DNA of 64,000 bases, taken from NCBI GenBank assembly GCA_964419495.1, contig CAYQQX010000003.1:4943-68942 (forward strand), given 5' to 3'. Made by a program: the position numbers and the translations under genes. How positions within the stretch are numbered: the stretch's first letter is position 1; each line of letters opens with the position of its first letter. Positions 1 through 64,000 of the stretch are shown piece by piece. Source of the DNA: an uncultured Anaerolineales bacterium (GTDB lineage: Bacteria > Chloroflexota > Anaerolineae > Anaerolineales > UBA11858). Below the pieces are notes generated by a model. It worked only from the letters and a program-made list of their open reading frames with translations. It did no database searches and had not been told where the DNA came from.

Positions 1-289
1 TTTGTTGGCGATCCAGATCATAGATGTTAGTGCCGTTGATCCCAACGCGGCCCCCGGTTGGTTCTAATAATCGGAGCATGGTTCTACCTACAGTGGTTTT
101 CCCGCACCCAGACTCGCCTACCAATCCTAAGGTTTCCCCGCGCTTGATGGTGAAACTAACCCCATCAACAGCTTGCACCCAATCGATAATCTTCTTGAGT
201 ACTCCACCACGTATGGGGAAGTATTTGACCAAGTCTTGAACAACAATCAGATCATCGCCACGGCCATTCCCCTGGTTATGTTTGTTCAT
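1..289 (-). CDS. Opp/Dpp-type ABC transporter ATP-binding protein, N-terminal part (runs off the left edge)
   Basis: It is absent from the ORF track because it is edge-truncated. The reverse complement from the ATG at 289..287 reads [25 protein letters not shown]...[24 protein letters not shown], with a Walker A motif. The + strand ORF 24..239 is its antisense shadow. Confidence 0.85.
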
Positions 290-325
290 TCATTCTCCTG
301 AAACATACAAGTAAATTGATCATCA

Positions 326-1495
326 TCATACCATGTGGGTTACACTGACCCGAGTGTAGACATCAATTTCTTCCAGCTCGCGGAAGAAGGGTTCCGGATC
401 GATGGCAAGTTCGGGAGGGTAAACACCTGCATCGACCTTACCTTCCGCCAACCAGATCGCCGCAATCGCGGGAACAGCACCTGTTGGCCAGGCACCCTTG
501 ACGGTCACGGTTCCTAAGCGATAACTGAGATCTTTACCATCTTTTGTGCCGTTGATTTCGGTAACAATCTCTTTGACCCAATCGGGCGGCTGAGTTGTCG
601 GCGGAGCCAGCAAATCGACAAGCTCAGGAACATAACCGCCCATCAGCGCCATCATGAGATCGTGTGGCACAACTTGCTGACCTTTGACATCAATTGGCTG
701 ATCACTGTTGAAGCCAAAATCAACCAAAATACTTACCTTCTCGATCATTTCCTTGGCCATGCCCCAGTAGTTGATCTTGAAAAAACATTCTTGCACGCCT
801 TTATCTGCGAAGGAGACTGGCAAAGTGGCGACTTCTGAGTGCAAAGAAAGATGCATGGGCAACATACCCAAAGGCTCAATGAACCAGTAATCTTCGAAAC
901 CACTCAAGGGGGGCTTGGCTTTGAACTCGCCATCCTCGAAAACCATCGGTTCTACGGTCAGCTCTTCTACAATGGTCGGGACAGCATACGAGAAATTCGT
1001 GCTATCTGGCGGTGGGGGTTTGATGCCATCGAATATCTTGATGCTCTCGATGGTATCTAAGCGATCTGCCGCGTAACGAGCCTGAATATTAGGCATCCCC
1101 GGCGCGGATCCCAACCCCAGGACAGCGCAGAGCCCAGCTTCCTTGAAACGCTCATGTAACTCAAGTTGTTTTCGAGTTACAAAAAACAACCCGCCCATAT
1201 CGTTATAATGAACACCAGCTTCAAGGCAGGCTTCCATCACCTGTAGGTTGGTATAGTAAACCGTAGCATTGAGACAGGCGTCTGCGCCCTTGAGCGCAGC
1301 GACCAGTTCAGCATAGTCATTGACATCAACAGCCTGGATCTTAACCTTTGGGCTGTTCAGATAATCTGCGACAACCTTGGCGTTTTCCATATTGATATCG
1401 GCAATGACAACTTCATCGACGCGCGAGTCGTTGGCCAAAGCTTGGACCGAAATACAACCCATTTTTCCAGCACCACCTAGAACAACGATTTTCAT
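326..1495 (-). CDS. Saccharopine dehydrogenase family NAD(P)-binding oxidoreductase
   Basis: It is 389 aa with an N-terminal Rossmann motif MKIVVLGGAGKMG. The overall layout matches Sacchrp_dh-type enzymes, a family that also holds carboxy(nor)spermidine dehydrogenases. Confidence 0.7.
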   Translation of the reverse strand: MKIVVLGGAGKMGCISVQALANDSRVDEVVIADINMENAKVVADYLNSPKVKIQAVDVNDYAELVAALKGADACLNATVYYTNLQVMEACLEAGVHYNDMGGLFFVTRKQLELHERFKEAGLCAVLGLGSAPGMPNIQARYAADRLDTIESIKIFDGIKPPPPDSTNFSYAVPTIVEELTVEPMVFEDGEFKAKPPLSGFEDYWFIEPLGMLPMHLSLHSEVATLPVSFADKGVQECFFKINYWGMAKEMIEKVSILVDFGFNSDQPIDVKGQQVVPHDLMMALMGGYVPELVDLLAPPTTQPPDWVKEIVTEINGTKDGKDLSYRLGTVTVKGAWPTGAVPAIAAIWLAEGKVDAGVYPPELAIDPEPFFRELEEIDVYTRVSVTHMV

Positions 1496-1597
1496 TTACA
1501 GCCTCCTAAAGCTATAAAATTCACCGCAAAGTCACTAAGAACGCAAAGGAATTTTTCTCTTAGCTATCTCTGCTTCTTCGCGGTGATTCTTCTATCA

Positions 1598-3481
1598 TCA
1601 ATCCATTAATTCGGCCACCCAATCTAGGCCTAATTCTGCCAACCTATCCTTCGTGGGCATACCGGTAGAAGTTTCCCAACCAGCCTCCTCATAATACATG
1701 TCTTTGGCAATTTCCAGCACTCCCTCATCCAGCGCAACACCATCAGTAGCTCCCCCCACTCGAGGCTGGAACAGCTTAGGCGGTAGTTTATCTTGATCAC
1801 GTCCGACACCTTCACGGGCGTTATATACTCGGAGCATATTCAGGCGTCGAGCACCCACCTCCAGCAGCTCTTCCATGCTCACATCCCAACCCGTGACCAA
1901 TTCGACGAGATTCCGCAATTGTTCGGAACTATATAATTGCCAGGATGGCCCAAAGACAAACTGACAGATATTAATTGTGTCTAAGGCTGAATAAAGGTAT
2001 TGAGTAGTCAGTGCATAACGCACCTTCTCAAGGTTGAGCACGTCTGCCGGCTGAGGATTTGTCAAGCCAATTTCTTTCATCTTTTCTGGATAATCTTCAT
2101 AGGAGGGGTCGTGCTCACTGGATTGGTGATCTGCGCCAAAGGGGTTGACGGCGTAGATCAATCCTAGCGATCGCTTAACTTCGGGCATGTGTGCGGGCAG
2201 TTCCAGTCCTTTAACCGCCACAACCAGATCCTGGCCTTTACCCAGTTTTTCTGCTGCTTTCGCTGATCCTTCTGCCAGCATATCCCCAAAACCCTCACGC
2301 AAGGCAATCATCTTAGTCATCTCAGTCATTACCTTTGCATCGCCGAAACGCAGTTCAATGCCGCCAGTGTCTTTCTTCGTGAGGATACCTTGCTCGAAAC
2401 AATCCATCGCCCAGGCGATCGTTGCTCCACAGGAGATCGTATCCATGCCATATTGGTTGCAGTATTGATTGGCAAGGGATACAGAAGGTAGATTGTCGAT
2501 ACCGCAATACGAACCAAACGTAGATACCGTTTCGTATTCTGGACCACCATGAACTGGATCAACTAAGTAATCCCCTTCGGTAACCTCAACAACCCGTTTG
2601 CATTTAACTGTGCAGGCGTAACAGGTATCACGTTCTTTCAAGATGGTATCAGCCATGGTCTTGCCATCGAGGGCTTCAAAGCCTTCAAAGGTCCCAGACT
2701 TCCAGTTGCGGGTTGGCAAGCCACCTGTTTCATCCTGCCAACTTGTGACTTCAGCCGTCCCATACATACCCATGCCAAAGATGTCAGAGTCGGGAAAATT
2801 TTTGGCGCCCCAGCGAGCCAAATCATTCAAGCCACTTTTGTCGACCACCGTCGGACGCATTTTACCGCGCACCGCGATAGCCTTTAGATTTTTGCTACCC
2901 ATCACTGCACCAAGACCAGTGCGGCCATTGGCACGGTTTGCCATGCTAATCAGTGCAGCGAAGCGAACGAGGTTCTCTCCGGCAATCCCGGTTTGGAGAA
3001 TATGAACGCGTTTGTCATCTAATTCAGTTTTGATCAAGGATTCAACTTCAGCGGTATCCTTACCCCATAGATGCTCTGCCGGGCGCAATTCAACTTCCCC
3101 TTCCTTAATCCAAAGGTATACTGGTTTCTCGGCTTTTCCATGTAGAATAATCCCATCAAATCCAGCAAACTTCATCTCCGCGGGGAAGAACCCGCCAGAT
3201 TGGGAATCGCCGATCGCCCCGGTGAGGGGAGATTTTGCCGAAGCCGTCATACGGCTCTGCCCAGAGATGGCTACACCGGTCAGCACACTGAGTGTGAGTG
3301 CCAGGGTATTCTTTGGGTCAAAGGGATCGACGTTGGGCGGCGTGTGCTTGAGAACATAATACATACCCAAAGCACTTCCACCCATGTACTTGCGGTAAAA
3401 CTCATCGGATGGTGTTTCAACTTCCCACGTGAGATCACCCAAATTTACATGCAGTATCTTTCCATGATATCCGTCAGGCAT
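1598..3481 (-). CDS. Aldehyde:ferredoxin oxidoreductase (tungstopterin AOR family)
   Basis: It is 627 aa. The N-terminus GKILHVNLGD...YMGGSALGMYYV...SPLTGAIGDSQSGGFF is typical of AOR. A CxxCxxxC cluster motif (CYACTVKC) is present. Confidence 0.85.
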   Translation of the reverse strand: MPDGYHGKILHVNLGDLTWEVETPSDEFYRKYMGGSALGMYYVLKHTPPNVDPFDPKNTLALTLSVLTGVAISGQSRMTASAKSPLTGAIGDSQSGGFFPAEMKFAGFDGIILHGKAEKPVYLWIKEGEVELRPAEHLWGKDTAEVESLIKTELDDKRVHILQTGIAGENLVRFAALISMANRANGRTGLGAVMGSKNLKAIAVRGKMRPTVVDKSGLNDLARWGAKNFPDSDIFGMGMYGTAEVTSWQDETGGLPTRNWKSGTFEGFEALDGKTMADTILKERDTCYACTVKCKRVVEVTEGDYLVDPVHGGPEYETVSTFGSYCGIDNLPSVSLANQYCNQYGMDTISCGATIAWAMDCFEQGILTKKDTGGIELRFGDAKVMTEMTKMIALREGFGDMLAEGSAKAAEKLGKGQDLVVAVKGLELPAHMPEVKRSLGLIYAVNPFGADHQSSEHDPSYEDYPEKMKEIGLTNPQPADVLNLEKVRYALTTQYLYSALDTINICQFVFGPSWQLYSSEQLRNLVELVTGWDVSMEELLEVGARRLNMLRVYNAREGVGRDQDKLPPKLFQPRVGGATDGVALDEGVLEIAKDMYYEEAGWETSTGMPTKDRLAELGLDWVAELMD

Positions 3482-3496
3482 AACAACCTCCTTAAA

Positions 3497-4813
3497 TCAA
3501 CTCACTGCAGCTCTAACCGAGTCATTGAATTTATTAAGAGTTTCATCTACATCGCCATCGCTGAGCGCATGACACAAGAACCAGGGTTCCCGACCATCCC
3601 CATCAGGTTGAATACCGCGCTTGATTAGTTCAATTGCGATCTCCTCATAAAGACCTCCATCACCTTTGAGATAATCTCTAAAGTCATGAGGTTCTTCATC
3701 TTTGCCCAAAAAGATGCCAGGCATTGTTGGCACACCAATGACCACATGGGGGATACCAGCCTCGGTGAGTATTTCATCAATGCCTTTCATCAAGGCCTCG
3801 CCACGTTTGTTTATAGTTTCGATGACCGGCTGCGTCTCCAGTATTTCAAGTGTGGCATCAGCAGCAGCAACACCAACAACATTTCCGGAATACGTGCCAC
3901 CATGGGCCATGGATCCGGGTTGAATGGTCATCATGACATCTTCCTTCCCAGCAATAGCTGCTACTGGAAATCCGTTTCCCATGGCCTTGGCGTAGGTGAC
4001 CAAATCCGCCTGGATGCCGAAATACTCCTGAGCACCACCATTGGCTATACGAAAGCCGGTTTTGACTTCATCAAAAACCATCACGATGCCATACTTGTCG
4101 CATAATTCACGTATCTTTTCATGGAAGCCAGGTTTGGGCATGATGCTGGCGCAGTTTCCCAACATGGGCTCAATAAAGATTGCCGCCAAATCTTCCCATT
4201 CTTTTTCAATGGTTTCCTCTAATCTTTCAAAATCATTGAACGGCAAATTGATAACATATTTTTTGATGTCTTTAGGAATACCCAAGGAATTCGGCGCGGT
4301 ATTGGCACCACCTATGCTGCCAAGCGTTTCCTCACTAGCCGAGGCGGTTCCATACATGAAATAATCGATCATGCCATGGTATTGGCCCTCGAATTTGATG
4401 AATTTCTCCCTCTTGGTGTGAGCTCGGGCAATCCGTAAAGCGTGGAAGGTGGCCTCGGTTCCTGTATTTGTCAGACGCACCTTGTCAACCTTGCACATGC
4501 GCGCGATGCGCTCAGCAACAGTGATCTCCAGGGGAGTTGTCCAGGCAAAGATATTGCCCATATCTAGAGACTCTTGAACTCGTGCGCTCACTGCGGGGTG
4601 GGCATGCCCCAAAATTACCGGTCCGAATCCCAAACGGTAATCTATGTACCTTTTGCCGTCTTGATCCCAAACATAGGTGCCTTCACCACGGGAAACGACT
4701 AAAGTATCGTCATCGCCCCAATAGCGAAAATTCGAATTCACCCCATGCGGAATAAACTTCTTGGCCTTCTGAAATATTGCTTTTGTTTTGTCTCCTGAAA
4801 TACCCATGAGCAT
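3497..4813 (-). CDS. Class-III PLP aminotransferase (glutamate-1-semialdehyde aminomutase-like)
   Basis: It is 438 aa and contains GEGTYVWDQDGKRYIDYRLGFGPVILGHAHP, VMVFDEVKTGFR and TYAKAMGNGFP (the PLP-lysine region). Confidence 0.8.
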   Translation of the reverse strand: MLMGISGDKTKAIFQKAKKFIPHGVNSNFRYWGDDDTLVVSRGEGTYVWDQDGKRYIDYRLGFGPVILGHAHPAVSARVQESLDMGNIFAWTTPLEITVAERIARMCKVDKVRLTNTGTEATFHALRIARAHTKREKFIKFEGQYHGMIDYFMYGTASASEETLGSIGGANTAPNSLGIPKDIKKYVINLPFNDFERLEETIEKEWEDLAAIFIEPMLGNCASIMPKPGFHEKIRELCDKYGIVMVFDEVKTGFRIANGGAQEYFGIQADLVTYAKAMGNGFPVAAIAGKEDVMMTIQPGSMAHGGTYSGNVVGVAAADATLEILETQPVIETINKRGEALMKGIDEILTEAGIPHVVIGVPTMPGIFLGKDEEPHDFRDYLKGDGGLYEEIAIELIKRGIQPDGDGREPWFLCHALSDGDVDETLNKFNDSVRAAVS

Positions 4814-4842
4814 TCTCCTTTTATTTTCTAGTAATTATATTT

Positions 4843-6123
4843 TTATGATAACCAATCTCGTACTCGGTAATACATTACCGCCAGCGGCATAAACCAGGGA
4901 TTTTTCCGATAGAAGAAGAACGTCTGGTGGGGAATTTCAGCAAAAGGACTGCTGTCCTTCTCTCCAGTGATCAGCTGTGCAACCTCGCGTCCCAGATAGA
5001 TAGCCGTATGCAGGCCATGCCCACAATTGCCCAAAGCATAGTAAATTCCGTCGAGAGTCCCAATATGAGGCATCAAGTCGAACGTCAAGCCCAATTGGCC
5101 TGTCCAGGAATGGGTGACAGAGATATCACTCAATTGCGGAAAGGCTCGTACCATTTCTTTCCTCAGAACCTCCGCCGAACCGGCCAAATCAAGTGTAGTG
5201 CTCAGGTTGTTTCTACCACCCCAAAGCATGCGGCCATCGGGGGTCAGGCGGAAATAATTCAAGAACCACTTGCTATCCCAGAACGTCATACCTCGCGGGC
5301 TGATTTCCTGCTGTAATTCTTTAGACAGCGGCTCCGTAACGATGCTGTAACTGCCTACGGGGATGACCTTTGAGCGTAATCCTCGCACTACCTCGTCAGT
5401 GTAGCCATTGGTGGCAACGACGACGTGCTTGGCTTGAATGCTTCCTCGATCTGAATGGACAAGATATCCGTTGGTTTGATTTTCGATTCGGGTTACTGCT
5501 GCATTCTCACATAAAAGAGCGCCATATTTGGCAGCAATTTCCGCCATGCCAAAAACCAATTTCGCAGGATGTAAATCGGCGCCGTGCGCATCAACAACAC
5601 CTCCAAAATATGCATCACTGCCAATGTACGCTCGCATATCTTCCGGTGAGATTAATTCCAGCTCATGATCTAATGTGTCGGCATGCCAATGTTTCCATTG
5701 TGGATCCTCTTCATAATGGGAAGGTTTATAGTAAACACTCATATCCCCATTCTGATGCCAATCGCAATCGATACCCTCCTCATAAACGAGTTCTTTGATC
5801 AATTCTAAAGCATCTAATGAAATATTCCAAAATATGTGGCCATATTCTTCGCCATATATTTTGAATATCTTGTTTGTTTTCTGTTTCAGGCTGCAGCCAG
5901 TGATGCCGGCATTCCGGGAGGAAGCCCCCCAGCCCATAGTTTCACTCTCCAACACTGCGACAGAAACTCCATCTTTGGCAAGGGTACGGGCCGCGCTCAG
6001 TCCGGTATAGCCGCCTCCAATAACAGCGACATCAATTTTGCCAGGAAGATCCTCGGCGACTGGAAGATCGACGGGTCGGGGATAGTCATCAATCCAATAG
6101 GATGTGAATTTCATTGAGTTCAT
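4843..6123 (-). CDS. FAD-dependent oxidoreductase (DAO family, gamma-glutamylputrescine-oxidase-like)
   Basis: It is 426 aa with the dinucleotide-binding motif DVAVIGGGYTGLSAA. It is a distant paralogue of 44234..45589 and 45630..46994. Confidence 0.75.
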   Translation of the reverse strand: MNSMKFTSYWIDDYPRPVDLPVAEDLPGKIDVAVIGGGYTGLSAARTLAKDGVSVAVLESETMGWGASSRNAGITGCSLKQKTNKIFKIYGEEYGHIFWNISLDALELIKELVYEEGIDCDWHQNGDMSVYYKPSHYEEDPQWKHWHADTLDHELELISPEDMRAYIGSDAYFGGVVDAHGADLHPAKLVFGMAEIAAKYGALLCENAAVTRIENQTNGYLVHSDRGSIQAKHVVVATNGYTDEVVRGLRSKVIPVGSYSIVTEPLSKELQQEISPRGMTFWDSKWFLNYFRLTPDGRMLWGGRNNLSTTLDLAGSAEVLRKEMVRAFPQLSDISVTHSWTGQLGLTFDLMPHIGTLDGIYYALGNCGHGLHTAIYLGREVAQLITGEKDSSPFAEIPHQTFFFYRKNPWFMPLAVMYYRVRDWLS

Positions 6124-6194
6124 TCCTTCAAAAGTGATTTAGTCGTCATTGTTTTTTGTTTTGAATAGTCATCGAAATCAGAAATACTCAATTT

Positions 6195-7625
6195 TCAGGC
6201 TTCTTTGGCCCTTTGCTCGATGCGATCCAGTTCTTTTTCAACTTCGGGAGGCAACGGCAAGGGTTTGTGCTCAGCTAGTAATCTATCAACTTTTTCGCGA
6301 GCTTCTTCCAGGATGTCTCTCTTCCCGGAAGCTTCCCATGACTTACGGGGCTCATGTACACCGAGACGAGGGATCAGCCATTCCCCGGACCGCATGCTGA
6401 TGGCTGTGGATTTCTCACCCAGAAAATTTCCGCCCGGGCCAACGCGTTGGATAACGTCATCCAGCCAAGTACTCTCACTTGCTTTGATCCCCCGATGAGC
6501 CTGCTTGTTCATTCGAAACATCTCAGCGTCGATGACCAACTGCTCGAGGCTCAAGATCATTGACCCGCCAAGTAATCCGGCTCCAATCATTAAATCTGGC
6601 CAGGAGAGCATCGGCAGCATGGCGTTCATGGAGCGTTCAAGGCTGGCTTGAATTCCAGGAGCATAGGTATCCGTTCCTCCACCAGACCCTTCAACAGGTA
6701 ATTCGTAGTAGCGCGCCATCTCGATGATAGCGCTTCCGAGCAATCCATTTTCGATTGCACCAGAGCTTAACATCCCCGTGCGCGGATTCATAACCGACTG
6801 AACTGCCGCGTATATAAATGGCGTTCCGGGCGCAGCAGCCTGAACGAGGCACAACATTGATAACACTTCACAGTTGCCCAGAATGGTTACTGAAAGCATG
6901 CTCCCTGGGCCTGTGCCTCCCATCAGGGCCATTGGCATGACAGCAATAGGGATATCCCAACCAACGAGTTCTAAATAAGCATCTGTGTGTTGCTCTTCAA
7001 TGATCAATGGTGATTGCGGACAGACCAAAAAAGAGTAGGGATGATTTTGGCGGATTGTTTTTTTATCGCCAAATACTGCTTGCAAAACTTCCAGCAACCA
7101 GCGACTTTCTTCGGCCGTTGCCGGAGAGTCTTGGATGTGCTTGGAGAAGTTTCTGAACATTTTCCGCCAGTGACTGATTGAATCTGGGATTGTTTCTTGC
7201 CCTTCCCCGGGATCGGCCATTGCCCAATACACACCGATCTCATCCAGTGCATCTGTAATTCGGGTAGATTCCAACCAATCGTTGTAAGTGGTTGGTCGAT
7301 GCTCACCTGTTTTACGATCGATTACAGTAATCCCTTCCCCATCAGGCATCAACGTACAATCCCCGCTGTTCATAGGCAGATCCCAGCCAGGACGGCGTGC
7401 CCCAAGGCTGAATGTCTTTGGTGCCAGCCGCAGCGATTCTTCTACCAAGGCTCGCGGGATACGAACGATTTTTGTGTTTTCATCCACTTCAGCACCGGCA
7501 TCTTTGAGATACTGGCGCCCTTTAGCAGTATCAACTCGTACACCCGTTTCAGCCAGGATCTTCAGCGAACGCTCATGCACTTGCGTTTTTTCATTTTCAG
7601 AGAGAACTTGAAGTAAAGTTTCCAA
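6195..7625 (-). CDS. MttB-superfamily methyltransferase (non-Pyl), divergent clade
   Basis: It is 476 aa with an apparent TTG start. It has the MttB-like N-terminus (ERSLKILAETGVRVD) and contains NPRTG and GPGGNFLGEKST. There is no in-frame TAG. Confidence 0.8.
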   Translation of the reverse strand: METLLQVLSENEKTQVHERSLKILAETGVRVDTAKGRQYLKDAGAEVDENTKIVRIPRALVEESLRLAPKTFSLGARRPGWDLPMNSGDCTLMPDGEGITVIDRKTGEHRPTTYNDWLESTRITDALDEIGVYWAMADPGEGQETIPDSISHWRKMFRNFSKHIQDSPATAEESRWLLEVLQAVFGDKKTIRQNHPYSFLVCPQSPLIIEEQHTDAYLELVGWDIPIAVMPMALMGGTGPGSMLSVTILGNCEVLSMLCLVQAAAPGTPFIYAAVQSVMNPRTGMLSSGAIENGLLGSAIIEMARYYELPVEGSGGGTDTYAPGIQASLERSMNAMLPMLSWPDLMIGAGLLGGSMILSLEQLVIDAEMFRMNKQAHRGIKASESTWLDDVIQRVGPGGNFLGEKSTAISMRSGEWLIPRLGVHEPRKSWEASGKRDILEEAREKVDRLLAEHKPLPLPPEVEKELDRIEQRAKEA

Positions 7626-7638
7626 AGCTTATCCTTAT

Positions 7639-9081
7639 TTATGCGAGTTCTTTTTCTGCGGCTTCAATAATACGTTTCAGTTCAGTTTGCTGATCTTCAG
7701 TCAGCTGTTCGGGATGATGGTTCTTTAGGATCCAATCCGTTTTCTCTCTTGCAACCACAATGGGATCCCGGTAACTGCCATCCTTTTCTGGGACATTAAC
7801 CACTTCCGAATATTCGAATTTATGCATGAATTCGCGAGTATGATGTTGACCAAGGTAGTGCCCTCTTTGGCCCACTTTTTGTATTACATCCAACGCCATT
7901 TTTTCTGGGCTGATATCCACTCCACCTGAATTTACTCGAACGCTGTGATAAAGTTCGGCGTCCAATACAAGGCCTTCCGGGTAGAGCAATGTACTGCCTT
8001 CCAGCAATCCCATTCCACTGCCAGTTTCCGCGCCGCATAAAGCACACAGCAAGGATGACACACCTCCGCCCATGGTTGATTCCCAACCTGGCTTGGATGC
8101 GCCACCCCCGAAAGTGCCTGCTAACGTAGGAACGCCCCACATATGTGCTAGTTCTACGCCAACGGCGTAAATGGTGGCATCATGTGAAATATAAGCCCCT
8201 GTACGTGGATGTGTCAGTCCTGGCATAAAGGAGTGATAGATAGGTGCACCGGGATAGGCCATCTGCATAAGCACCATGGCTGAGACTATTTCTGCATCAC
8301 CTTCTGATATTGTGCCTTCAATGGTAGCAGGAGAAGTTGATCCCGTATTGGGCATGGACATAAAACCAACTGGAATGCCCGCTTCAGCAGCTACCAAAGC
8401 GGCATCCATGCTCTCAGCATCCTGCGCCAATGGCGCAATAGTGCAAATCAGCAATGAAAGCGGTGGGCGTTTGCGCATTGTCTCTTCATCCCCAGCGACC
8501 ACTTTAGCCATTTCCACAGCATAACGGGTTGTAATTTCCTCTACAACCGTTGGAGTTTGAACGTGTTTGAGAGTGTTATTGAAGGAAGCATCTAATTCGT
8601 GAAGAGATGGGCAAATTGGATGGTCCTGGGCACTCACCATCGGCCAATAGAAACTGATCGAGGATAAATAATCGGCAATACGGGCAGATTTGGCCACATC
8701 GTTTTTTAGGGAAGAACGCAGCTCCCCAGTATCATAATCGACTGTTTTTGTTCCGGTACCGTCCGTGGCTTCATATGTTTCCCCTTTTGACAAATCGAGA
8801 TCGAAAGCCTCTATGCGGCCTCCCATGGTGTAGTAGCGCGGTGCATGAGATAGCGCTTCAAGGATCACATCTGGCGACAGCTTGACAATTTGTGTGTCGA
8901 AATCAACATCACCTCCATGCTCGGCGTAGATTTTCAATGCGCGTTCTGATGGGCAATGAAAACCGGTTTTCTCAAGAATTTCAAAGGTATTATTTTTGAA
9001 CTGCTCCAGTTGCTCATCGCTCAGAATACGAACGCGAAATGCAGGTTTGATGGGTTTGATGGGTGGTGTTGTGCTGGTCAT
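7639..9081 (-). CDS. MttB-superfamily methyltransferase (non-Pyl)
   Basis: It contains the blocks SFYWPMVSAQD, NTLKHVQ, MPNTGSTSPAT, DAEIVSAMVLMQMAYPGAP, HPRTG and LLYPE. I prefer the ATG at 9081 (GGAGA 5 nt upstream) over the TTG at 9102 used by the ORF track. It is a close paralogue of 29944..31395. Confidence 0.85.
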   Translation of the reverse strand: MTSTTPPIKPIKPAFRVRILSDEQLEQFKNNTFEILEKTGFHCPSERALKIYAEHGGDVDFDTQIVKLSPDVILEALSHAPRYYTMGGRIEAFDLDLSKGETYEATDGTGTKTVDYDTGELRSSLKNDVAKSARIADYLSSISFYWPMVSAQDHPICPSLHELDASFNNTLKHVQTPTVVEEITTRYAVEMAKVVAGDEETMRKRPPLSLLICTIAPLAQDAESMDAALVAAEAGIPVGFMSMPNTGSTSPATIEGTISEGDAEIVSAMVLMQMAYPGAPIYHSFMPGLTHPRTGAYISHDATIYAVGVELAHMWGVPTLAGTFGGGASKPGWESTMGGGVSSLLCALCGAETGSGMGLLEGSTLLYPEGLVLDAELYHSVRVNSGGVDISPEKMALDVIQKVGQRGHYLGQHHTREFMHKFEYSEVVNVPEKDGSYRDPIVVAREKTDWILKNHHPEQLTEDQQTELKRIIEAAEKELA

Positions 9082-9098
9082 TAATTCTCCATATTGAG

Positions 9099-10031
9099 TC
9101 AATCAGAATATAATTTGAGCAGATCGCCGTAGCTATCCACTCGCCGGTCACGATAGGGGAATGAAAACTGCTTCTTGGTTTCTTCTACATCGGCTAAATC
9201 AACGGGGCATATGACAAGCTCTTCGTGATCTCGGGAAGCTTGTTTCACAATGCTCCCATCCGGGTCAGCGACAAAGCTCTGGCCCCAAAAATTGATCCCG
9301 CTTTCTCCGTTGGGCCCCACACCGGGCGAATTACCATGGGTCTGTGGAAGCGCAATTGACGGGTATTCTTCAAAGCCCACCCGGTTGACTGCGGCCAAAA
9401 AACAAGCATTGGCAACAGCATGACCGCGCTGGACTACTTGCCAGGATTGGTCGTATTCGGAACCCTCCTCAGGTTGAGAATATCCAATTGCAGTAGGGAT
9501 AAAGATGATCTCTGCTCCTTGAAGGCCTAACAACCGGGCAGGTTCCGGATACCACTGGTCCCAACAGATCAAGACTCCAATATCGGCATATCGAGTGTGG
9601 AAAACCTTATATCCCAGGTCACCAGGTGTGAAGTAGAACTTCTCATAATAATGGGGATCATCAGGGATGTGCATCTTGCGATATTTCCCTACGTAGCCCC
9701 CATCGGCATCGATAACCACAGTCGTGTTATGGTAAAGACCCAAGGCTCGCTTTTCGAACAGGCTGGCGATGAGCACTACTTGAAAATCCTTCGCCAATTT
9801 ACTTAAGGTTTGAACTGTGGAGCCATCTTTGGAAACATCTTCTGCCAGATCAAAATGTGTGGAATCCTCTGACTGGCAAAAATAAAGTGATTTGAACAAT
9901 TCTTGCATGCAGATGATCTGAGCGCCTTCAGATGCTGCCTGCTCAATATAATTGAGTGTCTTTTCAAAGTTCGCTTGCACATCTTCGGTGCAAGTCATCT
10001 GGATCAAGCCAATATTGGCAACTCTGCTCAC
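9099..10031 (-). CDS. aguB: N-carbamoylputrescine amidase (carbon-nitrogen hydrolase)
   Basis: It is 310 aa with a GTG start behind AGGAG. The nitrilase-superfamily catalytic Cys lies in VLICWDQWYPE. It sits immediately downstream of agmatine deiminase. Confidence 0.8.
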   Translation of the reverse strand: MSRVANIGLIQMTCTEDVQANFEKTLNYIEQAASEGAQIICMQELFKSLYFCQSEDSTHFDLAEDVSKDGSTVQTLSKLAKDFQVVLIASLFEKRALGLYHNTTVVIDADGGYVGKYRKMHIPDDPHYYEKFYFTPGDLGYKVFHTRYADIGVLICWDQWYPEPARLLGLQGAEIIFIPTAIGYSQPEEGSEYDQSWQVVQRGHAVANACFLAAVNRVGFEEYPSIALPQTHGNSPGVGPNGESGINFWGQSFVADPDGSIVKQASRDHEELVICPVDLADVEETKKQFSFPYRDRRVDSYGDLLKLYSD

Positions 10032-10040
10032 TGCATTCTC

Positions 10041-11138
10041 CTATTCATCAGCCTTTGACAAGGGCTGCTGCTGGGTAACACAATGCATCATGCCGCCCCG
10101 TTCCGCTGTACGCCAAGCTGGAATGCCAACAATTTCGCGAGTTGGGAAGTGCTCTGCGATGATGCTCTTCGCATTAGCATCATTGACATCACCATACACC
10201 GGAACCAGCACAACATTGTTGGCGATATAGAAGTTTGCATAGGTGCCCAACGATAGAATATTCTCGAATGGCGGTCGTGTGCCTTCCGTGAGTGTTGAGT
10301 ACATCTCGTTTTTAGGTTTCGGCAAGCACACCAGTGTCAATGATTTTCCCGATTCGGTCTGGGCATCATGCAGTTCATCTAAGTGTTGTTTCAGAACCGG
10401 ATAAAAATGATTATCCTCATCATCTGTCCAAGAATACAGCACTGTGGCCTCATCAGTGAAACGGGCGTAGCCATCCACATGAAGATCTGTATCACTACCC
10501 ACTAAATCGCAAAAATCACGTGAAGCCCCCGACAGCCAAATAATATTTTCAATGCCAAGATAACCTTTGATTGCGCCTTCAATCTCTTGCTGACTAACCC
10601 CAGGGTTACGATTGGGGTTGATAATCGAGCTACGGGTGGCGATCAGGGTTCCTTGGCCATTGACTTCAATCGCGCCTCCTTCCAGGGTGATGGGCCCTTT
10701 AAACAAGGGTAGTGACGCTGTTTCTGCAACACCGGCGGGTACTAAGCGATCTTTTTTGAAGGGATATCTCTCCCCCCAGCCGTTGAAATTCCATTCTGTG
10801 ACAGCCAACTCACCGCGGTCATTCACCAAAAAGATGGGGCCACAATCTCGCGCCCAGACATCGTCATTGGGGATAACTTGAACATCTATTTTGCTCTCAT
10901 CCAAGCCGTAATACCTCAACTGATGATGCAGGTGTTCTCTACGATGATCATCAGGAACAATGATATGCACAGTTTCGTGCTGATTCAAAACCATGGTCAT
11001 CTCCAGCCAGAGATGCTCCAAGTGTAAGGGTGTATCCTCGTGAGTATCGTTATGCGGCCATATTAGCCAGGTACCCTCATGGGGTTCCCACTCAGCGGGC
11101 ATGGTATAACCCAAGGTTTTGGGAGTCATATTATCCAT
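10041..11138 (-). CDS. aguA: Agmatine deiminase
   Basis: It is 365 aa. MPAEWEPHEGTWLIWPH is at the N-terminus and GGMMHCVTQQQP (catalytic Cys) at the C-terminus. Confidence 0.85.
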   Translation of the reverse strand: MDNMTPKTLGYTMPAEWEPHEGTWLIWPHNDTHEDTPLHLEHLWLEMTMVLNQHETVHIIVPDDHRREHLHHQLRYYGLDESKIDVQVIPNDDVWARDCGPIFLVNDRGELAVTEWNFNGWGERYPFKKDRLVPAGVAETASLPLFKGPITLEGGAIEVNGQGTLIATRSSIINPNRNPGVSQQEIEGAIKGYLGIENIIWLSGASRDFCDLVGSDTDLHVDGYARFTDEATVLYSWTDDEDNHFYPVLKQHLDELHDAQTESGKSLTLVCLPKPKNEMYSTLTEGTRPPFENILSLGTYANFYIANNVVLVPVYGDVNDANAKSIIAEHFPTREIVGIPAWRTAERGGMMHCVTQQQPLSKADE

Positions 11139-11143
11139 AGTTT

Positions 11144-12601
11144 CTATTGCAACTTCTCCGCTTCACGTTCTGCTGCAGCCAATATTCGCTCCAGTTCGGT
11201 AATTACTTCTTCCGAGAGGGGTTCGGGGTGATGGGTTTCATTGATGCGGTTGAATTCTTCCAGGGCAATCTCGCGCGAAGGCCGCGGAGAGTCACTGGCA
11301 TAGATTTCATCAGATATAGGATCGATGACAAAATCGCGGATATGCTTTCGGGTGTGTTTCTGCCGCAAAAAGTGGGATCCCGGTCCCACGGCTTTGATGA
11401 CATCCAAGGCCAGGTCAGCCTCATCGAACTCGACATCCTTAAACCCCTCATAAACTTCCATGCAAATCATGTGGTCTAAAATAATTTGCTCGGGATAAAG
11501 CAACATTGAGCCATCCAGCATGCCCAGGTAGCCGCAAATTTCCCCTCCACTGAGAGGGATGAACATTGCACCAGCCCCAGTCGCGTAGCCGGAATACCAG
11601 CCTATGTCTTTGGCACCACTACTGGTGCCGCCCCCTCCCAAGCTGGGCAATTTCCAGTTATGCCCGATTTGCACCGTCAAAGTTTCAAAGGGGATGCCGG
11701 TGCCGGTCACATAACCACCCGTGCGCGGGTGCATCAGGGACACTTCGATGGAATGAAAGACCGGGGCGCCGGCATATGCTAACTGGATCAGCACCATGGC
11801 GCTGATGACCTCCGCGTCACCGGTAACCAAGGCACCCCAGGGTGTGGCTGGCGCGGTAGTACCCATGGTTGGCATAGCCATAAAGCTGAAGGGGATGCCC
11901 GCTTCGGCGTAAACCAGAGCCGATTCGATTCCGTGTTCGTCGTGGGCCAGCGGGGCAATGCTGCAAATATTGGCACAGATCGGGGGACGCGCCCGTCTCT
12001 CTTCTTCGCTTCCAGTTACTACGGTGGCCATCTCCACAAGATAGGGAGCCAGTTCGGGGAATACCGTGGTTCCGCCACGCACGTGCTTGAGGGTGTTGGT
12101 CAACCCGGCGTGACATTCATGCAACGGAGCGGTGAGCCCGAAATCTTGCGCGCTGACCAGCGGCCAGAAGAAGCTGATCGTCGGCAGCGCGTCGCAGATG
12201 CGGGCCATGCGGGCAACATCATCTTTGCGTGAGCTGCGTTCCTGTCGGTTTTCCAGATCGATGACACGGGTTCCGCAGCCATCGGTACATAAATAGGTAT
12301 TTTTTCCATCCAGCGTTAGATCAAATCTGGGTTCTCGTCCGCCTAAAATAAAGGAACGCGGTGCCGAGGACATGGCTTTCTCAACCAGATCAGGCGCCAA
12401 CCGAACAATTTGAGTATCCCAATCTACATCCGCCCCGTGGTCTGAAAAGATCTTGAGCGCCTTTTCAGAAGGGAAACGAACACCGACATCTTCCAGCAAT
12501 TGCAATGTTCCCGCTTTGAGCATGTCAAGTTGCGATTGCGATAGCACCTTGTGGTGGATCGTTGATGGGTATGCGAGAATATCAGGTGTAATGGATTTCA
12601 T
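11144..12601 (-). CDS. MttB-superfamily methyltransferase (non-Pyl)
   Basis: It is 485 aa and contains SFFWPLVSAQDFG..PLHECHAGLTNTLKHVRGGTTV, PPICANICSIAPL, DAEVISAMVLIQLA, HPRTGGY and HFLRQKHTRKH. It belongs to the same clade as 24611..26077 and 55684..57144. Confidence 0.88.
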   Translation of the reverse strand: MKSITPDILAYPSTIHHKVLSQSQLDMLKAGTLQLLEDVGVRFPSEKALKIFSDHGADVDWDTQIVRLAPDLVEKAMSSAPRSFILGGREPRFDLTLDGKNTYLCTDGCGTRVIDLENRQERSSRKDDVARMARICDALPTISFFWPLVSAQDFGLTAPLHECHAGLTNTLKHVRGGTTVFPELAPYLVEMATVVTGSEEERRARPPICANICSIAPLAHDEHGIESALVYAEAGIPFSFMAMPTMGTTAPATPWGALVTGDAEVISAMVLIQLAYAGAPVFHSIEVSLMHPRTGGYVTGTGIPFETLTVQIGHNWKLPSLGGGGTSSGAKDIGWYSGYATGAGAMFIPLSGGEICGYLGMLDGSMLLYPEQIILDHMICMEVYEGFKDVEFDEADLALDVIKAVGPGSHFLRQKHTRKHIRDFVIDPISDEIYASDSPRPSREIALEEFNRINETHHPEPLSEEVITELERILAAAEREAEKLQ

Positions 12602-12656
12602 TGAGTTTCTCTTTGTTGAAGTGATAGAGTTATTGATCTGCTGCGGGGTATATTCA

Positions 12657-14120
12657 TCAAGAACAGGAGCCTTTTAGCGCTTTGTCTGCTGCAGCAAGAA
12701 TCCGGTCGATCTCCTTCTGGACATCCGCTTGCGGTGGTTCTGGACGATGATTCTCGAGAATCCAAGATACTTTCTCGCGAGCGTATTCCACAGGATGGCG
12801 GTACTTGCTCATTGAATCCAATTGAAGCGTAACACCCCGCACCATGGATGTACGCATATATTTGCGAGTGTGCTTCTGACTCAAAAAATGACCGCCCGGG
12901 CCAACCCGGTCAATGGTCTCTACAGCCAGTGCTTCTGGGTTGATCTCCATGTTCAGCAGGCTGTAGCGAGCCTGATGGTAAAGATCATCATCAAGAATAA
13001 TAGCTTCTGGATACAGAAGGGTGTACGTATCACGCAGACCTATCCCAGTGACGATTTCCGCACCAGCCAGCCCTACCAAAAGGGGATCTGTAGCTACATC
13101 GGCTGCCGATTGCCAACTATCCACTTCAGGGCTTTCAGTACCGAACGCACCACCAAGGGCTGGCATCCCCCAATGGTGGGCCATTTCGACAGGTGCGTAG
13201 CGTACTCTAGAATCCAAGGGGTAGCCAACATAAGCTGCTGTACGCGGATCAGCCCAAGCGTGTAGCAGGGAGTGAAAAACAGGTGCACCAGGATATGCTA
13301 ACTGAAGCAAGACAGCTGCACTAATAATTTCCGCATCTCCTAAAACTAAGGCACCCGCATACGTTGCAGGAGCGGTCGTTCCCATGGTGGGCATGGACAT
13401 GATCACAACCGGGATGCCAGCCTCGGCAAGCACTAAAGCACCCTCGATGGCCTCTTTATCCTGCATCAGGGGAGAGACCGTGCACACGATCAGTGAGATC
13501 GGTGGGCGCTTACGCACTTCTTCCAGGCTGCCTCGCAGCACTGTCGCCATCTCCACCCCATAGCGACAAATCTCTTCACCCATCATGGTCACACTCTGAT
13601 AATGCTTGGTGTTATTCTTCCAGGTGACATCGATCTCGTGGAGCGGGGAGGGTACTCCGCAATCCTGCGCGCTGACCATTGTCCAACTAAAGGCCATGGA
13701 AGACAAATAGTCGTTTATGCGGGCCATCATGCCAACATCGGCTTTTGCCGAAGCACGACGTTCTCCAGTCTTAAAATCTACTACATTGTGGCCACACCCA
13801 TCATTAGTGAAATAGGAAACTCCATCCTGGAGCTGAAGATCAAAATTGGGATTCCGAGCCCCTAACGTGAAATAACGCGGCACAGTGGACATAGCTTTAA
13901 GAACCAGGTCGCGCGGAATTTTCACAATTTGGGTTTCGTGATCCACCTCCACCCCGTTTTCAGCGAAGACAGCTAAAGCTTTATCAGATGGAAATTGGAC
14001 GCCAGTATTCTCAAGGATATTGAGAGTCGCTTCTTGCAAGCGATCCAGCTGTTTACCATCTAAAAAACCCAACTTATACGGGGTCTTGATTGGTTCAATA
14101 GCATTGGGCTCCGATGTCAT
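12657..14120 (-). CDS. MttB-superfamily methyltransferase (non-Pyl)
   Basis: It contains the MttB blocks FSWTMVSAQD, MPTMGTTAPAT, DAEIISAAVLLQLAYPGAPV, DPRTAAY, LLYPE and GPGGHFLSQKHTRKY. I prefer the ATG at 14120 (GGAGA upstream) over the track start at 14147. Confidence 0.85.
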   Translation of the reverse strand: MTSEPNAIEPIKTPYKLGFLDGKQLDRLQEATLNILENTGVQFPSDKALAVFAENGVEVDHETQIVKIPRDLVLKAMSTVPRYFTLGARNPNFDLQLQDGVSYFTNDGCGHNVVDFKTGERRASAKADVGMMARINDYLSSMAFSWTMVSAQDCGVPSPLHEIDVTWKNNTKHYQSVTMMGEEICRYGVEMATVLRGSLEEVRKRPPISLIVCTVSPLMQDKEAIEGALVLAEAGIPVVIMSMPTMGTTAPATYAGALVLGDAEIISAAVLLQLAYPGAPVFHSLLHAWADPRTAAYVGYPLDSRVRYAPVEMAHHWGMPALGGAFGTESPEVDSWQSAADVATDPLLVGLAGAEIVTGIGLRDTYTLLYPEAIILDDDLYHQARYSLLNMEINPEALAVETIDRVGPGGHFLSQKHTRKYMRTSMVRGVTLQLDSMSKYRHPVEYAREKVSWILENHRPEPPQADVQKEIDRILAAADKALKGSCS

Positions 14121-14203
14121 AACTGCATCTCCATTTATAGTCCTCATATCGTGTAAAGAGCACGGTTATTCAGCCATGTAACAAATCTGAGGATATGGAT
14201 ACA

Positions 14204-15148
14204 TTATTCCCCAATTTCTGCAAGAACTTTATAAGGGTCTAAGGCATCGCGCAGCCCGTCACCGATATAATTCACTGAGATGATGGTCAAAAAGATCATT
14301 ATTCCAGGGAAAATAGCCAGCCAGGGATATTGGACGAGATGATCTTGGGCATTATTGAGCATATTGCCCCAGGATGGCGTGGGCGGCATAATCCCAAATC
14401 CTAAGAAAGATAAGCCCGATTCCTCCATAATGGCATATCCAAGCCCTAAAGTAGATTGGACAATTATGGGTCCGAAACCATTTGGCAATAATTCTCTCAG
14501 TATTATTCTCAGGTCAGAAGCTCCTAATGCTCGTGCAGCCTGAATATAATCCATCTCACGCAGCGTTAAGAATACCGCCCGTACCAACCGGGCGACAGTT
14601 GGCCAGGAAAGGACTCCCAGAACCAGTGCGATTGTCATTTTGCTGTTGCTTTGAACAAAGGGCAGATCGGCCTCACGCAGGATTGCGGCTAACAAGATCA
14701 TGAACAGTAAAGCTGGAAGAGCAAGTGTTGCATCAATAATCCGCATCAGGATATTGTCTATCCACCCGCCATAATAACCGGCAACAGTACCAATGGGAAT
14801 GCCAATACCCAGTGTTATTGCAACGACCATTAAGCCGACAGTCATTGAAACCCGCCCGCCATAAAATGTACGGGTCATTAGATCTCTCCCCAATCCATCG
14901 GTACCAAAGGGATGGGCTAGTGAAGGTGATTGAAATCTATTTTTAATATCTGATTTTTCAGGATCATATGGGGATAGAGAGGCGAAAACTGCCGTTAAAA
15001 TCATAAGGATCATTACGAATGCCCCAACCATCGCGCCTGGGTGACGGCGGAAACGCTTCCAGGCCAGGGACATCATCGTCTCTGGAGGTCGGATATTATT
15101 CTTTATCTCGCCATTTTGTTCGAGCGTTTTTTCGTTGTTTTTCATCAT
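14204..15148 (-). CDS. ABC transporter permease (DppC/OppC-like)
   Basis: It is 314 aa and multi-pass hydrophobic. It has the BPD-transporter EAA-type region (YIQAARALGASDLRII). Confidence 0.85.
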   Translation of the reverse strand: MMKNNEKTLEQNGEIKNNIRPPETMMSLAWKRFRRHPGAMVGAFVMILMILTAVFASLSPYDPEKSDIKNRFQSPSLAHPFGTDGLGRDLMTRTFYGGRVSMTVGLMVVAITLGIGIPIGTVAGYYGGWIDNILMRIIDATLALPALLFMILLAAILREADLPFVQSNSKMTIALVLGVLSWPTVARLVRAVFLTLREMDYIQAARALGASDLRIILRELLPNGFGPIIVQSTLGLGYAIMEESGLSFLGFGIMPPTPSWGNMLNNAQDHLVQYPWLAIFPGIMIFLTIISVNYIGDGLRDALDPYKVLAEIGE

Positions 15149-15166
15149 CTTTGTTGCTTCTCTCGA

Positions 15167-16207
15167 TTATTCATAGCGAACTCTTGGATCTAGATAGGCA
15201 TAGGCAATATCAGCCAATAAATTAGATATAATTACTATGCCAGCACCAATGATTAGGACGCCCAACAATACGGGGTAATTTCGGGCAGTCGCAGCGTCAT
15301 AATATAGGCGCCCCATCCCTGGCCAAGAGAAGATCAATTCGGCATAAATATAGCCCGTGAACATATAAGGGAAATCTAAGGCAAACAGTGTTACTACAGG
15401 AATAAGTGCATTTTTGAAAGCATGTTTGTAAAGAACTTTACGCTCATTTTGACCTTTCGCGCGTGCCGTACGGATGTAGTCTTGATTGATGACTTCAAGC
15501 ATGCTGGAACGCAGGTAGCGTGAGTACCAGGCGACCCAACCCACCAACCCCATCGTAACAGGAAGGATTAAATGTTTGATCCTGTCCCAGATGGAGAAAT
15601 CTGCGCCTAAGGTATACATACCACCAGAGGGCAGGAGGGCGTCACCTGTAAATGGATTGTTCAGGGTGGCATAAAAAACAAGGATTAAGATTAAACCGAA
15701 CCAGAAATCAGGGATGGCCTGTCCCATGAAGGATAAAGTTGTTGCCGTAATATCGAAGGCGGAATATTGTTTCACCGCGGATATGATTCCAATAGGAATA
15801 GCGATAAGCCCGGTGAAGAGCATCATAAAAAATAACAAATACAACGTGTTTGGAAGACGCTCCCCAATTTCATCTAAGACAGGTTCGCGGGTCTTATATG
15901 AAAAGCCAAAATCGCCGCGCAGGATACCTTTACGAGTTCCATATGAGTCTAGAATACCGTCCCCGGTTGTGTCAACTTTCATCCAATCGTTCCCGGCCAG
16001 CCAGACAACATATTGAACTGGCAGGGGCTTATCCAGGCCAAATTGCCGCTTGAGTGCCTCTGCTCTTTCAGCAGTCATACGCCGTGAACGGCTATATTGG
16101 GACAGAGGTCCACCAGGTGCCAAATTTACAAGCCCAAAAAGAACAATACTTACGATTAATAACATTGGGATGGCCTGAAGCAAGCGGCGTACGATATAAG
16201 TTCCCAT
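15167..16207 (-). CDS. ABC transporter permease (DppB/OppB-like)
   Basis: The N-terminus is typical (YIVRRLLQAIPMLL) and YIRTARAKG is present. The ATG at 16207 lies 5 nt after AGGAG and is preferred over the GTG at 16213. Confidence 0.85.
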   Translation of the reverse strand: MGTYIVRRLLQAIPMLLIVSIVLFGLVNLAPGGPLSQYSRSRRMTAERAEALKRQFGLDKPLPVQYVVWLAGNDWMKVDTTGDGILDSYGTRKGILRGDFGFSYKTREPVLDEIGERLPNTLYLLFFMMLFTGLIAIPIGIISAVKQYSAFDITATTLSFMGQAIPDFWFGLILILVFYATLNNPFTGDALLPSGGMYTLGADFSIWDRIKHLILPVTMGLVGWVAWYSRYLRSSMLEVINQDYIRTARAKGQNERKVLYKHAFKNALIPVVTLFALDFPYMFTGYIYAELIFSWPGMGRLYYDAATARNYPVLLGVLIIGAGIVIISNLLADIAYAYLDPRVRYE

Positions 16208-16283
16208 ACACACTCCTATAACTAGGGGGGAGGGTCAATAATGATCCTCCCCCCAATTTAACGAACAATGGTAAATCTATCTT

Positions 16284-18038
16284 CTATTCTTCAACTGTCC
16301 AATCAGCGACGTTCCAGGTCAAAATGTCAAAAGCTGAGGGCCTGATACCTTGCATCCGATCGGAAAGCCCGAACATCTCGAGGGTCGAGAAGAGCTCAAT
16401 TGCTGGTAGTTCCTCTTCGAGAATCAAGGCAATATCACAAAAGACTTCCATGCGATATTCTTCATCCACCGTGTAGAGCTCATCTACCAACGCTGCAACT
16501 GTTTCAGCTTCCTCGCCGGTCCAATTGGCTAAGTTCCATTCGCTATCCGAGGCATAGTAATAGTAATCCCAGAGGTAGCTTGTTGGATCAACTCCCGCAT
16601 AACCATTGTCCCACATATTGATATCGAAATTGCCAGCCAACTCAATTCCGCCATCCTCTACCTGTGCCCACAAGACAGCGCCTTCAACGATTGATAGCTC
16701 TGTCTGGATTCCGAGACTGGCCCAGGCCTCGGCGATGAATTGGTGTGCCAGTTCAAGGGTTTCGCCGTATTCAGCATAGATCATGAATTCCATGGTCATT
16801 AAGTCGCCTTCTTCAGCATGCAGGCAGCCATGGCATTCATTAACTCCATCTCCATCGGTATCTTCCCAGCCGGCTTCTTTCAAAAGCGCAGCAGCGCCTG
16901 CCATATCAAATTCTGGCCTGGGGATTCCACAGCTATCTTCGAATGGTGGTCGGAAGAATTCAGACCAGACAGGTTCGCCGAATCCAAGGAAGATATCATT
17001 GATAATGGTATCCACGTCGATCGCCATCCGCAGCGCTTGACGAACACGCTTATCTGCCAAGATTGGATGTGGTATCGTTTCTTCGCCTGGTGTATCACCT
17101 CTCGCCTTGGTGTTGGGGAATATTTTCATTATCCAACGCTCAGTTGGCGATACAGCATATTTTGTGCCGTTGCCTTCTTCCTGATAAGAAATTGCGTTGT
17201 TTTCAGCAGGCCAGTAGTGCACATCGGCGTCACCTTCATCCATGATCGCTCTCTTGACAGATTCTTCTGGAACGATCCTTAAAATAACCTCGTCGATGTA
17301 CGGTTTGGGCGCATCATAGTAGTTGGGGTTGCGCACAAATGTCAGGTGGTCATCATCGACCCACTCAGCCAGGGTATAGGGACCACTGCTCAAAGGTTGA
17401 CGGGTACAATTCCACTCCCAGTATCCCTGCTCGGCATCACAATAATGCTCAGCAAAGATGGGGAAATCTTCTCCACCAAAGTGAATTATATACTCAGGAT
17501 TTGGATAATAGTAATTCACCTGTATTGTGAAATCATCGATCTTTACCACAGATTCAGTTGCATCTGCTGCTGATGACCAAATCTCTGCGGCTTGTACAGC
17601 ATCCCAGGTGAAGATGACATCATCGGCGGTAACCTGCTCGCCATCTTCCCAGTAGATATCCTGGCGAAGATGCCAGGTAACGGTTGTCTCCCATGTCTCT
17701 TCATCCATGACCACGCCGCCATTTTCGACGGTGGGAATTTCAGTCGCTAGTTCTGGGAAGTAGTTTCCTTGGTCATCAACTTCCGCTACCGAAAGCATAA
17801 CCAGCTCACTTATTACTTCTTCAAAGCCTGTGCCCGCGCCATATCCATGGAATTCAGCCGGATTATCGGGAATAAGAATGGTGACGCTGGTTTTTTCAGC
17901 AGCCGGTTCTTCCGCGGCGGGTTCTTCAGCAGCCGGTTCTTCAGCAGCCGGTTGTGGCGCGCAGCTTGCTACGCTGATAATTAACATAAGCGTAATCAGC
18001 CCAAACACCAAGCCTTTCAAAATCTTACTGTAGTTCAT
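16284..18038 (-). CDS. ABC transporter substrate-binding lipoprotein, family 5 (peptide/opine/nickel type)
   Basis: It is 584 aa. It has a signal peptide with a lipobox (ISVASC), followed by an AAEEP x3 linker and then an SBP_bac_5-like body. Confidence 0.8.
   Translation of the reverse strand: MNYSKILKGLVFGLITLMLIISVASCAPQPAAEEPAAEEPAAEEPAAEKTSVTILIPDNPAEFHGYGAGTGFEEVISELVMLSVAEVDDQGNYFPELATEIPTVENGGVVMDEETWETTVTWHLRQDIYWEDGEQVTADDVIFTWDAVQAAEIWSSAADATESVVKIDDFTIQVNYYYPNPEYIIHFGGEDFPIFAEHYCDAEQGYWEWNCTRQPLSSGPYTLAEWVDDDHLTFVRNPNYYDAPKPYIDEVILRIVPEESVKRAIMDEGDADVHYWPAENNAISYQEEGNGTKYAVSPTERWIMKIFPNTKARGDTPGEETIPHPILADKRVRQALRMAIDVDTIINDIFLGFGEPVWSEFFRPPFEDSCGIPRPEFDMAGAAALLKEAGWEDTDGDGVNECHGCLHAEEGDLMTMEFMIYAEYGETLELAHQFIAEAWASLGIQTELSIVEGAVLWAQVEDGGIELAGNFDINMWDNGYAGVDPTSYLWDYYYYASDSEWNLANWTGEEAETVAALVDELYTVDEEYRMEVFCDIALILEEELPAIELFSTLEMFGLSDRMQGIRPSAFDILTWNVADWTVEE
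17895..17954 (-). repeat. Four tandem 15-nt units encoding the (P)AAEE linker of the lipoprotein
   Basis: The units ttcagcagccggttc / ttccgcggcgggttc / ttcagcagccggttc / ttcagcagccggttg are read directly from the sequence. Confidence 0.9.
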
Positions 18039-18091
18039 CTGTAGCCTCCTTTTGGTATTAATGAACTATAAAAATTGGTTTCTCACAAAAT

Positions 18092-18739
18092 CTATGCTGG
18101 AGCATCTGCCAGGCGGAATGCCATATCGACAGCGGAGATGGCATCCTCGGCATAGCCATCAGCACCGATCCTCTTGGAAAATTCATCCGTGACAGGTGCC
18201 CCACCGACCATAACTTTAACTTGCTGACGTAATCCAGCTTCATCTAAAGCCTGGATTAGCTTTTCTTGCTGCAGCATGGTGGTTGTCAGCAGCGCAGAAG
18301 CTCCGACGATTGTCGCACCAACTTCTTTAACTGCTTCAACAAAAGCCGATGCCGGTTGATCTACACCGATGTCTTTAACTTGGAACCCGTTCGCGGTCAA
18401 CATGGTTCCGACCAGCGTCTTGCCAATCTCGTGCAGATCACCTTGAACTGTTCCAAGAACAACAGTTGCGACAACATCGCGTTTCTGATCTCCAACAAGG
18501 GCCGGTTCGAGTATTTCCAACGCCTCTTTCATGGCATCTGCACCGATGATCAGTTCGGGCAAATAGTATTCGCCGCTGGCAAATAACTCACCCACTTTTT
18601 GGATCCCTTTTGTTAGGCCGCGGGTGATGCACTCAAGAGGATCCAAACCCTGCTCAAGAGCCTCCTTGGCGAGGGCTACTGCATCTTCCGGCTCGCCATC
18701 AATCACAGCCTGGGCCAACTTCTCAAACATATCTGACAT
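18092..18739 (-). CDS. Cobalamin-binding corrinoid protein (MtbC/MttC/MtgC-like)
   Basis: It contains the B12-binding motif DxHxxG (GDLHEIGK), then SALLTTT and VMVGGAP, with an N-terminal helical cap domain. The ATG at 18739 lies 5 nt after a perfect AGGAGG and is preferred over the track start at 18769. Confidence 0.88.
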   Translation of the reverse strand: MSDMFEKLAQAVIDGEPEDAVALAKEALEQGLDPLECITRGLTKGIQKVGELFASGEYYLPELIIGADAMKEALEILEPALVGDQKRDVVATVVLGTVQGDLHEIGKTLVGTMLTANGFQVKDIGVDQPASAFVEAVKEVGATIVGASALLTTTMLQQEKLIQALDEAGLRQQVKVMVGGAPVTDEFSKRIGADGYAEDAISAVDMAFRLADAPA

Positions 18740-18952
18740 AAAATCCTCCTTGCTAATCGATGCGAACAACTTTTGTTTTTAATCTTCGCTCTCAAATTTC
18801 CAATAAGACCTCCTCAGATATCTACACTTTTCCACTTGTGATCTTCTTTGATGCCACCACAATATTTAACTCATGTTACACACACGTAGCGAGGTTTCCC
18901 TGAGCTTGCGTAACATCAATATTTAAATTAGAAAAAGACCATAATAAAATAA

Positions 18953-18986
18953 AACCCAGGTTGAGCAATTCACTCTGCACTGGGTT
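18953..18986 (-). terminator. Possible intrinsic terminator of the Lrp gene
   Basis: The 7-bp stem aacccag/ctgggtt is followed on the - strand by ttattttatt. The loop is large (20 nt) and contains the Lrp stop codon. Confidence 0.3.
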
Positions 18987-19449
18987 CTAAAACGTTTGGG
19001 GGCATCCAGGTATCAAAATCCTTAATCTTTAGAGGCAAAAGATAAGATTGGGTTCGGGTGACACCGGGTATCTTACCAATCGTCTCAGACACAAAGTTGA
19101 ACAATTCTTCAATACTTCGCACTCGCAACGAGATACTGACATCTGTAGCTCCAGTAGCGCAAGCGACATACGTAACTTCCGGAAACTCAGCCGTTTTTCT
19201 TGCTACTTCTCGCACTCTTCCTGGCTCAACTTCGATGAAGACATCAGCCATCACATTGTAGCCAACTGGCTCTGGGTTCACAATTGCGCGAATATTGATG
19301 AAGCCTTGTTCCGTCAAGGCATTGATCCGATTGGTTACCGTACGCGCAGATACATTGCCTAACCGCCGGGAAATCTCAGTACTCGGCATGCGTCCATCAT
19401 CTTTAAGCAGTGCAATAATCTCCCAATCTGTACAATCTGGTTTATCCAT
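18970..19449 (-). CDS. Lrp/AsnC family transcriptional regulator
   Basis: It has an HTH region (DWEIIALLKDDGRMPSTEISRRLGNVSARTVTNRINAL) followed by an AsnC-type ligand domain. The ATG at 19449 is preferred over the TTG at 19458. Confidence 0.85.
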   Translation of the reverse strand: MDKPDCTDWEIIALLKDDGRMPSTEISRRLGNVSARTVTNRINALTEQGFINIRAIVNPEPVGYNVMADVFIEVEPGRVREVARKTAEFPEVTYVACATGATDVSISLRVRSIEELFNFVSETIGKIPGVTRTQSYLLPLKIKDFDTWMPPNVLEPSAE

Positions 19450-19735
19450 AGGCCCCAACCCAACAACCCAATCTGATTAGATTATTCTTTCGTCTTCCAG
19501 AATACCCGAATGTTTCCAAAAAGTCAATACTTAGCACTAATACTTTCCAAATTCGACACAACTATTGGACAACTCGGAATATAATGTATCACGCATGCTA
19601 TAATGCGGCTAATATGGAAACAATCAATCGATATATACGTCTTAGGATATCGATTAATGTGTTTCTCGAACGCGCCGCCAATCAAGGCAAGAGCAGGTTT
19701 GGAATTTTCGTAAACAAATTCATGGAGGTTGAAGG

Positions 19736-22159
19736 ATGCAATCACATGCTCGCGTTGTAATTATTGGGGGTGGCATTATGGGTGTCGGCCTGTTGTACCA
19801 CCTGATCGAAGCGGGCTGGGATGATTGTGTGCTTATTGAAAAAGCTGAGCTGACTTCCGGCTCTACCTGGCATGCTGCTGGTCAATGTCCTAATTTCACT
19901 GCAGATTACAACATTGCCAAGATCCAACACTACAGCAATACATTCTATCCAAGATTAGAAAAATTGACTGGGCAGGCAACTGGTTGGCATGGCGTCGGTG
20001 GGATTCGTTTGGCAACCACGAAAGAAGAATTAGACAATTTCCGGCAAGTAGAGGGCATCGCAAAAAATGTCGGATTCCGTATGCAGATTATCAGCCCTGA
20101 GGAGATTCGACGGCTCAATCCCTTTGTATCCCTGGAAGGTGTACTTGCTGGTGCCTGGACACTAGACGATGGCTATGTTGATCCGGCAGGCGTTACCAAT
20201 GCAATGGCCATCGGAGCAAAAAACATGGGGGCAACGATTGTCCGCCATAATCAAGTTACCAATATCAACCTGCTCCCAAATGGGGAATGGGAAGTATTGA
20301 GTCAACAAGGGACAATCATTTGTGAGCATGTAGTCAACGCTGGCGGCTGCTATGCTGCTCGAATCGGCGCCTGGGTAGGTCTAGATCTTCCAATCGTCCC
20401 AATGAAGCACCAATATCTGGTCACCGAACCAATCAAAGAATTTATCGAGCGAGATGAAGAGATCCCCGTCATGCGTGATCCCTACCCCAATGCCTACTAT
20501 CGCCAGGAACAGCATTCAGGACTGATAGGCATTTATGAGCGCAGCGATACCCAGGAGGCCTGGTATGGTTCGCCAGGGCAGGATTGGGATTCAGAGAGCG
20601 AACTCTTTCCGGCAGATTTCGATATCATTATGCCCGGGCTTGAACGCGTCATGGAGCGCATGCCTTTATTTGCCGAAGCAGGGATTATGCGTGTCATCAA
20701 TGGGGCTAACACCCGCACTCCAGACCACAATCCGTTGGTGGGGCCCGCTCCTGGGCTGCGAAATTTTTGGCTCAGTTGTGGACAAAATATGGGGATTGGG
20801 CAAGGGGCTGGTGCTGGAAAATACTTGGCGCAATGGATGATGCATGGAGATGCTGACATTAACATGGTCGGCGTCGACCCGCGCCGCTTTGGACCTTACG
20901 CCGATCGAGAATACGCTCGCGCCAAAGCGCACCAAGACTTCAGCTTCATGTATATTCTGCGCCTGCCAGGTGAGGAGCGCCCCGCGGGACGACCAGCTCG
21001 CACCAGCCCATTGTATGCAAAACTAAAAGCCAAAGGCGGAAATTTCGCTGAGACCTTTGGCTGGGAACGCCCCAAGTGGTTTTCTCTGGATGGCCGTGAG
21101 GAAGAAAAAAGTTATCGGCGCAACAATATTTTCGAAGTGGTCGGTGATGAGTGCAGGGCGGTCCGCGAGCGGGTGGGCGTTTTGGACCTTTCCAGTTTCA
21201 CCAAGCACGAGGTGACCGGACCTGATGCTGTGGCGTTTCTAAACCGGGTGTTAGCGAACCGGGTATCCCAGCGGGATGGCGGCATTGTCCTGGCACACGG
21301 CTTATCAAACCAGGGTCGCATCCTAAGTGAATATACAGTAACACGCCTGGGCGAGGAACATTTTTACCTGCTCTCAGCCGCAGCCGCGAACATCCGCAGC
21401 AGCGATCAACTCGACCAAAGTAAACGCGATAATGAAGAAGTAATCATCGAAAATATCACCGAGGAATGGGGCACGCTGGTCTTGGCCGGACCTCGTTGTC
21501 GTGATCTACTCAAAAAAATCACAAATACGTATTTGACAAATGACCACTTCCCTTGGCTGATAGGAAAAGAAGTCGAGGTGGCCGGGGTGAAGCTGCGTGC
21601 GTTGCGCATCAATTATGTAGGCGAACTAGGCTGGGAACTCCACATGCCCATCGCACAGCTCGAATTCATCTATGATGCAGTTTGGGAAGCTGGCGAAGAA
21701 TTCGGCATCGCAGATTTTGGCATGTATGCCTTGAGCAGCCTGGGCAAAGAAAAAGCCTATTATTCATGGGGTATAGAGTTGATCAACGAGATCACTTTGA
21801 TCGAGGCCGGTATGCTACGTTTCGTGGACTTCGACAAAGGGGATTTCGTCGGAAGGGAAGCGTTGATACGTCGCCAACAAGAGCAGTTGGCCTGGAATAT
21901 TGTCTATGTAGAAGTGGACGCAGTGGATGCTGAGGTGCGCGGCAGTGAACCAGCGCTGGATGGTGATAAAGTAATCGGCGTAACAACATCGGGCGCATAT
22001 GGGTATGCCGTCAAAAAAAGCCTGGCCTTTGTCTATGTTCCCCCAGAATATGCTGAGCCAGGAACCACCTTCGATATTGAGATCCTCGGTCGTCGCCGTC
22101 GCGCGCAAGTGCTGGCGGAAGCGGCCTATGACCCTCGGAATAAACGTCTACGATCTTAG
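19736..22159 (+). CDS. Dimethylglycine/sarcosine dehydrogenase-oxidase-like flavoprotein (FAD domain + GcvT folate-binding domain)
   Basis: It is 807 aa and contains VVIIGGGIMGVGLLYHL, the covalent-FAD-type motif SGSTWHAAGQ, and the C-terminal aminomethyltransferase block INYVGELGWELHMP. Confidence 0.85.
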   Translation: MQSHARVVIIGGGIMGVGLLYHLIEAGWDDCVLIEKAELTSGSTWHAAGQCPNFTADYNIAKIQHYSNTFYPRLEKLTGQATGWHGVGGIRLATTKEELDNFRQVEGIAKNVGFRMQIISPEEIRRLNPFVSLEGVLAGAWTLDDGYVDPAGVTNAMAIGAKNMGATIVRHNQVTNINLLPNGEWEVLSQQGTIICEHVVNAGGCYAARIGAWVGLDLPIVPMKHQYLVTEPIKEFIERDEEIPVMRDPYPNAYYRQEQHSGLIGIYERSDTQEAWYGSPGQDWDSESELFPADFDIIMPGLERVMERMPLFAEAGIMRVINGANTRTPDHNPLVGPAPGLRNFWLSCGQNMGIGQGAGAGKYLAQWMMHGDADINMVGVDPRRFGPYADREYARAKAHQDFSFMYILRLPGEERPAGRPARTSPLYAKLKAKGGNFAETFGWERPKWFSLDGREEEKSYRRNNIFEVVGDECRAVRERVGVLDLSSFTKHEVTGPDAVAFLNRVLANRVSQRDGGIVLAHGLSNQGRILSEYTVTRLGEEHFYLLSAAAANIRSSDQLDQSKRDNEEVIIENITEEWGTLVLAGPRCRDLLKKITNTYLTNDHFPWLIGKEVEVAGVKLRALRINYVGELGWELHMPIAQLEFIYDAVWEAGEEFGIADFGMYALSSLGKEKAYYSWGIELINEITLIEAGMLRFVDFDKGDFVGREALIRRQQEQLAWNIVYVEVDAVDAEVRGSEPALDGDKVIGVTTSGAYGYAVKKSLAFVYVPPEYAEPGTTFDIEILGRRRRAQVLAEAAYDPRNKRLRS

Positions 22160-22179
22160 AACATCACCGCACTAACATT

Positions 22180-23454
22180 ATGAGGAACTTCTTTACTATC
22201 CAAAATGCTCACGCGCTGCATCCCGAAATTGTGAAATATTTTAAGCGCAATTTTTTCGTCAACGTGATGGATGCAGGTTTTTGGTTCTTTGGCGATAGTT
22301 TTGTAGCCGCGTATACCATATTGCCGGTATTCATGAGCACGCTCACAGATTCGCCCCTTTTAATTGGGCTGATACCAGCCTTGGAAGGAGCTGGCTGGTT
22401 TTTGCCACAAATATTTTTGGCCCGACATTTGGAAGGCAAGAGTCGACGTTTGCCTTTGGTTCGGGCTTTGGGAGCTCTCGACCGGCTGCCATTTTTGCTA
22501 CTGGCATTGAGTACTTTCTTCATCTCGATGATGGACACAAATTTGGCTATCGGATTGTTTTTAGCAATCTATGGGATCAAAGTATTTTCAGGCGGATTAG
22601 TGGCCTTGCCCTGGCAAGAGTTAATTGCCACCGTCATCCCTGTTTCTCACCGAGGGCGTTATTGGGGTACGGCATTAATTCTGGGAAAACTGATGGGGAT
22701 GATTGGCGCTGTACTGACTGGCTTCTTGCTAGTCAATTTTGCTTATCCAGTGAATTACGCATATATGTTTTTGATTGGTTTTGTTTGCGTGATGTTTTCG
22801 TATGTTTTCTTATACATGAATTTTGAACCCGCGATAGAGCGCCAGGCTCCGCAAGAAGAGATCCCAATCTGGGGGCGTATCACTGGAATTCTTAGGGCAG
22901 ATCATAATTTTGGGATGTATCTAGTAAATCGGGGATTCGTATTTCTGAGTTTTATGGGGTTGGGATTTATTACCGTTTATGGGATCCAGAAATTCAACCT
23001 GCCCCTTTCGTATTCAGCAGTTTTTACCGGCGTGATGCTGGTTTCTGAAATTGTGGGGTATGGGATTTGGGGAACAGTTGGGGATAAAATGGGATATAAA
23101 CGAGTCATTGAATACAGCAACGTTTTCTTGATAGTGGGATTATTTGCCATCTTAACAATTAAATCGGTCTGGGGGTTATACCTGGTATTTGGGATCATCA
23201 GTTTTGCCCATTCAGGGGAGTACATTGCCGATCAAAATATCGCTATGGAATTCGGGTCGGAAGCAAACCGGCCAATATACATTGGTATGTCTAAAACATT
23301 AACCGGTCCAGTCCTATTACTCGCGCCCCTGATTGGAGGGAGTCTGGTGAAAATTTGGGGATACCAAAGCATGTTTGCAACTGCCTTGATTGTTTCGACG
23401 ATTGCCTTCGTTATTATCAAATTCTTTGTAGTAGAACCCAGACATTCAAATTGA
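22180..23454 (+). CDS. MFS transporter
   Basis: It is 424 aa with about 12 predicted hydrophobic spans. It starts 21 nt after the preceding gene. Confidence 0.75.
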   Translation: MRNFFTIQNAHALHPEIVKYFKRNFFVNVMDAGFWFFGDSFVAAYTILPVFMSTLTDSPLLIGLIPALEGAGWFLPQIFLARHLEGKSRRLPLVRALGALDRLPFLLLALSTFFISMMDTNLAIGLFLAIYGIKVFSGGLVALPWQELIATVIPVSHRGRYWGTALILGKLMGMIGAVLTGFLLVNFAYPVNYAYMFLIGFVCVMFSYVFLYMNFEPAIERQAPQEEIPIWGRITGILRADHNFGMYLVNRGFVFLSFMGLGFITVYGIQKFNLPLSYSAVFTGVMLVSEIVGYGIWGTVGDKMGYKRVIEYSNVFLIVGLFAILTIKSVWGLYLVFGIISFAHSGEYIADQNIAMEFGSEANRPIYIGMSKTLTGPVLLLAPLIGGSLVKIWGYQSMFATALIVSTIAFVIIKFFVVEPRHSN

Positions 23455-23726
23455 TTAGATCATCTTCAAAGTTGTTCAAGACTTTTTAGTAATTTCCTAA
23501 AAAATCACACCCAATCTCCAAGATATATTGCCAACTCCTTCTGATAAAAGGAGCGTAATTCAGTTTGGGAGTGAGATTTCAAAAATACATTTTGTTCTTC
23601 AGTCGGAGTTACTCTACCATCGCCCCCCGACCCTCAATTCTAGGGGGGCGGACAAGAATTCCCCCCGAAACAGAAACGCACACTGATGAAATGAGATGTT
23701 GCAAAATTATCATGGTCGCGATATTA

Positions 23727-23742
23727 TAGTAATATATTACTA
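23727..23742. promoter_or_regulatory. Perfect 16-bp palindrome TAGTAATATATTACTA, candidate GntR operator
   Basis: The palindrome is read directly and lies 142 nt upstream of the GntR start codon. It has the GT...AC core symmetry typical of GntR/FadR-type operators. Confidence 0.4.
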
Positions 23743-23883
23743 AACATATTAATTGATTTCTTTAGAATACGCTCCATTACCAACCTTGTCTTTCTTGAAG
23801 TAAATTGAAATGTTAATACTCCCCTGTCATTTGAGATTTCTATCAACACAAACCACAAATATAAAGAGAGTGTAAATGCAATC

Positions 23884-24549
23884 ATGTCAAATCCAATAAC
23901 AAAAAAAGACAGAGCGTTTCGGGAAATTAAAAAGGCCATTATTGCCGGAAAGTTGGAATCAACAAAAATTTTCAGCATTGCCGAGTTGTCTGAAACGTTT
24001 GAGTACGGCAGAACACCCATAAGAGAAGCATTAGTAATACTCGCTTCAGAGGGATTGGTTGAACCTATTCCAAAATTAGGTTATCAGGTGAAATCCCTTT
24101 CTGTTCATGACATGCTAGAAATTTTCCACCTCAGAAGTATTCTTGAGGTTGAAGCAGCAGGGCTGGCAGCAGAGAAAATTACAGATGAAGATATTAGTTT
24201 GCTGGAAACGAACATCCGTTTAGAACAAGAATTAGTAATAAGCCTACAATCAGAAAAATTAACTCATTCATATGAGGATGCACATGCGCTAAATTTGAAG
24301 TTTCACCAAATCATCGCACGTGCATCTGGCAATAATCGTTTGGCCGGTATGGTGGAAAAGTTACTAAACGAATTGGAAATCGTGCTTGGATATGACCCAA
24401 AAATTGCAAGGGTCGAAATTGCTGCTGCGGCTGCAATACAGCATTATGAAATAATTGAAAGGCTGCGACGAAGAGATAAATCGGGTTCGGAAGAAGCCAT
24501 GAAAAAGCACATTGAGAATGCTAAAAATAATTCCTTGATTCGATTTTAA
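23884..24549 (+). CDS. GntR family transcriptional regulator (FadR/FCD-type C-terminal domain)
   Basis: It is 221 aa with the winged-helix region FREIKKAIIAGKL...IAELSETFEYGRTPIREAL and a helical C-terminal domain. Confidence 0.85.
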   Translation: MSNPITKKDRAFREIKKAIIAGKLESTKIFSIAELSETFEYGRTPIREALVILASEGLVEPIPKLGYQVKSLSVHDMLEIFHLRSILEVEAAGLAAEKITDEDISLLETNIRLEQELVISLQSEKLTHSYEDAHALNLKFHQIIARASGNNRLAGMVEKLLNELEIVLGYDPKIARVEIAAAAAIQHYEIIERLRRRDKSGSEEAMKKHIENAKNNSLIRF

Positions 24550-24610
24550 CGTTTGTCTTCCGAATTCATGAGTCCATTGCTCCAGAAAAATATTTGAGGA
24601 AAAACAAATA

Positions 24611-26077
24611 ATGGAAAAATATTCCAAAACACCTGAAATTATCTCGATTTCATCTCACCATAAGATTGAAATATTAAGTCCATCTGAAATTGACAGCCTT
24701 CGTAAGGGGACATACAAGCTATTAGCGGAAGTTGGGGTGTATTATCCTTCCAAGAAAGCGTTAACGATATTTGCTGAACATGGTGCTGAGGTTGATTGGA
24801 ATTCTAAGATTGTGCACATCCCCCCCGATTTGGTCGATAAAGCAATGGCAACTGCACCACGCAATATTGTTCTTGCGGGGCGTGAACCACGTTTTGACCT
24901 GACGCTGGATGGCAGTCGCTCATACCTGACAACGGATGGCTGCGGTGTGCATGTGATCGATTTGGAGACCCGCGAAAAACGAGCCTCGAGAAAGGCAGAT
25001 GTCGCCATGATGGCCCGCGTTGGTGATGCTATTCCATTGGTCAGTTTCTTCTGGCCATCGGTCAGCGCTCAGGATTTCGGAATAACTGCTCCTTTACATG
25101 AATGTCACGCTGGTCTAACAAACACCTTAAAACATGTTCGAGGCGGGACAACGGTATACCCTGAGCTAGCACCCTACCTGGTAGAAATGGCGACTGTGGT
25201 TGCTGGTTGTGAGGCTGAGCGGCGGAAACGCCCTCCAATTTGCGCCAATATCTGCGCAATTCCGCCCCTCAGTCATGATGAACATGGCATTGAAACCGCT
25301 TTGATTTATGCAGCCGCGGGCATCCCGATCAGTTTTATGGCAATGCCTAATATGGGATCAACTGCCCCGATGTCTGTTCTGGGGGCAATCTTGCAAGGGG
25401 ATGCTGAATCAGTCAGTGCGATGGTTCTAATGCAATTAGCAAATCCGGGTACGCCGGTATTTCATGCAATCATCACCTCGGTGATGGATCCTCGCACTGG
25501 AGGTTACATTGCCAGTATGCCCTTACCGTTGAGATTTATCGCGGTTCAAATGGCCCATGCTTGGGGTGTGCCCTGTCTGGGAGGCGGCACTTTCAGTAGT
25601 GATGCTGGTGACCTTGGTTGGCAGTCTGCTTTTCAAGGTGCATTTGGAGGCGCTCAAATCCCCCTGGCTGGGGGAGAAATATGCGGTTATCTGGGATTAA
25701 TGAATTCATCCACAACGCTTTATCCCGAACAGATCATGTTGGATGCTGAGATAGCCATGCATGTCTATGAAACCTATAAGGCATTTGAATTTAAGGATCT
25801 TGACGTAAACCTGGACGTGATAAAAGAGGTTGGTCCTCGGAACCATTTCCTACGCCAGAAACATACCCGAAACCACATGCGTGATTTTTATTATTCTCCC
25901 ATCTTCAATCAACACGATCAAGATGGTAATCTGCGAGAACCACGTGATGTCGCTCTCGAGAAGTTTAAGGAACTGGAGAAAAACCACCATCCTGAGCCAC
26001 TGCCTCAGGATGTGTTAAAAGAATTAGATAAGATCATGGATGCCGCGGATAAAAAATCATTGGAGTTAGGAATTTGA
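24611..26077 (+). CDS. MttB-superfamily methyltransferase (non-Pyl)
   Basis: It is 488 aa and shares the blocks of 11144..12601 and 55684..57144 (SFFWPSVSAQDFG, LHECHAGLTNTLKHVRGGTTV, PPICANICAIPPL, DPRTGGY). Confidence 0.88.
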   Translation: MEKYSKTPEIISISSHHKIEILSPSEIDSLRKGTYKLLAEVGVYYPSKKALTIFAEHGAEVDWNSKIVHIPPDLVDKAMATAPRNIVLAGREPRFDLTLDGSRSYLTTDGCGVHVIDLETREKRASRKADVAMMARVGDAIPLVSFFWPSVSAQDFGITAPLHECHAGLTNTLKHVRGGTTVYPELAPYLVEMATVVAGCEAERRKRPPICANICAIPPLSHDEHGIETALIYAAAGIPISFMAMPNMGSTAPMSVLGAILQGDAESVSAMVLMQLANPGTPVFHAIITSVMDPRTGGYIASMPLPLRFIAVQMAHAWGVPCLGGGTFSSDAGDLGWQSAFQGAFGGAQIPLAGGEICGYLGLMNSSTTLYPEQIMLDAEIAMHVYETYKAFEFKDLDVNLDVIKEVGPRNHFLRQKHTRNHMRDFYYSPIFNQHDQDGNLREPRDVALEKFKELEKNHHPEPLPQDVLKELDKIMDAADKKSLELGI

Positions 26078-26256
26078 TAGGGCAAAGTAGAAACAGCTTG
26101 AAATGGGAATTTCCAAAGGAGGCGAAAGTCTTGGTCATTGGAGGAGGGGTGGTCGGCTGCAGCGTTGCAAACCATCTCACTAAGCCAGGATGGAAAGACG
26201 TTATTATTTCAGAAAAAATCCAAATTTCGGCTGAACAATGTAAAAGAACCGAGTAG
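26074..26256 (+). pseudogene. Relic of the N-terminus of a DMGO-like flavoprotein
   Basis: Residues AKVLVIGGGVVGCSVANHLTKPGWKDVIISEK (about 26122..26217) align with [32 protein letters not shown] of 48467..50947. Similarity then stops and the frame terminates at 26256. There is no credible start or RBS. Confidence 0.6.
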
Positions 26257-26290
26257 CCAATTTGCTAGAATCAGATACAAAGGAGATCCG

Positions 26291-27460
26291 ATGAAAATAC
26301 TACTATTAGGTGTTGGGCTTCAGGGCAAAGCAACCATACATGACTTGGTCGGTAGTCCAGCAGTCACACAAGTCATTGCCGCAGATAAAAATTATGAAGA
26401 TCTCACCGCTTTCGTAGATACACTTAAGACCGATAAGGTCATACCTATACAATTGGATGTTCGTGATAAGGCACAAGTTGCAGAACAAATGCAGCGTGTG
26501 CAAGCCGTCATCGTTTTGTTGCCAAAAGAATTACGCCTGGATGTGGCCCGGCTAGCGGTTGAGAACGGGATTCATTTCATTGAAACATCGTATATATTGC
26601 CTGAATTTGTGCAGCTTGGCGCAGAAGCTAAAGCACGTGGGATAGCACTTCTTCCAGAATGTGGGCTAGATCCCGGGATCGATCTCGTGCTTGCGGGGCG
26701 CGCGATCAGGGAATTCGATGAAGTCCACGAATTACATGCATATGGAACTGGTGTCCCTGAACCAAAAGCAGCCGACAACCCGATAAAGTACAAGATCTCT
26801 TGGATTTTTGCCGGTGTACTGAGCGCCTATAATCGCTCTGCACGCTTTTTGAAAGGCGGGGAAATTGTCGACATAACCCCGGGCGAAATGTTTGACCAAG
26901 CGTATATTCACAATGTAGACATGGGTGACCTGGGTACAATGGAAGCCTACTACAATGGTGATGCTATCCAGTATCTGGATATTCTAGAAATTGCCGATAC
27001 CATTACCGACACTGGCCGGTATTCCATGCGCTGGTCAGGACACGCAGCTTTCTGGAAAAAGTTAGTCGACCTGGGATTCTTAGAAGAAGAGCCTATCCTT
27101 GTTGGGGAAAATGAAGTATCTCCACGGCAGTTTGTTCATGACCTCTTGGCTCCACAATTGCAATACGGACCAAAAGAAAGAGATATAGCTGGGCTTCGTA
27201 TCGAAGTTGTTGGTTTAAAGAATGGAAAATCTAAACGCGTCATATACCAGATGGTTGACCGCCGCGATTTGGAAACAGGCCTACTGGCTATGCAACGCAC
27301 CGTGGGCTTTACTGCCAGCATCGGTGCCCAAATGATCTTAAATGGACAGATCACAAAACGTGGACTCCTGACACCTACTCGCGATATTCCATCGGACATC
27401 TTAATTGAAGAATTGAAAAAACGAGGGATATCCATCCAACGGACAGAAAGTGACTCCTGA
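26291..27460 (+). CDS. Saccharopine dehydrogenase family oxidoreductase
   Basis: The ATG at 26291 follows AAAGGAG. MKILLLGVGLQGKA is the Rossmann start. I rejected the track's upstream extension from 26138. Confidence 0.7.
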   Translation: MKILLLGVGLQGKATIHDLVGSPAVTQVIAADKNYEDLTAFVDTLKTDKVIPIQLDVRDKAQVAEQMQRVQAVIVLLPKELRLDVARLAVENGIHFIETSYILPEFVQLGAEAKARGIALLPECGLDPGIDLVLAGRAIREFDEVHELHAYGTGVPEPKAADNPIKYKISWIFAGVLSAYNRSARFLKGGEIVDITPGEMFDQAYIHNVDMGDLGTMEAYYNGDAIQYLDILEIADTITDTGRYSMRWSGHAAFWKKLVDLGFLEEEPILVGENEVSPRQFVHDLLAPQLQYGPKERDIAGLRIEVVGLKNGKSKRVIYQMVDRRDLETGLLAMQRTVGFTASIGAQMILNGQITKRGLLTPTRDIPSDILIEELKKRGISIQRTESDS

Positions 27461-27586
27461 AAACAATAGCCGCAGTTCTTGGATTGCGGCTGTTCATGTT
27501 TGCTGCACCTGATTTTTTCTGGATAGCCTTTGTGATCATTAAAATTTTTGCAACGCTTCAGATATGCTATTCGATAGTTAATCAAT

Positions 27587-29947
27587 ATGACTACCACAAA
27601 CCAACCCCCACATCAGGACGATCTCCTTGAAACCCCAGCCCCAAATTTTTCCGACACGCAAGTAGGAGCTCTGGTCAAAAAGTTATTCGGTTTATCTGGC
27701 AACCTATCTCCTTTGGATAGCGAGAGAGACAAGAATTTCCGTATCAAAGTTGAGACGGGGGAGAAATATGTAATAAAAATCGCCAACAGTGCTGAGGACA
27801 CCGCTATCATTGATATGCAAATCAAAGCACTAGAACATATTGCTATAACAGACCCAGGAATACCTGTGCCTCAGGTATTATATTCTCTAAATGGGCAAGC
27901 AATTGAGCATGTCCAATCCGAAGATGGCACAAAACACGATGTGCGCGTACTAACCTACTTACCAGGTGCCTATCCTGAGTATGACCCTGCAGAGTTGTCG
28001 TTGCTACGCCCCATGGGTGCTTGCCTGGCAAGACTCGCTCGCAGTTTGCGAGGTTTTTTTCATCCAATAGCAAATTATGAGTTGTTATGGGATCTGAAAC
28101 ATACTTCTAAACTCAGGCAGTTTTTACACCACATAACTGATCCGGATCATCACGAACTTACCAGATACTTTCTGGATCGCTTTGATCTGAATGTGCTTCC
28201 CCAGATACCCAAGCTAAGGGCGCAGATTGTTCATAATGACTTAACGCTCGATAATATCGTTGTGGCAGAGGATGATCCGGGAAGCATTGTTGGAATTATT
28301 GATTTCGGGGACATGACTCACACGCTCCTGATCGTTGATTTGGCCACCACAATTGCACCCATGCTGCGCTGCCAGGATGATCTCCTGCGAGCAGCTGCAG
28401 AAGTTGTCGCTGGTTACCATAAAATAATTCCGCTTGAAGATGCTGAACTGAGCGTACTCTATGATCTGATCGCGGCTCGCTTGACAATGCTGAATGTCAT
28501 CGCTTACTGGCGAGTGACCCTTCACCCCAACAATCGAGAATATATCACTGGGGGCGTCGAAGAAACGTGGGCCACATTAAATGCATGGAGAGCGCTAGAT
28601 CCAGCAGATGTCACCAAGAAATTCTTCAGGGTTTGTGGTTTATGGGAAGCAGAGGAAGCCAGTCCGAGCCAAAAAGCGGAAAAAGAAACCCTTCAATCTC
28701 ATTTAACTCGTCGGATGCGCCTCTTAGGGTCCTGCGCTTATTTGTTCTACGACAATCCACTGCATATCGTGGACAGTGAAGGTGTCTGGCTACATGATGT
28801 GGATGGCAATCGATATTTAGATGCATACAACAATGTTTCCCATGTTGGTCACTGTCACCCCCATGTAGTAAATGCTATAACCAAACAGGCACGACGCTTG
28901 AATACAAGCACACGCTATATGCATGGGCTGATCCTCGAACTAGCCGAGCAAATCACAAATCGGATGCCAGAGCCTTTGAGTGTATGCATGTTTGTTTGTT
29001 CCGGATCAGAAGCCAATGAACTTGCCTGGCAGATGTCGCAACTAGTATCTGGCAACAATGGCGCACTAATTACGGAATTCTCGTATCACGGCAGCAGTAC
29101 GGCTACTAAACAGTTCAGCACCGAAAGTATCTCTCTTGAGAAATTGCCAGCGCACGTACAAACGCTGCTCGCGCCGACATCAAACACCACCTTCCACAAA
29201 CCAGATTCCGGCATCAGTGATGCAATCAGAGCCTTGGATCAAAAAGGCCATCAGCCGGCAATGCTGATCGTAGATACATCTTTTGTGAGTGATGGGATTT
29301 TCACATCACCACAGGGTTATCTCCAAACGCTCTTTTCAAAGACCCGGTCCGCTGGGGGATTATGTGTCGCAGACGAAGTCCAGGGTGGGTTTGGACGCTT
29401 CGGGGAGAATTTTTGGGGTTTTCAATATGATGATGTAATACCCGACATTGTGACTTTGGGAAAACCAATTGGCAATGGGCATCCCCTTGCAGCAGTAGTA
29501 ACCCGTCCAGAAATTGCTGAGGTTCTGGCCAAGGAAACGGGCTATTTCAGCACCTTTGGGGGGAACCCGGTTTCATGTGCCGCTGGGCTCGCTGTGCTGG
29601 AAGTGATTGAAAAGGAACAGTTGCAGCAAAATGCACATGAAGTAGGCCAATACCTGAGAAAAGGTTTAGTCCGATTACAAAAAGAATGTCCCGCGATTGG
29701 TGAATTGCACGGAGCGGGATTGCTCCAGGGCATTGATATCGTCACGCCTGGCGGCGAAGCTGATCCGAGATTGGCCGACCGCATCATGAATCATATGCGT
29801 TCAAATGGCGTTCTTATTGGAACAACTGGGAAAAATTACGACACACTAAAAATTCGCCCACCGATAGTATTCCAGAAGGAACATGTCGATATGCTGATAG
29901 CTGCTTTGAAGATGGCGCTGGGCATTCTATATACGGAGAAGAGATGA
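27587..29947 (+). CDS. Fusion protein: APH/HYKK-like small-molecule kinase domain + AGXT2L-type class-III PLP phospho-lyase/aminotransferase domain
   Basis: It is 786 aa. The N-terminal half has the kinase catalytic loop [12 protein letters not shown] and IIDFGDM. The C-terminal half has [15 protein letters not shown] and LNTSTRYMH, which resemble the NNVxHVGHCHP / LNTNSR blocks of ethanolamine-phosphate and 5-phosphohydroxylysine phospho-lyases. The PLP-lysine lies in [11 protein letters not shown]. Confidence 0.75.
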
Positions 29948-31395
29948 TCAACCAAACACCCCAACTAGAACCGGTTATTCCAGCCTATCAAATTCAGATT
30001 CTCAGTGATGAGCAACTGGAGAATTTTAAATCCAACACGTTTACAATCCTGGAAGAGACAGGTTTTCACTGTCCTTCTACGAGAGCATTGAAAATCTATG
30101 CAGAAAATGGTGGCGTAGTAGATTTCGACACGCAGATAGTTAAGCTATCACCGGAAGTGATCCTGGAAGCCCTTTCCCATGCGCCGCGTTACTACACCAT
30201 GGGTGGACGCACAGATTCATTCGATCTTGATTTAACGAAGGGAGTCACGCATGTATCTACCGATGGAACCGGGGCAAAGACCATCGACTATGTGACCCGA
30301 AAACTTCGCTCTTCCATCAAGGATGATGTTGCCAAATCAGCCCGGATTTCCGATTACCTGTCTTCGGTCAGTTTTTATTGGCCTATGGTCAGCGCACAAG
30401 ATCACCCGGTTTCCCCCTCACTGCATGAGTTAGATGCTTCCTTCAACAATACCCTCAAGCACGTCCAGACTCCGACCCTGGTGGAGGATATTTCGACACG
30501 CTATGCAGTGGAAATGGCCAAAGTTGTGGCTGGCAGCGAGGAGGAAATGCGGAAACGCCCTCCCCTCTCATTGCTGGTTTGCACAATTGCTCCGCTGGCT
30601 ATGGATGCTGAGAGTATGGACGCCGCATTGGTGGCAGCTGAGGCTGGAATCCCAGTGGGTTTTATGTCCATGCCCAACACAGGTTCTACTGGGCCCGCCA
30701 CACTAGCCGGGACGATATCTCAAGGTGATGCTGAGATTGTCTCAGCCATGGTCTTAATCCAAATGGCGTATCCTGGCGCACCCATATACCACTCCTTGAT
30801 GCCCGGCATGACTCACCCACGCACAGGAGCTTTCTACGGCCATAACAGCCACGTTTATGCCATTGGTGTTGAGTTGGCGCACATGTGGGGTGTTCCCACG
30901 CTGGCAGCAATGGGTGGCTCGGATGCCCATGAACTGGGTTGGGAAAGCAGCATGGCTGGCGGGAAGAGTCAGTTGCTGGGCGCGTTATGCGGCGCAGAAA
31001 CTGGTGCCGGAATGGGATTGGTGCGATGCAGCACCGTGCTATACCCTGAGGCACTGGTTTTGGAAAGGGAAATTTATCGTAATGTTTGCGACGCTACAGC
31101 GGGATTAGATACCAGCCCCGACCAAATGGCCCTGGATGTCATTCAAGCGGTGGGGCCGCGCGGCCATTTTCTCCGGGAAAAGCATACCCGAGAGTTTTTC
31201 CGCAAGTTAAACTTTTCAGATGTTGTATATGTTCCGGATACAGATGGAACATACCGCGACCCGCTTGAGGTTGCCAGAGAAAAAACCGATTGGATTTTGA
31301 AGAATCACCACCCAGAACCGTTGAGCGAAAACCAACAAAGTGAACTGACTCGGATTGTTGAAACAGCAGAGCGAGAATTATGTCGGGAGGATTGA
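29944..31395 (+). CDS. MttB-superfamily methyltransferase (non-Pyl)
   Basis: It is 483 aa. Its start overlaps the previous stop (ATGA). It is a close paralogue of 7639..9081, sharing QIVKLSP(D/E)VILEALSHAPRYYTMGGR and SFYWPMVSAQDHP. Confidence 0.88.
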   Translation: MINQTPQLEPVIPAYQIQILSDEQLENFKSNTFTILEETGFHCPSTRALKIYAENGGVVDFDTQIVKLSPEVILEALSHAPRYYTMGGRTDSFDLDLTKGVTHVSTDGTGAKTIDYVTRKLRSSIKDDVAKSARISDYLSSVSFYWPMVSAQDHPVSPSLHELDASFNNTLKHVQTPTLVEDISTRYAVEMAKVVAGSEEEMRKRPPLSLLVCTIAPLAMDAESMDAALVAAEAGIPVGFMSMPNTGSTGPATLAGTISQGDAEIVSAMVLIQMAYPGAPIYHSLMPGMTHPRTGAFYGHNSHVYAIGVELAHMWGVPTLAAMGGSDAHELGWESSMAGGKSQLLGALCGAETGAGMGLVRCSTVLYPEALVLEREIYRNVCDATAGLDTSPDQMALDVIQAVGPRGHFLREKHTREFFRKLNFSDVVYVPDTDGTYRDPLEVAREKTDWILKNHHPEPLSENQQSELTRIVETAERELCRED

Positions 31396-31618
31396 GGCTT
31401 TGGAAACGTTATTGGAACTTCGTTCTGAAACAGAAAACCCATATACATGAGTGAGTAAAGAAGATGTTATCTGAAACGAGAGGTCAAGCAAAACAAAAAA
31501 ACGATGAGATTTTTTCTATAGACAGGAATATTATAGAGATTAGCTCTAAACCTTCCCACGGATAACTGCCAAAGAAAATGTTTACATTAGCCTGATATGT
31601 AATACCAGGGAGCATATT

Positions 31619-32647
31619 ATGTCGACATCAAAGGAACGAGTGTTTCAGGCTCTCAGGGGTGAAACACCCGATCAGATCCCAGCTGCACCTGCTTATCTGA
31701 TTCTCTTTCTGGCAGACTTCGAGCGCAACTATTACATCGAGCAATACCGTCAGCGGATGCGAGGACTCAGCCGCTATCCTGTCGACCACCAGGAGGATAC
31801 CCGCTATCGAGCGCAGGCTATCTATCAGGCTTACGGTATATTCAAGGATCGACCGGACTGGATGGAAATCGGGCAGGGGGCGAGCCGCTCCTGGGCTGAG
31901 AGAACTGAAATCGTTGATAAGGACGGTGTACTCCATTACGAAGACCAGCACACGGGCGCATGCCTACCCATGCACGCCTACCCGCTTCCCAGGGGTACTA
32001 TGGAGCACACATCCGAACACGATTCCACGAAGGATATCTGGGATACATCAGGAAAGATCCAGAGCGAGGAACAGGTTGATATTCGTCTGCCACTCCCTGA
32101 CCTGCATGCGATGCTGGAGCGGGGAGATTTTGACCTGCCGCGCCAGGTAATGGCCGACTATGGCGATTCAAAATTTATCACCACCATTCTTGACACACCC
32201 TTTTCTGACGCCTATGACGTTCTCGGTTTCAAGGGGCTGATGGTCATCCAACGCAGACGACCAGAACTCTTTCACTATCTCCTGGAGCGCCAACTGGAAG
32301 TCACAAAGAAAGTGATGGAGGTTTGGGCAAAAGTTGGTATTCATGGGGTCTATGTCGAGGAAGTTTTTACTGGGGCGGATATTATTTCACCCCGCGCTTA
32401 TGACGAGTTTGTCTTTGCCTACAATCAACCCTATTTTAAACATATGAGCGGCCTTGGATTACGGCCGATCCACTATATCTGCGGTGACGTGATCCCGCGC
32501 CTCGAGCGGATTGCTCAGCTCGACATCGCGGCCGTGGGAGTGGAGGAGAGCAAGAAGAAATTCGTGATCGAGCTTGAAGAAGTGGTGCGGCAGGTCGCCG
32601 GACGGGTAGCAGTCTTGGGTAATATTGATGCAGTGCGCTATGGATAA
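31619..32647 (+). CDS. URO-D / MtaA-MtbA family (methylcobamide:acceptor methyltransferase-like) protein, as terminated by TAA at 32645
   Basis: It is 342 aa and shows URO-D-family features: the N-terminal RVFQALRGETPDQIP, then ISPRAYDEFVFAYNQPYF, IHYICGD and VLGNIDAV. Confidence 0.7.
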   Translation: MSTSKERVFQALRGETPDQIPAAPAYLILFLADFERNYYIEQYRQRMRGLSRYPVDHQEDTRYRAQAIYQAYGIFKDRPDWMEIGQGASRSWAERTEIVDKDGVLHYEDQHTGACLPMHAYPLPRGTMEHTSEHDSTKDIWDTSGKIQSEEQVDIRLPLPDLHAMLERGDFDLPRQVMADYGDSKFITTILDTPFSDAYDVLGFKGLMVIQRRRPELFHYLLERQLEVTKKVMEVWAKVGIHGVYVEEVFTGADIISPRAYDEFVFAYNQPYFKHMSGLGLRPIHYICGDVIPRLERIAQLDIAAVGVEESKKKFVIELEEVVRQVAGRVAVLGNIDAVRYG

Positions 32648-32815
32648 AACGCATCTCTGGAAGATATGGCGGCCGAGGCAAACCGGCAACTGCGCATCGG
32701 TCAGGATGCACAAGGCTTTTTGCTCAGTACGGGAAGCCCCTTCCCGCTGGACACCAACCCGAGGTTGATTGATACGATGATTACCACCGCACACGCATAC
32801 ACATCAAAAACTTAA
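32648..32815 (+). other. In-frame continuation encoding the missing URO-D C-terminus
   Basis: It is in the same frame as 31619..32647, directly after the TAA. It reads NASLEDMAAEANRQLRIGQDAQGFLLSTGSPFPLDTNPRLIDTMITTAH, which matches the usual URO-D C-terminal pattern (G-F-I-L-S-T-G...P.DTP..N...M). Confidence 0.6.
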
Positions 32816-32939
32816 GAGATCGTCATTTGGCTGCAAATCAAAGGTGTCGTGAGAAATAATACGAATGATAACCAGATGCACATCAGATATTCTTTGAACA
32901 GCGTGTGAAAAAAAGTCGTTCATAACACCGGAGAGATTT

Positions 32940-34163
32940 ATGTCTCAAACACAGGTCAATCTTGTCGTTCGCGGTAAAACTCCCATTGATGGCACAGGCG
33001 CGGAACCAATTTCACCTGGAGTGGTTGCCATTAATGGCAAAAACATCATCTATGCTGGTCCCGCAGATAGAGCGCCAGAATATCCCAATGCCCAGGTCAT
33101 TGATCTGCCCGAGGCAACTTTAATGCCCGGCCTGATCGACATGCATGTTCATCCTAGCTATTATTGGGAAGAGCCAGACTCAGGAACCTACACCGATACA
33201 TCTGATAATTTGAAGGTCTACAACCCGGTCACTGCTGCTCTAAAGGCCAGCAATTATCTTTACAAGACTCTAATGTCAGGTGTCACTACGGCGCGTGACA
33301 CAGGTGGCCTTCTCGGTGTCATGCCAGAGGTCAGGTGGGCAATCCAAAATGGTTGGATCCCCGGACCCAAGGTTTACATAGCATGCCGCATGATCACGCC
33401 CACTGGCGGACATTGTCATTTCCTACCAAAATTTTCCAACCAGGCAGATGGTCAGGATGGCTTTCGCCGCGCGGTGCGCGAAGAAATACGATCTGGCGCA
33501 GATTTTATTAAGCTTGCCAACAATGGCGCCGATCTTACCCAAGATGAACTAGACGCGGCGGTAGACGAGGCGCACCGGTTGGGACTCAAGGTGGTCTGTC
33601 ACACAAGCAAACCCCCATCTCAAAGTATGGCAATAAATGCTGGTGTCGATACCTTTGAGCATGGAGCTCTCTCTCGAGAAGAGATCGATCTTGCAGTAGA
33701 AAAAGGGATTACCTGGACCCCGACTGTGACAGTAACTACCTTGTATGACAAGATGTACAAAAAGAATCTCGAATCTGATGACCCGAAGGTTGTGCTTGCT
33801 GCTGAGAAAGCGCTTGCGGAGTCCAGGGAGTTGGTAGCCCGTAAGAAAGAGTCAATCTTTTATGCCTTGGGAGCAGGTTTAAAGCTAGCAGTCGGAACTG
33901 ATTGTTGGATCAGTACCTGGCGAGAACAAGCAATGGCAATCGAACTGAACAATTTAGTCGAGTATGGTTGCAGCCCAATGCAGGCTATCCAAGCTGCAAC
34001 CGGGTGGGCGGCCGAGGCCATGGGCTGGGAAGACATTGGCATGCTGGCACCCGGTAAACTCGCGGACCTAATTGCCGTTGATGGAGATCCCCTGGCAAAT
34101 ATCGAGGTGATGAGAAAGGTCAGCCTCGTGATGCAAGAAGGGGTGATAAGAAAACAAGAATAA
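32940..34163 (+). CDS. Amidohydrolase family metal-dependent hydrolase
   Basis: It is 407 aa and contains LMPGLIDMHVHP (HxH metal motif), later VCHT, and a C-terminal GKLADLIAVDGDPL. Confidence 0.8.
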   Translation: MSQTQVNLVVRGKTPIDGTGAEPISPGVVAINGKNIIYAGPADRAPEYPNAQVIDLPEATLMPGLIDMHVHPSYYWEEPDSGTYTDTSDNLKVYNPVTAALKASNYLYKTLMSGVTTARDTGGLLGVMPEVRWAIQNGWIPGPKVYIACRMITPTGGHCHFLPKFSNQADGQDGFRRAVREEIRSGADFIKLANNGADLTQDELDAAVDEAHRLGLKVVCHTSKPPSQSMAINAGVDTFEHGALSREEIDLAVEKGITWTPTVTVTTLYDKMYKKNLESDDPKVVLAAEKALAESRELVARKKESIFYALGAGLKLAVGTDCWISTWREQAMAIELNNLVEYGCSPMQAIQAATGWAAEAMGWEDIGMLAPGKLADLIAVDGDPLANIEVMRKVSLVMQEGVIRKQE

Positions 34164-34274
34164 TGATGCATCAATCTGAATCAACAATCCGTCTACTTCA
34201 CACTGCTACATTCTCAGCGTAACGTACTGGCTATTCTGTGGAATAGGAAATCACATCTATGAAAGGAAAAGAAT

Positions 34275-35447
34275 ATGCTTGACAGAGCGATAAAGATAAA
34301 GGATCAAATTATCTCTTGGCGGCGCGATTTCCACATGCACCCAGAGTTAGGGTTTAAAGAAACCCGTACCGCGGGGATAGTCGCAATAGCCTTGGATGAG
34401 ATGGGAATACGAGTGGAAACTGAAGTTGGAAAGACGGGTGTGGTCGGCCACCTGGGGGAAGGCTCCCCAGTGGTGGGCATTCGGGCAGATATGGACGCGC
34501 TTCCACTGCAAGAAGCCAATGATGTCCCTTATGCCTCTCAGAACCCTGGCGTGATGCACGCCTGTGGCCACGACGCCCATACGGCGATATTGCTGGGGGT
34601 TGCTAGCATTCTCTCGGAGATGCCTGGCCGGCCTCCAGGGGAGATACGGTTCCTCTTCCAGCCGAGTGAAGAGGATTGGGATGAAGAACTTAAGTCAGGC
34701 GCCACGCGCATGATCGAGGATGGCGCTTTGGAAGGTCTGGACGCGGTCATCGCATTGCACGTAGATGATAGTACCCCAACAGGACAAATTGAGATCAACA
34801 GCGGCAATGCTTCAGCAGCCGTAGATTCTTTTCAGGCTACCATCATTGGGCAGGGCGGACATGGAGCATATCCCCACGATACGGTAGACCCCACCTTTAT
34901 TCTCGCTCAGGTGATCAACGCCATTCATGGCATTCGGGCGCGGCGCATCAAGCCAATCGACCCGGCAGTCATCTCGATAGGGGCGATCCACGCCGGGCAT
35001 ACGAGCAATGTGATTCCTGATAGTGTAGAAATGATGGGCACAATTCGCAGTTTTGACACGGAGGTGCGTGAGCAGCTCTCGGAAGAGTTAGAAAAGGCAT
35101 TCGCCCTTACCCGCGCCTTTGGCGGGAATTACACACTTACCATAGAAAAGGGGTTCCCCTCCTTGTATAATGACTCCGAGGTGGTCGAACTCATCTGCCA
35201 GACGGCCAGTGAGATGTTAGGTGAAGACAAGGTAGCTACCTGCGAGGCGGAAATGGGCGCAGAAGATTTCAGTTATATGAGTCAGTTGGCCCCTGGGGCT
35301 ATGTTTTGGCTGGGCGTGAACATTGACGATACACCGCGACCCGCTCACAGCCCTACCTTCGACATCAATGAAGATGCTTTGCCGATTGGCGCGGCCTTGC
35401 TGGCTGAAGTCGCATGCCGTTTACTCAAATCCCCACCCCAGACATAA
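34275..35447 (+). CDS. M20D-family amidohydrolase (N-acyl-amino-acid / hippurate hydrolase-like)
   Basis: It is 390 aa and contains WRRDFHMHPELGFKE, ADMDALP and MHACGHDAHTAILLG. Confidence 0.85.
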   Translation: MLDRAIKIKDQIISWRRDFHMHPELGFKETRTAGIVAIALDEMGIRVETEVGKTGVVGHLGEGSPVVGIRADMDALPLQEANDVPYASQNPGVMHACGHDAHTAILLGVASILSEMPGRPPGEIRFLFQPSEEDWDEELKSGATRMIEDGALEGLDAVIALHVDDSTPTGQIEINSGNASAAVDSFQATIIGQGGHGAYPHDTVDPTFILAQVINAIHGIRARRIKPIDPAVISIGAIHAGHTSNVIPDSVEMMGTIRSFDTEVREQLSEELEKAFALTRAFGGNYTLTIEKGFPSLYNDSEVVELICQTASEMLGEDKVATCEAEMGAEDFSYMSQLAPGAMFWLGVNIDDTPRPAHSPTFDINEDALPIGAALLAEVACRLLKSPPQT

Positions 35448-35472
35448 TCTTCTATTCAAGAGAGACATATCT

Positions 35473-36936
35473 ATGAGTTCACGCAAGCCCAATATCCTGT
35501 TGATCTTCGTTGATAACCAGCCTGCGAACATGATGGGCTGTTATGGAAACGATGAGATCTTCTCACCCCATCTCGATGAATTGGCTTCCAAAGGGGTGCT
35601 CTTCCGCAACGCTTTCTGCCCCAATTCCATGTGCTCCCCTTGCCGGGCATCCATGCTCACCGGGCTTATGCCTTCACAGCACGGAATTCACACCTGGCTC
35701 GATGACTATCTTATGGATACCTGGCCCGAAGGTTATAACGCCATTGGCGAATTTGAAACCTTGCCGGAAATCCTAGCGGAACAAGGTTATCACACCGCCC
35801 TGATCGGGAAATATCATCTCGGGTTTGCAGATGAACCCCAAAACGGATTCAAGCATTGGGTTGTGATGGAACAAGGGACGATGGAATCGTTCTATGACGT
35901 CCCAATGATCGACAACGGTCACCGCCACATGGCCCCCGAACATTCGGTCGATTATTTCACCAGAAAATCGCTTGACTACCTTGACGAACATGCCAGCCCA
36001 AACGAGCCGCCTTTCTTTCTTTGTCTGACTTACAACGCCCCCTACGGAAATGTCCCGGATCCAGACCATCGCTACTCCCATCTGTATGCAGATTTACCGA
36101 TGAACTCGGTTCCTAGGGAAGGATTGAGTCCAGAACTCATTGATTGGATCTTGTTGTGCAAAGAGAAATATCCTGCTGAAGATTTCGCCTGGTACCGGCG
36201 GCTCGCGGAGCAGCCTAACAATTTACCTGCAATGCGGCGATTCTATTCACAGGTGAGCATGGTAGATGACGGTGTCGGGCAGGTGTTGGCGAAGCTGCAA
36301 GAGAAGGGGGTATTAGAAAATACCCTCGTCATCTATACCGCCGATCATGGCAAGTCGAATGGCCAACATGGATTTTGGGGGCACGGAGAAGATACCTGGC
36401 CTTCGAATATGCACCATTCAACCAATAGTATCCCGCTGCTGATCAGTTATCCAGGGTTCGCACAAGCGGGTCTGGAGGTAGACAATCTGGTAGGAACAAC
36501 CGATATCTTTGCGACGATTCTTGATCTTGCAGATTGCGAACTCGAGTCTCCTGAGCTTGTTTTTGGTCAAAGTTTTGGCACGCTACTTAGGGGCGAAACC
36601 ACGGTGTTTCGAGATGAGATTTTTATGGAACAAGAAGAGACTCGTGCAATTCGGACATCAGAGTGGCTTTTTATGAAATGTCTGGAAAATACCAAATATG
36701 GATTCAAGAATGAGTTATATGATTTGGTCAATGATCCTGATGAACGCAGGAATCTCGCGCAGCAGCCTGACTACGCCGATGTAGTCGCAAAGTTAAGTGA
36801 CCGCTTAGACGATTTCTTCTCTCAACATGCCAACCCGCGTTGGGATCTATGGAAGGGGGGGACCGTCAAATCCAACTCTACCCGACCTTTCTTGTGGGAG
36901 GAAGTTTGGGGAGACGATTGGAAGCCCGAATTCTAA
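35473..36936 (+). CDS. Sulfatase family enzyme, Cys-type, no signal peptide (copy 1)
   Basis: It starts at MSSRKPNILLIFVDNQ (ATG 35473; the track extension from 35323 is rejected). The formylglycine motif reads CSPCRASMLTG, and ADHGKSNGQHGFWGHG is present. Confidence 0.85.
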   Translation: MSSRKPNILLIFVDNQPANMMGCYGNDEIFSPHLDELASKGVLFRNAFCPNSMCSPCRASMLTGLMPSQHGIHTWLDDYLMDTWPEGYNAIGEFETLPEILAEQGYHTALIGKYHLGFADEPQNGFKHWVVMEQGTMESFYDVPMIDNGHRHMAPEHSVDYFTRKSLDYLDEHASPNEPPFFLCLTYNAPYGNVPDPDHRYSHLYADLPMNSVPREGLSPELIDWILLCKEKYPAEDFAWYRRLAEQPNNLPAMRRFYSQVSMVDDGVGQVLAKLQEKGVLENTLVIYTADHGKSNGQHGFWGHGEDTWPSNMHHSTNSIPLLISYPGFAQAGLEVDNLVGTTDIFATILDLADCELESPELVFGQSFGTLLRGETTVFRDEIFMEQEETRAIRTSEWLFMKCLENTKYGFKNELYDLVNDPDERRNLAQQPDYADVVAKLSDRLDDFFSQHANPRWDLWKGGTVKSNSTRPFLWEEVWGDDWKPEF

Positions 36937-36976
36937 CCACTTCAAAATGAAAATAACAGGATTTGAAGGGACCTAA

Positions 36977-38446
36977 ATGGCAACAAAAAAACCGAACATT
37001 GTGCTGGTCTATGTCGATAATCATCCCGGTGCTGTTATGGGTTGTGCCGGAAACGCTGAGGCTTACACGCCTAATTTAGATCGTCTTTCACAAGAAGGGA
37101 CACTTTTTACAGAGGCTTATTGTCCTAATGCAATGTGTTCACCTTGTCGGGCATCGGTTCTAACGGGATTAATGCCCTCACAACACGGAATTCACACCTG
37201 GATCGATGAGTATTATCAAGATGACTGGCCCGATAATTGGAATGCCATTAAAGAATTTGATACCTTACCGGAAAAACTCGCTCGTGAGGGCTACGATACA
37301 GCCTTAATTGGTAAGTACCATCTGGGCAACGCAGAGAGCGCCACTGATATATTTAAAAAATGTGTAACCATGCAGATCGGCCATGTCCAGTCATTTTATG
37401 ACAATGACATTATAGATTGTGATGAGAGATATAAGCATCCCGGACATTCCGTTGACTTTTTTACGGATAAAGCTGTTGAATATATCGATCAATGCAGTGA
37501 AGAAAATGAAAAGCCATTTTTTCTCTTTCTAACCTATCCCGCACCATACGGTCACTGGCCCTCGATTCAAGGTGAACCCGCAAACCGTTATGCAGATCGG
37601 TTTCGTGGCAGCCAAATGTTATCTGTACCCCGGGAAGGGCTTAGTAAGCAGGCGATTGCTTGGATAGCGATTCTAAATGAAAAAGGTTATGGCGATGAAG
37701 GCTATGATGTATTACTTCAGATCCCCAATGACCTTCCTTCGCTTCGCAATTACTACTCACAGATAAGCATGGTTGACGATGGTGTCGGCCGTGTTTTTGA
37801 TGCCTTAGAAAACAAAAATTTGGCTGACGATACGCTGTTTATATTTGCATCTGATCACGGCATGTCACTTGGACAGCATGGATTTTGGGGGCATGGGGAA
37901 GATACCTGGCCATCCAATACCCATCGTGAAGCAAATCATATCCCGTTAATCATTAAAGCACCTGATGATAGGAATAAGCAAAAGGTCGTAGATTCTCTGG
38001 TCGGCACAACCGATATATATGCCACAATTTTAGATTATGCCGGCTTGGAGCTGCCATTTGCTAAAGAAAGCCCAGCAAGAAGTATGAGACCATTAATTGA
38101 AAGTGATAATTCAGTTTGGGATAATGTCAGTTTTATGGAGCAAGAGGAAACTCGGGCGATTCGCACATCTCAGTGGCTCTTCATGCTGCGCATCCAAAAC
38201 ACAGAATATGACTTCAAACCCGAGCTGTATGATCTGGTGGCTGACCCAGGTGAGCGGATAAACCTGGCACAAGATCCCGAATATGCCAAAGTGGTAGCAA
38301 AGCTCAGAGCCCGCCTGAATGAATTCTTTTCAGATTTCGCCAATCCCCGCTGGGATCTCTGGAAGGGAGGCACGGTCAAGTCTAATTCCACGCGGCCCTT
38401 CTTGTGGCAGGAAACCTGGGGAGACGACTGGGCCCCAGAGTATTAA
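36977..38446 (+). CDS. Sulfatase family enzyme, Cys-type, no signal peptide (copy 2)
   Basis: It is 489 aa and contains KPNIVLVYVDN, CSPCRASVLTG and SDHGMSLGQHGFWGHG. Confidence 0.85.
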   Translation: MATKKPNIVLVYVDNHPGAVMGCAGNAEAYTPNLDRLSQEGTLFTEAYCPNAMCSPCRASVLTGLMPSQHGIHTWIDEYYQDDWPDNWNAIKEFDTLPEKLAREGYDTALIGKYHLGNAESATDIFKKCVTMQIGHVQSFYDNDIIDCDERYKHPGHSVDFFTDKAVEYIDQCSEENEKPFFLFLTYPAPYGHWPSIQGEPANRYADRFRGSQMLSVPREGLSKQAIAWIAILNEKGYGDEGYDVLLQIPNDLPSLRNYYSQISMVDDGVGRVFDALENKNLADDTLFIFASDHGMSLGQHGFWGHGEDTWPSNTHREANHIPLIIKAPDDRNKQKVVDSLVGTTDIYATILDYAGLELPFAKESPARSMRPLIESDNSVWDNVSFMEQEETRAIRTSQWLFMLRIQNTEYDFKPELYDLVADPGERINLAQDPEYAKVVAKLRARLNEFFSDFANPRWDLWKGGTVKSNSTRPFLWQETWGDDWAPEY

Positions 38447-38495
38447 GTCAGCTTTCTTCATGTGTAGCATATTCTTTGAAACAAGAGAGGAATCC

Positions 38496-39962
38496 ATGAG
38501 TTCTCGTAAACCAAATATCCTGCTGATTTTCGTCGACAACCAGCCTGCCAACATGATGGGCTGTTATGGAAACGATGAGATCTTCTCACCTAATCTCGAC
38601 AAATTGGCTGCCAATGGTGTACGTTTCAGCAATGCTTTCTGCCCCAATTCCATGTGCTCCCCTTGCCGGGCATCCATGCTTACCGGGCTTATGCCTTCAC
38701 AGCACGGAATTCACACCTGGCTTGATGATGACATCATGGACCAATGGCCTGAAAACTACAACGCCATCGCCGAATTCGAAACCCTACCAGAAAAGCTCGC
38801 TGAGGCGGGTTATGACACCGCCCTGATCGGAAAATATCATCTTGGATTTGCCGATAAACCGCAAAACGGCTTCAACCATTGGGTCACGATGGCAAAGGGC
38901 ATGATGGATTCATTCTATGGGGTTGAGATGAACGACAATGGGAAATTCGAGACTGCAGAAGAGCACTCTGTCGATTACTTCACGAAAAAATCTGTCGAAT
39001 ATATCGATCAACAGGCTGATAAGGACGAGCCCTTTTTCCTGTTCTTGACCTACAACGCTCCATACGGAGAGATGTATGAAAGCGAACCAGAACATCGCTA
39101 CTCACACTTATATGCGGAGTTACCCATGGACTCCGTACCGCGCGAAGGGGTATCCCCAGAACTCATCGATTGGGTCCTAATCCGCAAGGAGAAATTGCCC
39201 GATTATGATTTCGATTGGTATAAAGAACTCCCTGAAATGCCCAATAACCTATTCTACATACGGCAATTCTATTCGCAGGTGAGCATGGTCGATGATGGGG
39301 TTGGGCAGGTGATCGCGAAATTAGAAGAAAAAGGTGTGTTGGATGATACCCTCGTCATCTATACCGCCGATCACGGTCTGTCGAACGGCCAGCATGGATT
39401 TTGGGGACACGGAGAAGATACCTGGCCCTCGAATATGCATCGCGCGACAAGCAACATTCCGCTCATTATCAGCCATCCCGATTTCAAAGAACCGGGCCGG
39501 CAGGTGGACAACTTGGTTGGAACATCAGATATATTCGCCACCATTCTGGATATCGCGGACTGCAAACTCGACTCCCCCGAAAATGTTTCAGGCCTCAGCT
39601 TAAGTCCACTTTTGCGCGCTGAAGAAGAGGATTTCCGTGATGAAATCTTTATGGAACAAGAGGAGACCCGCGCGATTCGAACATCCCAGTGGCTCTTTAT
39701 GAAGCGCGTCCAAAATAAAGAGTACGACTTCAAACACGAGCTCTATGATCTTGTAAATGACCCGGATGAGCGGGTGAATCTGGCACAAGATCCCAAATAT
39801 GCTGAAGTAGTAGCGGAGCTCAGTACCCGTGTTGATGATTTCTTTACAAAATATGCAAATCCCCGATGGGATCTCTGGAAGGGTGGCGTCGTCAAATCCA
39901 ATTCCACGCGACCCTTCTTGTGGGAAGAAGTCTGGGGTGAAGATTGGGCACCAAAGTATTAG
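38496..39962 (+). CDS. Sulfatase family enzyme, Cys-type, no signal peptide (copy 3)
   Basis: It starts at the ATG at 38496 (the track extension from 38319 is rejected). It contains MSSRKPNILLIFVDNQ and CSPCRASMLTG. Of the three copies it is closest to copy 1. Confidence 0.85.
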   Translation: MSSRKPNILLIFVDNQPANMMGCYGNDEIFSPNLDKLAANGVRFSNAFCPNSMCSPCRASMLTGLMPSQHGIHTWLDDDIMDQWPENYNAIAEFETLPEKLAEAGYDTALIGKYHLGFADKPQNGFNHWVTMAKGMMDSFYGVEMNDNGKFETAEEHSVDYFTKKSVEYIDQQADKDEPFFLFLTYNAPYGEMYESEPEHRYSHLYAELPMDSVPREGVSPELIDWVLIRKEKLPDYDFDWYKELPEMPNNLFYIRQFYSQVSMVDDGVGQVIAKLEEKGVLDDTLVIYTADHGLSNGQHGFWGHGEDTWPSNMHRATSNIPLIISHPDFKEPGRQVDNLVGTSDIFATILDIADCKLDSPENVSGLSLSPLLRAEEEDFRDEIFMEQEETRAIRTSQWLFMKRVQNKEYDFKHELYDLVNDPDERVNLAQDPKYAEVVAELSTRVDDFFTKYANPRWDLWKGGVVKSNSTRPFLWEEVWGEDWAPKY

Positions 39963-40121
39963 CTCAGTATATTCTTTTTGAGAACATAGAAAAATACCGT
40001 CTAACAACCGCATGTAATGGGGCTGGCCGATGGCCGACCACTGATGCAAGGCGCTAGGTTTCGAGAAAGTGCGATGGTTGAGAATGAGCCATCATCAGCA
40101 TGATGAAAAAGGAAAAATAAA

Positions 40122-41612
40122 ATGGGTTTAGTCGCAAGTACAACCTGGGGAAGAATAAAAGGCATAAAAGTAAATGAGTATGTACTTCGCTTTACCGGTA
40201 TCCCTTATGCCAAACCACCGATTGGTAAATTGCGGTTCAAGGCCCCTGTTAACCCTGAACCGTGGACAGGCATAAAAGATGCCACCAAGTTCGGCCCTGT
40301 CAGTATTCAGCCTTATGATGAAGGGGAAGCAGTTTCTATGGGGTCACAAAGTGAAGATTGCCTTTTGCTTAACGTCTGGACACAAGGGCTGGATGACAAT
40401 AAAAATCGGCCCGTCATGGTGTGGATACATGGTGGTGGATTTTTTACCGGCGGCACAAATGATCCTTGGTATGATGGCACCTTTTTTGCCGAACGCGGTG
40501 ATGTGGTGCTGGTGTCTATACAGTATCGGTTGGGTGCTTTAGGTTGGCTATATCTGGATGAACTGGGTGGAGAAGAATTTAGCAGTTCCAAAAACAATGG
40601 CCTACTCGATCAGGTTGCTGCGTTGAAATGGGTTAAAAACAATATCAAAAACTTTGGTGGAGATCCAGAAAACATAACCATCTTCGGAGAATCCGTGGGG
40701 GGTACGAGTGTAGCCACACTGATGGTCACACCCGGGGCTAAAGGCTTGTTCAACAAGGTGATTGACCAGAGTGGAACATTCCATCATTGCCGTACTCACA
40801 AAAAACGCGGGCCTCATTACAGAAAGGCATTTATGGATTCATGCGGGGTGGACGATATCAACGGATTGATGAACTTGAGTGAAGAACAGATTCGCTCTGC
40901 CACATATGAAGTCACTGAAGAAGCCACCTTTATGGCTGACCGGATGTTCATGCCAGTTTTTGATGGAGATGTGCTACCGGAAGATCCTTATGACTATATT
41001 GCCGAGGGCAACACATCCGATATTCTTTTGATGCACGGCAGCACAAAAGATGAATATCACTATTGGCTGAATTATTATTCTGAATCGATGCGCAACACTC
41101 CCCGCGAGGCCCTGATGGGGTTATACAAACATGTATTCCGCCTATCAGATGATCAGATTGATGAGCTTTATCAGTGCCATACAGATTACGACCCGGATAA
41201 AAGTGAATCGGATAACTATATTGATATGGCTACTTGGGGGCACTTCCGCTCCACACATGCACGATTATCTGCTGCCCAGTCGCAACATAGCCCTACCTGG
41301 GAATATCTATTTGAATGGTCTTCTCCGATTAATCCTGAAATGGGAGCTCATCACGCAATTGAAATCCCTTTTGTATTTTATGTTGAAGAAGATGAAATTT
41401 ATGGAGACAACCCACCCATTGCATTAATAGAGCAAATTCAAAATGCGTGGATCAGTTTTGCCCGCAATGGTGATCCCAACCACTCTGAACTTCCGGCATG
41501 GCCACAGTATAACGAGAAAGAAAAACCTAAAATGGTTTTTAATGTAAACCCACGTGTGGAAAATGATCCGGATGGGGTTTTGCGAGAAAAGTGGGAAGAA
41601 GTTATGGGTTAA
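40122..41612 (+). CDS. Type-B carboxylesterase (cholinesterase / p-nitrobenzyl esterase family)
   Basis: It is 496 aa and contains EDCLLLNVW, VMVWIHGGGFFTGG (oxyanion hole) and the nucleophile elbow FGESVGG. Confidence 0.85.
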   Translation: MGLVASTTWGRIKGIKVNEYVLRFTGIPYAKPPIGKLRFKAPVNPEPWTGIKDATKFGPVSIQPYDEGEAVSMGSQSEDCLLLNVWTQGLDDNKNRPVMVWIHGGGFFTGGTNDPWYDGTFFAERGDVVLVSIQYRLGALGWLYLDELGGEEFSSSKNNGLLDQVAALKWVKNNIKNFGGDPENITIFGESVGGTSVATLMVTPGAKGLFNKVIDQSGTFHHCRTHKKRGPHYRKAFMDSCGVDDINGLMNLSEEQIRSATYEVTEEATFMADRMFMPVFDGDVLPEDPYDYIAEGNTSDILLMHGSTKDEYHYWLNYYSESMRNTPREALMGLYKHVFRLSDDQIDELYQCHTDYDPDKSESDNYIDMATWGHFRSTHARLSAAQSQHSPTWEYLFEWSSPINPEMGAHHAIEIPFVFYVEEDEIYGDNPPIALIEQIQNAWISFARNGDPNHSELPAWPQYNEKEKPKMVFNVNPRVENDPDGVLREKWEEVMG

Positions 41613-41669
41613 ATCAGATAACACAGCATAAAACCCAATCATGGTGTAGAGCAGACGCCTAAAAGAGTG

Positions 41670-41711
41670 CCGTTCAAAAAAAGGATTATTTTTGAACGGT
41701 TTTCACTTTTT
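41670..41711 (+). terminator. Intrinsic terminator downstream of the esterase gene
   Basis: The 11-bp stem ccgttcaaaaa/tttttgaacgg has an 8-nt loop and is followed by ttttcacttttt. Confidence 0.6.
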
Positions 41712-41877
41712 CTAAAGTTTTTGTTCAGCTATATCCTTGGTGCGCGACTTAATTTCCATCTCATCAGGGAACTTCCGATCATCTTTTCCCGATTCAGACG
41801 CTTTAGGACTTTATTGCTCAGCAAACATGAGGCATCCAATAATTAAGAATTATCTAGATTTTCGGTAGATTATCACT

Positions 41878-42111
41878 CCCGGCACTCCTGTGCCGGGGCA
41901 GCGAGAGAGTGTGTATGGATACCACTCTCTCGCTGATAATCGCAAAAATAGGATTCCAGCAGCGCAGAACGCTGCTGGAATCCTATTTTTGCGTAATACC
42001 CCCTTCCCCGTTCCATTAGAAATGGGGAAGGGGGGACGCGAAGCGGGAGGATGGGGATAAAAAGACATGACACATCCAGAATATTAAATCTGGGGTGTGT
42101 CATGTCTTTTT
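41878..42111. other. Stack of five consecutive perfect-stem hairpins between convergent operons; two have the A-tract/T-tract form of bidirectional terminators
   Basis: The stems were paired base by base. They are 41878-41897 (8 bp), 41899-41935 (13 bp), 41941-41993 (24 bp, flanked by A5/T5), 41999-42034 (11 bp) and 42059-42111 (16 bp outer plus 5 bp inner, flanked by A5/T5). Confidence 0.7.
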
Positions 42112-42147
42112 ATAAGTGATTTATTCTAATCTAACTTTCCAGTGATC

Positions 42148-43956
42148 CTACGTATCATGAGTTAACAAATCATCCACAGCCCGCTTAGATATCCTCGTAG
42201 TTCCCTGGTTATCAGAAATCCCGTTTAGATCGGTGTGAGCAAAAGCGATGCGACCAAAGCGTTGGCCGGCATCATAAATGGGAACGCCGGGGATTGGCTC
42301 TTCGGAACTGCCACTGCCAAAAGCAAACCCCGGATAGCAGATTATCTCAGCATGTCCCCAACGATTAAGTGCAATTCCTTCGATATCCTCTGCGGGATCA
42401 AATCCAGCCTCACCAAAAACATCTAACAACTCCTGGCGAAGCAAAAATTCATATTCCTCAAAAGATCGATTGTTCATGTCAGTCCGCGCTCGCTTGGTTT
42501 GCTCCTCATAGTCACCATCAAATCCGGGATCGGGGAGTTGGGGACACCACATGGTAATGCAATTGGGCCTCTCCGGATCACGATCTGGGGCATTTCCCGC
42601 TTCCGTGATACCGTCGGCGATAGTGAGGTAGTTGGCTATTCTTGGGTTCCAAATTCCGCCCGAATAACCAAAGTTCAGATTATCTAACGCCCTGGAGTTG
42701 TTTATCCAGACATTTGCTACTGTATAAACAGAATAGTGGAATTTGTCATACGCCTCTTTCTGCTCCTTAGGCAGATCCGTTACGATATGTTTGGTCATAT
42801 ACCCGCCACCGGCCATAATTACCGATTTCGCCCTGAGTTTATATAGTTTTCCGCCCTGAATGTACTTGATCAGAACATATTGTGCGTGTTCAGCTGCGCC
42901 TTCATGATTGACCTCGACAACCGTAGAATTCAGCCGAATTCTGGTATTATTTTCCGATCGATCAAGAGCTTTGTAGTCAATCCTTCCAGTGATAATATCC
43001 CGTCCGTTGAGAGCTTTAGTGATCAGGGCGTTTACAAGATGACGTGCAAACCCGGACATACCACCTGGCCATTTATAATTAACACCTTCACCGCCCGAAT
43101 AATTCCAAAAGCCTGCTGCCGCAGAAAGGGTATCCACGCCTGCTCCAAAATCTGACCTGACCCACATGTCCATTAGATGGGTCACTTGCGGATCCCAGCC
43201 ATTTATATCCTCCATCCATTCTTTGAAACTGATTTTGTCCCACTCAGCCAATTCCGCCTTAACTCTTGACCAAGGCGTCCACTTAAATGTCTCGAGGAAT
43301 TCAAATAAAGCATCGTAATCATCCTGGATCTTTTTTGACCAGGGTGAAATGGCGCTGTTGTAACCTGTCTCCCAGAAATCCATTACCCATTGGCCATCGA
43401 TGAACATGTTATCTTGATAGGCTTCTGCCGCAAATTTGATTGCGGAAAGATCAATCCCAAGGTCTCTCCAGAGTTTTCTTACATCCCGGTATTCCGGATC
43501 AATATTCCATTGATAATCACAACCTTGGGTGACAATGATATTCTGACCTTTGACGGTTAATTCATTGCGCTGGGCAACGCCACCGAAATCAGCATGATTG
43601 TCAAGCAGCAGAATTTTCTCTTCCGGACGCTCCTGATTATAAAAATTGGCTGCTGTGAGCCCTCCCAGCCCGGCGCCAACCACAACCAGATCATATAGTT
43701 CGCCGGTATATTCCGCTCCCTGGCTGAGATGCTCTGCATCGCGAACCTGGTGGCACACGAAACGTGAGTCGTCAGTATTCCCCCCAATAGTCAACGTACC
43801 AGACTGGGATGTCAAACCAGTGCACCCAGGAATTAAAAGGGAAGCAGCCCCGACCATCATGAGCTTGCCAAAGTCTCTCCTCGTAATCGGTCGATCAAGC
43901 CCCAGGCGCTTTTTTTCTTCAGCGTTCAAATGAAATTTTCTACTTCCTTGGGGCAC
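42148..43956 (-). CDS. TAT-exported lipoprotein-type FAD/NAD(P)-binding amine oxidoreductase (spermidine dehydrogenase SpdH-like)
   Basis: It is 602 aa with a GTG start. It has the twin-arginine motif [15 protein letters not shown] plus the lipobox LIPGC. The dinucleotide fold is [16 protein letters not shown], followed by [17 protein letters not shown]. The SpdH resemblance is recalled from memory. Confidence 0.6.
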
Positions 43957-43982
43957 GATTCACCTCTATCAATATGTTTTAT

Positions 43983-44231
43983 TTATAAAGAACCATCAAC
44001 CGCGTTGCTGGATTCCTGATATTCATTAAGGCATTTCTGGCAAACACAAGTTTTACGGACTGCATCTTCGGGAATTAGTGCGAGCAATTCCCTCGGGAAT
44101 TCCACAAATTCACACCAGCACTCGGTAGCTGCCGGGTCTGCAGCGACAGCACAATGGTTAGGTTCACCACAAAGAGGACAAATTGCGGTGTTCAGGGGTT
44201 TTCTTTTAGATAATTTCTTTGATGATGTCAT
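43983..44231 (-). CDS. Cysteine-rich CWC-family small protein
   Basis: It is 82 aa and contains CPLCGEPNHC...ECWCEFVEFP...CVCQKC. It starts 3 nt after the upstream gene's stop codon. Confidence 0.6.
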   Translation of the reverse strand: MTSSKKLSKRKPLNTAICPLCGEPNHCAVAADPAATECWCEFVEFPRELLALIPEDAVRKTCVCQKCLNEYQESSNAVDGSL

Positions 44232-44233
44232 GG

Positions 44234-45589
44234 TTAATTATCCTGTTTCTCCCACATCCATCTGGCACCGCGCCCAAAGATACCTCTCATTCGAGATGGT
44301 CCGGCATATGGAACCCGATGATTAACGACATAGTGGTTGGTGAATTCGTTCGATTCACCCGCCATCAGGTCACCAATGATACGACCAAATGTTTGAGTTG
44401 TTGGAACTCCTTCACTCAAACCAACGCCATAGTAAATGTTTTGATTATCACCCATAACACCCACGGATGGGGTCTCGTTCAACGTGTAAGTAGTGGTACC
44501 ACCCCAGGCATGTTCGATCTCTATACCTTCCAATTGTGGGAAGAAAGCAAACAGATCATCCAGGATTCGTCGGGTGAAGTTTTTATCATTTCCGGAACAT
44601 AAAGCATCGTTGTCATAATACTCAGCTCCCGAACCGCCCATCACAATGCGTTTATTTGGAGTCATCACCAAGTAGCTGAACATCGTGCGCATGTCATAGA
44701 GACCCTGACGATTCTTCCAACCAATTGATTCCCATTGATCTTGGCTTAGGGGTTCGGTGGCAATCTGAAAAACACCGATTGGGAATACACGATTCTTGAA
44801 GAATCCAAGTTTATGAGCATATGCATTCAAGGCTATAACAAGGACAGGGGCACGGATTTCTCCTAACTCAGTATCCACAAGGTTTACTTTCCCAGGGGTG
44901 ATGCGAGTTACGACAGTTCGTTCCCGAACCTTCACTCCGACACCTTCAACAACTCTTTTCATTTCCCGAGCAAGTTTTGCCGGATTTAGAATTGCACCAT
45001 GCGGAATATTCAATCCAGCAATCATGCGCGGTGATTTTATCTCAGTCTCCAATGCCGCCCCATGCAAAAATGTGGAGTTGAGGCCAAAACTCATCAATCG
45101 ATCCTGGTACTTCTTGAGCTCCTGAATATGCTTATCGTTAAGTGCCACCCCCAACATCCCATTCTCTTCAAGATCACAATCGACATCGTATTCTGCGATC
45201 ATTTTCTTGATGAAGTTGAGACCATAGAACGAAACATCCAGGTTTTTCTGTCGGACTTCGGGATCTACCTCATCCAGTTCTCTGATAAGGTCTGTGGCAA
45301 TACAGAATCCGCCATTGCGCCCACTGGCGCCATAGCCGCAGCAAGCCCCCTCCAACAATACAATATGCTTTTCAGGGAATTTTTGCTTTATGTGATACGC
45401 AGCAGAAAGACCAGTATAGCCACCTCCAACAATGACTATATCCGCATTGTGGCTGCCACGCAGCGGCTCATTGATTTTCTGGTTTTCAAGATCAACGGTT
45501 TTGAACCAATAGTTGTCGACATAATATTCGTAGAGATCAGGTGGCCTGAGATTTTTGCGCCTATTCTGCGATTCTGAAAAGTATTTCAT
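44234..45589 (-). CDS. FAD-dependent oxidoreductase (DAO family, gamma-glutamylputrescine-oxidase-like), copy B
   Basis: It is 451 aa and contains ADIVIVGGGYTGLSAAYHI and GYGASGRNGGF. It is a tandem paralogue of 45630..46994. Confidence 0.75.
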   Translation of the reverse strand: MKYFSESQNRRKNLRPPDLYEYYVDNYWFKTVDLENQKINEPLRGSHNADIVIVGGGYTGLSAAYHIKQKFPEKHIVLLEGACCGYGASGRNGGFCIATDLIRELDEVDPEVRQKNLDVSFYGLNFIKKMIAEYDVDCDLEENGMLGVALNDKHIQELKKYQDRLMSFGLNSTFLHGAALETEIKSPRMIAGLNIPHGAILNPAKLAREMKRVVEGVGVKVRERTVVTRITPGKVNLVDTELGEIRAPVLVIALNAYAHKLGFFKNRVFPIGVFQIATEPLSQDQWESIGWKNRQGLYDMRTMFSYLVMTPNKRIVMGGSGAEYYDNDALCSGNDKNFTRRILDDLFAFFPQLEGIEIEHAWGGTTTYTLNETPSVGVMGDNQNIYYGVGLSEGVPTTQTFGRIIGDLMAGESNEFTNHYVVNHRVPYAGPSRMRGIFGRGARWMWEKQDN

Positions 45590-45629
45590 TGTCTACTCCC
45601 TTTTACACACGCTAATAGTCGATTTCAAT

Positions 45630-46994
45630 TTAATGGATTGGCGAAAATCCCAAATTTTTTATCGTCCACTTGACACCCTTGCCAAATATACCTCGTAAGC
45701 TTTTGGGCCCAATATAGGGCAGCCTGCGGTTGACAATAAAATGGTTGGTAAACTTGTTCGCTTCGCCTACCATCAGATCAGCAATGATACGGCCAAAGGT
45801 TTGCGTGGTAGGGACACCTTCACTAATCCCAAATCCGTAAAAGATGTTTTTATGATCCCCCATCACACCTGCGGCAGGAACTTTTCCGATGGTAAAAGCA
45901 TTCGTTCCCCCCCAGGTATGTTCGATTTGCAAACCCTCTAATTGTGGGAAGAACGAGAACAAGTTATCCCTAACAAGTTTTGTAACGGTTTTATCGTTTC
46001 CAGAGCTGATGGCATCATTGTGATAATACGTATAATCTCTTCCACCCATCAATATGCGTCCATCGGCAGTAGGAATGCTGTAACTATACATAATTCTCTC
46101 ATCGGATAACCCCTGCCGCTTTCCCCAGCCAATCGATTCCCACTGAGATTCACTAAGTGGTTCTGTCACGATTTGATAAACACTTACTGGAAATACCCGG
46201 TTCTGGAAAAACCCCAGTTTGTGGGCATAGGCGTTCACTGCTAATACCAGGATAGGCGCACGAATTTCGCCTAATTCAGTATCTACATTATGGACTACCC
46301 CTGGTGTGATGCGTGTAACAACGGTCCGCTCAAATATTTCGATATCATTCTGTTCGACGATTTGCTTCATACCCCGGACTAGTTTTGCTGGATTGAGAAT
46401 GGCGCCTTGAGGTTGCGACAATCCAGCCACAAAGAGCGGGGACTTGATCTCCTGTTCTAATTCTTCCCCATGGAGGATGGATGATTCCAACCCAAACGAG
46501 CTCAATGCATCCCGGTATTCTTCCAGTTCTTCAATCTGCTTATCATCTAAGGCAACGGTGAGCATTCCGTTTTCTTCCAAATCACAATCGATGCCATATT
46601 CTGAGATCATTTGCTTGACGAAATTTAGTCCGTAATAGGATACTTCCATACTTCCCATTCGGATTTCAGGGTCAGGTTGCTCCCAATCGAGCAAGGCGTT
46701 CCCAACACAGAAGCCGCCATTGCGTCCACTAGCACCATACCCACAGCAGGCACCTTCAAGTATGACGATTTTCTTGTCGGGAAACCTCTGGCGAATATGA
46801 TACGCAGCAGAAAGGCCTGTAAAACCTCCTCCCACGATGACCACATCCGCATTATGACTACCGCGTAGAGGTTCGTTGATTTTCTGGTTCTCCAAATCGA
46901 CGGTTTTGAACCAGTAATTATCAACATAATATTCGTAGAGATCTGGTGGTCTGAGGTTTTTGCTACGGTTATGAAACTTTGAAAAATATTTCAT
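45630..46994 (-). CDS. FAD-dependent oxidoreductase (DAO family, gamma-glutamylputrescine-oxidase-like), copy A
   Basis: It is 454 aa. Its first ~100 residues are nearly identical in protein to copy B, although many synonymous DNA differences exist. Its start overlaps the MttB stop (ATGA). Confidence 0.75.
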   Translation of the reverse strand: MKYFSKFHNRSKNLRPPDLYEYYVDNYWFKTVDLENQKINEPLRGSHNADVVIVGGGFTGLSAAYHIRQRFPDKKIVILEGACCGYGASGRNGGFCVGNALLDWEQPDPEIRMGSMEVSYYGLNFVKQMISEYGIDCDLEENGMLTVALDDKQIEELEEYRDALSSFGLESSILHGEELEQEIKSPLFVAGLSQPQGAILNPAKLVRGMKQIVEQNDIEIFERTVVTRITPGVVHNVDTELGEIRAPILVLAVNAYAHKLGFFQNRVFPVSVYQIVTEPLSESQWESIGWGKRQGLSDERIMYSYSIPTADGRILMGGRDYTYYHNDAISSGNDKTVTKLVRDNLFSFFPQLEGLQIEHTWGGTNAFTIGKVPAAGVMGDHKNIFYGFGISEGVPTTQTFGRIIADLMVGEANKFTNHFIVNRRLPYIGPKSLRGIFGKGVKWTIKNLGFSPIH

Positions 46995-48451
46995 GGTCCA
47001 TGCCTTTCTATTTGTTCGGATGCAGCGGTTAGTATATCCCGCAGTTCTTTCTGTAAGGCTTTGTCCAGTGGCTCAGGTTCATGCTCAGTCAGAATTTTGT
47101 CGAATTTCGCCCTGGCGCGCATACGAATATCAGGAGATGGTGGTTCTCCCATTGATATGCGCGGATAAGATAATTCAGGTATCCAAATTTCCCGCAAATA
47201 TTTTCGGGTATGCTTCTGCCCAAGGAAATGTCCCCCTGGTCCGACATTCTTGATCGCATCCATTGCCAAGCCATCAATACTGGTATCAATCCCTTCTACC
47301 AGGGTACGGTGGGTATGATATATCTCATCATCAAAGATGATTTGTTCTGGCACCAGCAAAGTTGAAGACTTGATCATCCCCAGTCCTTCAGCCAGATCTG
47401 CACCAGCCATGGCAGCCATCAGGGCTGTATACACACTGTCCCGCCCCAGTTTCCATGAATTTGGTTCAGGGCTGTCCATGGCGAATGCCCCAGCCAGGGC
47501 GGGAACCCCCCAATCGTGGGCTAACTGAATTCCGGCAGTATTGCACAAATATTTCTCTGATATGCCTACAATGTATCCGGCTGTTTGTGGATCCATAACG
47601 GAAGCACACAGTGAATAGAAAACAGGGGCACCGGGTGCAACCAACTGCATCAGGACGATGGCACTCACCAATTCAGCGTTTCCCACAACCAATGCCCCAC
47701 CCGTCGTGGCTGGTGCAGTGGAGCCAAGCGTGGGCATGGCCATAAATCCAACAGGAACGCTGGCTTTGGCGAAGGTTATGGCAGCTTCGATGGCTTCTTT
47801 GTCCTGGTTCAAGGGTGAAATTGTACAGATTAACGCCGAGAGTGGTGGCTTTGCCCGCATGGTTTCTCGATCTCCGGACACAATCTCAGCCATACGAACG
47901 GCATTTTCGGCAAGAATTGGATTTACGGATGTCACTGTCTGAACGTGCTTGACTGTGTTATTGAAACTGGTCTCAATTTCATGCAACGCCGCGGTTGCCC
48001 CATAGTCTTGAGCACTTACCATTGGCCAATAAAATGCGATGGATGACAGCGCGTCTGCCACTCGTGCCATACTGGCAACGTCTTCTTTTTGAGATGTGCG
48101 CGGTGCTCCCGTGAGAAAATCGAGTGTCTCTACTCCAACGCCATCTGTCCCAAAGTAGCTGCGATTTCCATCCAAGAAAAGCTCATTCCCCTTTTCCCGT
48201 CCCACCAATTGGTAGGTGCGGGGCGCTCTTCTGATTGCATCAAGTACTAGGTCGGGGGATAACTTTACGATGTGGCTATTTCCGTCAACCGCCGCGCCAT
48301 GATCAGCAAAGATTTCCAATGCCTTCTCTGAAGGAAATCGCACCCCCACAGTTTCTAGGAGGTGCAGCGTAGCCGATTGGATAGATTCAACTTCATCAGC
48401 ACGTAGCACATCCAGGCTAAATTTTGGGCAAATTGGTTTGATATTTGACAT
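46991..48451 (-). CDS. MttB-superfamily methyltransferase (non-Pyl)
   Basis: It is 486 aa and contains IAFYWPMVSAQD, NTVKHVQ, MPTLGSTAPAT, NAELVSAIVLMQLVAPGAPV, DPQTAGY and GPGGHFLGQKHTRKY. Confidence 0.85.
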   Translation of the reverse strand: MSNIKPICPKFSLDVLRADEVESIQSATLHLLETVGVRFPSEKALEIFADHGAAVDGNSHIVKLSPDLVLDAIRRAPRTYQLVGREKGNELFLDGNRSYFGTDGVGVETLDFLTGAPRTSQKEDVASMARVADALSSIAFYWPMVSAQDYGATAALHEIETSFNNTVKHVQTVTSVNPILAENAVRMAEIVSGDRETMRAKPPLSALICTISPLNQDKEAIEAAITFAKASVPVGFMAMPTLGSTAPATTGGALVVGNAELVSAIVLMQLVAPGAPVFYSLCASVMDPQTAGYIVGISEKYLCNTAGIQLAHDWGVPALAGAFAMDSPEPNSWKLGRDSVYTALMAAMAGADLAEGLGMIKSSTLLVPEQIIFDDEIYHTHRTLVEGIDTSIDGLAMDAIKNVGPGGHFLGQKHTRKYLREIWIPELSYPRISMGEPPSPDIRMRARAKFDKILTEHEPEPLDKALQKELRDILTAASEQIERHGP

Positions 48452-48466
48452 TCTAGCTACATATCA

Positions 48467-50947
48467 TTAACTTCGCACCCTCTCGTTTTTGGGATCATAA
48501 AGCGGGCGCAACGATGCCTTGGCTGGATAGCGTTCACCGGCGATATCGATTTCATAAGTGCCGCTGTTAATGAATTCATTTGTGGCGCCGCCTTCATGAT
48601 GAACAAACCCCATCCCCATGGCACCGCCCAGGGTAAAGCCATAGGAGCCGGTTTGCAGGTATCCAACGATCTCTCCACTGCGGTAGATGATTTCATTACC
48701 ATAAAGCAGCGGCTCCGGGTCATCGAGCAAGAACAAAACCATGCGATATTTCAGCTGCCCGCTCTCTTTATGGCGTAGGAGCGCATCCCTGCCAATAAAT
48801 CCCCCTGGCTTGTCAAATTTAACTGCCCAACCTAAACCAGCCTCCAGGGGTGTATCTTCGCTATCCATATCATGCCCGTATTCGCGGTAGGCCTTCTCGA
48901 TCCTGAGGGAATTGAGTGCCTGGAAACCGGCATGCCTCAACCCCAGATCCTGACCTGCTTCGACAACAGCTTCATACACATGGGCTGAGAATTCAGCCGG
49001 CACGTAGAACTCAAAGCCTAATTCGCCCTCAAAGGTGACGCGCATGACTTGCACCATGGCATAACCGATATCGATATTTTGAGCCGTCATATAGGGAAAA
49101 GCTTCTTTGGAGACATCTGCTGATGTCAGTCGGCTGACAAGCTGGCGCGACTTTGGGCCCTGCATATTCATCAGTGTATAACCCGAGGTTACATCAGTAA
49201 CCAAGGCGTGGGCATCCTTGGGGATATGCTTATCTAGCCACACCAGGTCATGGCCGTAGAAATCGCCAGCACTGACAATGAAGTATTTGTCCTCTGCCAG
49301 GCGAGTGACGGTCAGGTCTGCTTCCATACCGCCGCGCTCATTCAACCATTGTGTATAAACGACCTTTCCCACAGGAACTGCGACATCGTTAGCGCAGATA
49401 TTATTGAGCACTTTTTCGGCATCGCGCCCCTGAACCAGGAACTTGGACATCGACGTGACATCCATGAGGATGACATCTTCTCGGCAGGCCCTGTGTTCAT
49501 CAGCGTGGTACTCAAACCAATTTTGGCGACCCCATGAATATTCTTCGATTTTGGCTTCAATTCCTGGGGGTGCGTACCAGTCGGGAATCTCCCAGCCCAT
49601 ACCATTGACGAAGAAAGCTCCCGCTTCGGCCAGTTTGTCGTGGATAGCCGTTCGGCGCACGTTCCGTGCGGTCTCGTTGGCCGTATTGGGATAGATGAGT
49701 TTGTATTGTAGACCTAAGGTTTCTACTGTGCGATCCGTCAGGAATTTCTGCGTTCCCTGGAAAGGGAAACAGCGGGCGATATCGATGTCTAGAGGATCGA
49801 CCGGGCAATAGCCATCCACAATCCATTGGGCCATGATTTTGCCTACCCCACCCCCCTCAAGAATGCCCAAAGAGTTCAACCCCGCCGCAACGTAGAAATT
49901 TTTCAACTCTGGCGCTTCCCCCATCAGTGGGCCACCGTCGGGGGTGAAGCTCTCCGGACCACAGAAGAATTTATGAATGCCAGCATCTTTGAGTATTGGT
50001 ACACGCTCCATGGCAATCTCAACATAAGGCATCATGCGGTCCCAATCGGGTTTGATTTCTCCAAATGTAAAATTCTTTGGGATGCCATCCATGCCCCAGG
50101 GAGCAGCCACAGGCTCGAAAAAGCCAACCAACAGACCCCCCACTTCCTCTCTAAAATAAGAGTAGCGGCCAAAATCTTCAATAATCGGCAAATCTGGACG
50201 AACCCCTTCTATCGGTTCTGTAAGCAAATAATAGTGCTCGGCTGCCTGCAATGGCACATTGACCCCGGCCATCTTCCCTAACTCACGACCCCACATCCCG
50301 GCACAATTGACCACAAACTCGGCCTCTATTTCGCCCTTATTGGTGACAACGCCTGTAACTCGTCCATTCGCTTTATTAATTCCAATGACCTCAGTTTCTT
50401 CGAGGATCTTGACGCCGCCCATCTTTGCACCTTTTGCAAGGGCCATCGTAAAGTCAACCGGGTTGGCGCGCCCATCTTCCGGCGTGAAAAATCCTGCGAG
50501 CACATCATTGGTATCGGCCAGCGGCCACATCTCTTTGACCTCTTTTGGTGAGATTTCTTGATAATTGATCCCGTGTTTTCGTGCCGCAACCGCCATCCGG
50601 CGCCTTTCTTCCAGCCAATCAGGCGTGCAGGCTAGCTGCAAATATCCAATATCTTTAAACCCTGTGGATTGGCCGGTTTCCGCCTCAAGGCTTTTAATCA
50701 ATTCCCGTGTATAGGTCACCATCTCGACGTACTGCTCATCTCCGCTGGGTGTTACAACTAAGCCAGCCGCGTGCCAGGTCGTCCCTGAGGTGAGTTCTTT
50801 ACGCTCTAAGAGTAATACATCTTTCCACCCAAGTTTTGTAAGATGGTATGCGACACTGCAGCCAATGACACCACCTCCGATGATCACGACTTGTGCATGA
50901 GAAGGTAAATCGCTTATAGAATTTGCTTGTGGCTGATTATTTGCCAT
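48467..50947 (-). CDS. Dimethylglycine oxidase/dehydrogenase-like flavoprotein (FAD + GcvT domains)
   Basis: It is 826 aa and contains VVIIGGGVIGCSVAYHL, SGTTWHAAGL and the C-terminal block TFEGELGFEFYVP. It is a paralogue of 57165..59627. Confidence 0.85.
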   Translation of the reverse strand: MANNQPQANSISDLPSHAQVVIIGGGVIGCSVAYHLTKLGWKDVLLLERKELTSGTTWHAAGLVVTPSGDEQYVEMVTYTRELIKSLEAETGQSTGFKDIGYLQLACTPDWLEERRRMAVAARKHGINYQEISPKEVKEMWPLADTNDVLAGFFTPEDGRANPVDFTMALAKGAKMGGVKILEETEVIGINKANGRVTGVVTNKGEIEAEFVVNCAGMWGRELGKMAGVNVPLQAAEHYYLLTEPIEGVRPDLPIIEDFGRYSYFREEVGGLLVGFFEPVAAPWGMDGIPKNFTFGEIKPDWDRMMPYVEIAMERVPILKDAGIHKFFCGPESFTPDGGPLMGEAPELKNFYVAAGLNSLGILEGGGVGKIMAQWIVDGYCPVDPLDIDIARCFPFQGTQKFLTDRTVETLGLQYKLIYPNTANETARNVRRTAIHDKLAEAGAFFVNGMGWEIPDWYAPPGIEAKIEEYSWGRQNWFEYHADEHRACREDVILMDVTSMSKFLVQGRDAEKVLNNICANDVAVPVGKVVYTQWLNERGGMEADLTVTRLAEDKYFIVSAGDFYGHDLVWLDKHIPKDAHALVTDVTSGYTLMNMQGPKSRQLVSRLTSADVSKEAFPYMTAQNIDIGYAMVQVMRVTFEGELGFEFYVPAEFSAHVYEAVVEAGQDLGLRHAGFQALNSLRIEKAYREYGHDMDSEDTPLEAGLGWAVKFDKPGGFIGRDALLRHKESGQLKYRMVLFLLDDPEPLLYGNEIIYRSGEIVGYLQTGSYGFTLGGAMGMGFVHHEGGATNEFINSGTYEIDIAGERYPAKASLRPLYDPKNERVRS

Positions 50948-51094
50948 GTGTGCCTCCTAAAATTGCGTACTCATCGATGCAAGAGATAACTACAAAAACA
51001 GATTGTGGGATTCGCAATTGGAAGCAGTATACCATAGACATATACCGATTATGCATTAATTCGCAGATATTTTTACCATTTTGTTATATATTTC

Positions 51095-51123
51095 TTGATT
51101 TTTCTTCACAATTGTGATATAGT
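51095..51123 (+). promoter_or_regulatory. Sigma70-like promoter of the Lrp gene, with an embedded palindromic operator candidate
   Basis: The -35 TTGATT (51095-51100) is followed by a 17-nt spacer and then the -10 TATAGT (51118-51123), which is preceded by TGa (extended -10). The perfect 12-bp palindrome TCACAATTGTGA (51106-51117) lies in the spacer. Confidence 0.5.
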
Positions 51124-51153
51124 GCCACGAAATAGTGCAGAATCGAGGGTAAT

Positions 51154-51660
51154 ATGCAGTATGTTGATCTAAAGGGGCAGGCAAAAATTGATGATATAGA
51201 TCTCCAAATCATCAAAATACTAAGTGAAGACGGCAGGACCCCATTTGCGCAAATTGCCAAACAACTGGGGGTATCTACAGGCATGATCCGTCAACGATAT
51301 CAACGCCTTGTTCAGGAAGGCGTTCTCCAGATTGTAGCCGTAACAAACCCCCTAGTGATGGGTTTTGCAACCATGGCTCAGATTGGTGTAAAGGCAGATG
51401 TTCATCGTTTGGAAGAAATTGCCGATGAGATTGCCCAATTTGAGGAAGTTATATATCTCGTATTAGTCACCGGCAGCTATGATCTTCATGTTGAAGTTGT
51501 CTGTAGAGACAAGACCCACCTACTCAACTTCCTTTCAAAGAAACTTCACGCCGTTGAAGGCGTCAAAGAAGCGGAAACTTTCATGTATCTACGTATTGCC
51601 AAAGAGAACTATGGTTGGGCGGGCATTACAGAAGTAAAACATCCTTATGGAGGTGAATAA
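51154..51660 (+). CDS. Lrp/AsnC family transcriptional regulator
   Basis: It is 168 aa with the HTH region DLQIIKILSEDGRTPFAQIAKQLGVSTGMIRQRYQRL followed by an AsnC-type domain. Confidence 0.85.
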   Translation: MQYVDLKGQAKIDDIDLQIIKILSEDGRTPFAQIAKQLGVSTGMIRQRYQRLVQEGVLQIVAVTNPLVMGFATMAQIGVKADVHRLEEIADEIAQFEEVIYLVLVTGSYDLHVEVVCRDKTHLLNFLSKKLHAVEGVKEAETFMYLRIAKENYGWAGITEVKHPYGGE

Positions 51661-51748
51661 TCCTTCAAATCCGCGAACGAAAAACCATTTATTTGGACAC
51701 AAAATATCTATCGAAAAAAATGGAAAATGAAAAAGGAGAGCGATTTCC

Positions 51749-52738
51749 ATGCCAATCCCAAATGAGATTCTTTACCTGACCGAAGAAGATGTCCAGCAAA
51801 CCCTTTCAGTGGCCGAAGCAGTCGATTTAGCAGAGAAAGGCATTAAAGAAGATGCGGTCGGAAATGTCGAGGGCGACAAGTTCTATATGAATGTCAATGA
51901 TGACGGTTTCATCAAACCCTTTTCAGGCTACATAGCGGGGGAAGAGTATGCTTATGTTAAATCGTTCAGTTACTTCCCTGACAATCCAAAGAAATATAAC
52001 CGGGCAACTACGTCTTCACAAGTTATCCTGATTGATTATGAAACCGGTCTTCCAGCGTGCTTCATGGGCGCCGATTGGGTGACGGGACTAAAGACCGCAT
52101 CTTCGACAGCCGTGACGACAGCCTACTTAGCACGACCCGAGTCTGATACGGTGACAATCTTCGGAGCTGGCACATTGGGACGGCTTCACCTCCAGGCGCT
52201 TGCTGAACGCTTTAAGCTCAAGCAAGCGTTTTTTATAGATATTATTCCTGAAGTAGCTCAATCCTGCGCGACAGATCTTGCTGCAGAATTAGGATTTTCT
52301 GTTGAAGCAGTATCTCTAGATGATCGGGAAGGTGCTGTTAGAAAATCGGATATTGTTTTTACGGTAACCACGGGAAGTCAAGAACTGGTTTACCTGGATT
52401 GGCTGAAACCGGGAACTTTTGTGGCGCGCCTGGGATCTTATCAAGAAGTCGCCCACAACGTGATCACCGGAGCCGACAAAGTGGTCCTGGATCGATGGAA
52501 ATATGTCAGCCCCAGGATTCCCGAAGTGATCCAATTGATCAAGGAAGGTAAATTCAGCCAGGAAAGCGTGTACGCCGAATGGCCCGATATTGTCGCAGAG
52601 AAAGTACCTGGACGCGAATCCCCAGATGAGATCATCGTTTTTATTGCGCTAGGAATCTGGGGCGAATATGCCGCCATATTACCCGAGGTTTTCCGTAAAG
52701 CAAAAGCTATGGGCCTGGGACGCGGACTGCCATTTTGA
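51749..52738 (+). CDS. Ornithine cyclodeaminase / mu-crystallin family NAD(P)-dependent enzyme
   Basis: It is 329 aa. TGLKTASSTAVTTAYLA and IFGAGTLGRLHLQAL (Rossmann) match the typical OCD_Mu_crystallin layout. Confidence 0.75.
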   Translation: MPIPNEILYLTEEDVQQTLSVAEAVDLAEKGIKEDAVGNVEGDKFYMNVNDDGFIKPFSGYIAGEEYAYVKSFSYFPDNPKKYNRATTSSQVILIDYETGLPACFMGADWVTGLKTASSTAVTTAYLARPESDTVTIFGAGTLGRLHLQALAERFKLKQAFFIDIIPEVAQSCATDLAAELGFSVEAVSLDDREGAVRKSDIVFTVTTGSQELVYLDWLKPGTFVARLGSYQEVAHNVITGADKVVLDRWKYVSPRIPEVIQLIKEGKFSQESVYAEWPDIVAEKVPGRESPDEIIVFIALGIWGEYAAILPEVFRKAKAMGLGRGLPF

Positions 52739-52866
52739 TTCTGAAAAAGGTAATCGTCATGCGCAGATCGAACAAAAGTAGCAAATAACTTCTATTCGGA
52801 AACCAAGAATAAAGGAAAAATTTCTTGGTTTCCTGGCTTCCAAATTAAATTAGTGAGAGGTATTGT

Positions 52867-54204
52867 ATGAGCAAAGATAAGCAAACGCTAACCGCTGAAG
52901 AAATCGTTCAACTGAGCAAAGAGTACACTTTCTTCTCATGGGCGGTGCAGTCTCAGGTCAACCCCATCCCAGTCACAAAATCCGAGGGCGTGTATTTTTG
53001 GGATGCCGATGGCAAGCGTTACCTGGACTTTTCTTCCCAATTAATGAACCAGAATATAGGCAATCAGCACCCCAAGGTGATCAAAGCCATCCAAGAACAG
53101 GCAGAAGAGTTGTGCTTTGTCCATCCCGGAAATGCCACCGAAGCGCGCGCCAACCTGGGCAAAAAGCTGTCCGAAGTCACCCCGGGAAAATTAAAGAAGA
53201 GCTTCTTTGCTCTGGGTGGTGCTGAAGCTAATGAAAATGCCATCAAGATCGCCCGCTTCTACACCGGGCGCCACAAGATCATGGCGCGCTATCGTTCCTA
53301 TCACGGCGCCACGCATGGAGCCGTAGCCTTGACCGGCGACTACCGCCGTAATGCCGTTGAACCGACGATGCCAGGGACGGTCCATTTCCTTGATCCGTAT
53401 TGTTATCGATGTCCTTTTGGGCAGAAGGTCGAATCCTGCAAACGAGAATGTATTTCCCATGTCGATGAGATCATCCAGTATGAGGGTCCCGACAAGATCG
53501 CTGCGATCATCATGGAGGGCGTCACCGGCTCCAATGGCCTGATCGTACCACCCGATGATTATTGGCCTGCGGTGCGCGAACTCTGCGATAAATACGGCAT
53601 CCTGCTGATTTCCGACGAAGTGATGAGCGGCTGGGGCCGCACAGGGAAATGGTTCGCCGTGGACAACTGGGACGTGGAGCCCGACATCATCACAACTGCT
53701 AAGGGGATCACATCCGGATATGTACCATTAGGGGCTGTGATCGTTTCAGAAGAGATCGCCAATCATTTTGAAGACGAGTATCTTTATGCAGGTTTGACTT
53801 ACAGCGGGCATGCGCTGGCCTGTGCAGCTGCGTTGGCGACCATCGATGTCTATGCCGATGATGGTCTGATTGACAATGCAGCAAATTTGGGGAACTATCT
53901 GGGGAAAGCACTGGAAGATATCAAGGAGCGCCATCCCTCCGTGGGTGATGTGCGCTATATCGGTCTATTCTCAACAATTGAACTCGTTGAAGATCGCAAG
54001 ACGAAAAAACCATTCTCAGCTGCTGTGATGGCTGATGTAAAAAATGCGTTGTTGGATAGTGGTTTGTTCACCTTCATTATGGTAAAGGACATCGGGACGA
54101 TGGTATTCATTGTCCCGCCGCTTTGTATTACAAAAGAACAGCTAGATGAAGGTCTGGCTCTGGTTGAACAGGCTTTAGAAGTTTCTGATCGAAAGGTGAA
54201 ATAA
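52867..54204 (+). CDS. Class-III omega-aminotransferase (beta-alanine/taurine:pyruvate aminotransferase-like)
   Basis: It is 445 aa and contains [62 protein letters not shown] and [10 protein letters not shown] (PLP-lysine). Confidence 0.75.
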
Positions 54205-54205
54205 T

Positions 54206-55675
54206 ATGTCGAAAATCTTGAATTACATCAACAATGAATGGGTAGAACCGAAAGTTAGCGAGTACGCCGAGGTGATCAATCCGGCCACAGGAGAGGTGAT
54301 CGCCAAAACGCCCTTGTGTGGTAAAAGTGAAGTGGATGCAGCCACAATGGCAGCCTCAGAGGCATTTCCAGCGTGGCGTGAGACCCCGGTAAACGATCGC
54401 ATCAAGTATCTGTTTAAATTGCGGGATTTACTCATCGCCAACCATGATGAGATCGGCCGCATTATCACCGAGGAATGCGGCAAGACCTTCGGTGAGGCCA
54501 AAGCCGAAATGGTGCGCGCCATCGAGAATGTGGAAGTTGCCTGCGGCATGCCAATGATGATGAAGGGTGAAATCGCAGAGGATATCGCCCCAGGCATCGA
54601 TGAGATCATGCTGCGCCAACCTTTGGGCGTGTGTACCACGATCGCGCCATTCAACTTCCCGGGCATGATCACCTTTTGGTACCTACCCTATGCGCTGGCA
54701 ACGGGTAATACCTATATCGTCAAACCCTCAGAACGCGTCTCAATGACTATGCAGTTCATCTTCGAATTGATCGAGCAGGTTGGTTTCCCTCCGGGCGTGG
54801 TCAATATGGTGCACGGCTCGAAAGATGCCGTCAATGCCATTCTTGATCACCCTGATATTCGCGCCATCACATTTGTCGGCTCGACAAATGTGGCCAAATA
54901 CGTCTACCGCCGCGCAGCCGAGAACGGCAAACGCGTCCAGGCGCAAGGTGGGGCGAAAAACCCGGTTATCATCATGCCCGATGCCGAAATGGATATGGCA
55001 ACCCAAATTGTTGCCGATTCAGCCTTTGGGTGCGCTGGTCAGCGCTGCTTGGCAGTATCCCTGGCCGTGACGGTTGGAGAAGCACGCAATACCTTCAACG
55101 AAATGATTTGCGACGCGGCATCTAACCGTGTTGTCGGTAACGGCCTCGATGCAGATGTGCAAATGGGTCCCGTGATTAACCAGGCCAGCAAAGCGAACAT
55201 CGAAAAACTTATCGGACTGGGAACCACGGAAGGGGCCACCGCGTTGGTAGATGGACGCGGCACAACTATCGAAGGTTATGAAGGGGGTACGTTTGTCCGT
55301 CCAACAGTTTTATCTGAAGTGCAACCCAACAGTGAAATTTGGAAAACCGAGATCTTTGGTCCGGTGTTGAGCATGATGCATGTCAAAACCATCGAGGAAG
55401 CCATCGAATTGGCCAATAGTCATATTTATGGCAACCAGGCCAGTCTGTTTACTTCCAGTGGGGCCGCGGCGCGCAAGTTCCGTTATGAAGTGGATGCAGG
55501 CAACGTGGGCATTAACATCGGCGTCGCCGCCCCCATGGCATTCTTCCCCTTTAGCGGATGGAAAGACAGCTTCTTTGGAACTCTCCACGGGCAAGGACAA
55601 CATGCCGTCGAGTTTTTCACTCAAACCAAGGTCGTCATTGAGCGTTGGCCCAAGGAATGGTCACGAAAATTCTAG
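54206..55675 (+). CDS. mmsA: Methylmalonate/malonate-semialdehyde dehydrogenase (CoA-acylating ALDH)
   Basis: It is 489 aa and contains the ALDH catalytic blocks [10 protein letters not shown] and EIFGPVL. The C-terminal [13 protein letters not shown] tail is typical of the MmsA/IolA subgroup. Confidence 0.75.
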
Positions 55676-55683
55676 GAGAATAA

Positions 55684-57144
55684 ATGTACTCTGAGACCCC
55701 GGATATCACCTCGATCTCATCCCATCACAAAATCCAGATTCTGAGAGATTCGGAACTGGAGACATTGAAGAACGGCACCATGCAGCTCTTGTCGGAAACG
55801 GGTGTCTATTTCCCCAGCCAAATAGCCTTGTCGATCTTCGCCGATCACGGGGCCAACGTGGATTGGGATACGAAGATCGTCCGCATTCAGCCCGATTTAG
55901 TCAAAAAGGCCATGGCGACCGCCCCACGCAGCTTTGTGTTGGGCGGCCGAGAAGAACGTTTCGACCTGATACTCGATGGTCGTAACTCTTACCTTTGCAC
56001 CGATGGATGCGGGGTCCATGTCATTGATCCAGAAACCCGAGAAAAACGTGCTTCCCGAAAATCGGATGTGGCCATGATGGCGCGCATCAGTGACGCCATT
56101 CCTATGCTCAGCTTCTTCTGGCCATTGGTGAGTGCCCAGGATTTCGGCAAAACTGCACCACTGCACGAATGCCATGCGGGCCTGACCAACACCTTGAAAC
56201 ACGTACGCGGGGGAACAACCGTTCACCCTGAACTGGCCCCCGCGATTGTAGAAATGGCCACCGTTGTCTCGGGAAGTGACGCGGAGAGACGCCGGCGACC
56301 ACCAATTTGTGCCAATATTTGCACAATAGCACCTATGGCTCAAGATGGCCACGGCATCGAAACCGCGTTGATTTATGCAGCCGCAGGAATTCCTGTTAGT
56401 TTTATGGCTATGCCCAACATGGGCTCAACTGCGCCAGCTTCAGTACTTGGTGCGCTGGTTATGGGTGATGCAGAGTCAGTCAGCGCAATGGTGCTGATGC
56501 AGTTGGCGAACCCTGGTGCACCTGTCTTCCATTCGATTATCACCTCGCTGATGGATCCGCGTACCGGTGGATACATCGGGGATATCCCCTTGCCAGTCTC
56601 GTTGATCGCTGTGCAGTTAGCCCATGCCTGGAACGTTCCCAGCTTAGGCGGCGGGTCGTTCAGCAGTGACGCACCCGATGTCGGCTGGCAGTCGGCGTTC
56701 GAAGCAGGTTTTGGCTCAGCAAAGATACCCCTGGCTGGTGGTGAGATTTGCGGCTATATGGGATTGCTGAATTCTTCGATGACTATCTACCCTGAACAGA
56801 TCATTCTTGATGCGGAGATCGCCAGGAATGTTTATGATACATACAAAGAATTCGAATTCAAAGATTTCGATGCTTCATTGGATGTGATCAAAGCTGTAGG
56901 CCCAGGCGGACATTATTTGAGAGAAAAACACACTCGGGTGTACATGCGAGATTTTCACTACTCACCTATCTTCCGCCAATTGGATGCCGAAGGCCACCTG
57001 CGCGAGCCGCGCGATGTAGCATACGATGAATTCAAAAGAATCTATGAAACTCATCAGCCTGAACCGCTGCCTGATGAGGCCATAAAAGAAATGGACAACA
57101 TCCTGGCAGCGGCAGACAGAACGGCAGCAAAATTAGCGGACTAA
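55684..57144 (+). CDS. MttB-superfamily methyltransferase (non-Pyl)
   Basis: It is 486 aa and belongs to the same clade as 11144 and 24611 (SFFWPLVSAQDFG, LHECHAGLTNTLKHVRGGTTV, PPICANICTIAPM, DPRTGGY). Confidence 0.88.
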   Translation: MYSETPDITSISSHHKIQILRDSELETLKNGTMQLLSETGVYFPSQIALSIFADHGANVDWDTKIVRIQPDLVKKAMATAPRSFVLGGREERFDLILDGRNSYLCTDGCGVHVIDPETREKRASRKSDVAMMARISDAIPMLSFFWPLVSAQDFGKTAPLHECHAGLTNTLKHVRGGTTVHPELAPAIVEMATVVSGSDAERRRRPPICANICTIAPMAQDGHGIETALIYAAAGIPVSFMAMPNMGSTAPASVLGALVMGDAESVSAMVLMQLANPGAPVFHSIITSLMDPRTGGYIGDIPLPVSLIAVQLAHAWNVPSLGGGSFSSDAPDVGWQSAFEAGFGSAKIPLAGGEICGYMGLLNSSMTIYPEQIILDAEIARNVYDTYKEFEFKDFDASLDVIKAVGPGGHYLREKHTRVYMRDFHYSPIFRQLDAEGHLREPRDVAYDEFKRIYETHQPEPLPDEAIKEMDNILAAADRTAAKLAD

Positions 57145-57164
57145 CAAAAAAGGTAGGGCAGAAC

Positions 57165-59627
57165 GTGGAGAAACCGAATAGCAAATTACCACCACAAGCT
57201 CGAGTCGTGATTATTGGCGGCGGTGTCATCGGCTGCAGTACCGCCTATCATCTGGCAAAACTGGGCTGGAAAGACATCGTGCTCCTGGAGCGCGCCCAGC
57301 TTACCGCCGGCACCACCTGGCATGCCGCTGGGCTAATTGAGGCGGGTGGGTTCATGGACGCCACCTCAATCGAGATGGCTGATTACACTTTGAAGCTTTA
57401 CAGTTCCCTGGAAGCCGAAACCGGATTGGCAACCGGCTACAAAGATGTGGGCATGATTACTCTGGCATCTACTCCAGAACGATTGGAGGAAATGCGACGA
57501 ATTTCTGCAAAAAACCGCTTCCATAATGTTGAGGTGGAGGAAATCTCCCCGAAGAAGATCAAGGAAATCTGGCCGCTGGCGTATACCGACGACCTCCTGG
57601 CCGGGTTTTATTCACCTGGGGATGGGCGCGTCAATCCCATCGATGTCACCATGGCCTTAGCCAAAGGCGCTCGCATGAGCGGCGTCCAAATCTTCGAAGA
57701 GACGGCTGTCACTGGTTTCAGCATCAAAAACCAGATGGTAACCGGAGTGATTACCGAAAAGGGCGAGATCCAGGCCGAGTACGTAGTCAACTGCGCCGGC
57801 ATGTGGGCCGGAGAGATAGGGAAGCTGGCCGGCGTCAATGTGCCGTTGCAACCCATGGAGCACTACTACCTGATCACAGAGCCAATTGACGGCATTGACC
57901 CCAAATTGCCCGTTTTGGTGGATTCCGATAAGTACGCTTATTATCGAGAAGAAGTGGGGGGTGTGTTGTTCGGCCTGTTCGAGCCTGAGGCTGCTCCCTG
58001 GGCCATGGACGGCATCCCCAAGAACTTCACCTTTGGGGAAATCAACCCCGATTGGGATCGCATGATGCCTTACATCGAGGAGGCCATGAAACGCATCCCG
58101 GTGCTTGAAAATGCAGGTATCCACAAATTCTTCTGCGGCCCGGAGAGCTTCACGCCAGACAATGGCTTCATGATGGGGTTGGCACCCGAGTTGGATAACT
58201 TCTATGTGGCTGCGGGTTTCAACTCCCTGGGAATTCTCATGGGCGGAGGCGCTGGCAAAGTGATGGCTCAATGGATCGTCGATGGCGTCTCGGATGTCGA
58301 CATCACCGAGATCGACATTGCCCGCATGCTGCCATTCCAGAATACCCCCAAATATCGGCAAGACAGGGGTGTCGAGATACTCGGGTACATGTTCAATATC
58401 GGTTATCCCAATAAACAGTTAAAAACCGCCCGCAATGTTCGCCAATCTCCTTTCCATCAAAGATTGGCCGAAGCAGGGGCGTATTTTGGCGTCTATGCCG
58501 GCATGGAATATCCGGATTGGTTTGCACCCAAAGGCGTTGACCCCAAAGTCGAATACTCCTGGGGGCGGCAGAACTGGTTCGAATACAGCGCCGCAGAGCA
58601 TCGCGCCACGCGCGAAAACGTCACCATGATGGATTATTCAGTCATGGGCAAAATCCTGGTCCAGGGTCGCGACGCCGAAAAATATCTCAACCGCATCTGC
58701 GCCAATAACGTCGCCGTGCCTGTCGGGCGTTGTGTCTATACTCAATGGTGCAACGAAACCGGCACCATCGAAGCCGATCTAACAGTTACTCGCCTGGCAG
58801 AAGACCTGTTCCTCATTCTCAGCGGAGATGCCACCATCCCCGCCGTGATGGCCTGGCTGCGAAGACACATTCCCTCCGATGCCCATGCTATCATAACGAA
58901 TATCTCTTCAGCATACAGTGTGCTCAACATCCAGGGTCCGAAATCTCGTGAATTTTTGAGCACCGTTACCCATGCCGATATGTCCAATGAAGCCTTTCCC
59001 TTCCTTACTTCCCAAGAGATCGACATTGGCTATGCCCTGGTAAGAGCCATCCGCATCACGTACGTCGGAGAATTGGGCTGGGAGTTGTATATCCCATCCG
59101 AATTCTCTTTGCACGTCTTCGATACCCTTGTAGAAGCAGGAAAAGATTTTGAACTGAAACACATCGGGCTGCAGGCCTTGAACACGCTGCGCCTAGAAAA
59201 AGCCTATCGCGACTATGGTGGCGATATCGACAACACCGATACGCCCCTGGAAGTTGGCTTGGGCTTCTTTGTTGATTTCGACAAACCTAGCGGATTCATC
59301 GGTCGAGATGCGTTACTAAAACTTAAAGAATCCGGCTACCGCTATCGCATGCCGCAGTTCCTGCTTGAGGATCCTGAACCGATGATGTATTACGGCGAGA
59401 TCATCTACCGGGATGGGGTACCTGTGGGGAATATCATGTCCGGAGGCTTCGGGCACACCTTAGGCGCGTCTGTCGCTGTTGGACCGGTGGAAGGCGAAGA
59501 TGAACCTGTGACGGTCGATTTCATCCAGAGCGGCGCCTATGAAATTGACATTGCGGGTGTGCGCTACCCGGCCAAAGCATCCCTAAGGCCCATGTATGAC
59601 CCCAAGCTCCTTCGAGTACGATGTTAA
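57165..59627 (+). CDS. Dimethylglycine oxidase/dehydrogenase-like flavoprotein (FAD + GcvT domains)
   Basis: It is 820 aa with a GTG start 20 nt after the MttB stop. It contains VVIIGGGVIGCSTAYHL, AGTTWHAAGL and TYVGELGWELYIP. Confidence 0.85.
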   Translation: MEKPNSKLPPQARVVIIGGGVIGCSTAYHLAKLGWKDIVLLERAQLTAGTTWHAAGLIEAGGFMDATSIEMADYTLKLYSSLEAETGLATGYKDVGMITLASTPERLEEMRRISAKNRFHNVEVEEISPKKIKEIWPLAYTDDLLAGFYSPGDGRVNPIDVTMALAKGARMSGVQIFEETAVTGFSIKNQMVTGVITEKGEIQAEYVVNCAGMWAGEIGKLAGVNVPLQPMEHYYLITEPIDGIDPKLPVLVDSDKYAYYREEVGGVLFGLFEPEAAPWAMDGIPKNFTFGEINPDWDRMMPYIEEAMKRIPVLENAGIHKFFCGPESFTPDNGFMMGLAPELDNFYVAAGFNSLGILMGGGAGKVMAQWIVDGVSDVDITEIDIARMLPFQNTPKYRQDRGVEILGYMFNIGYPNKQLKTARNVRQSPFHQRLAEAGAYFGVYAGMEYPDWFAPKGVDPKVEYSWGRQNWFEYSAAEHRATRENVTMMDYSVMGKILVQGRDAEKYLNRICANNVAVPVGRCVYTQWCNETGTIEADLTVTRLAEDLFLILSGDATIPAVMAWLRRHIPSDAHAIITNISSAYSVLNIQGPKSREFLSTVTHADMSNEAFPFLTSQEIDIGYALVRAIRITYVGELGWELYIPSEFSLHVFDTLVEAGKDFELKHIGLQALNTLRLEKAYRDYGGDIDNTDTPLEVGLGFFVDFDKPSGFIGRDALLKLKESGYRYRMPQFLLEDPEPMMYYGEIIYRDGVPVGNIMSGGFGHTLGASVAVGPVEGEDEPVTVDFIQSGAYEIDIAGVRYPAKASLRPMYDPKLLRVRC

Positions 59628-59654
59628 TCAAGCTCATCTCTAAATATTCTTTTT

Positions 59655-59749
59655 GTCACTCTGAGGGAGCGTAGGAAGCGAAGCGGTTGAAGCGACCGAA
59701 GAGTCTCTGATACCATGTGTTCCGGATCCTTCGCTGCGCTCAGGATGAC
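59655..59749. repeat. Imperfect inverted repeat element (GTCAYYCTGAG...GAAGGA arms)
   Basis: The left arm is gtcactctgagggagcgtaggaagc. The reverse complement of the right arm is gtcatcctgagcgcagcgaaggatc. The centre contains reiterated gaagcga units. Confidence 0.5.
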
Positions 59750-59796
59750 ATTACTAAGATAGCTTCTAATCGGATTTAAAAGAAGGAGTGATACCG

Positions 59797-60273
59797 ATGT
59801 CAAACACAGAAAAGAAACACCTCATTGATCAGTTAACTGAAACTCACCTGGCTACCCGGGCAACATTAGATGATGTCGATCTGGATATGCTTGTTCATAA
59901 AGAAACTGGTTGGCGAGTCAGGGACATCGTAGGGCACATAGCGACCTGGGATTGGGAAATTGCGAAATCCCTTCGTGCTTATCAGGCTGGATCAGAATAC
60001 CTTACTCCCAATCTTGATGAGGAAGAGGTTGAATTTAACCAAAATGCGGTTTTAGAGCAACAAAAGCTGACTGATCAACAAATTCTAAATGAATTTGAAA
60101 CCGCGTGTGATGAATTCAGGAAAGCAATTCAGGAAATTCCAGATGATCAATTTCCAGGCGATTTGCTCTATCCTTGGGGAGATGAGCGTGGGGATATCGC
60201 TACGATGGTTGAGTACATGATTGAACACAGTGATGAGCATCGAGAAGAAATCATCGCTGCAATTCAAGAATAG
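59797..60273 (+). CDS. DinB-superfamily four-helix-bundle protein
   Basis: It is about 158 aa from the ATG at 59797 (AAGGAG 8 nt upstream). RDIVGHIATWDWE and the C-terminal EHSDEHREEI give the histidine pattern of DinB-like proteins. Confidence 0.5.
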   Translation: MSNTEKKHLIDQLTETHLATRATLDDVDLDMLVHKETGWRVRDIVGHIATWDWEIAKSLRAYQAGSEYLTPNLDEEEVEFNQNAVLEQQKLTDQQILNEFETACDEFRKAIQEIPDDQFPGDLLYPWGDERGDIATMVEYMIEHSDEHREEIIAAIQE

Positions 60274-60312
60274 AAGATGTTTGAAACCACCTTCTTGTAA
60301 GGATTAACATCT

Positions 60313-60924
60313 ATGGTTGAAAATTTACGAGAACTCGGGGTCGTAAAATTAGTTCAGGTGCAGCCTAACGGCCTGATAATCGAGAAACCCTCCGGTTACT
60401 TTTATGACGTCACCAGACGCGTTGAAGTAGAGCGCTTGATTATTAACGCATTGGGCATCGAAGCCATCACCCCAGATGGGAAGCATGTGCTCGATATCCA
60501 CCACATTAACCACCCTGACAAAGCCTATGATGACGATGATCTGGTTTCCATCGGGTTTACATCGCACTACCAAGCCATAAGGGCACGCTTTGGGGAGCAC
60601 ATGGTCGACGGCAGCGCAGGAGAGAATATCATCATCGATTATGCTGATGAAATTTGGGAGCAAGACCTTGGAAGGCAAATCGCCATCGAAAGCGCGGAGA
60701 CCGGCCATAGAGCGCTGCTGGATTTGGTAAGTTTCGCACCACCGTGCGAGGAGTTCAGCCACTTCGTTGCCCAAAGTCAGCATGAGCGCCTCCCTGCAGC
60801 GGAGTTGAAATCTATCCTTCAGTTCCTGAATAAAGGTCGGCGTGGTTTCTTGCTGGTGCTGAGTGAAGGGCAAAAAGAAGCAACCGTTCAATCAGGGGAT
60901 CGGGTGTTTGTGGTGAAGGAATAA
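60313..60924 (+). CDS. MOSC-like beta-barrel domain protein
   Basis: It is 203 aa. GENIIIDY, PPCEEF, RRGFLLVLSEG and VQSGDRVFV follow the MOSC pattern (GEN...PC...GF..V..G.V..GD.V). Confidence 0.45.
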   Translation: MVENLRELGVVKLVQVQPNGLIIEKPSGYFYDVTRRVEVERLIINALGIEAITPDGKHVLDIHHINHPDKAYDDDDLVSIGFTSHYQAIRARFGEHMVDGSAGENIIIDYADEIWEQDLGRQIAIESAETGHRALLDLVSFAPPCEEFSHFVAQSQHERLPAAELKSILQFLNKGRRGFLLVLSEGQKEATVQSGDRVFVVKE

Positions 60925-60931
60925 GATAAGC

Positions 60932-62662
60932 ATGAAAGCAACCCTGGTTCTAAAAAACGGTGCTGTATACACCGTTGACACAGGTCGTAGTTGGGCCCAG
61001 GCTGTAGCGATTGCTGATCGAAAAATCATCTTTGTCGGTTCCGATACTGACGTCGAAGCCTACATTGATACCGATACAACTGTGATCGATCTGCAGGGCA
61101 AGATGGTGCTGCCTGCCCTCGTGGACAGCCACATGCACCCTGCCCAAAGCGCCCATATATACCAGTGTGGATTGGGACTCTTCGACGTGTCTGGCGAGGA
61201 TCAAATCCAGGCATATCTCAATGCCATACGCGCCTTTGTAGAAAAGCATCCGGCTGCGGCGTGGATTATCGGCGGCGGGTATTCCCGTTCTGCCTTTGAT
61301 GAAGTGGGTCCGCGCAAAGAATGGCTGGATGAGATCGAATCGTCTCGCCCTATTGCGATCACTTCCATCGATGGACACTCGATGTGGGTTAATTCCAAGG
61401 CCCTGGAGCTGGCGGATATCACCAAGGACACACCCCAGCCCGAAGAAGGGGTAATCAAGCATGACCCCAAAACGGGCCAGCCATCGGGATTGCTCCAGGA
61501 GCCGGGGGCGATGAACCTGGTCGCACAGCATATTCCAAATCCACCGAAAGAGCAAATCAAGCAGTCGTTGATTTGGCTTCAGGAGTGGCTAAACGCCAAA
61601 GGTATCACCACAGTGCACGAAGCTATGCTAGGGCTCGATGAGCGCCACATCTACGAAGCTTACGATGAACTTGCTCAAGAAGGAAAATTAACTTTGCGTT
61701 ACCGAGCCTCATGGAAAATGTCACCCGGCGGAGATATCACTGAACAGATCGATCAGGGAAAGGTTTTGGCAAAGAAGTTCACACATCCCCATTTCAAAGC
61801 CCATTCTTTCAAATTTTTTGCTGATCATGTCATCGAGGAAGAGACAGGTTTTCTACTGGAGCCATATACGCACCGGGACGACAATTGGTATGGCATCAAA
61901 GTCTGGGACGACGAAACATTCCAGAAGGCCTTTACCCAAATCGATTCAGCAGGATACCAGATCCACGTCCACGTGATTGGCGATGCAGCCGCACGATATA
62001 CCCTGGATGCGCTTGAATTCGCCCAGGATATGAACGGGAAACGAGACGCGCGGCATTCATTCGCCCATCTTCAGCTGGCAAAACAGGAAGATGTTTTGCG
62101 CATGGGTCAATTGGGTCTCAGCGTCCATACCAGCCCCTACTGGACGATCATAGATGATTATTTTTGGAAGCTGAGCATTCCCTATCTAGGTCGAGAGCGC
62201 GCTTTTTTCCAACAGTATCCTTTTAAGAGTATGTTCAAGGCAGGGGTCAATGTAACCGTCGCCAGCGATTTCTTCGTCACTGAGCCAGACCCAATGGCTG
62301 CCATTTACTGCGGCTTGACCCGCCGGATGTCCCCGACTACTTTCGAGACGGGGTATGGGGGAAAACCAAATTACCAATTGATATCAGATCCAGATGCAGA
62401 ACTAGAACCAGGCGATTTGGGCGTGCTACCACCTATTGAAGAATGCGCCGATCTCGAAGATATGATCGCAGCCTCGACACTCAACGGTGCATATGCCAAC
62501 TTTCTCGATGATGATCTTGGTTCAATCGATGTGGGAAAACTGGCAGATCTGGTCATCCTGGATCAGAATCTTTTTGCCATCGATATCGAACAGATCCCTG
62601 AAACCCAGATTGTGATGACCCTTTTTGAAGGGGAATGTGTTTATTCAGCAAAAGATTCTTAG
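60932..62662 (+). CDS. Amidohydrolase_3 (YtcJ-like) metal-dependent hydrolase
   Basis: It is 576 aa and contains VLPALVDSHMHP, IHVHVIGDAAAR and a C-terminal GKLADLVILDQNLF. Confidence 0.8.
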   Translation: MKATLVLKNGAVYTVDTGRSWAQAVAIADRKIIFVGSDTDVEAYIDTDTTVIDLQGKMVLPALVDSHMHPAQSAHIYQCGLGLFDVSGEDQIQAYLNAIRAFVEKHPAAAWIIGGGYSRSAFDEVGPRKEWLDEIESSRPIAITSIDGHSMWVNSKALELADITKDTPQPEEGVIKHDPKTGQPSGLLQEPGAMNLVAQHIPNPPKEQIKQSLIWLQEWLNAKGITTVHEAMLGLDERHIYEAYDELAQEGKLTLRYRASWKMSPGGDITEQIDQGKVLAKKFTHPHFKAHSFKFFADHVIEEETGFLLEPYTHRDDNWYGIKVWDDETFQKAFTQIDSAGYQIHVHVIGDAAARYTLDALEFAQDMNGKRDARHSFAHLQLAKQEDVLRMGQLGLSVHTSPYWTIIDDYFWKLSIPYLGRERAFFQQYPFKSMFKAGVNVTVASDFFVTEPDPMAAIYCGLTRRMSPTTFETGYGGKPNYQLISDPDAELEPGDLGVLPPIEECADLEDMIAASTLNGAYANFLDDDLGSIDVGKLADLVILDQNLFAIDIEQIPETQIVMTLFEGECVYSAKDS

Positions 62663-62671
62663 GAGCATATT

Positions 62672-63013
62672 ATGAAACTGCCGGTTATCAAACAAGCCAT
62701 AGAACAAACTCTGGAAGATACGGGCGTGCATCCCCAGGCTCTGGAAGGCACTGCCCCCTCAACAGCCTGGATGGAAGTTTTTTATGACGATGAAGGGCGA
62801 GACGCGGGAATTTGGGAATGTTCTCCCGGGAAATATCGTTTGGAACGCGAGAGCGATGAACTATGCTATATCCTCCAAGGACATTGGAAGCTAATTGGGG
62901 ATAATGGCGATGAATATGAGGTCAAAGCGGGGGATGTGCTCTATTTGCGAAAGGGCTGGTGCGGCACCAGCCATGTGATCGAAACCATTCGCAAGGTCTA
63001 TATGGCTTGCTAA
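62672..63013 (+). CDS. Small cupin (DUF861/cupin_3-like)
   Basis: It is 113 aa. GIWECSPGKY...DELCYILQGHWKL...VKAGDVLYLRKGW is the single-domain cupin pattern. Confidence 0.6.
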   Translation: MKLPVIKQAIEQTLEDTGVHPQALEGTAPSTAWMEVFYDDEGRDAGIWECSPGKYRLERESDELCYILQGHWKLIGDNGDEYEVKAGDVLYLRKGWCGTSHVIETIRKVYMAC

Positions 63014-63022
63014 AAAGGTGTG

Positions 63023-63085
63023 AGACTTCCGAAGTTTTATAAGTATCTTGTTGGCCCCACAGGCATTTTAAGACTTCGGAAGTCT
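63023..63085. terminator. Long-loop hairpin between convergent genes (possible terminator)
   Basis: The 13-bp inverted repeat is agacttccgaagt (63023-63035) / acttcggaagtct (63073-63085). On the - strand it is followed by a T5 run (63013-63017). Confidence 0.35.
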
Positions 63086-63194
63086 AAAATGATACTGATT
63101 TCCAGGGGAATCTTATTATCTGGTGTCTTGGTCCAGCACTTTCAGGAATCTGATCAGTTTTCTGCCGTTGTCTACCGAGACGATTTTATTAACC

Positions 63195-64000
63195 TCAACC
63201 TCCCAATGCAAAATTAGCCCCTACATATCCGCGCAAAATTCGTTCGAGCTCTGCTTCGATTTGCGCAGGCAAGCGAGGCGGCTGGTGAGAGGCCAGGATC
63301 TCCCTCGCTTTCTGCCTGCTCTTCTCGGCAACTTGCACTCGGTCTACTACCCAGGTTTCATAGGCATCTTTGTTCAACAATTCTGGCTGCCAGTGTCGCT
63401 TGTATTCTCTCCGAGTATGATTTTCTCTTAGGAAATTTCCTCGTGGGATATTGGCCTTGATCAGGGCAATTTCTTCATCTAGATCATGAAGAGTAATGCC
63501 CTGCATCATTCGCCGTAATCCGGCAATCAATTCGTTGTCCATCACCATCTGGGAAAATGATATCGCTGCCCCTGCATCAACCGCACCAACTCCATAGATG
63601 ATGCTCGCGCCCTCAACAAGTAGTGGAAATGCTGTGACGGCTTTTTCAAATCCAGCCTGCACATCCACTTCTTTGGCATCGGTGGAGAGTCCGCCACACA
63701 TAGAGGGGATGCCATAGAAATTGGCCATAATCGCCGCGCCGCTGTTGATCATACCGCGCTCTGGGGCACCAAGGGGTAATATCCCGGTACGCATATCGAG
63801 AACGCTGGAAACACTCCCATATAAAAGAGGGGTACCTGGGAATAGAATTTGTAAAACAACCACCCACGCCAGGATTTCCAGATTGATGACAACCAATTCG
63901 CCTAACAAAGTCGCCGGGGCAGAGGCACCGCCCATGGCCATGCTCAGCAATGTAATAGGCACACCATGATGAGCCCAGCGCAGCATACACTGAATATTCT
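63195..64000 (-). CDS. MttB-superfamily methyltransferase (non-Pyl), divergent clade, C-terminal part (runs off the right edge)
   Basis: The frame stays open past the track's Met (upstream residues NIQC...). SMAMGGASAPATLLGE, DMRTG and RGNFLRENHTRRE align with MttB blocks. It resembles 6195..7625 more than the other paralogues. Confidence 0.75.
   Translation of the reverse strand, partial: NIQCMLRWAHHGVPITLLSMAMGGASAPATLLGELVVINLEILAWVVVLQILFPGTPLLYGSVSSVLDMRTGILPLGAPERGMINSGAAIMANFYGIPSMCGGLSTDAKEVDVQAGFEKAVTAFPLLVEGASIIYGVGAVDAGAAISFSQMVMDNELIAGLRRMMQGITLHDLDEEIALIKANIPRGNFLRENHTRREYKRHWQPELLNKDAYETWVVDRVQVAEKSRQKAREILASHQPPRLPAQIEAELERILRGYVGANFALGG

Follow-up and report, generated by a model that had tools for sequence, protein, structure and literature searches.

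The closest described relatives of the locus analyzed here are the corrinoid-dependent quaternary-amine:THF methyltransferase systems of the MttB superfamily, namely MtgB (glycine betaine), MtpB (proline betaine), MtcB (carnitine), MtyB (gamma-butyrobetaine) and MthB (phosphocholine). The characterized systems of this type end at one demethylation. Beta-alanine betaine is made in open-ocean communities (PMC9321204). The six known MttB-superfamily substrates do not include it, and our literature search for an MttB-family enzyme acting on it found none described (PMC12155760; PMC13080624), in agreement with the original remark that no MttB-based route for this compound was known. Later demethylation steps are known from the pathway leading from glycine betaine via dimethylglycine and sarcosine to glycine, which employs flavoproteins with DAO and folate-binding GcvT domains. 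A third point of reference is the catabolism of beta-alanine by an omega-aminotransferase and an MMSDH, as in the BauA/BauC pair of Pseudomonas aeruginosa, which converts the amine to malonate semialdehyde and then to acetyl-CoA.

The window, a 64,000-nucleotide stretch of DNA from an uncultured marine Chloroflexi/Anaerolineales bacterium, contains an operon of six co-directional genes, all located as predicted and assigned to the predicted families by Pfam and NCBIfam profile matches. On the plus strand, an Lrp/AsnC-family regulator (51154..51660; PF01037, PF13404) is followed by an OCD/mu-crystallin-family NAD(P) enzyme (51749..52738; PF02423, 7e-36), a Toa-like class-III omega-aminotransferase (52867..54204; PF00202, 1.5e-101; NCBIfam PRK06062), a CoA-acylating malonate/methylmalonate-semialdehyde dehydrogenase (MMSDH) of the ALDH type (54206..55675; TIGR01722), a non-pyrrolysine MttB-superfamily methyltransferase (55684..57144; PF06253, 5e-63) and a DMGDH/SARDH-type flavoprotein with a folate-binding GcvT domain (57165..59627; DAO+FAO_M+GCV_T+GCV_T_C). 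The intergenic gaps are 88, 128, 1, 8 and 20 bp in this order, leaving 1-20 bp between neighbors among the last four genes. We infer that the genes are co-transcribed and that the Lrp-type protein, encoded between two divergent enzyme units, controls them. Metagenome genomes of related Anaerolineales keep the same gene order, either as such (L001, L002, L019, L020; 78-94% protein identity) or with variations (L014, L017, L025, L028, L050, L051 and L052); because it recurs in relatives, the arrangement appears to be more than chance. Both sister clades of this type of MttB have it, and in L001, L002 and L019 an Lrp orthologue of 84-90% identity occupies the corresponding position. Across ten informative loci, the invariant partners of MttB are the OCD-family enzyme and DMGDH, while the aminotransferase is missing in L028 and L052 and MMSDH in L050 and L052. 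What can be taken as established are the families of the proteins, their active-site motifs and the conservation of the gene order.

The operon was originally drawn too small, as the conserved unit continues on both sides. Upstream, it takes in FAD oxidases and one further paralogue each of DMGDH and MttB. Downstream, a co-directional plus-strand block identified by Pfam encodes DinB_2/MDMPI_N (59788-60273), MOSC (60313-60924), Amidohydro_3 (60932-62662) and Cupin_3 (62672-63013) proteins. This block (59788..63013) has internal gaps of 39, 7 and 9 bp and, in the lineage of the window, is conserved along with the operon (L001, L002, L019-L022, L044).

The aminotransferase reaches 568 bits against NCBIfam PRK06062 (cut-off 472) and its top PDB match is the taurine:2-oxoglutarate aminotransferase 6JIX (411 bits, runner-up 294 bits), which places it, as predicted, with taurine/beta-alanine-type Toa enzymes. 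In the substrate of 6JIX, two carbons separate the amine from the acid group. The W and RR residues of 6JIX recur in the window enzyme, whose orthologues retain the catalytic lysine as well as the SW and RR motifs; the Toa 'FGR' arginine position is occupied by lysine. The ALDH scores 560 bits against the TIGR01722 MMSDH model (cut-off 448.5) and its ten top PDB matches are all MMSDHs (420-473 bits). It keeps the arginine of a ten-residue stretch and the QRC motif (Arg-Cys) and lacks the general-base glutamate (AQGGAKN). With scores above curated cut-offs and these active-site features, the pair forms a robust sequence signature for conversion of beta-alanine or 3-aminoisobutyrate via (methyl)malonate semialdehyde to acyl-CoA, which supports the predicted leg from beta-alanine through malonate semialdehyde to acetyl-CoA. 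In different genomes, the slot between aminotransferase and MttB is held by two different MMSDH lineages, with 61-94% versus about 40% identity to the window MMSDH. The aminotransferase-MMSDH pair is tightly and repeatedly joined to the MttB-DMGDH demethylation pair, and this union of two kinds of N-demethylating enzyme with a beta-alanine-to-acetyl-CoA pair makes the breakdown of beta-alanine betaine or a related methylated amine plausible. The wide margin by which taurine:2-oxoglutarate aminotransferase is the closest solved relative would also fit a methylated taurine (N,N,N-trimethyltaurine, di- or monomethyltaurine) degraded via taurine to sulfoacetaldehyde. This is extremely unlikely, however, as the ALDH is of the MMSDH and not the SafD type (232 bits, cut-off 700), and Pfam scans of the window's large ORFs found no Xsc (sulfoacetaldehyde acetyltransferase), phosphotransacetylase, sulfite exporter or sulfite dehydrogenase.

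The MttB-family protein is distant from its characterized relatives. It scores 302 bits against TIGR02369, under the cut-off of 525, and shares about 27% identity with MtgB and Methanosarcina barkeri MttB, no characterized member being closer; the nearest of its more than 2,500 database relatives come from Anaerolineales/Chloroflexota MAGs. The MtgB substrate residues Y97/R312/H348/F356 are replaced by C/L/G/S. R312 of MtgB is a carboxylate ligand reported to be conserved in every characterized acidic-substrate member, and its position is occupied by leucine here. The same pocket-position residues are also found in another gene context, in a paralogue at 24611-26077 and its orthologues, which likewise counts against the beta-alanine betaine reading. 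With all four residues absent, nothing in MttB itself ties it to beta-alanine betaine, the substrate originally assigned to it. The lack of these glycine betaine-binding residues also counts against a scenario of two chemically separate units in one operon, in which MttB and the DMGDH-like enzymes would demethylate glycine betaine or another known betaine to the free amino acid, while the OCD-family enzyme, aminotransferase and MMSDH would independently degrade either an opine-type N-(carboxyalkyl) compound or beta-alanine. The classical set for conversion of glycine betaine to glycine does consist of MttB and DMGDH with a SARDH-like paralogue and DAO oxidases, the closest relatives of the OCD-family enzyme are dehydrogenases that form imines and split N-substituted amino acids, such as SbnB, and L052 has MttB-DMGDH without aminotransferase or MMSDH. 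Opp-type importers transport opines and peptides, which further favors such a division. Nevertheless, we consider it quite unlikely: the four genes from aminotransferase to DMGDH are nearly contiguous, their junction survives the MMSDH lineage swap, and the OCD-family gene remains with MttB-DMGDH after loss of aminotransferase and MMSDH, in conflict with an independent OCD-aminotransferase-MMSDH unit.

The operon is not the complete set envisaged, as neither the corrinoid protein nor the second methyltransferase required by MttB is encoded within it. The only corrinoid protein in the window is an MtgC-like protein (18092..18769, minus strand; B12-binding, B12-binding_2) 33 kb from the operon, which scores 218 bits against NF047995 (MtgC) and 212 bits against TIGR02370, both just under or below the cut-offs. 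The island around it encodes at least nine MttB paralogues, for which it is presumably the methyl acceptor, and the module in L051 is headed by a corrinoid protein 74% identical to it. For methyl transfer from the corrinoid to the final acceptor, the sole and weak candidate in the window is a URO-D/MtaA-CmuA-like protein (31619..32647, plus strand; PF01208) with 64 bits against TIGR01463, far under the cut-off of 235.

The flavoprotein that follows MttB contains a TTWHAAGL motif. Its domain type is as predicted, but it is closer to mammalian dimethylglycine dehydrogenase (DMGDH, 517 bits) than to the dimethylglycine oxidase (DMGO, 360 bits) it had been likened to. A second DMGDH-like enzyme, 63% identical to it, is encoded divergently from the Lrp gene (48467..50947, minus strand) and a gene of this type is found near the module in eight of the ten informative loci. 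The second enzyme is a candidate for the second oxidative demethylation, and with this conserved paralogue present, a single enzyme need not carry out both, as had been assumed. The same divergent minus-strand unit encodes a second MttB paralogue (46991..48451; Pfam; 45% identical to the first), not found at the corresponding spot in L001, and two DAO-family FAD oxidoreductases (45630..46994 and 44234..45589; Pfam), the former type being kept near the module in L001, L002, L019 and L021.

The OCD-family enzyme adjoins the MttB/DMGDH pair in all ten informative loci and is thus the most constant partner, yet the original scheme gave it no role. It reached no NCBIfam equivalog. Foldseek comparison of its AlphaFold model (pLDDT 92.9) gave TM-scores of 0.91 to the Pyr2C reductase 6T3E, 0.90 to archaeal AlaDH, 0.88 to SbnB and at most 0.84 to cyclodeaminases. 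The aspartate of the GxD..PGK motif is absent, and lysine replaces the family 'RT' arginine (GLKTA in 113 of 120 orthologues). The protein thus looks like an imine reductase or amino-acid dehydrogenase rather than a cyclodeaminase; lysine in place of carboxylate-binding arginine makes a role as alanine dehydrogenase uncertain. Its top structural match, a delta-1-pyrroline-2-carboxylate reductase with bound L-proline, raises the possibility that the substrate is the betaine of a cyclic imino acid, for example proline betaine or pipecolate betaine. In this case, MttB and DMGDH would take off the two N-methyls, the OCD-family enzyme would interconvert imino acid and delta-1-2-carboxylate imine, and a transaminase and an aldehyde oxidizer would handle the ring-opened amino-keto acid, which would account for the invariant core of these five functions; nearby DAO-family oxidases also weakly resemble pipecolate oxidase. 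We regard such a substrate as very unlikely, since the ALDH reaches only 345-364 bits on 2,5-dioxovalerate/ketoglutarate-semialdehyde dehydrogenase models (cut-offs 750-770), far from its MMSDH score, the residues kept in the aminotransferase are those of a taurine-type enzyme for short chains, and one oxidative demethylase would suffice where two are conserved.

Further components are found in the wider neighborhood. An aldehyde:ferredoxin oxidoreductase (AOR; 1598-3481, minus strand; Pfam AFOR_N/AFOR_C) and a GntE/HemL-like transaminase (3497-4813, minus strand; Aminotran_3; NF041362 562 bits, cut-off 525) share 54-59% and 72-76% identity, respectively, with module genes of L014, L017, L019, L025, L028 and L050-L052. 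They are relocated counterparts of genes within or next to the module in most relatives; both accompany it in eight of the ten informative loci. Most relatives also carry an Opp/Dpp-type ABC importer, some carry saccharopine-dehydrogenase-like and flavin amine-oxidase genes, and the operon itself contains no betaine-type transporter (OpuAC or BCCT). Together, these genes in relatives indicate a larger or di-amino substrate. Such a substrate could be an N-methylated compound with a 3-aminopropyl unit, for example a methylated di- or polyamine, with beta-alanine as a mere intermediate: the GntE-like transaminase would make an aldehyde from one amine end, AOR would oxidize it to beta-alanine or a methylated form, Toa-like aminotransferase and MMSDH would finish the route, and the cleavage of secondary amines would fall to OCD-family, saccharopine-dehydrogenase-like and amine-oxidase enzymes. 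Consistent with this, the L051 module includes a saccharopine-dehydrogenase-like gene, two flavin amine oxidases and GcvT adjoin the module in L051 and L055, and the window has agmatine deiminase and N-carbamoylputrescine-amidase-type genes as well as two saccharopine-dehydrogenase-like genes and the AOR/GntE-like pair in a sister operon (326-19458). Core parts are paired (MttB types, DMGDH types, transaminases, aldehyde-oxidizing enzymes), and the importer is not of the betaine type. We still consider this unlikely, as its basis is gene context, which points to no specific natural substrate, and in the lineage of the window the GntE-like transaminase and AOR are separated from the operon by about 50 kb. 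SBP_bac_5 importers are also not known as typical polyamine binders.

We tentatively favor action on beta-alanine betaine-type substrates, a reading that falls short of even odds and leaves the original prediction partly supported. The operon would be one substrate-specific module within a large methylated-amine catabolic island, with substrates and step order inferred. MttB would move one methyl from a quaternary (trimethylammonio) compound to the corrinoid protein encoded at 18092-18769, after which the DMGDH-like enzyme and, probably, its divergent paralogue would strip the remaining N-methyls oxidatively, yielding methylene-tetrahydrofolate. From the primary amine, beta-alanine or a 2-substituted analogue, the Toa-like aminotransferase would make malonate (or methylmalonate) semialdehyde, which MMSDH would turn into acetyl-CoA (or propionyl-CoA) and CO2. 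The simplest substrate would be beta-alanine betaine, along with its N,N-dimethyl and N-methyl derivatives. The OCD-family enzyme is most likely a dehydrogenase that forms imines and depends on NAD(P). It could renew the transaminase keto-acid acceptor and free ammonium, like the alanine dehydrogenase beside taurine:pyruvate transaminase, or could cleave an N-substituted amino acid. If this substrate reading is true, the operon represents a route for breakdown of methylated beta-alanine-type amines not described before.

Compared with MtgB, MtpB, MtcB, MtyB and MthB, the window MttB shares PF06253, the lack of pyrrolysine, an MtgC-like corrinoid protein in the same island and the expected removal of one methyl from a trimethylammonio group. 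It differs from MtgB in its low identity and in all four substrate residues, and from these systems generally in that corrinoid protein, second methyltransferase and activase are not encoded in the operon, which adds oxidative demethylases and carbon-skeleton catabolism. The two DMGDH-like paralogues, with mammalian DMGDH nearest, have the domains of the glycine betaine pathway flavoproteins and could work in series as DMGDH and SARDH do. Unlike in that pathway, they are linked to an aminotransferase and MMSDH, which would be roleless after glycine, and to an MttB that is not MtgB-like. The two-step logic of the aminotransferase-MMSDH pair is identical to that of BauA/BauC, but here an OCD-family gene flanks the pair on one side and N-demethylases on the other; the aminotransferase belongs to the Toa/PRK06062 subfamily and departs from Toa (6JIX) at the 'FGR' arginine. 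Soil isolates reportedly convert homocholine aerobically to beta-alanine betaine and then cleave the C-N bond, releasing trimethylamine. The putative substrate is thus shared with the window operon, whereas the route proposed here would take methyls singly and retain the nitrogen until transamination.

All six co-directional open reading frames of the original prediction are present on the forward strand according to ORF calls and Pfam/NCBIfam matches. They encode an Lrp/AsnC regulator (51154-51660), an OCD/mu-crystallin protein (51749-52738), a class-III aminotransferase (52867-54204), an aldehyde dehydrogenase (54206-55675), an MttB-family protein (55684-57144) and a DAO+FAO_M+GcvT protein resembling DMG dehydrogenase (DMGDH-like, 57165-59627). 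Successive intergenic gaps from the regulator to the DMGDH-like gene are 88, 128, 1, 8 and 20 bp. Promoter and terminator counts in the region 50800-63300 are at the level of shuffled sequence and thus uninformative on co-transcription, and Rfam and tRNA searches over the entire window returned no match, cobalamin riboswitch included. The components are all of known enzyme kinds, while their combination and probable substrate are undescribed.

The aminotransferase scores 567.6 bits on PRK06062 against a subfamily cut-off of 472, and its nearest solved relative is the taurine:2-oxoglutarate aminotransferase 6JIX (411 bits; runner-up, 294 bits). Its SW and RR motifs are kept in all 11 orthologues and contain the Trp and Arg that, going by 6JIX, presumably hold the acid group of taurine. 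On sequence grounds, the enzyme is assigned to the Toa/PRK06062 omega-aminotransferase subfamily. The adjoining aldehyde dehydrogenase reaches 560 bits on TIGR01722 (subfamily cut-off 448.5), and its ten best PDB matches are all methylmalonate-semialdehyde dehydrogenases (MMSDHs). It was aligned to B. subtilis IolA over a 16-residue stretch and the motif AQGGAKN; an Arg-Cys pair and a second Arg are present and the general-base Glu is absent. We take the first Arg, preceding the catalytic Cys, and the second, carboxylate-binding Arg to have the roles assigned in work on the B. subtilis enzyme. The protein is accordingly annotated, as a prediction, as a genuine CoA-acylating (methyl)malonate-semialdehyde dehydrogenase. 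When an aminotransferase for amines two carbons removed from an acid group precedes an MMSDH, the likely substrate is beta-alanine or 3-aminoisobutyrate rather than taurine. Methylated taurines are a very improbable substrate, since the aldehyde dehydrogenase is MMSDH-type and Pfam scans of the window's large ORFs showed no Xsc or sulfite-handling gene.

MttB 55684-57144 is encoded by an uninterrupted ORF of 486 codons without an in-frame amber codon and matches PF06253 over its full length (5.3e-63, residues 15-472 of 486). The column of Pyl334 is occupied by Ser, preceded by Phe, and its score on TIGR02369, the model for trimethylamine methyltransferase proper, is 302.5 bits, below the equivalog cut-off of 525. 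The protein is a non-pyrrolysine member of the MttB superfamily and is about 27% identical to the glycine betaine methyltransferase MtgB and to M. barkeri MttB alike. The residues binding glycine betaine in MtgB are Y97, R312, H348 and F356 (PMC13080624); the window protein and 20 related loci have C, L, G and S in their place, and this combination is found in every MttB orthologue examined. R312 is reported to be conserved across all characterised MttB-superfamily members, all of which have acidic substrates (PMC13080624). Given its absence, substrate binding in this Chloroflexi MttB clade cannot be read from known enzymes. Beta-alanine betaine had been proposed as the MttB substrate, and the MttB sequence itself, lacking both the MtgB motif and R312, offers this proposal no independent support.

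MttB paralogues number at least nine in the 64-kb window, with mutual identities of 22-75%, starting at 6195, 7639, 11144, 12657, 24611, 29944, 46991, 55684 and 63195, the last being a truncated ORF. They lie in the stretches 6195-14147, 24611-31395, 46991-48451, 55684-57144 and 63195-63986. Leu occupies the R312 position in 7 of the 8 full-length copies, and the MtgB glycine-betaine motif is found in none of the window copies compared. Taken as a whole, the window forms a methylated-amine island, which also encodes three DMGDH-like proteins, several DAO-family oxidases, an aldehyde:ferredoxin oxidoreductase (AOR), three sulfatases and a cholinesterase-family esterase. Its one MtgC-like corrinoid protein (18092-18769) is encoded 33 kb from MttB 55684-57144, the only candidate methyl-corrinoid methyltransferase in the window is a weak MtaA-like protein (31619-32647; 64 bits against a cut-off of 235), and no RACo/Ram-like activase gene was seen in the window. 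Genes for a Pterin_bind methyltransferase and a RACo activase lie close to a related module in another genome (L055). The corrinoid protein and second methyltransferase would act in trans.

The DMGDH-like protein has the Pfam architecture DAO, FAO_M, GCV_T and GCV_T_C and contains the motif TTWHAAGL with the histidine of the covalent-FAD motif. Mammalian DMG dehydrogenase is its closer match, at 517 bits compared with 360 bits for DMG oxidase. A single such enzyme had been proposed to carry out both oxidative demethylations; the last of these is more likely catalysed by a second DMGDH paralogue.

The OCD-family protein reaches 128-139 bits in its best NCBIfam matches, compared with equivalog cut-offs of 409-417. 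Its AlphaFold model (pLDDT 92.9) is most similar to Pyr2C reductase (TM-score 0.91), archaeal alanine dehydrogenase (0.90), SbnB (0.88) and iminosuccinate reductase (0.88). The carboxylate triad is Lys-Lys-Lys (GLKTA) in place of Arg-Lys-Arg, with Lys replacing the carboxylate-binding Arg in 113 of 120 orthologues, and the GxD..PGK motif is replaced by LGS-YQE. Equivalog score, Arg triad and Asp motif all separate the protein from ornithine cyclodeaminase proper and archaeal alanine dehydrogenase. A cyclodeaminase function is ruled out by the absent Asp motif and by lower structural similarity to cyclodeaminases (TM-score 0.84 or lower). A plain alanine dehydrogenase activity is possible. Both OCD clades found alongside DMGDH-like genes keep the arginine-to-lysine swaps, K56 and K115, which may signal a substrate class new to the family. 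Homologue searches with the window OCD and a second copy, from L009, yielded nothing but close Chloroflexota relatives of environmental origin and generic name, with no characterised relative and no foreign gene context among them. A cyclic imino-acid betaine as the operon's substrate is improbable.

The closest relatives of MttB 55684-57144 are found in Anaerolineales/Chloroflexota metagenome-assembled genomes (MAGs). Among genomes, two Black Sea MAGs (L001, L002) match best and share the entire neighbourhood at 67-94% protein identity, and a DinB-MOSC-Amidohydro_3-Cupin_3 block 3' of the operon (59788-63013) is likewise kept within this lineage; solved relatives of its amidohydrolase (60932-62662) are all uncharacterised. 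The small DinB_2/MDMPI_N gene (59788-60273) recurs in L009, L014, L017, L035, L037, L052 and L055, immediately 3' of a DMGDH-like gene or immediately 5' of a 46991-type MttB, and this recurrent placement hints that these methyl-transfer systems use it in an accessory role so far unrecognised.

Gene partners were counted in ten related loci with at least 6.5 kb upstream of a 55684- or 24611-type MttB. OCD and the 57165-type DMGDH are present in all ten. Five further partners each occur in eight: the Toa-like aminotransferase (missing from L028 and L052), MMSDH (L050, L052), a GntE/HemL-like transaminase and AOR (both missing from L001 and L002) and the 48467-type DMGDH (L025, L051). The GntE-like transaminase and AOR are relocated to 1598-4813 in the window's own lineage. 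The 128-bp gap between the OCD and aminotransferase genes (52739-52866) is the exact slot of the GntE-like transaminase in most relatives, which fits its loss or relocation. In a neighbour-joining tree, module MttBs fall in both sister clades, so the arrangement is older than the clade split. The complete Chloroflexota genome CP070688.1 carries OCD and DMGDH-like genes at L053 9571-14108, flanked by ALDH (57 aa) and MttB (116 aa) fragments; the locus looks like a decayed module copy. A contig labelled Candidatus Zixiibacteriota (L009) encodes DMGDH, OCD, aminotransferase and MMSDH divergently from Lrp, DinB and MttB. Because its OCD has its nearest relatives among Chloroflexota proteins, this contig may be mis-binned or horizontally acquired and the case for conservation across phyla is weak.

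The module MMSDHs belong to two different lineages, each above the TIGR01722 cut-off, and the retention of the coupling through this lineage replacement speaks for a common pathway with acetyl-CoA as its end product. Two separate units combined in one operon are accordingly a rather unlikely arrangement. We hypothesize that MttB and, after it, DMGDH-type enzymes would remove N-methyl groups to feed the beta-alanine-type aminotransferase and MMSDH. The core of this route, as originally predicted, is borne out in the physical coupling of the two enzyme groups, but the scheme leaves OCD, the most faithful partner, without a role. Gene context thus tentatively suggests, at somewhat less than even probability, that the operon acts on a beta-alanine-betaine-type substrate, of which beta-alanine betaine is the simplest.

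A methylated aminopropyl-containing di- or polyamine is possible but unlikely. In relatives, the additional transaminase, the AOR, the kind of importer and the enzymes that cleave amines leave room for such a larger substrate: an Opp/Dpp-type ABC importer lies immediately 5' of OCD in some, the L051 module starts with Lrp and a corrinoid protein and has a saccharopine-dehydrogenase-like gene inserted, and two flavin amine oxidases and GcvT are encoded nearby in L051 and L055. The window also contains a co-directional minus-strand run (326-19458) encoding Lrp, the MtgC-like corrinoid protein, an SBP_bac_5 ABC importer, two MttBs, an agmatine-deiminase-family protein, a CN-hydrolase (N-carbamoylputrescine-amidase-like), two more MttBs, DAO, a GntE-like transaminase, AOR and a saccharopine-dehydrogenase-like protein, which looks like a sister module for a guanidino or polyamine-type methylated compound. 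It is quite improbable that the module, the relocated transaminase/AOR pair and this sister operon together degrade N-methylated aminopropyl di-/polyamines, candidates including the methylated, partly quaternary long-chain polyamines of diatom silica. In that joint scheme, MttB paralogues would demethylate quaternary nitrogens and leave the tertiary and secondary ones to DMGDH-like and DAO enzymes, chain cleavage would fall to OCD, saccharopine-dehydrogenase-like and amine-oxidase enzymes, and each C3 unit would pass through 3-aminopropanal, beta-alanine and malonate semialdehyde to acetyl-CoA.

The HemL-like transaminases at 3497-4813 and L017 5578-6888 score 562-570 bits against a cut-off of 525 for GntE, the NCBIfam equivalog for the guanitoxin biosynthesis transaminase. 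As both lie in catabolic gene contexts, automatic annotation would probably misname them. A further region (23884-32647) encodes GntR, MttB 24611, a saccharopine-dehydrogenase-like protein, a fused APH-kinase::class-III-aminotransferase (786 aa), MttB 29944 and a URO-D-like protein, followed at 35323-41612 by three sulfatases and a cholinesterase-family carboxylesterase. Together these recall the processing of choline esters, choline sulfate or phosphocholine; E. limosum MthB requires choline kinase (PMC12155760).

As this window shows, uncultured marine Anaerolineales can carry at least nine divergent MttB paralogues within 64 kb, each beside different downstream enzymes, and these neighbours are gene-context predictions testable enzyme by enzyme. 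In the literature searched, no relevant paper was found on beta-alanine betaine with MttB, methylated taurines, Chloroflexi with MttB or homocholine, and betaines and trimethylamine are not mentioned in a salt-marsh Anaerolineae paper. Beta-alanine betaine is produced in the open ocean (PMC9321204). The six substrates so far known for the very large MttB superfamily do not include it (PMC12155760), and, if our preferred reading is correct, it would be the seventh. It would bring with it a full pathway yielding acetyl-CoA, ammonium and three C1 units from a quaternary amine, and marine nitrogenous osmolytes would gain a further known fate. The known bacterial fate of beta-alanine betaine is release of trimethylamine. 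From its gene context, the operon is a concrete candidate for a fate of this marine osmolyte other than trimethylamine, and such a demethylating route would divert nitrogen and carbon from trimethylamine and methane production.
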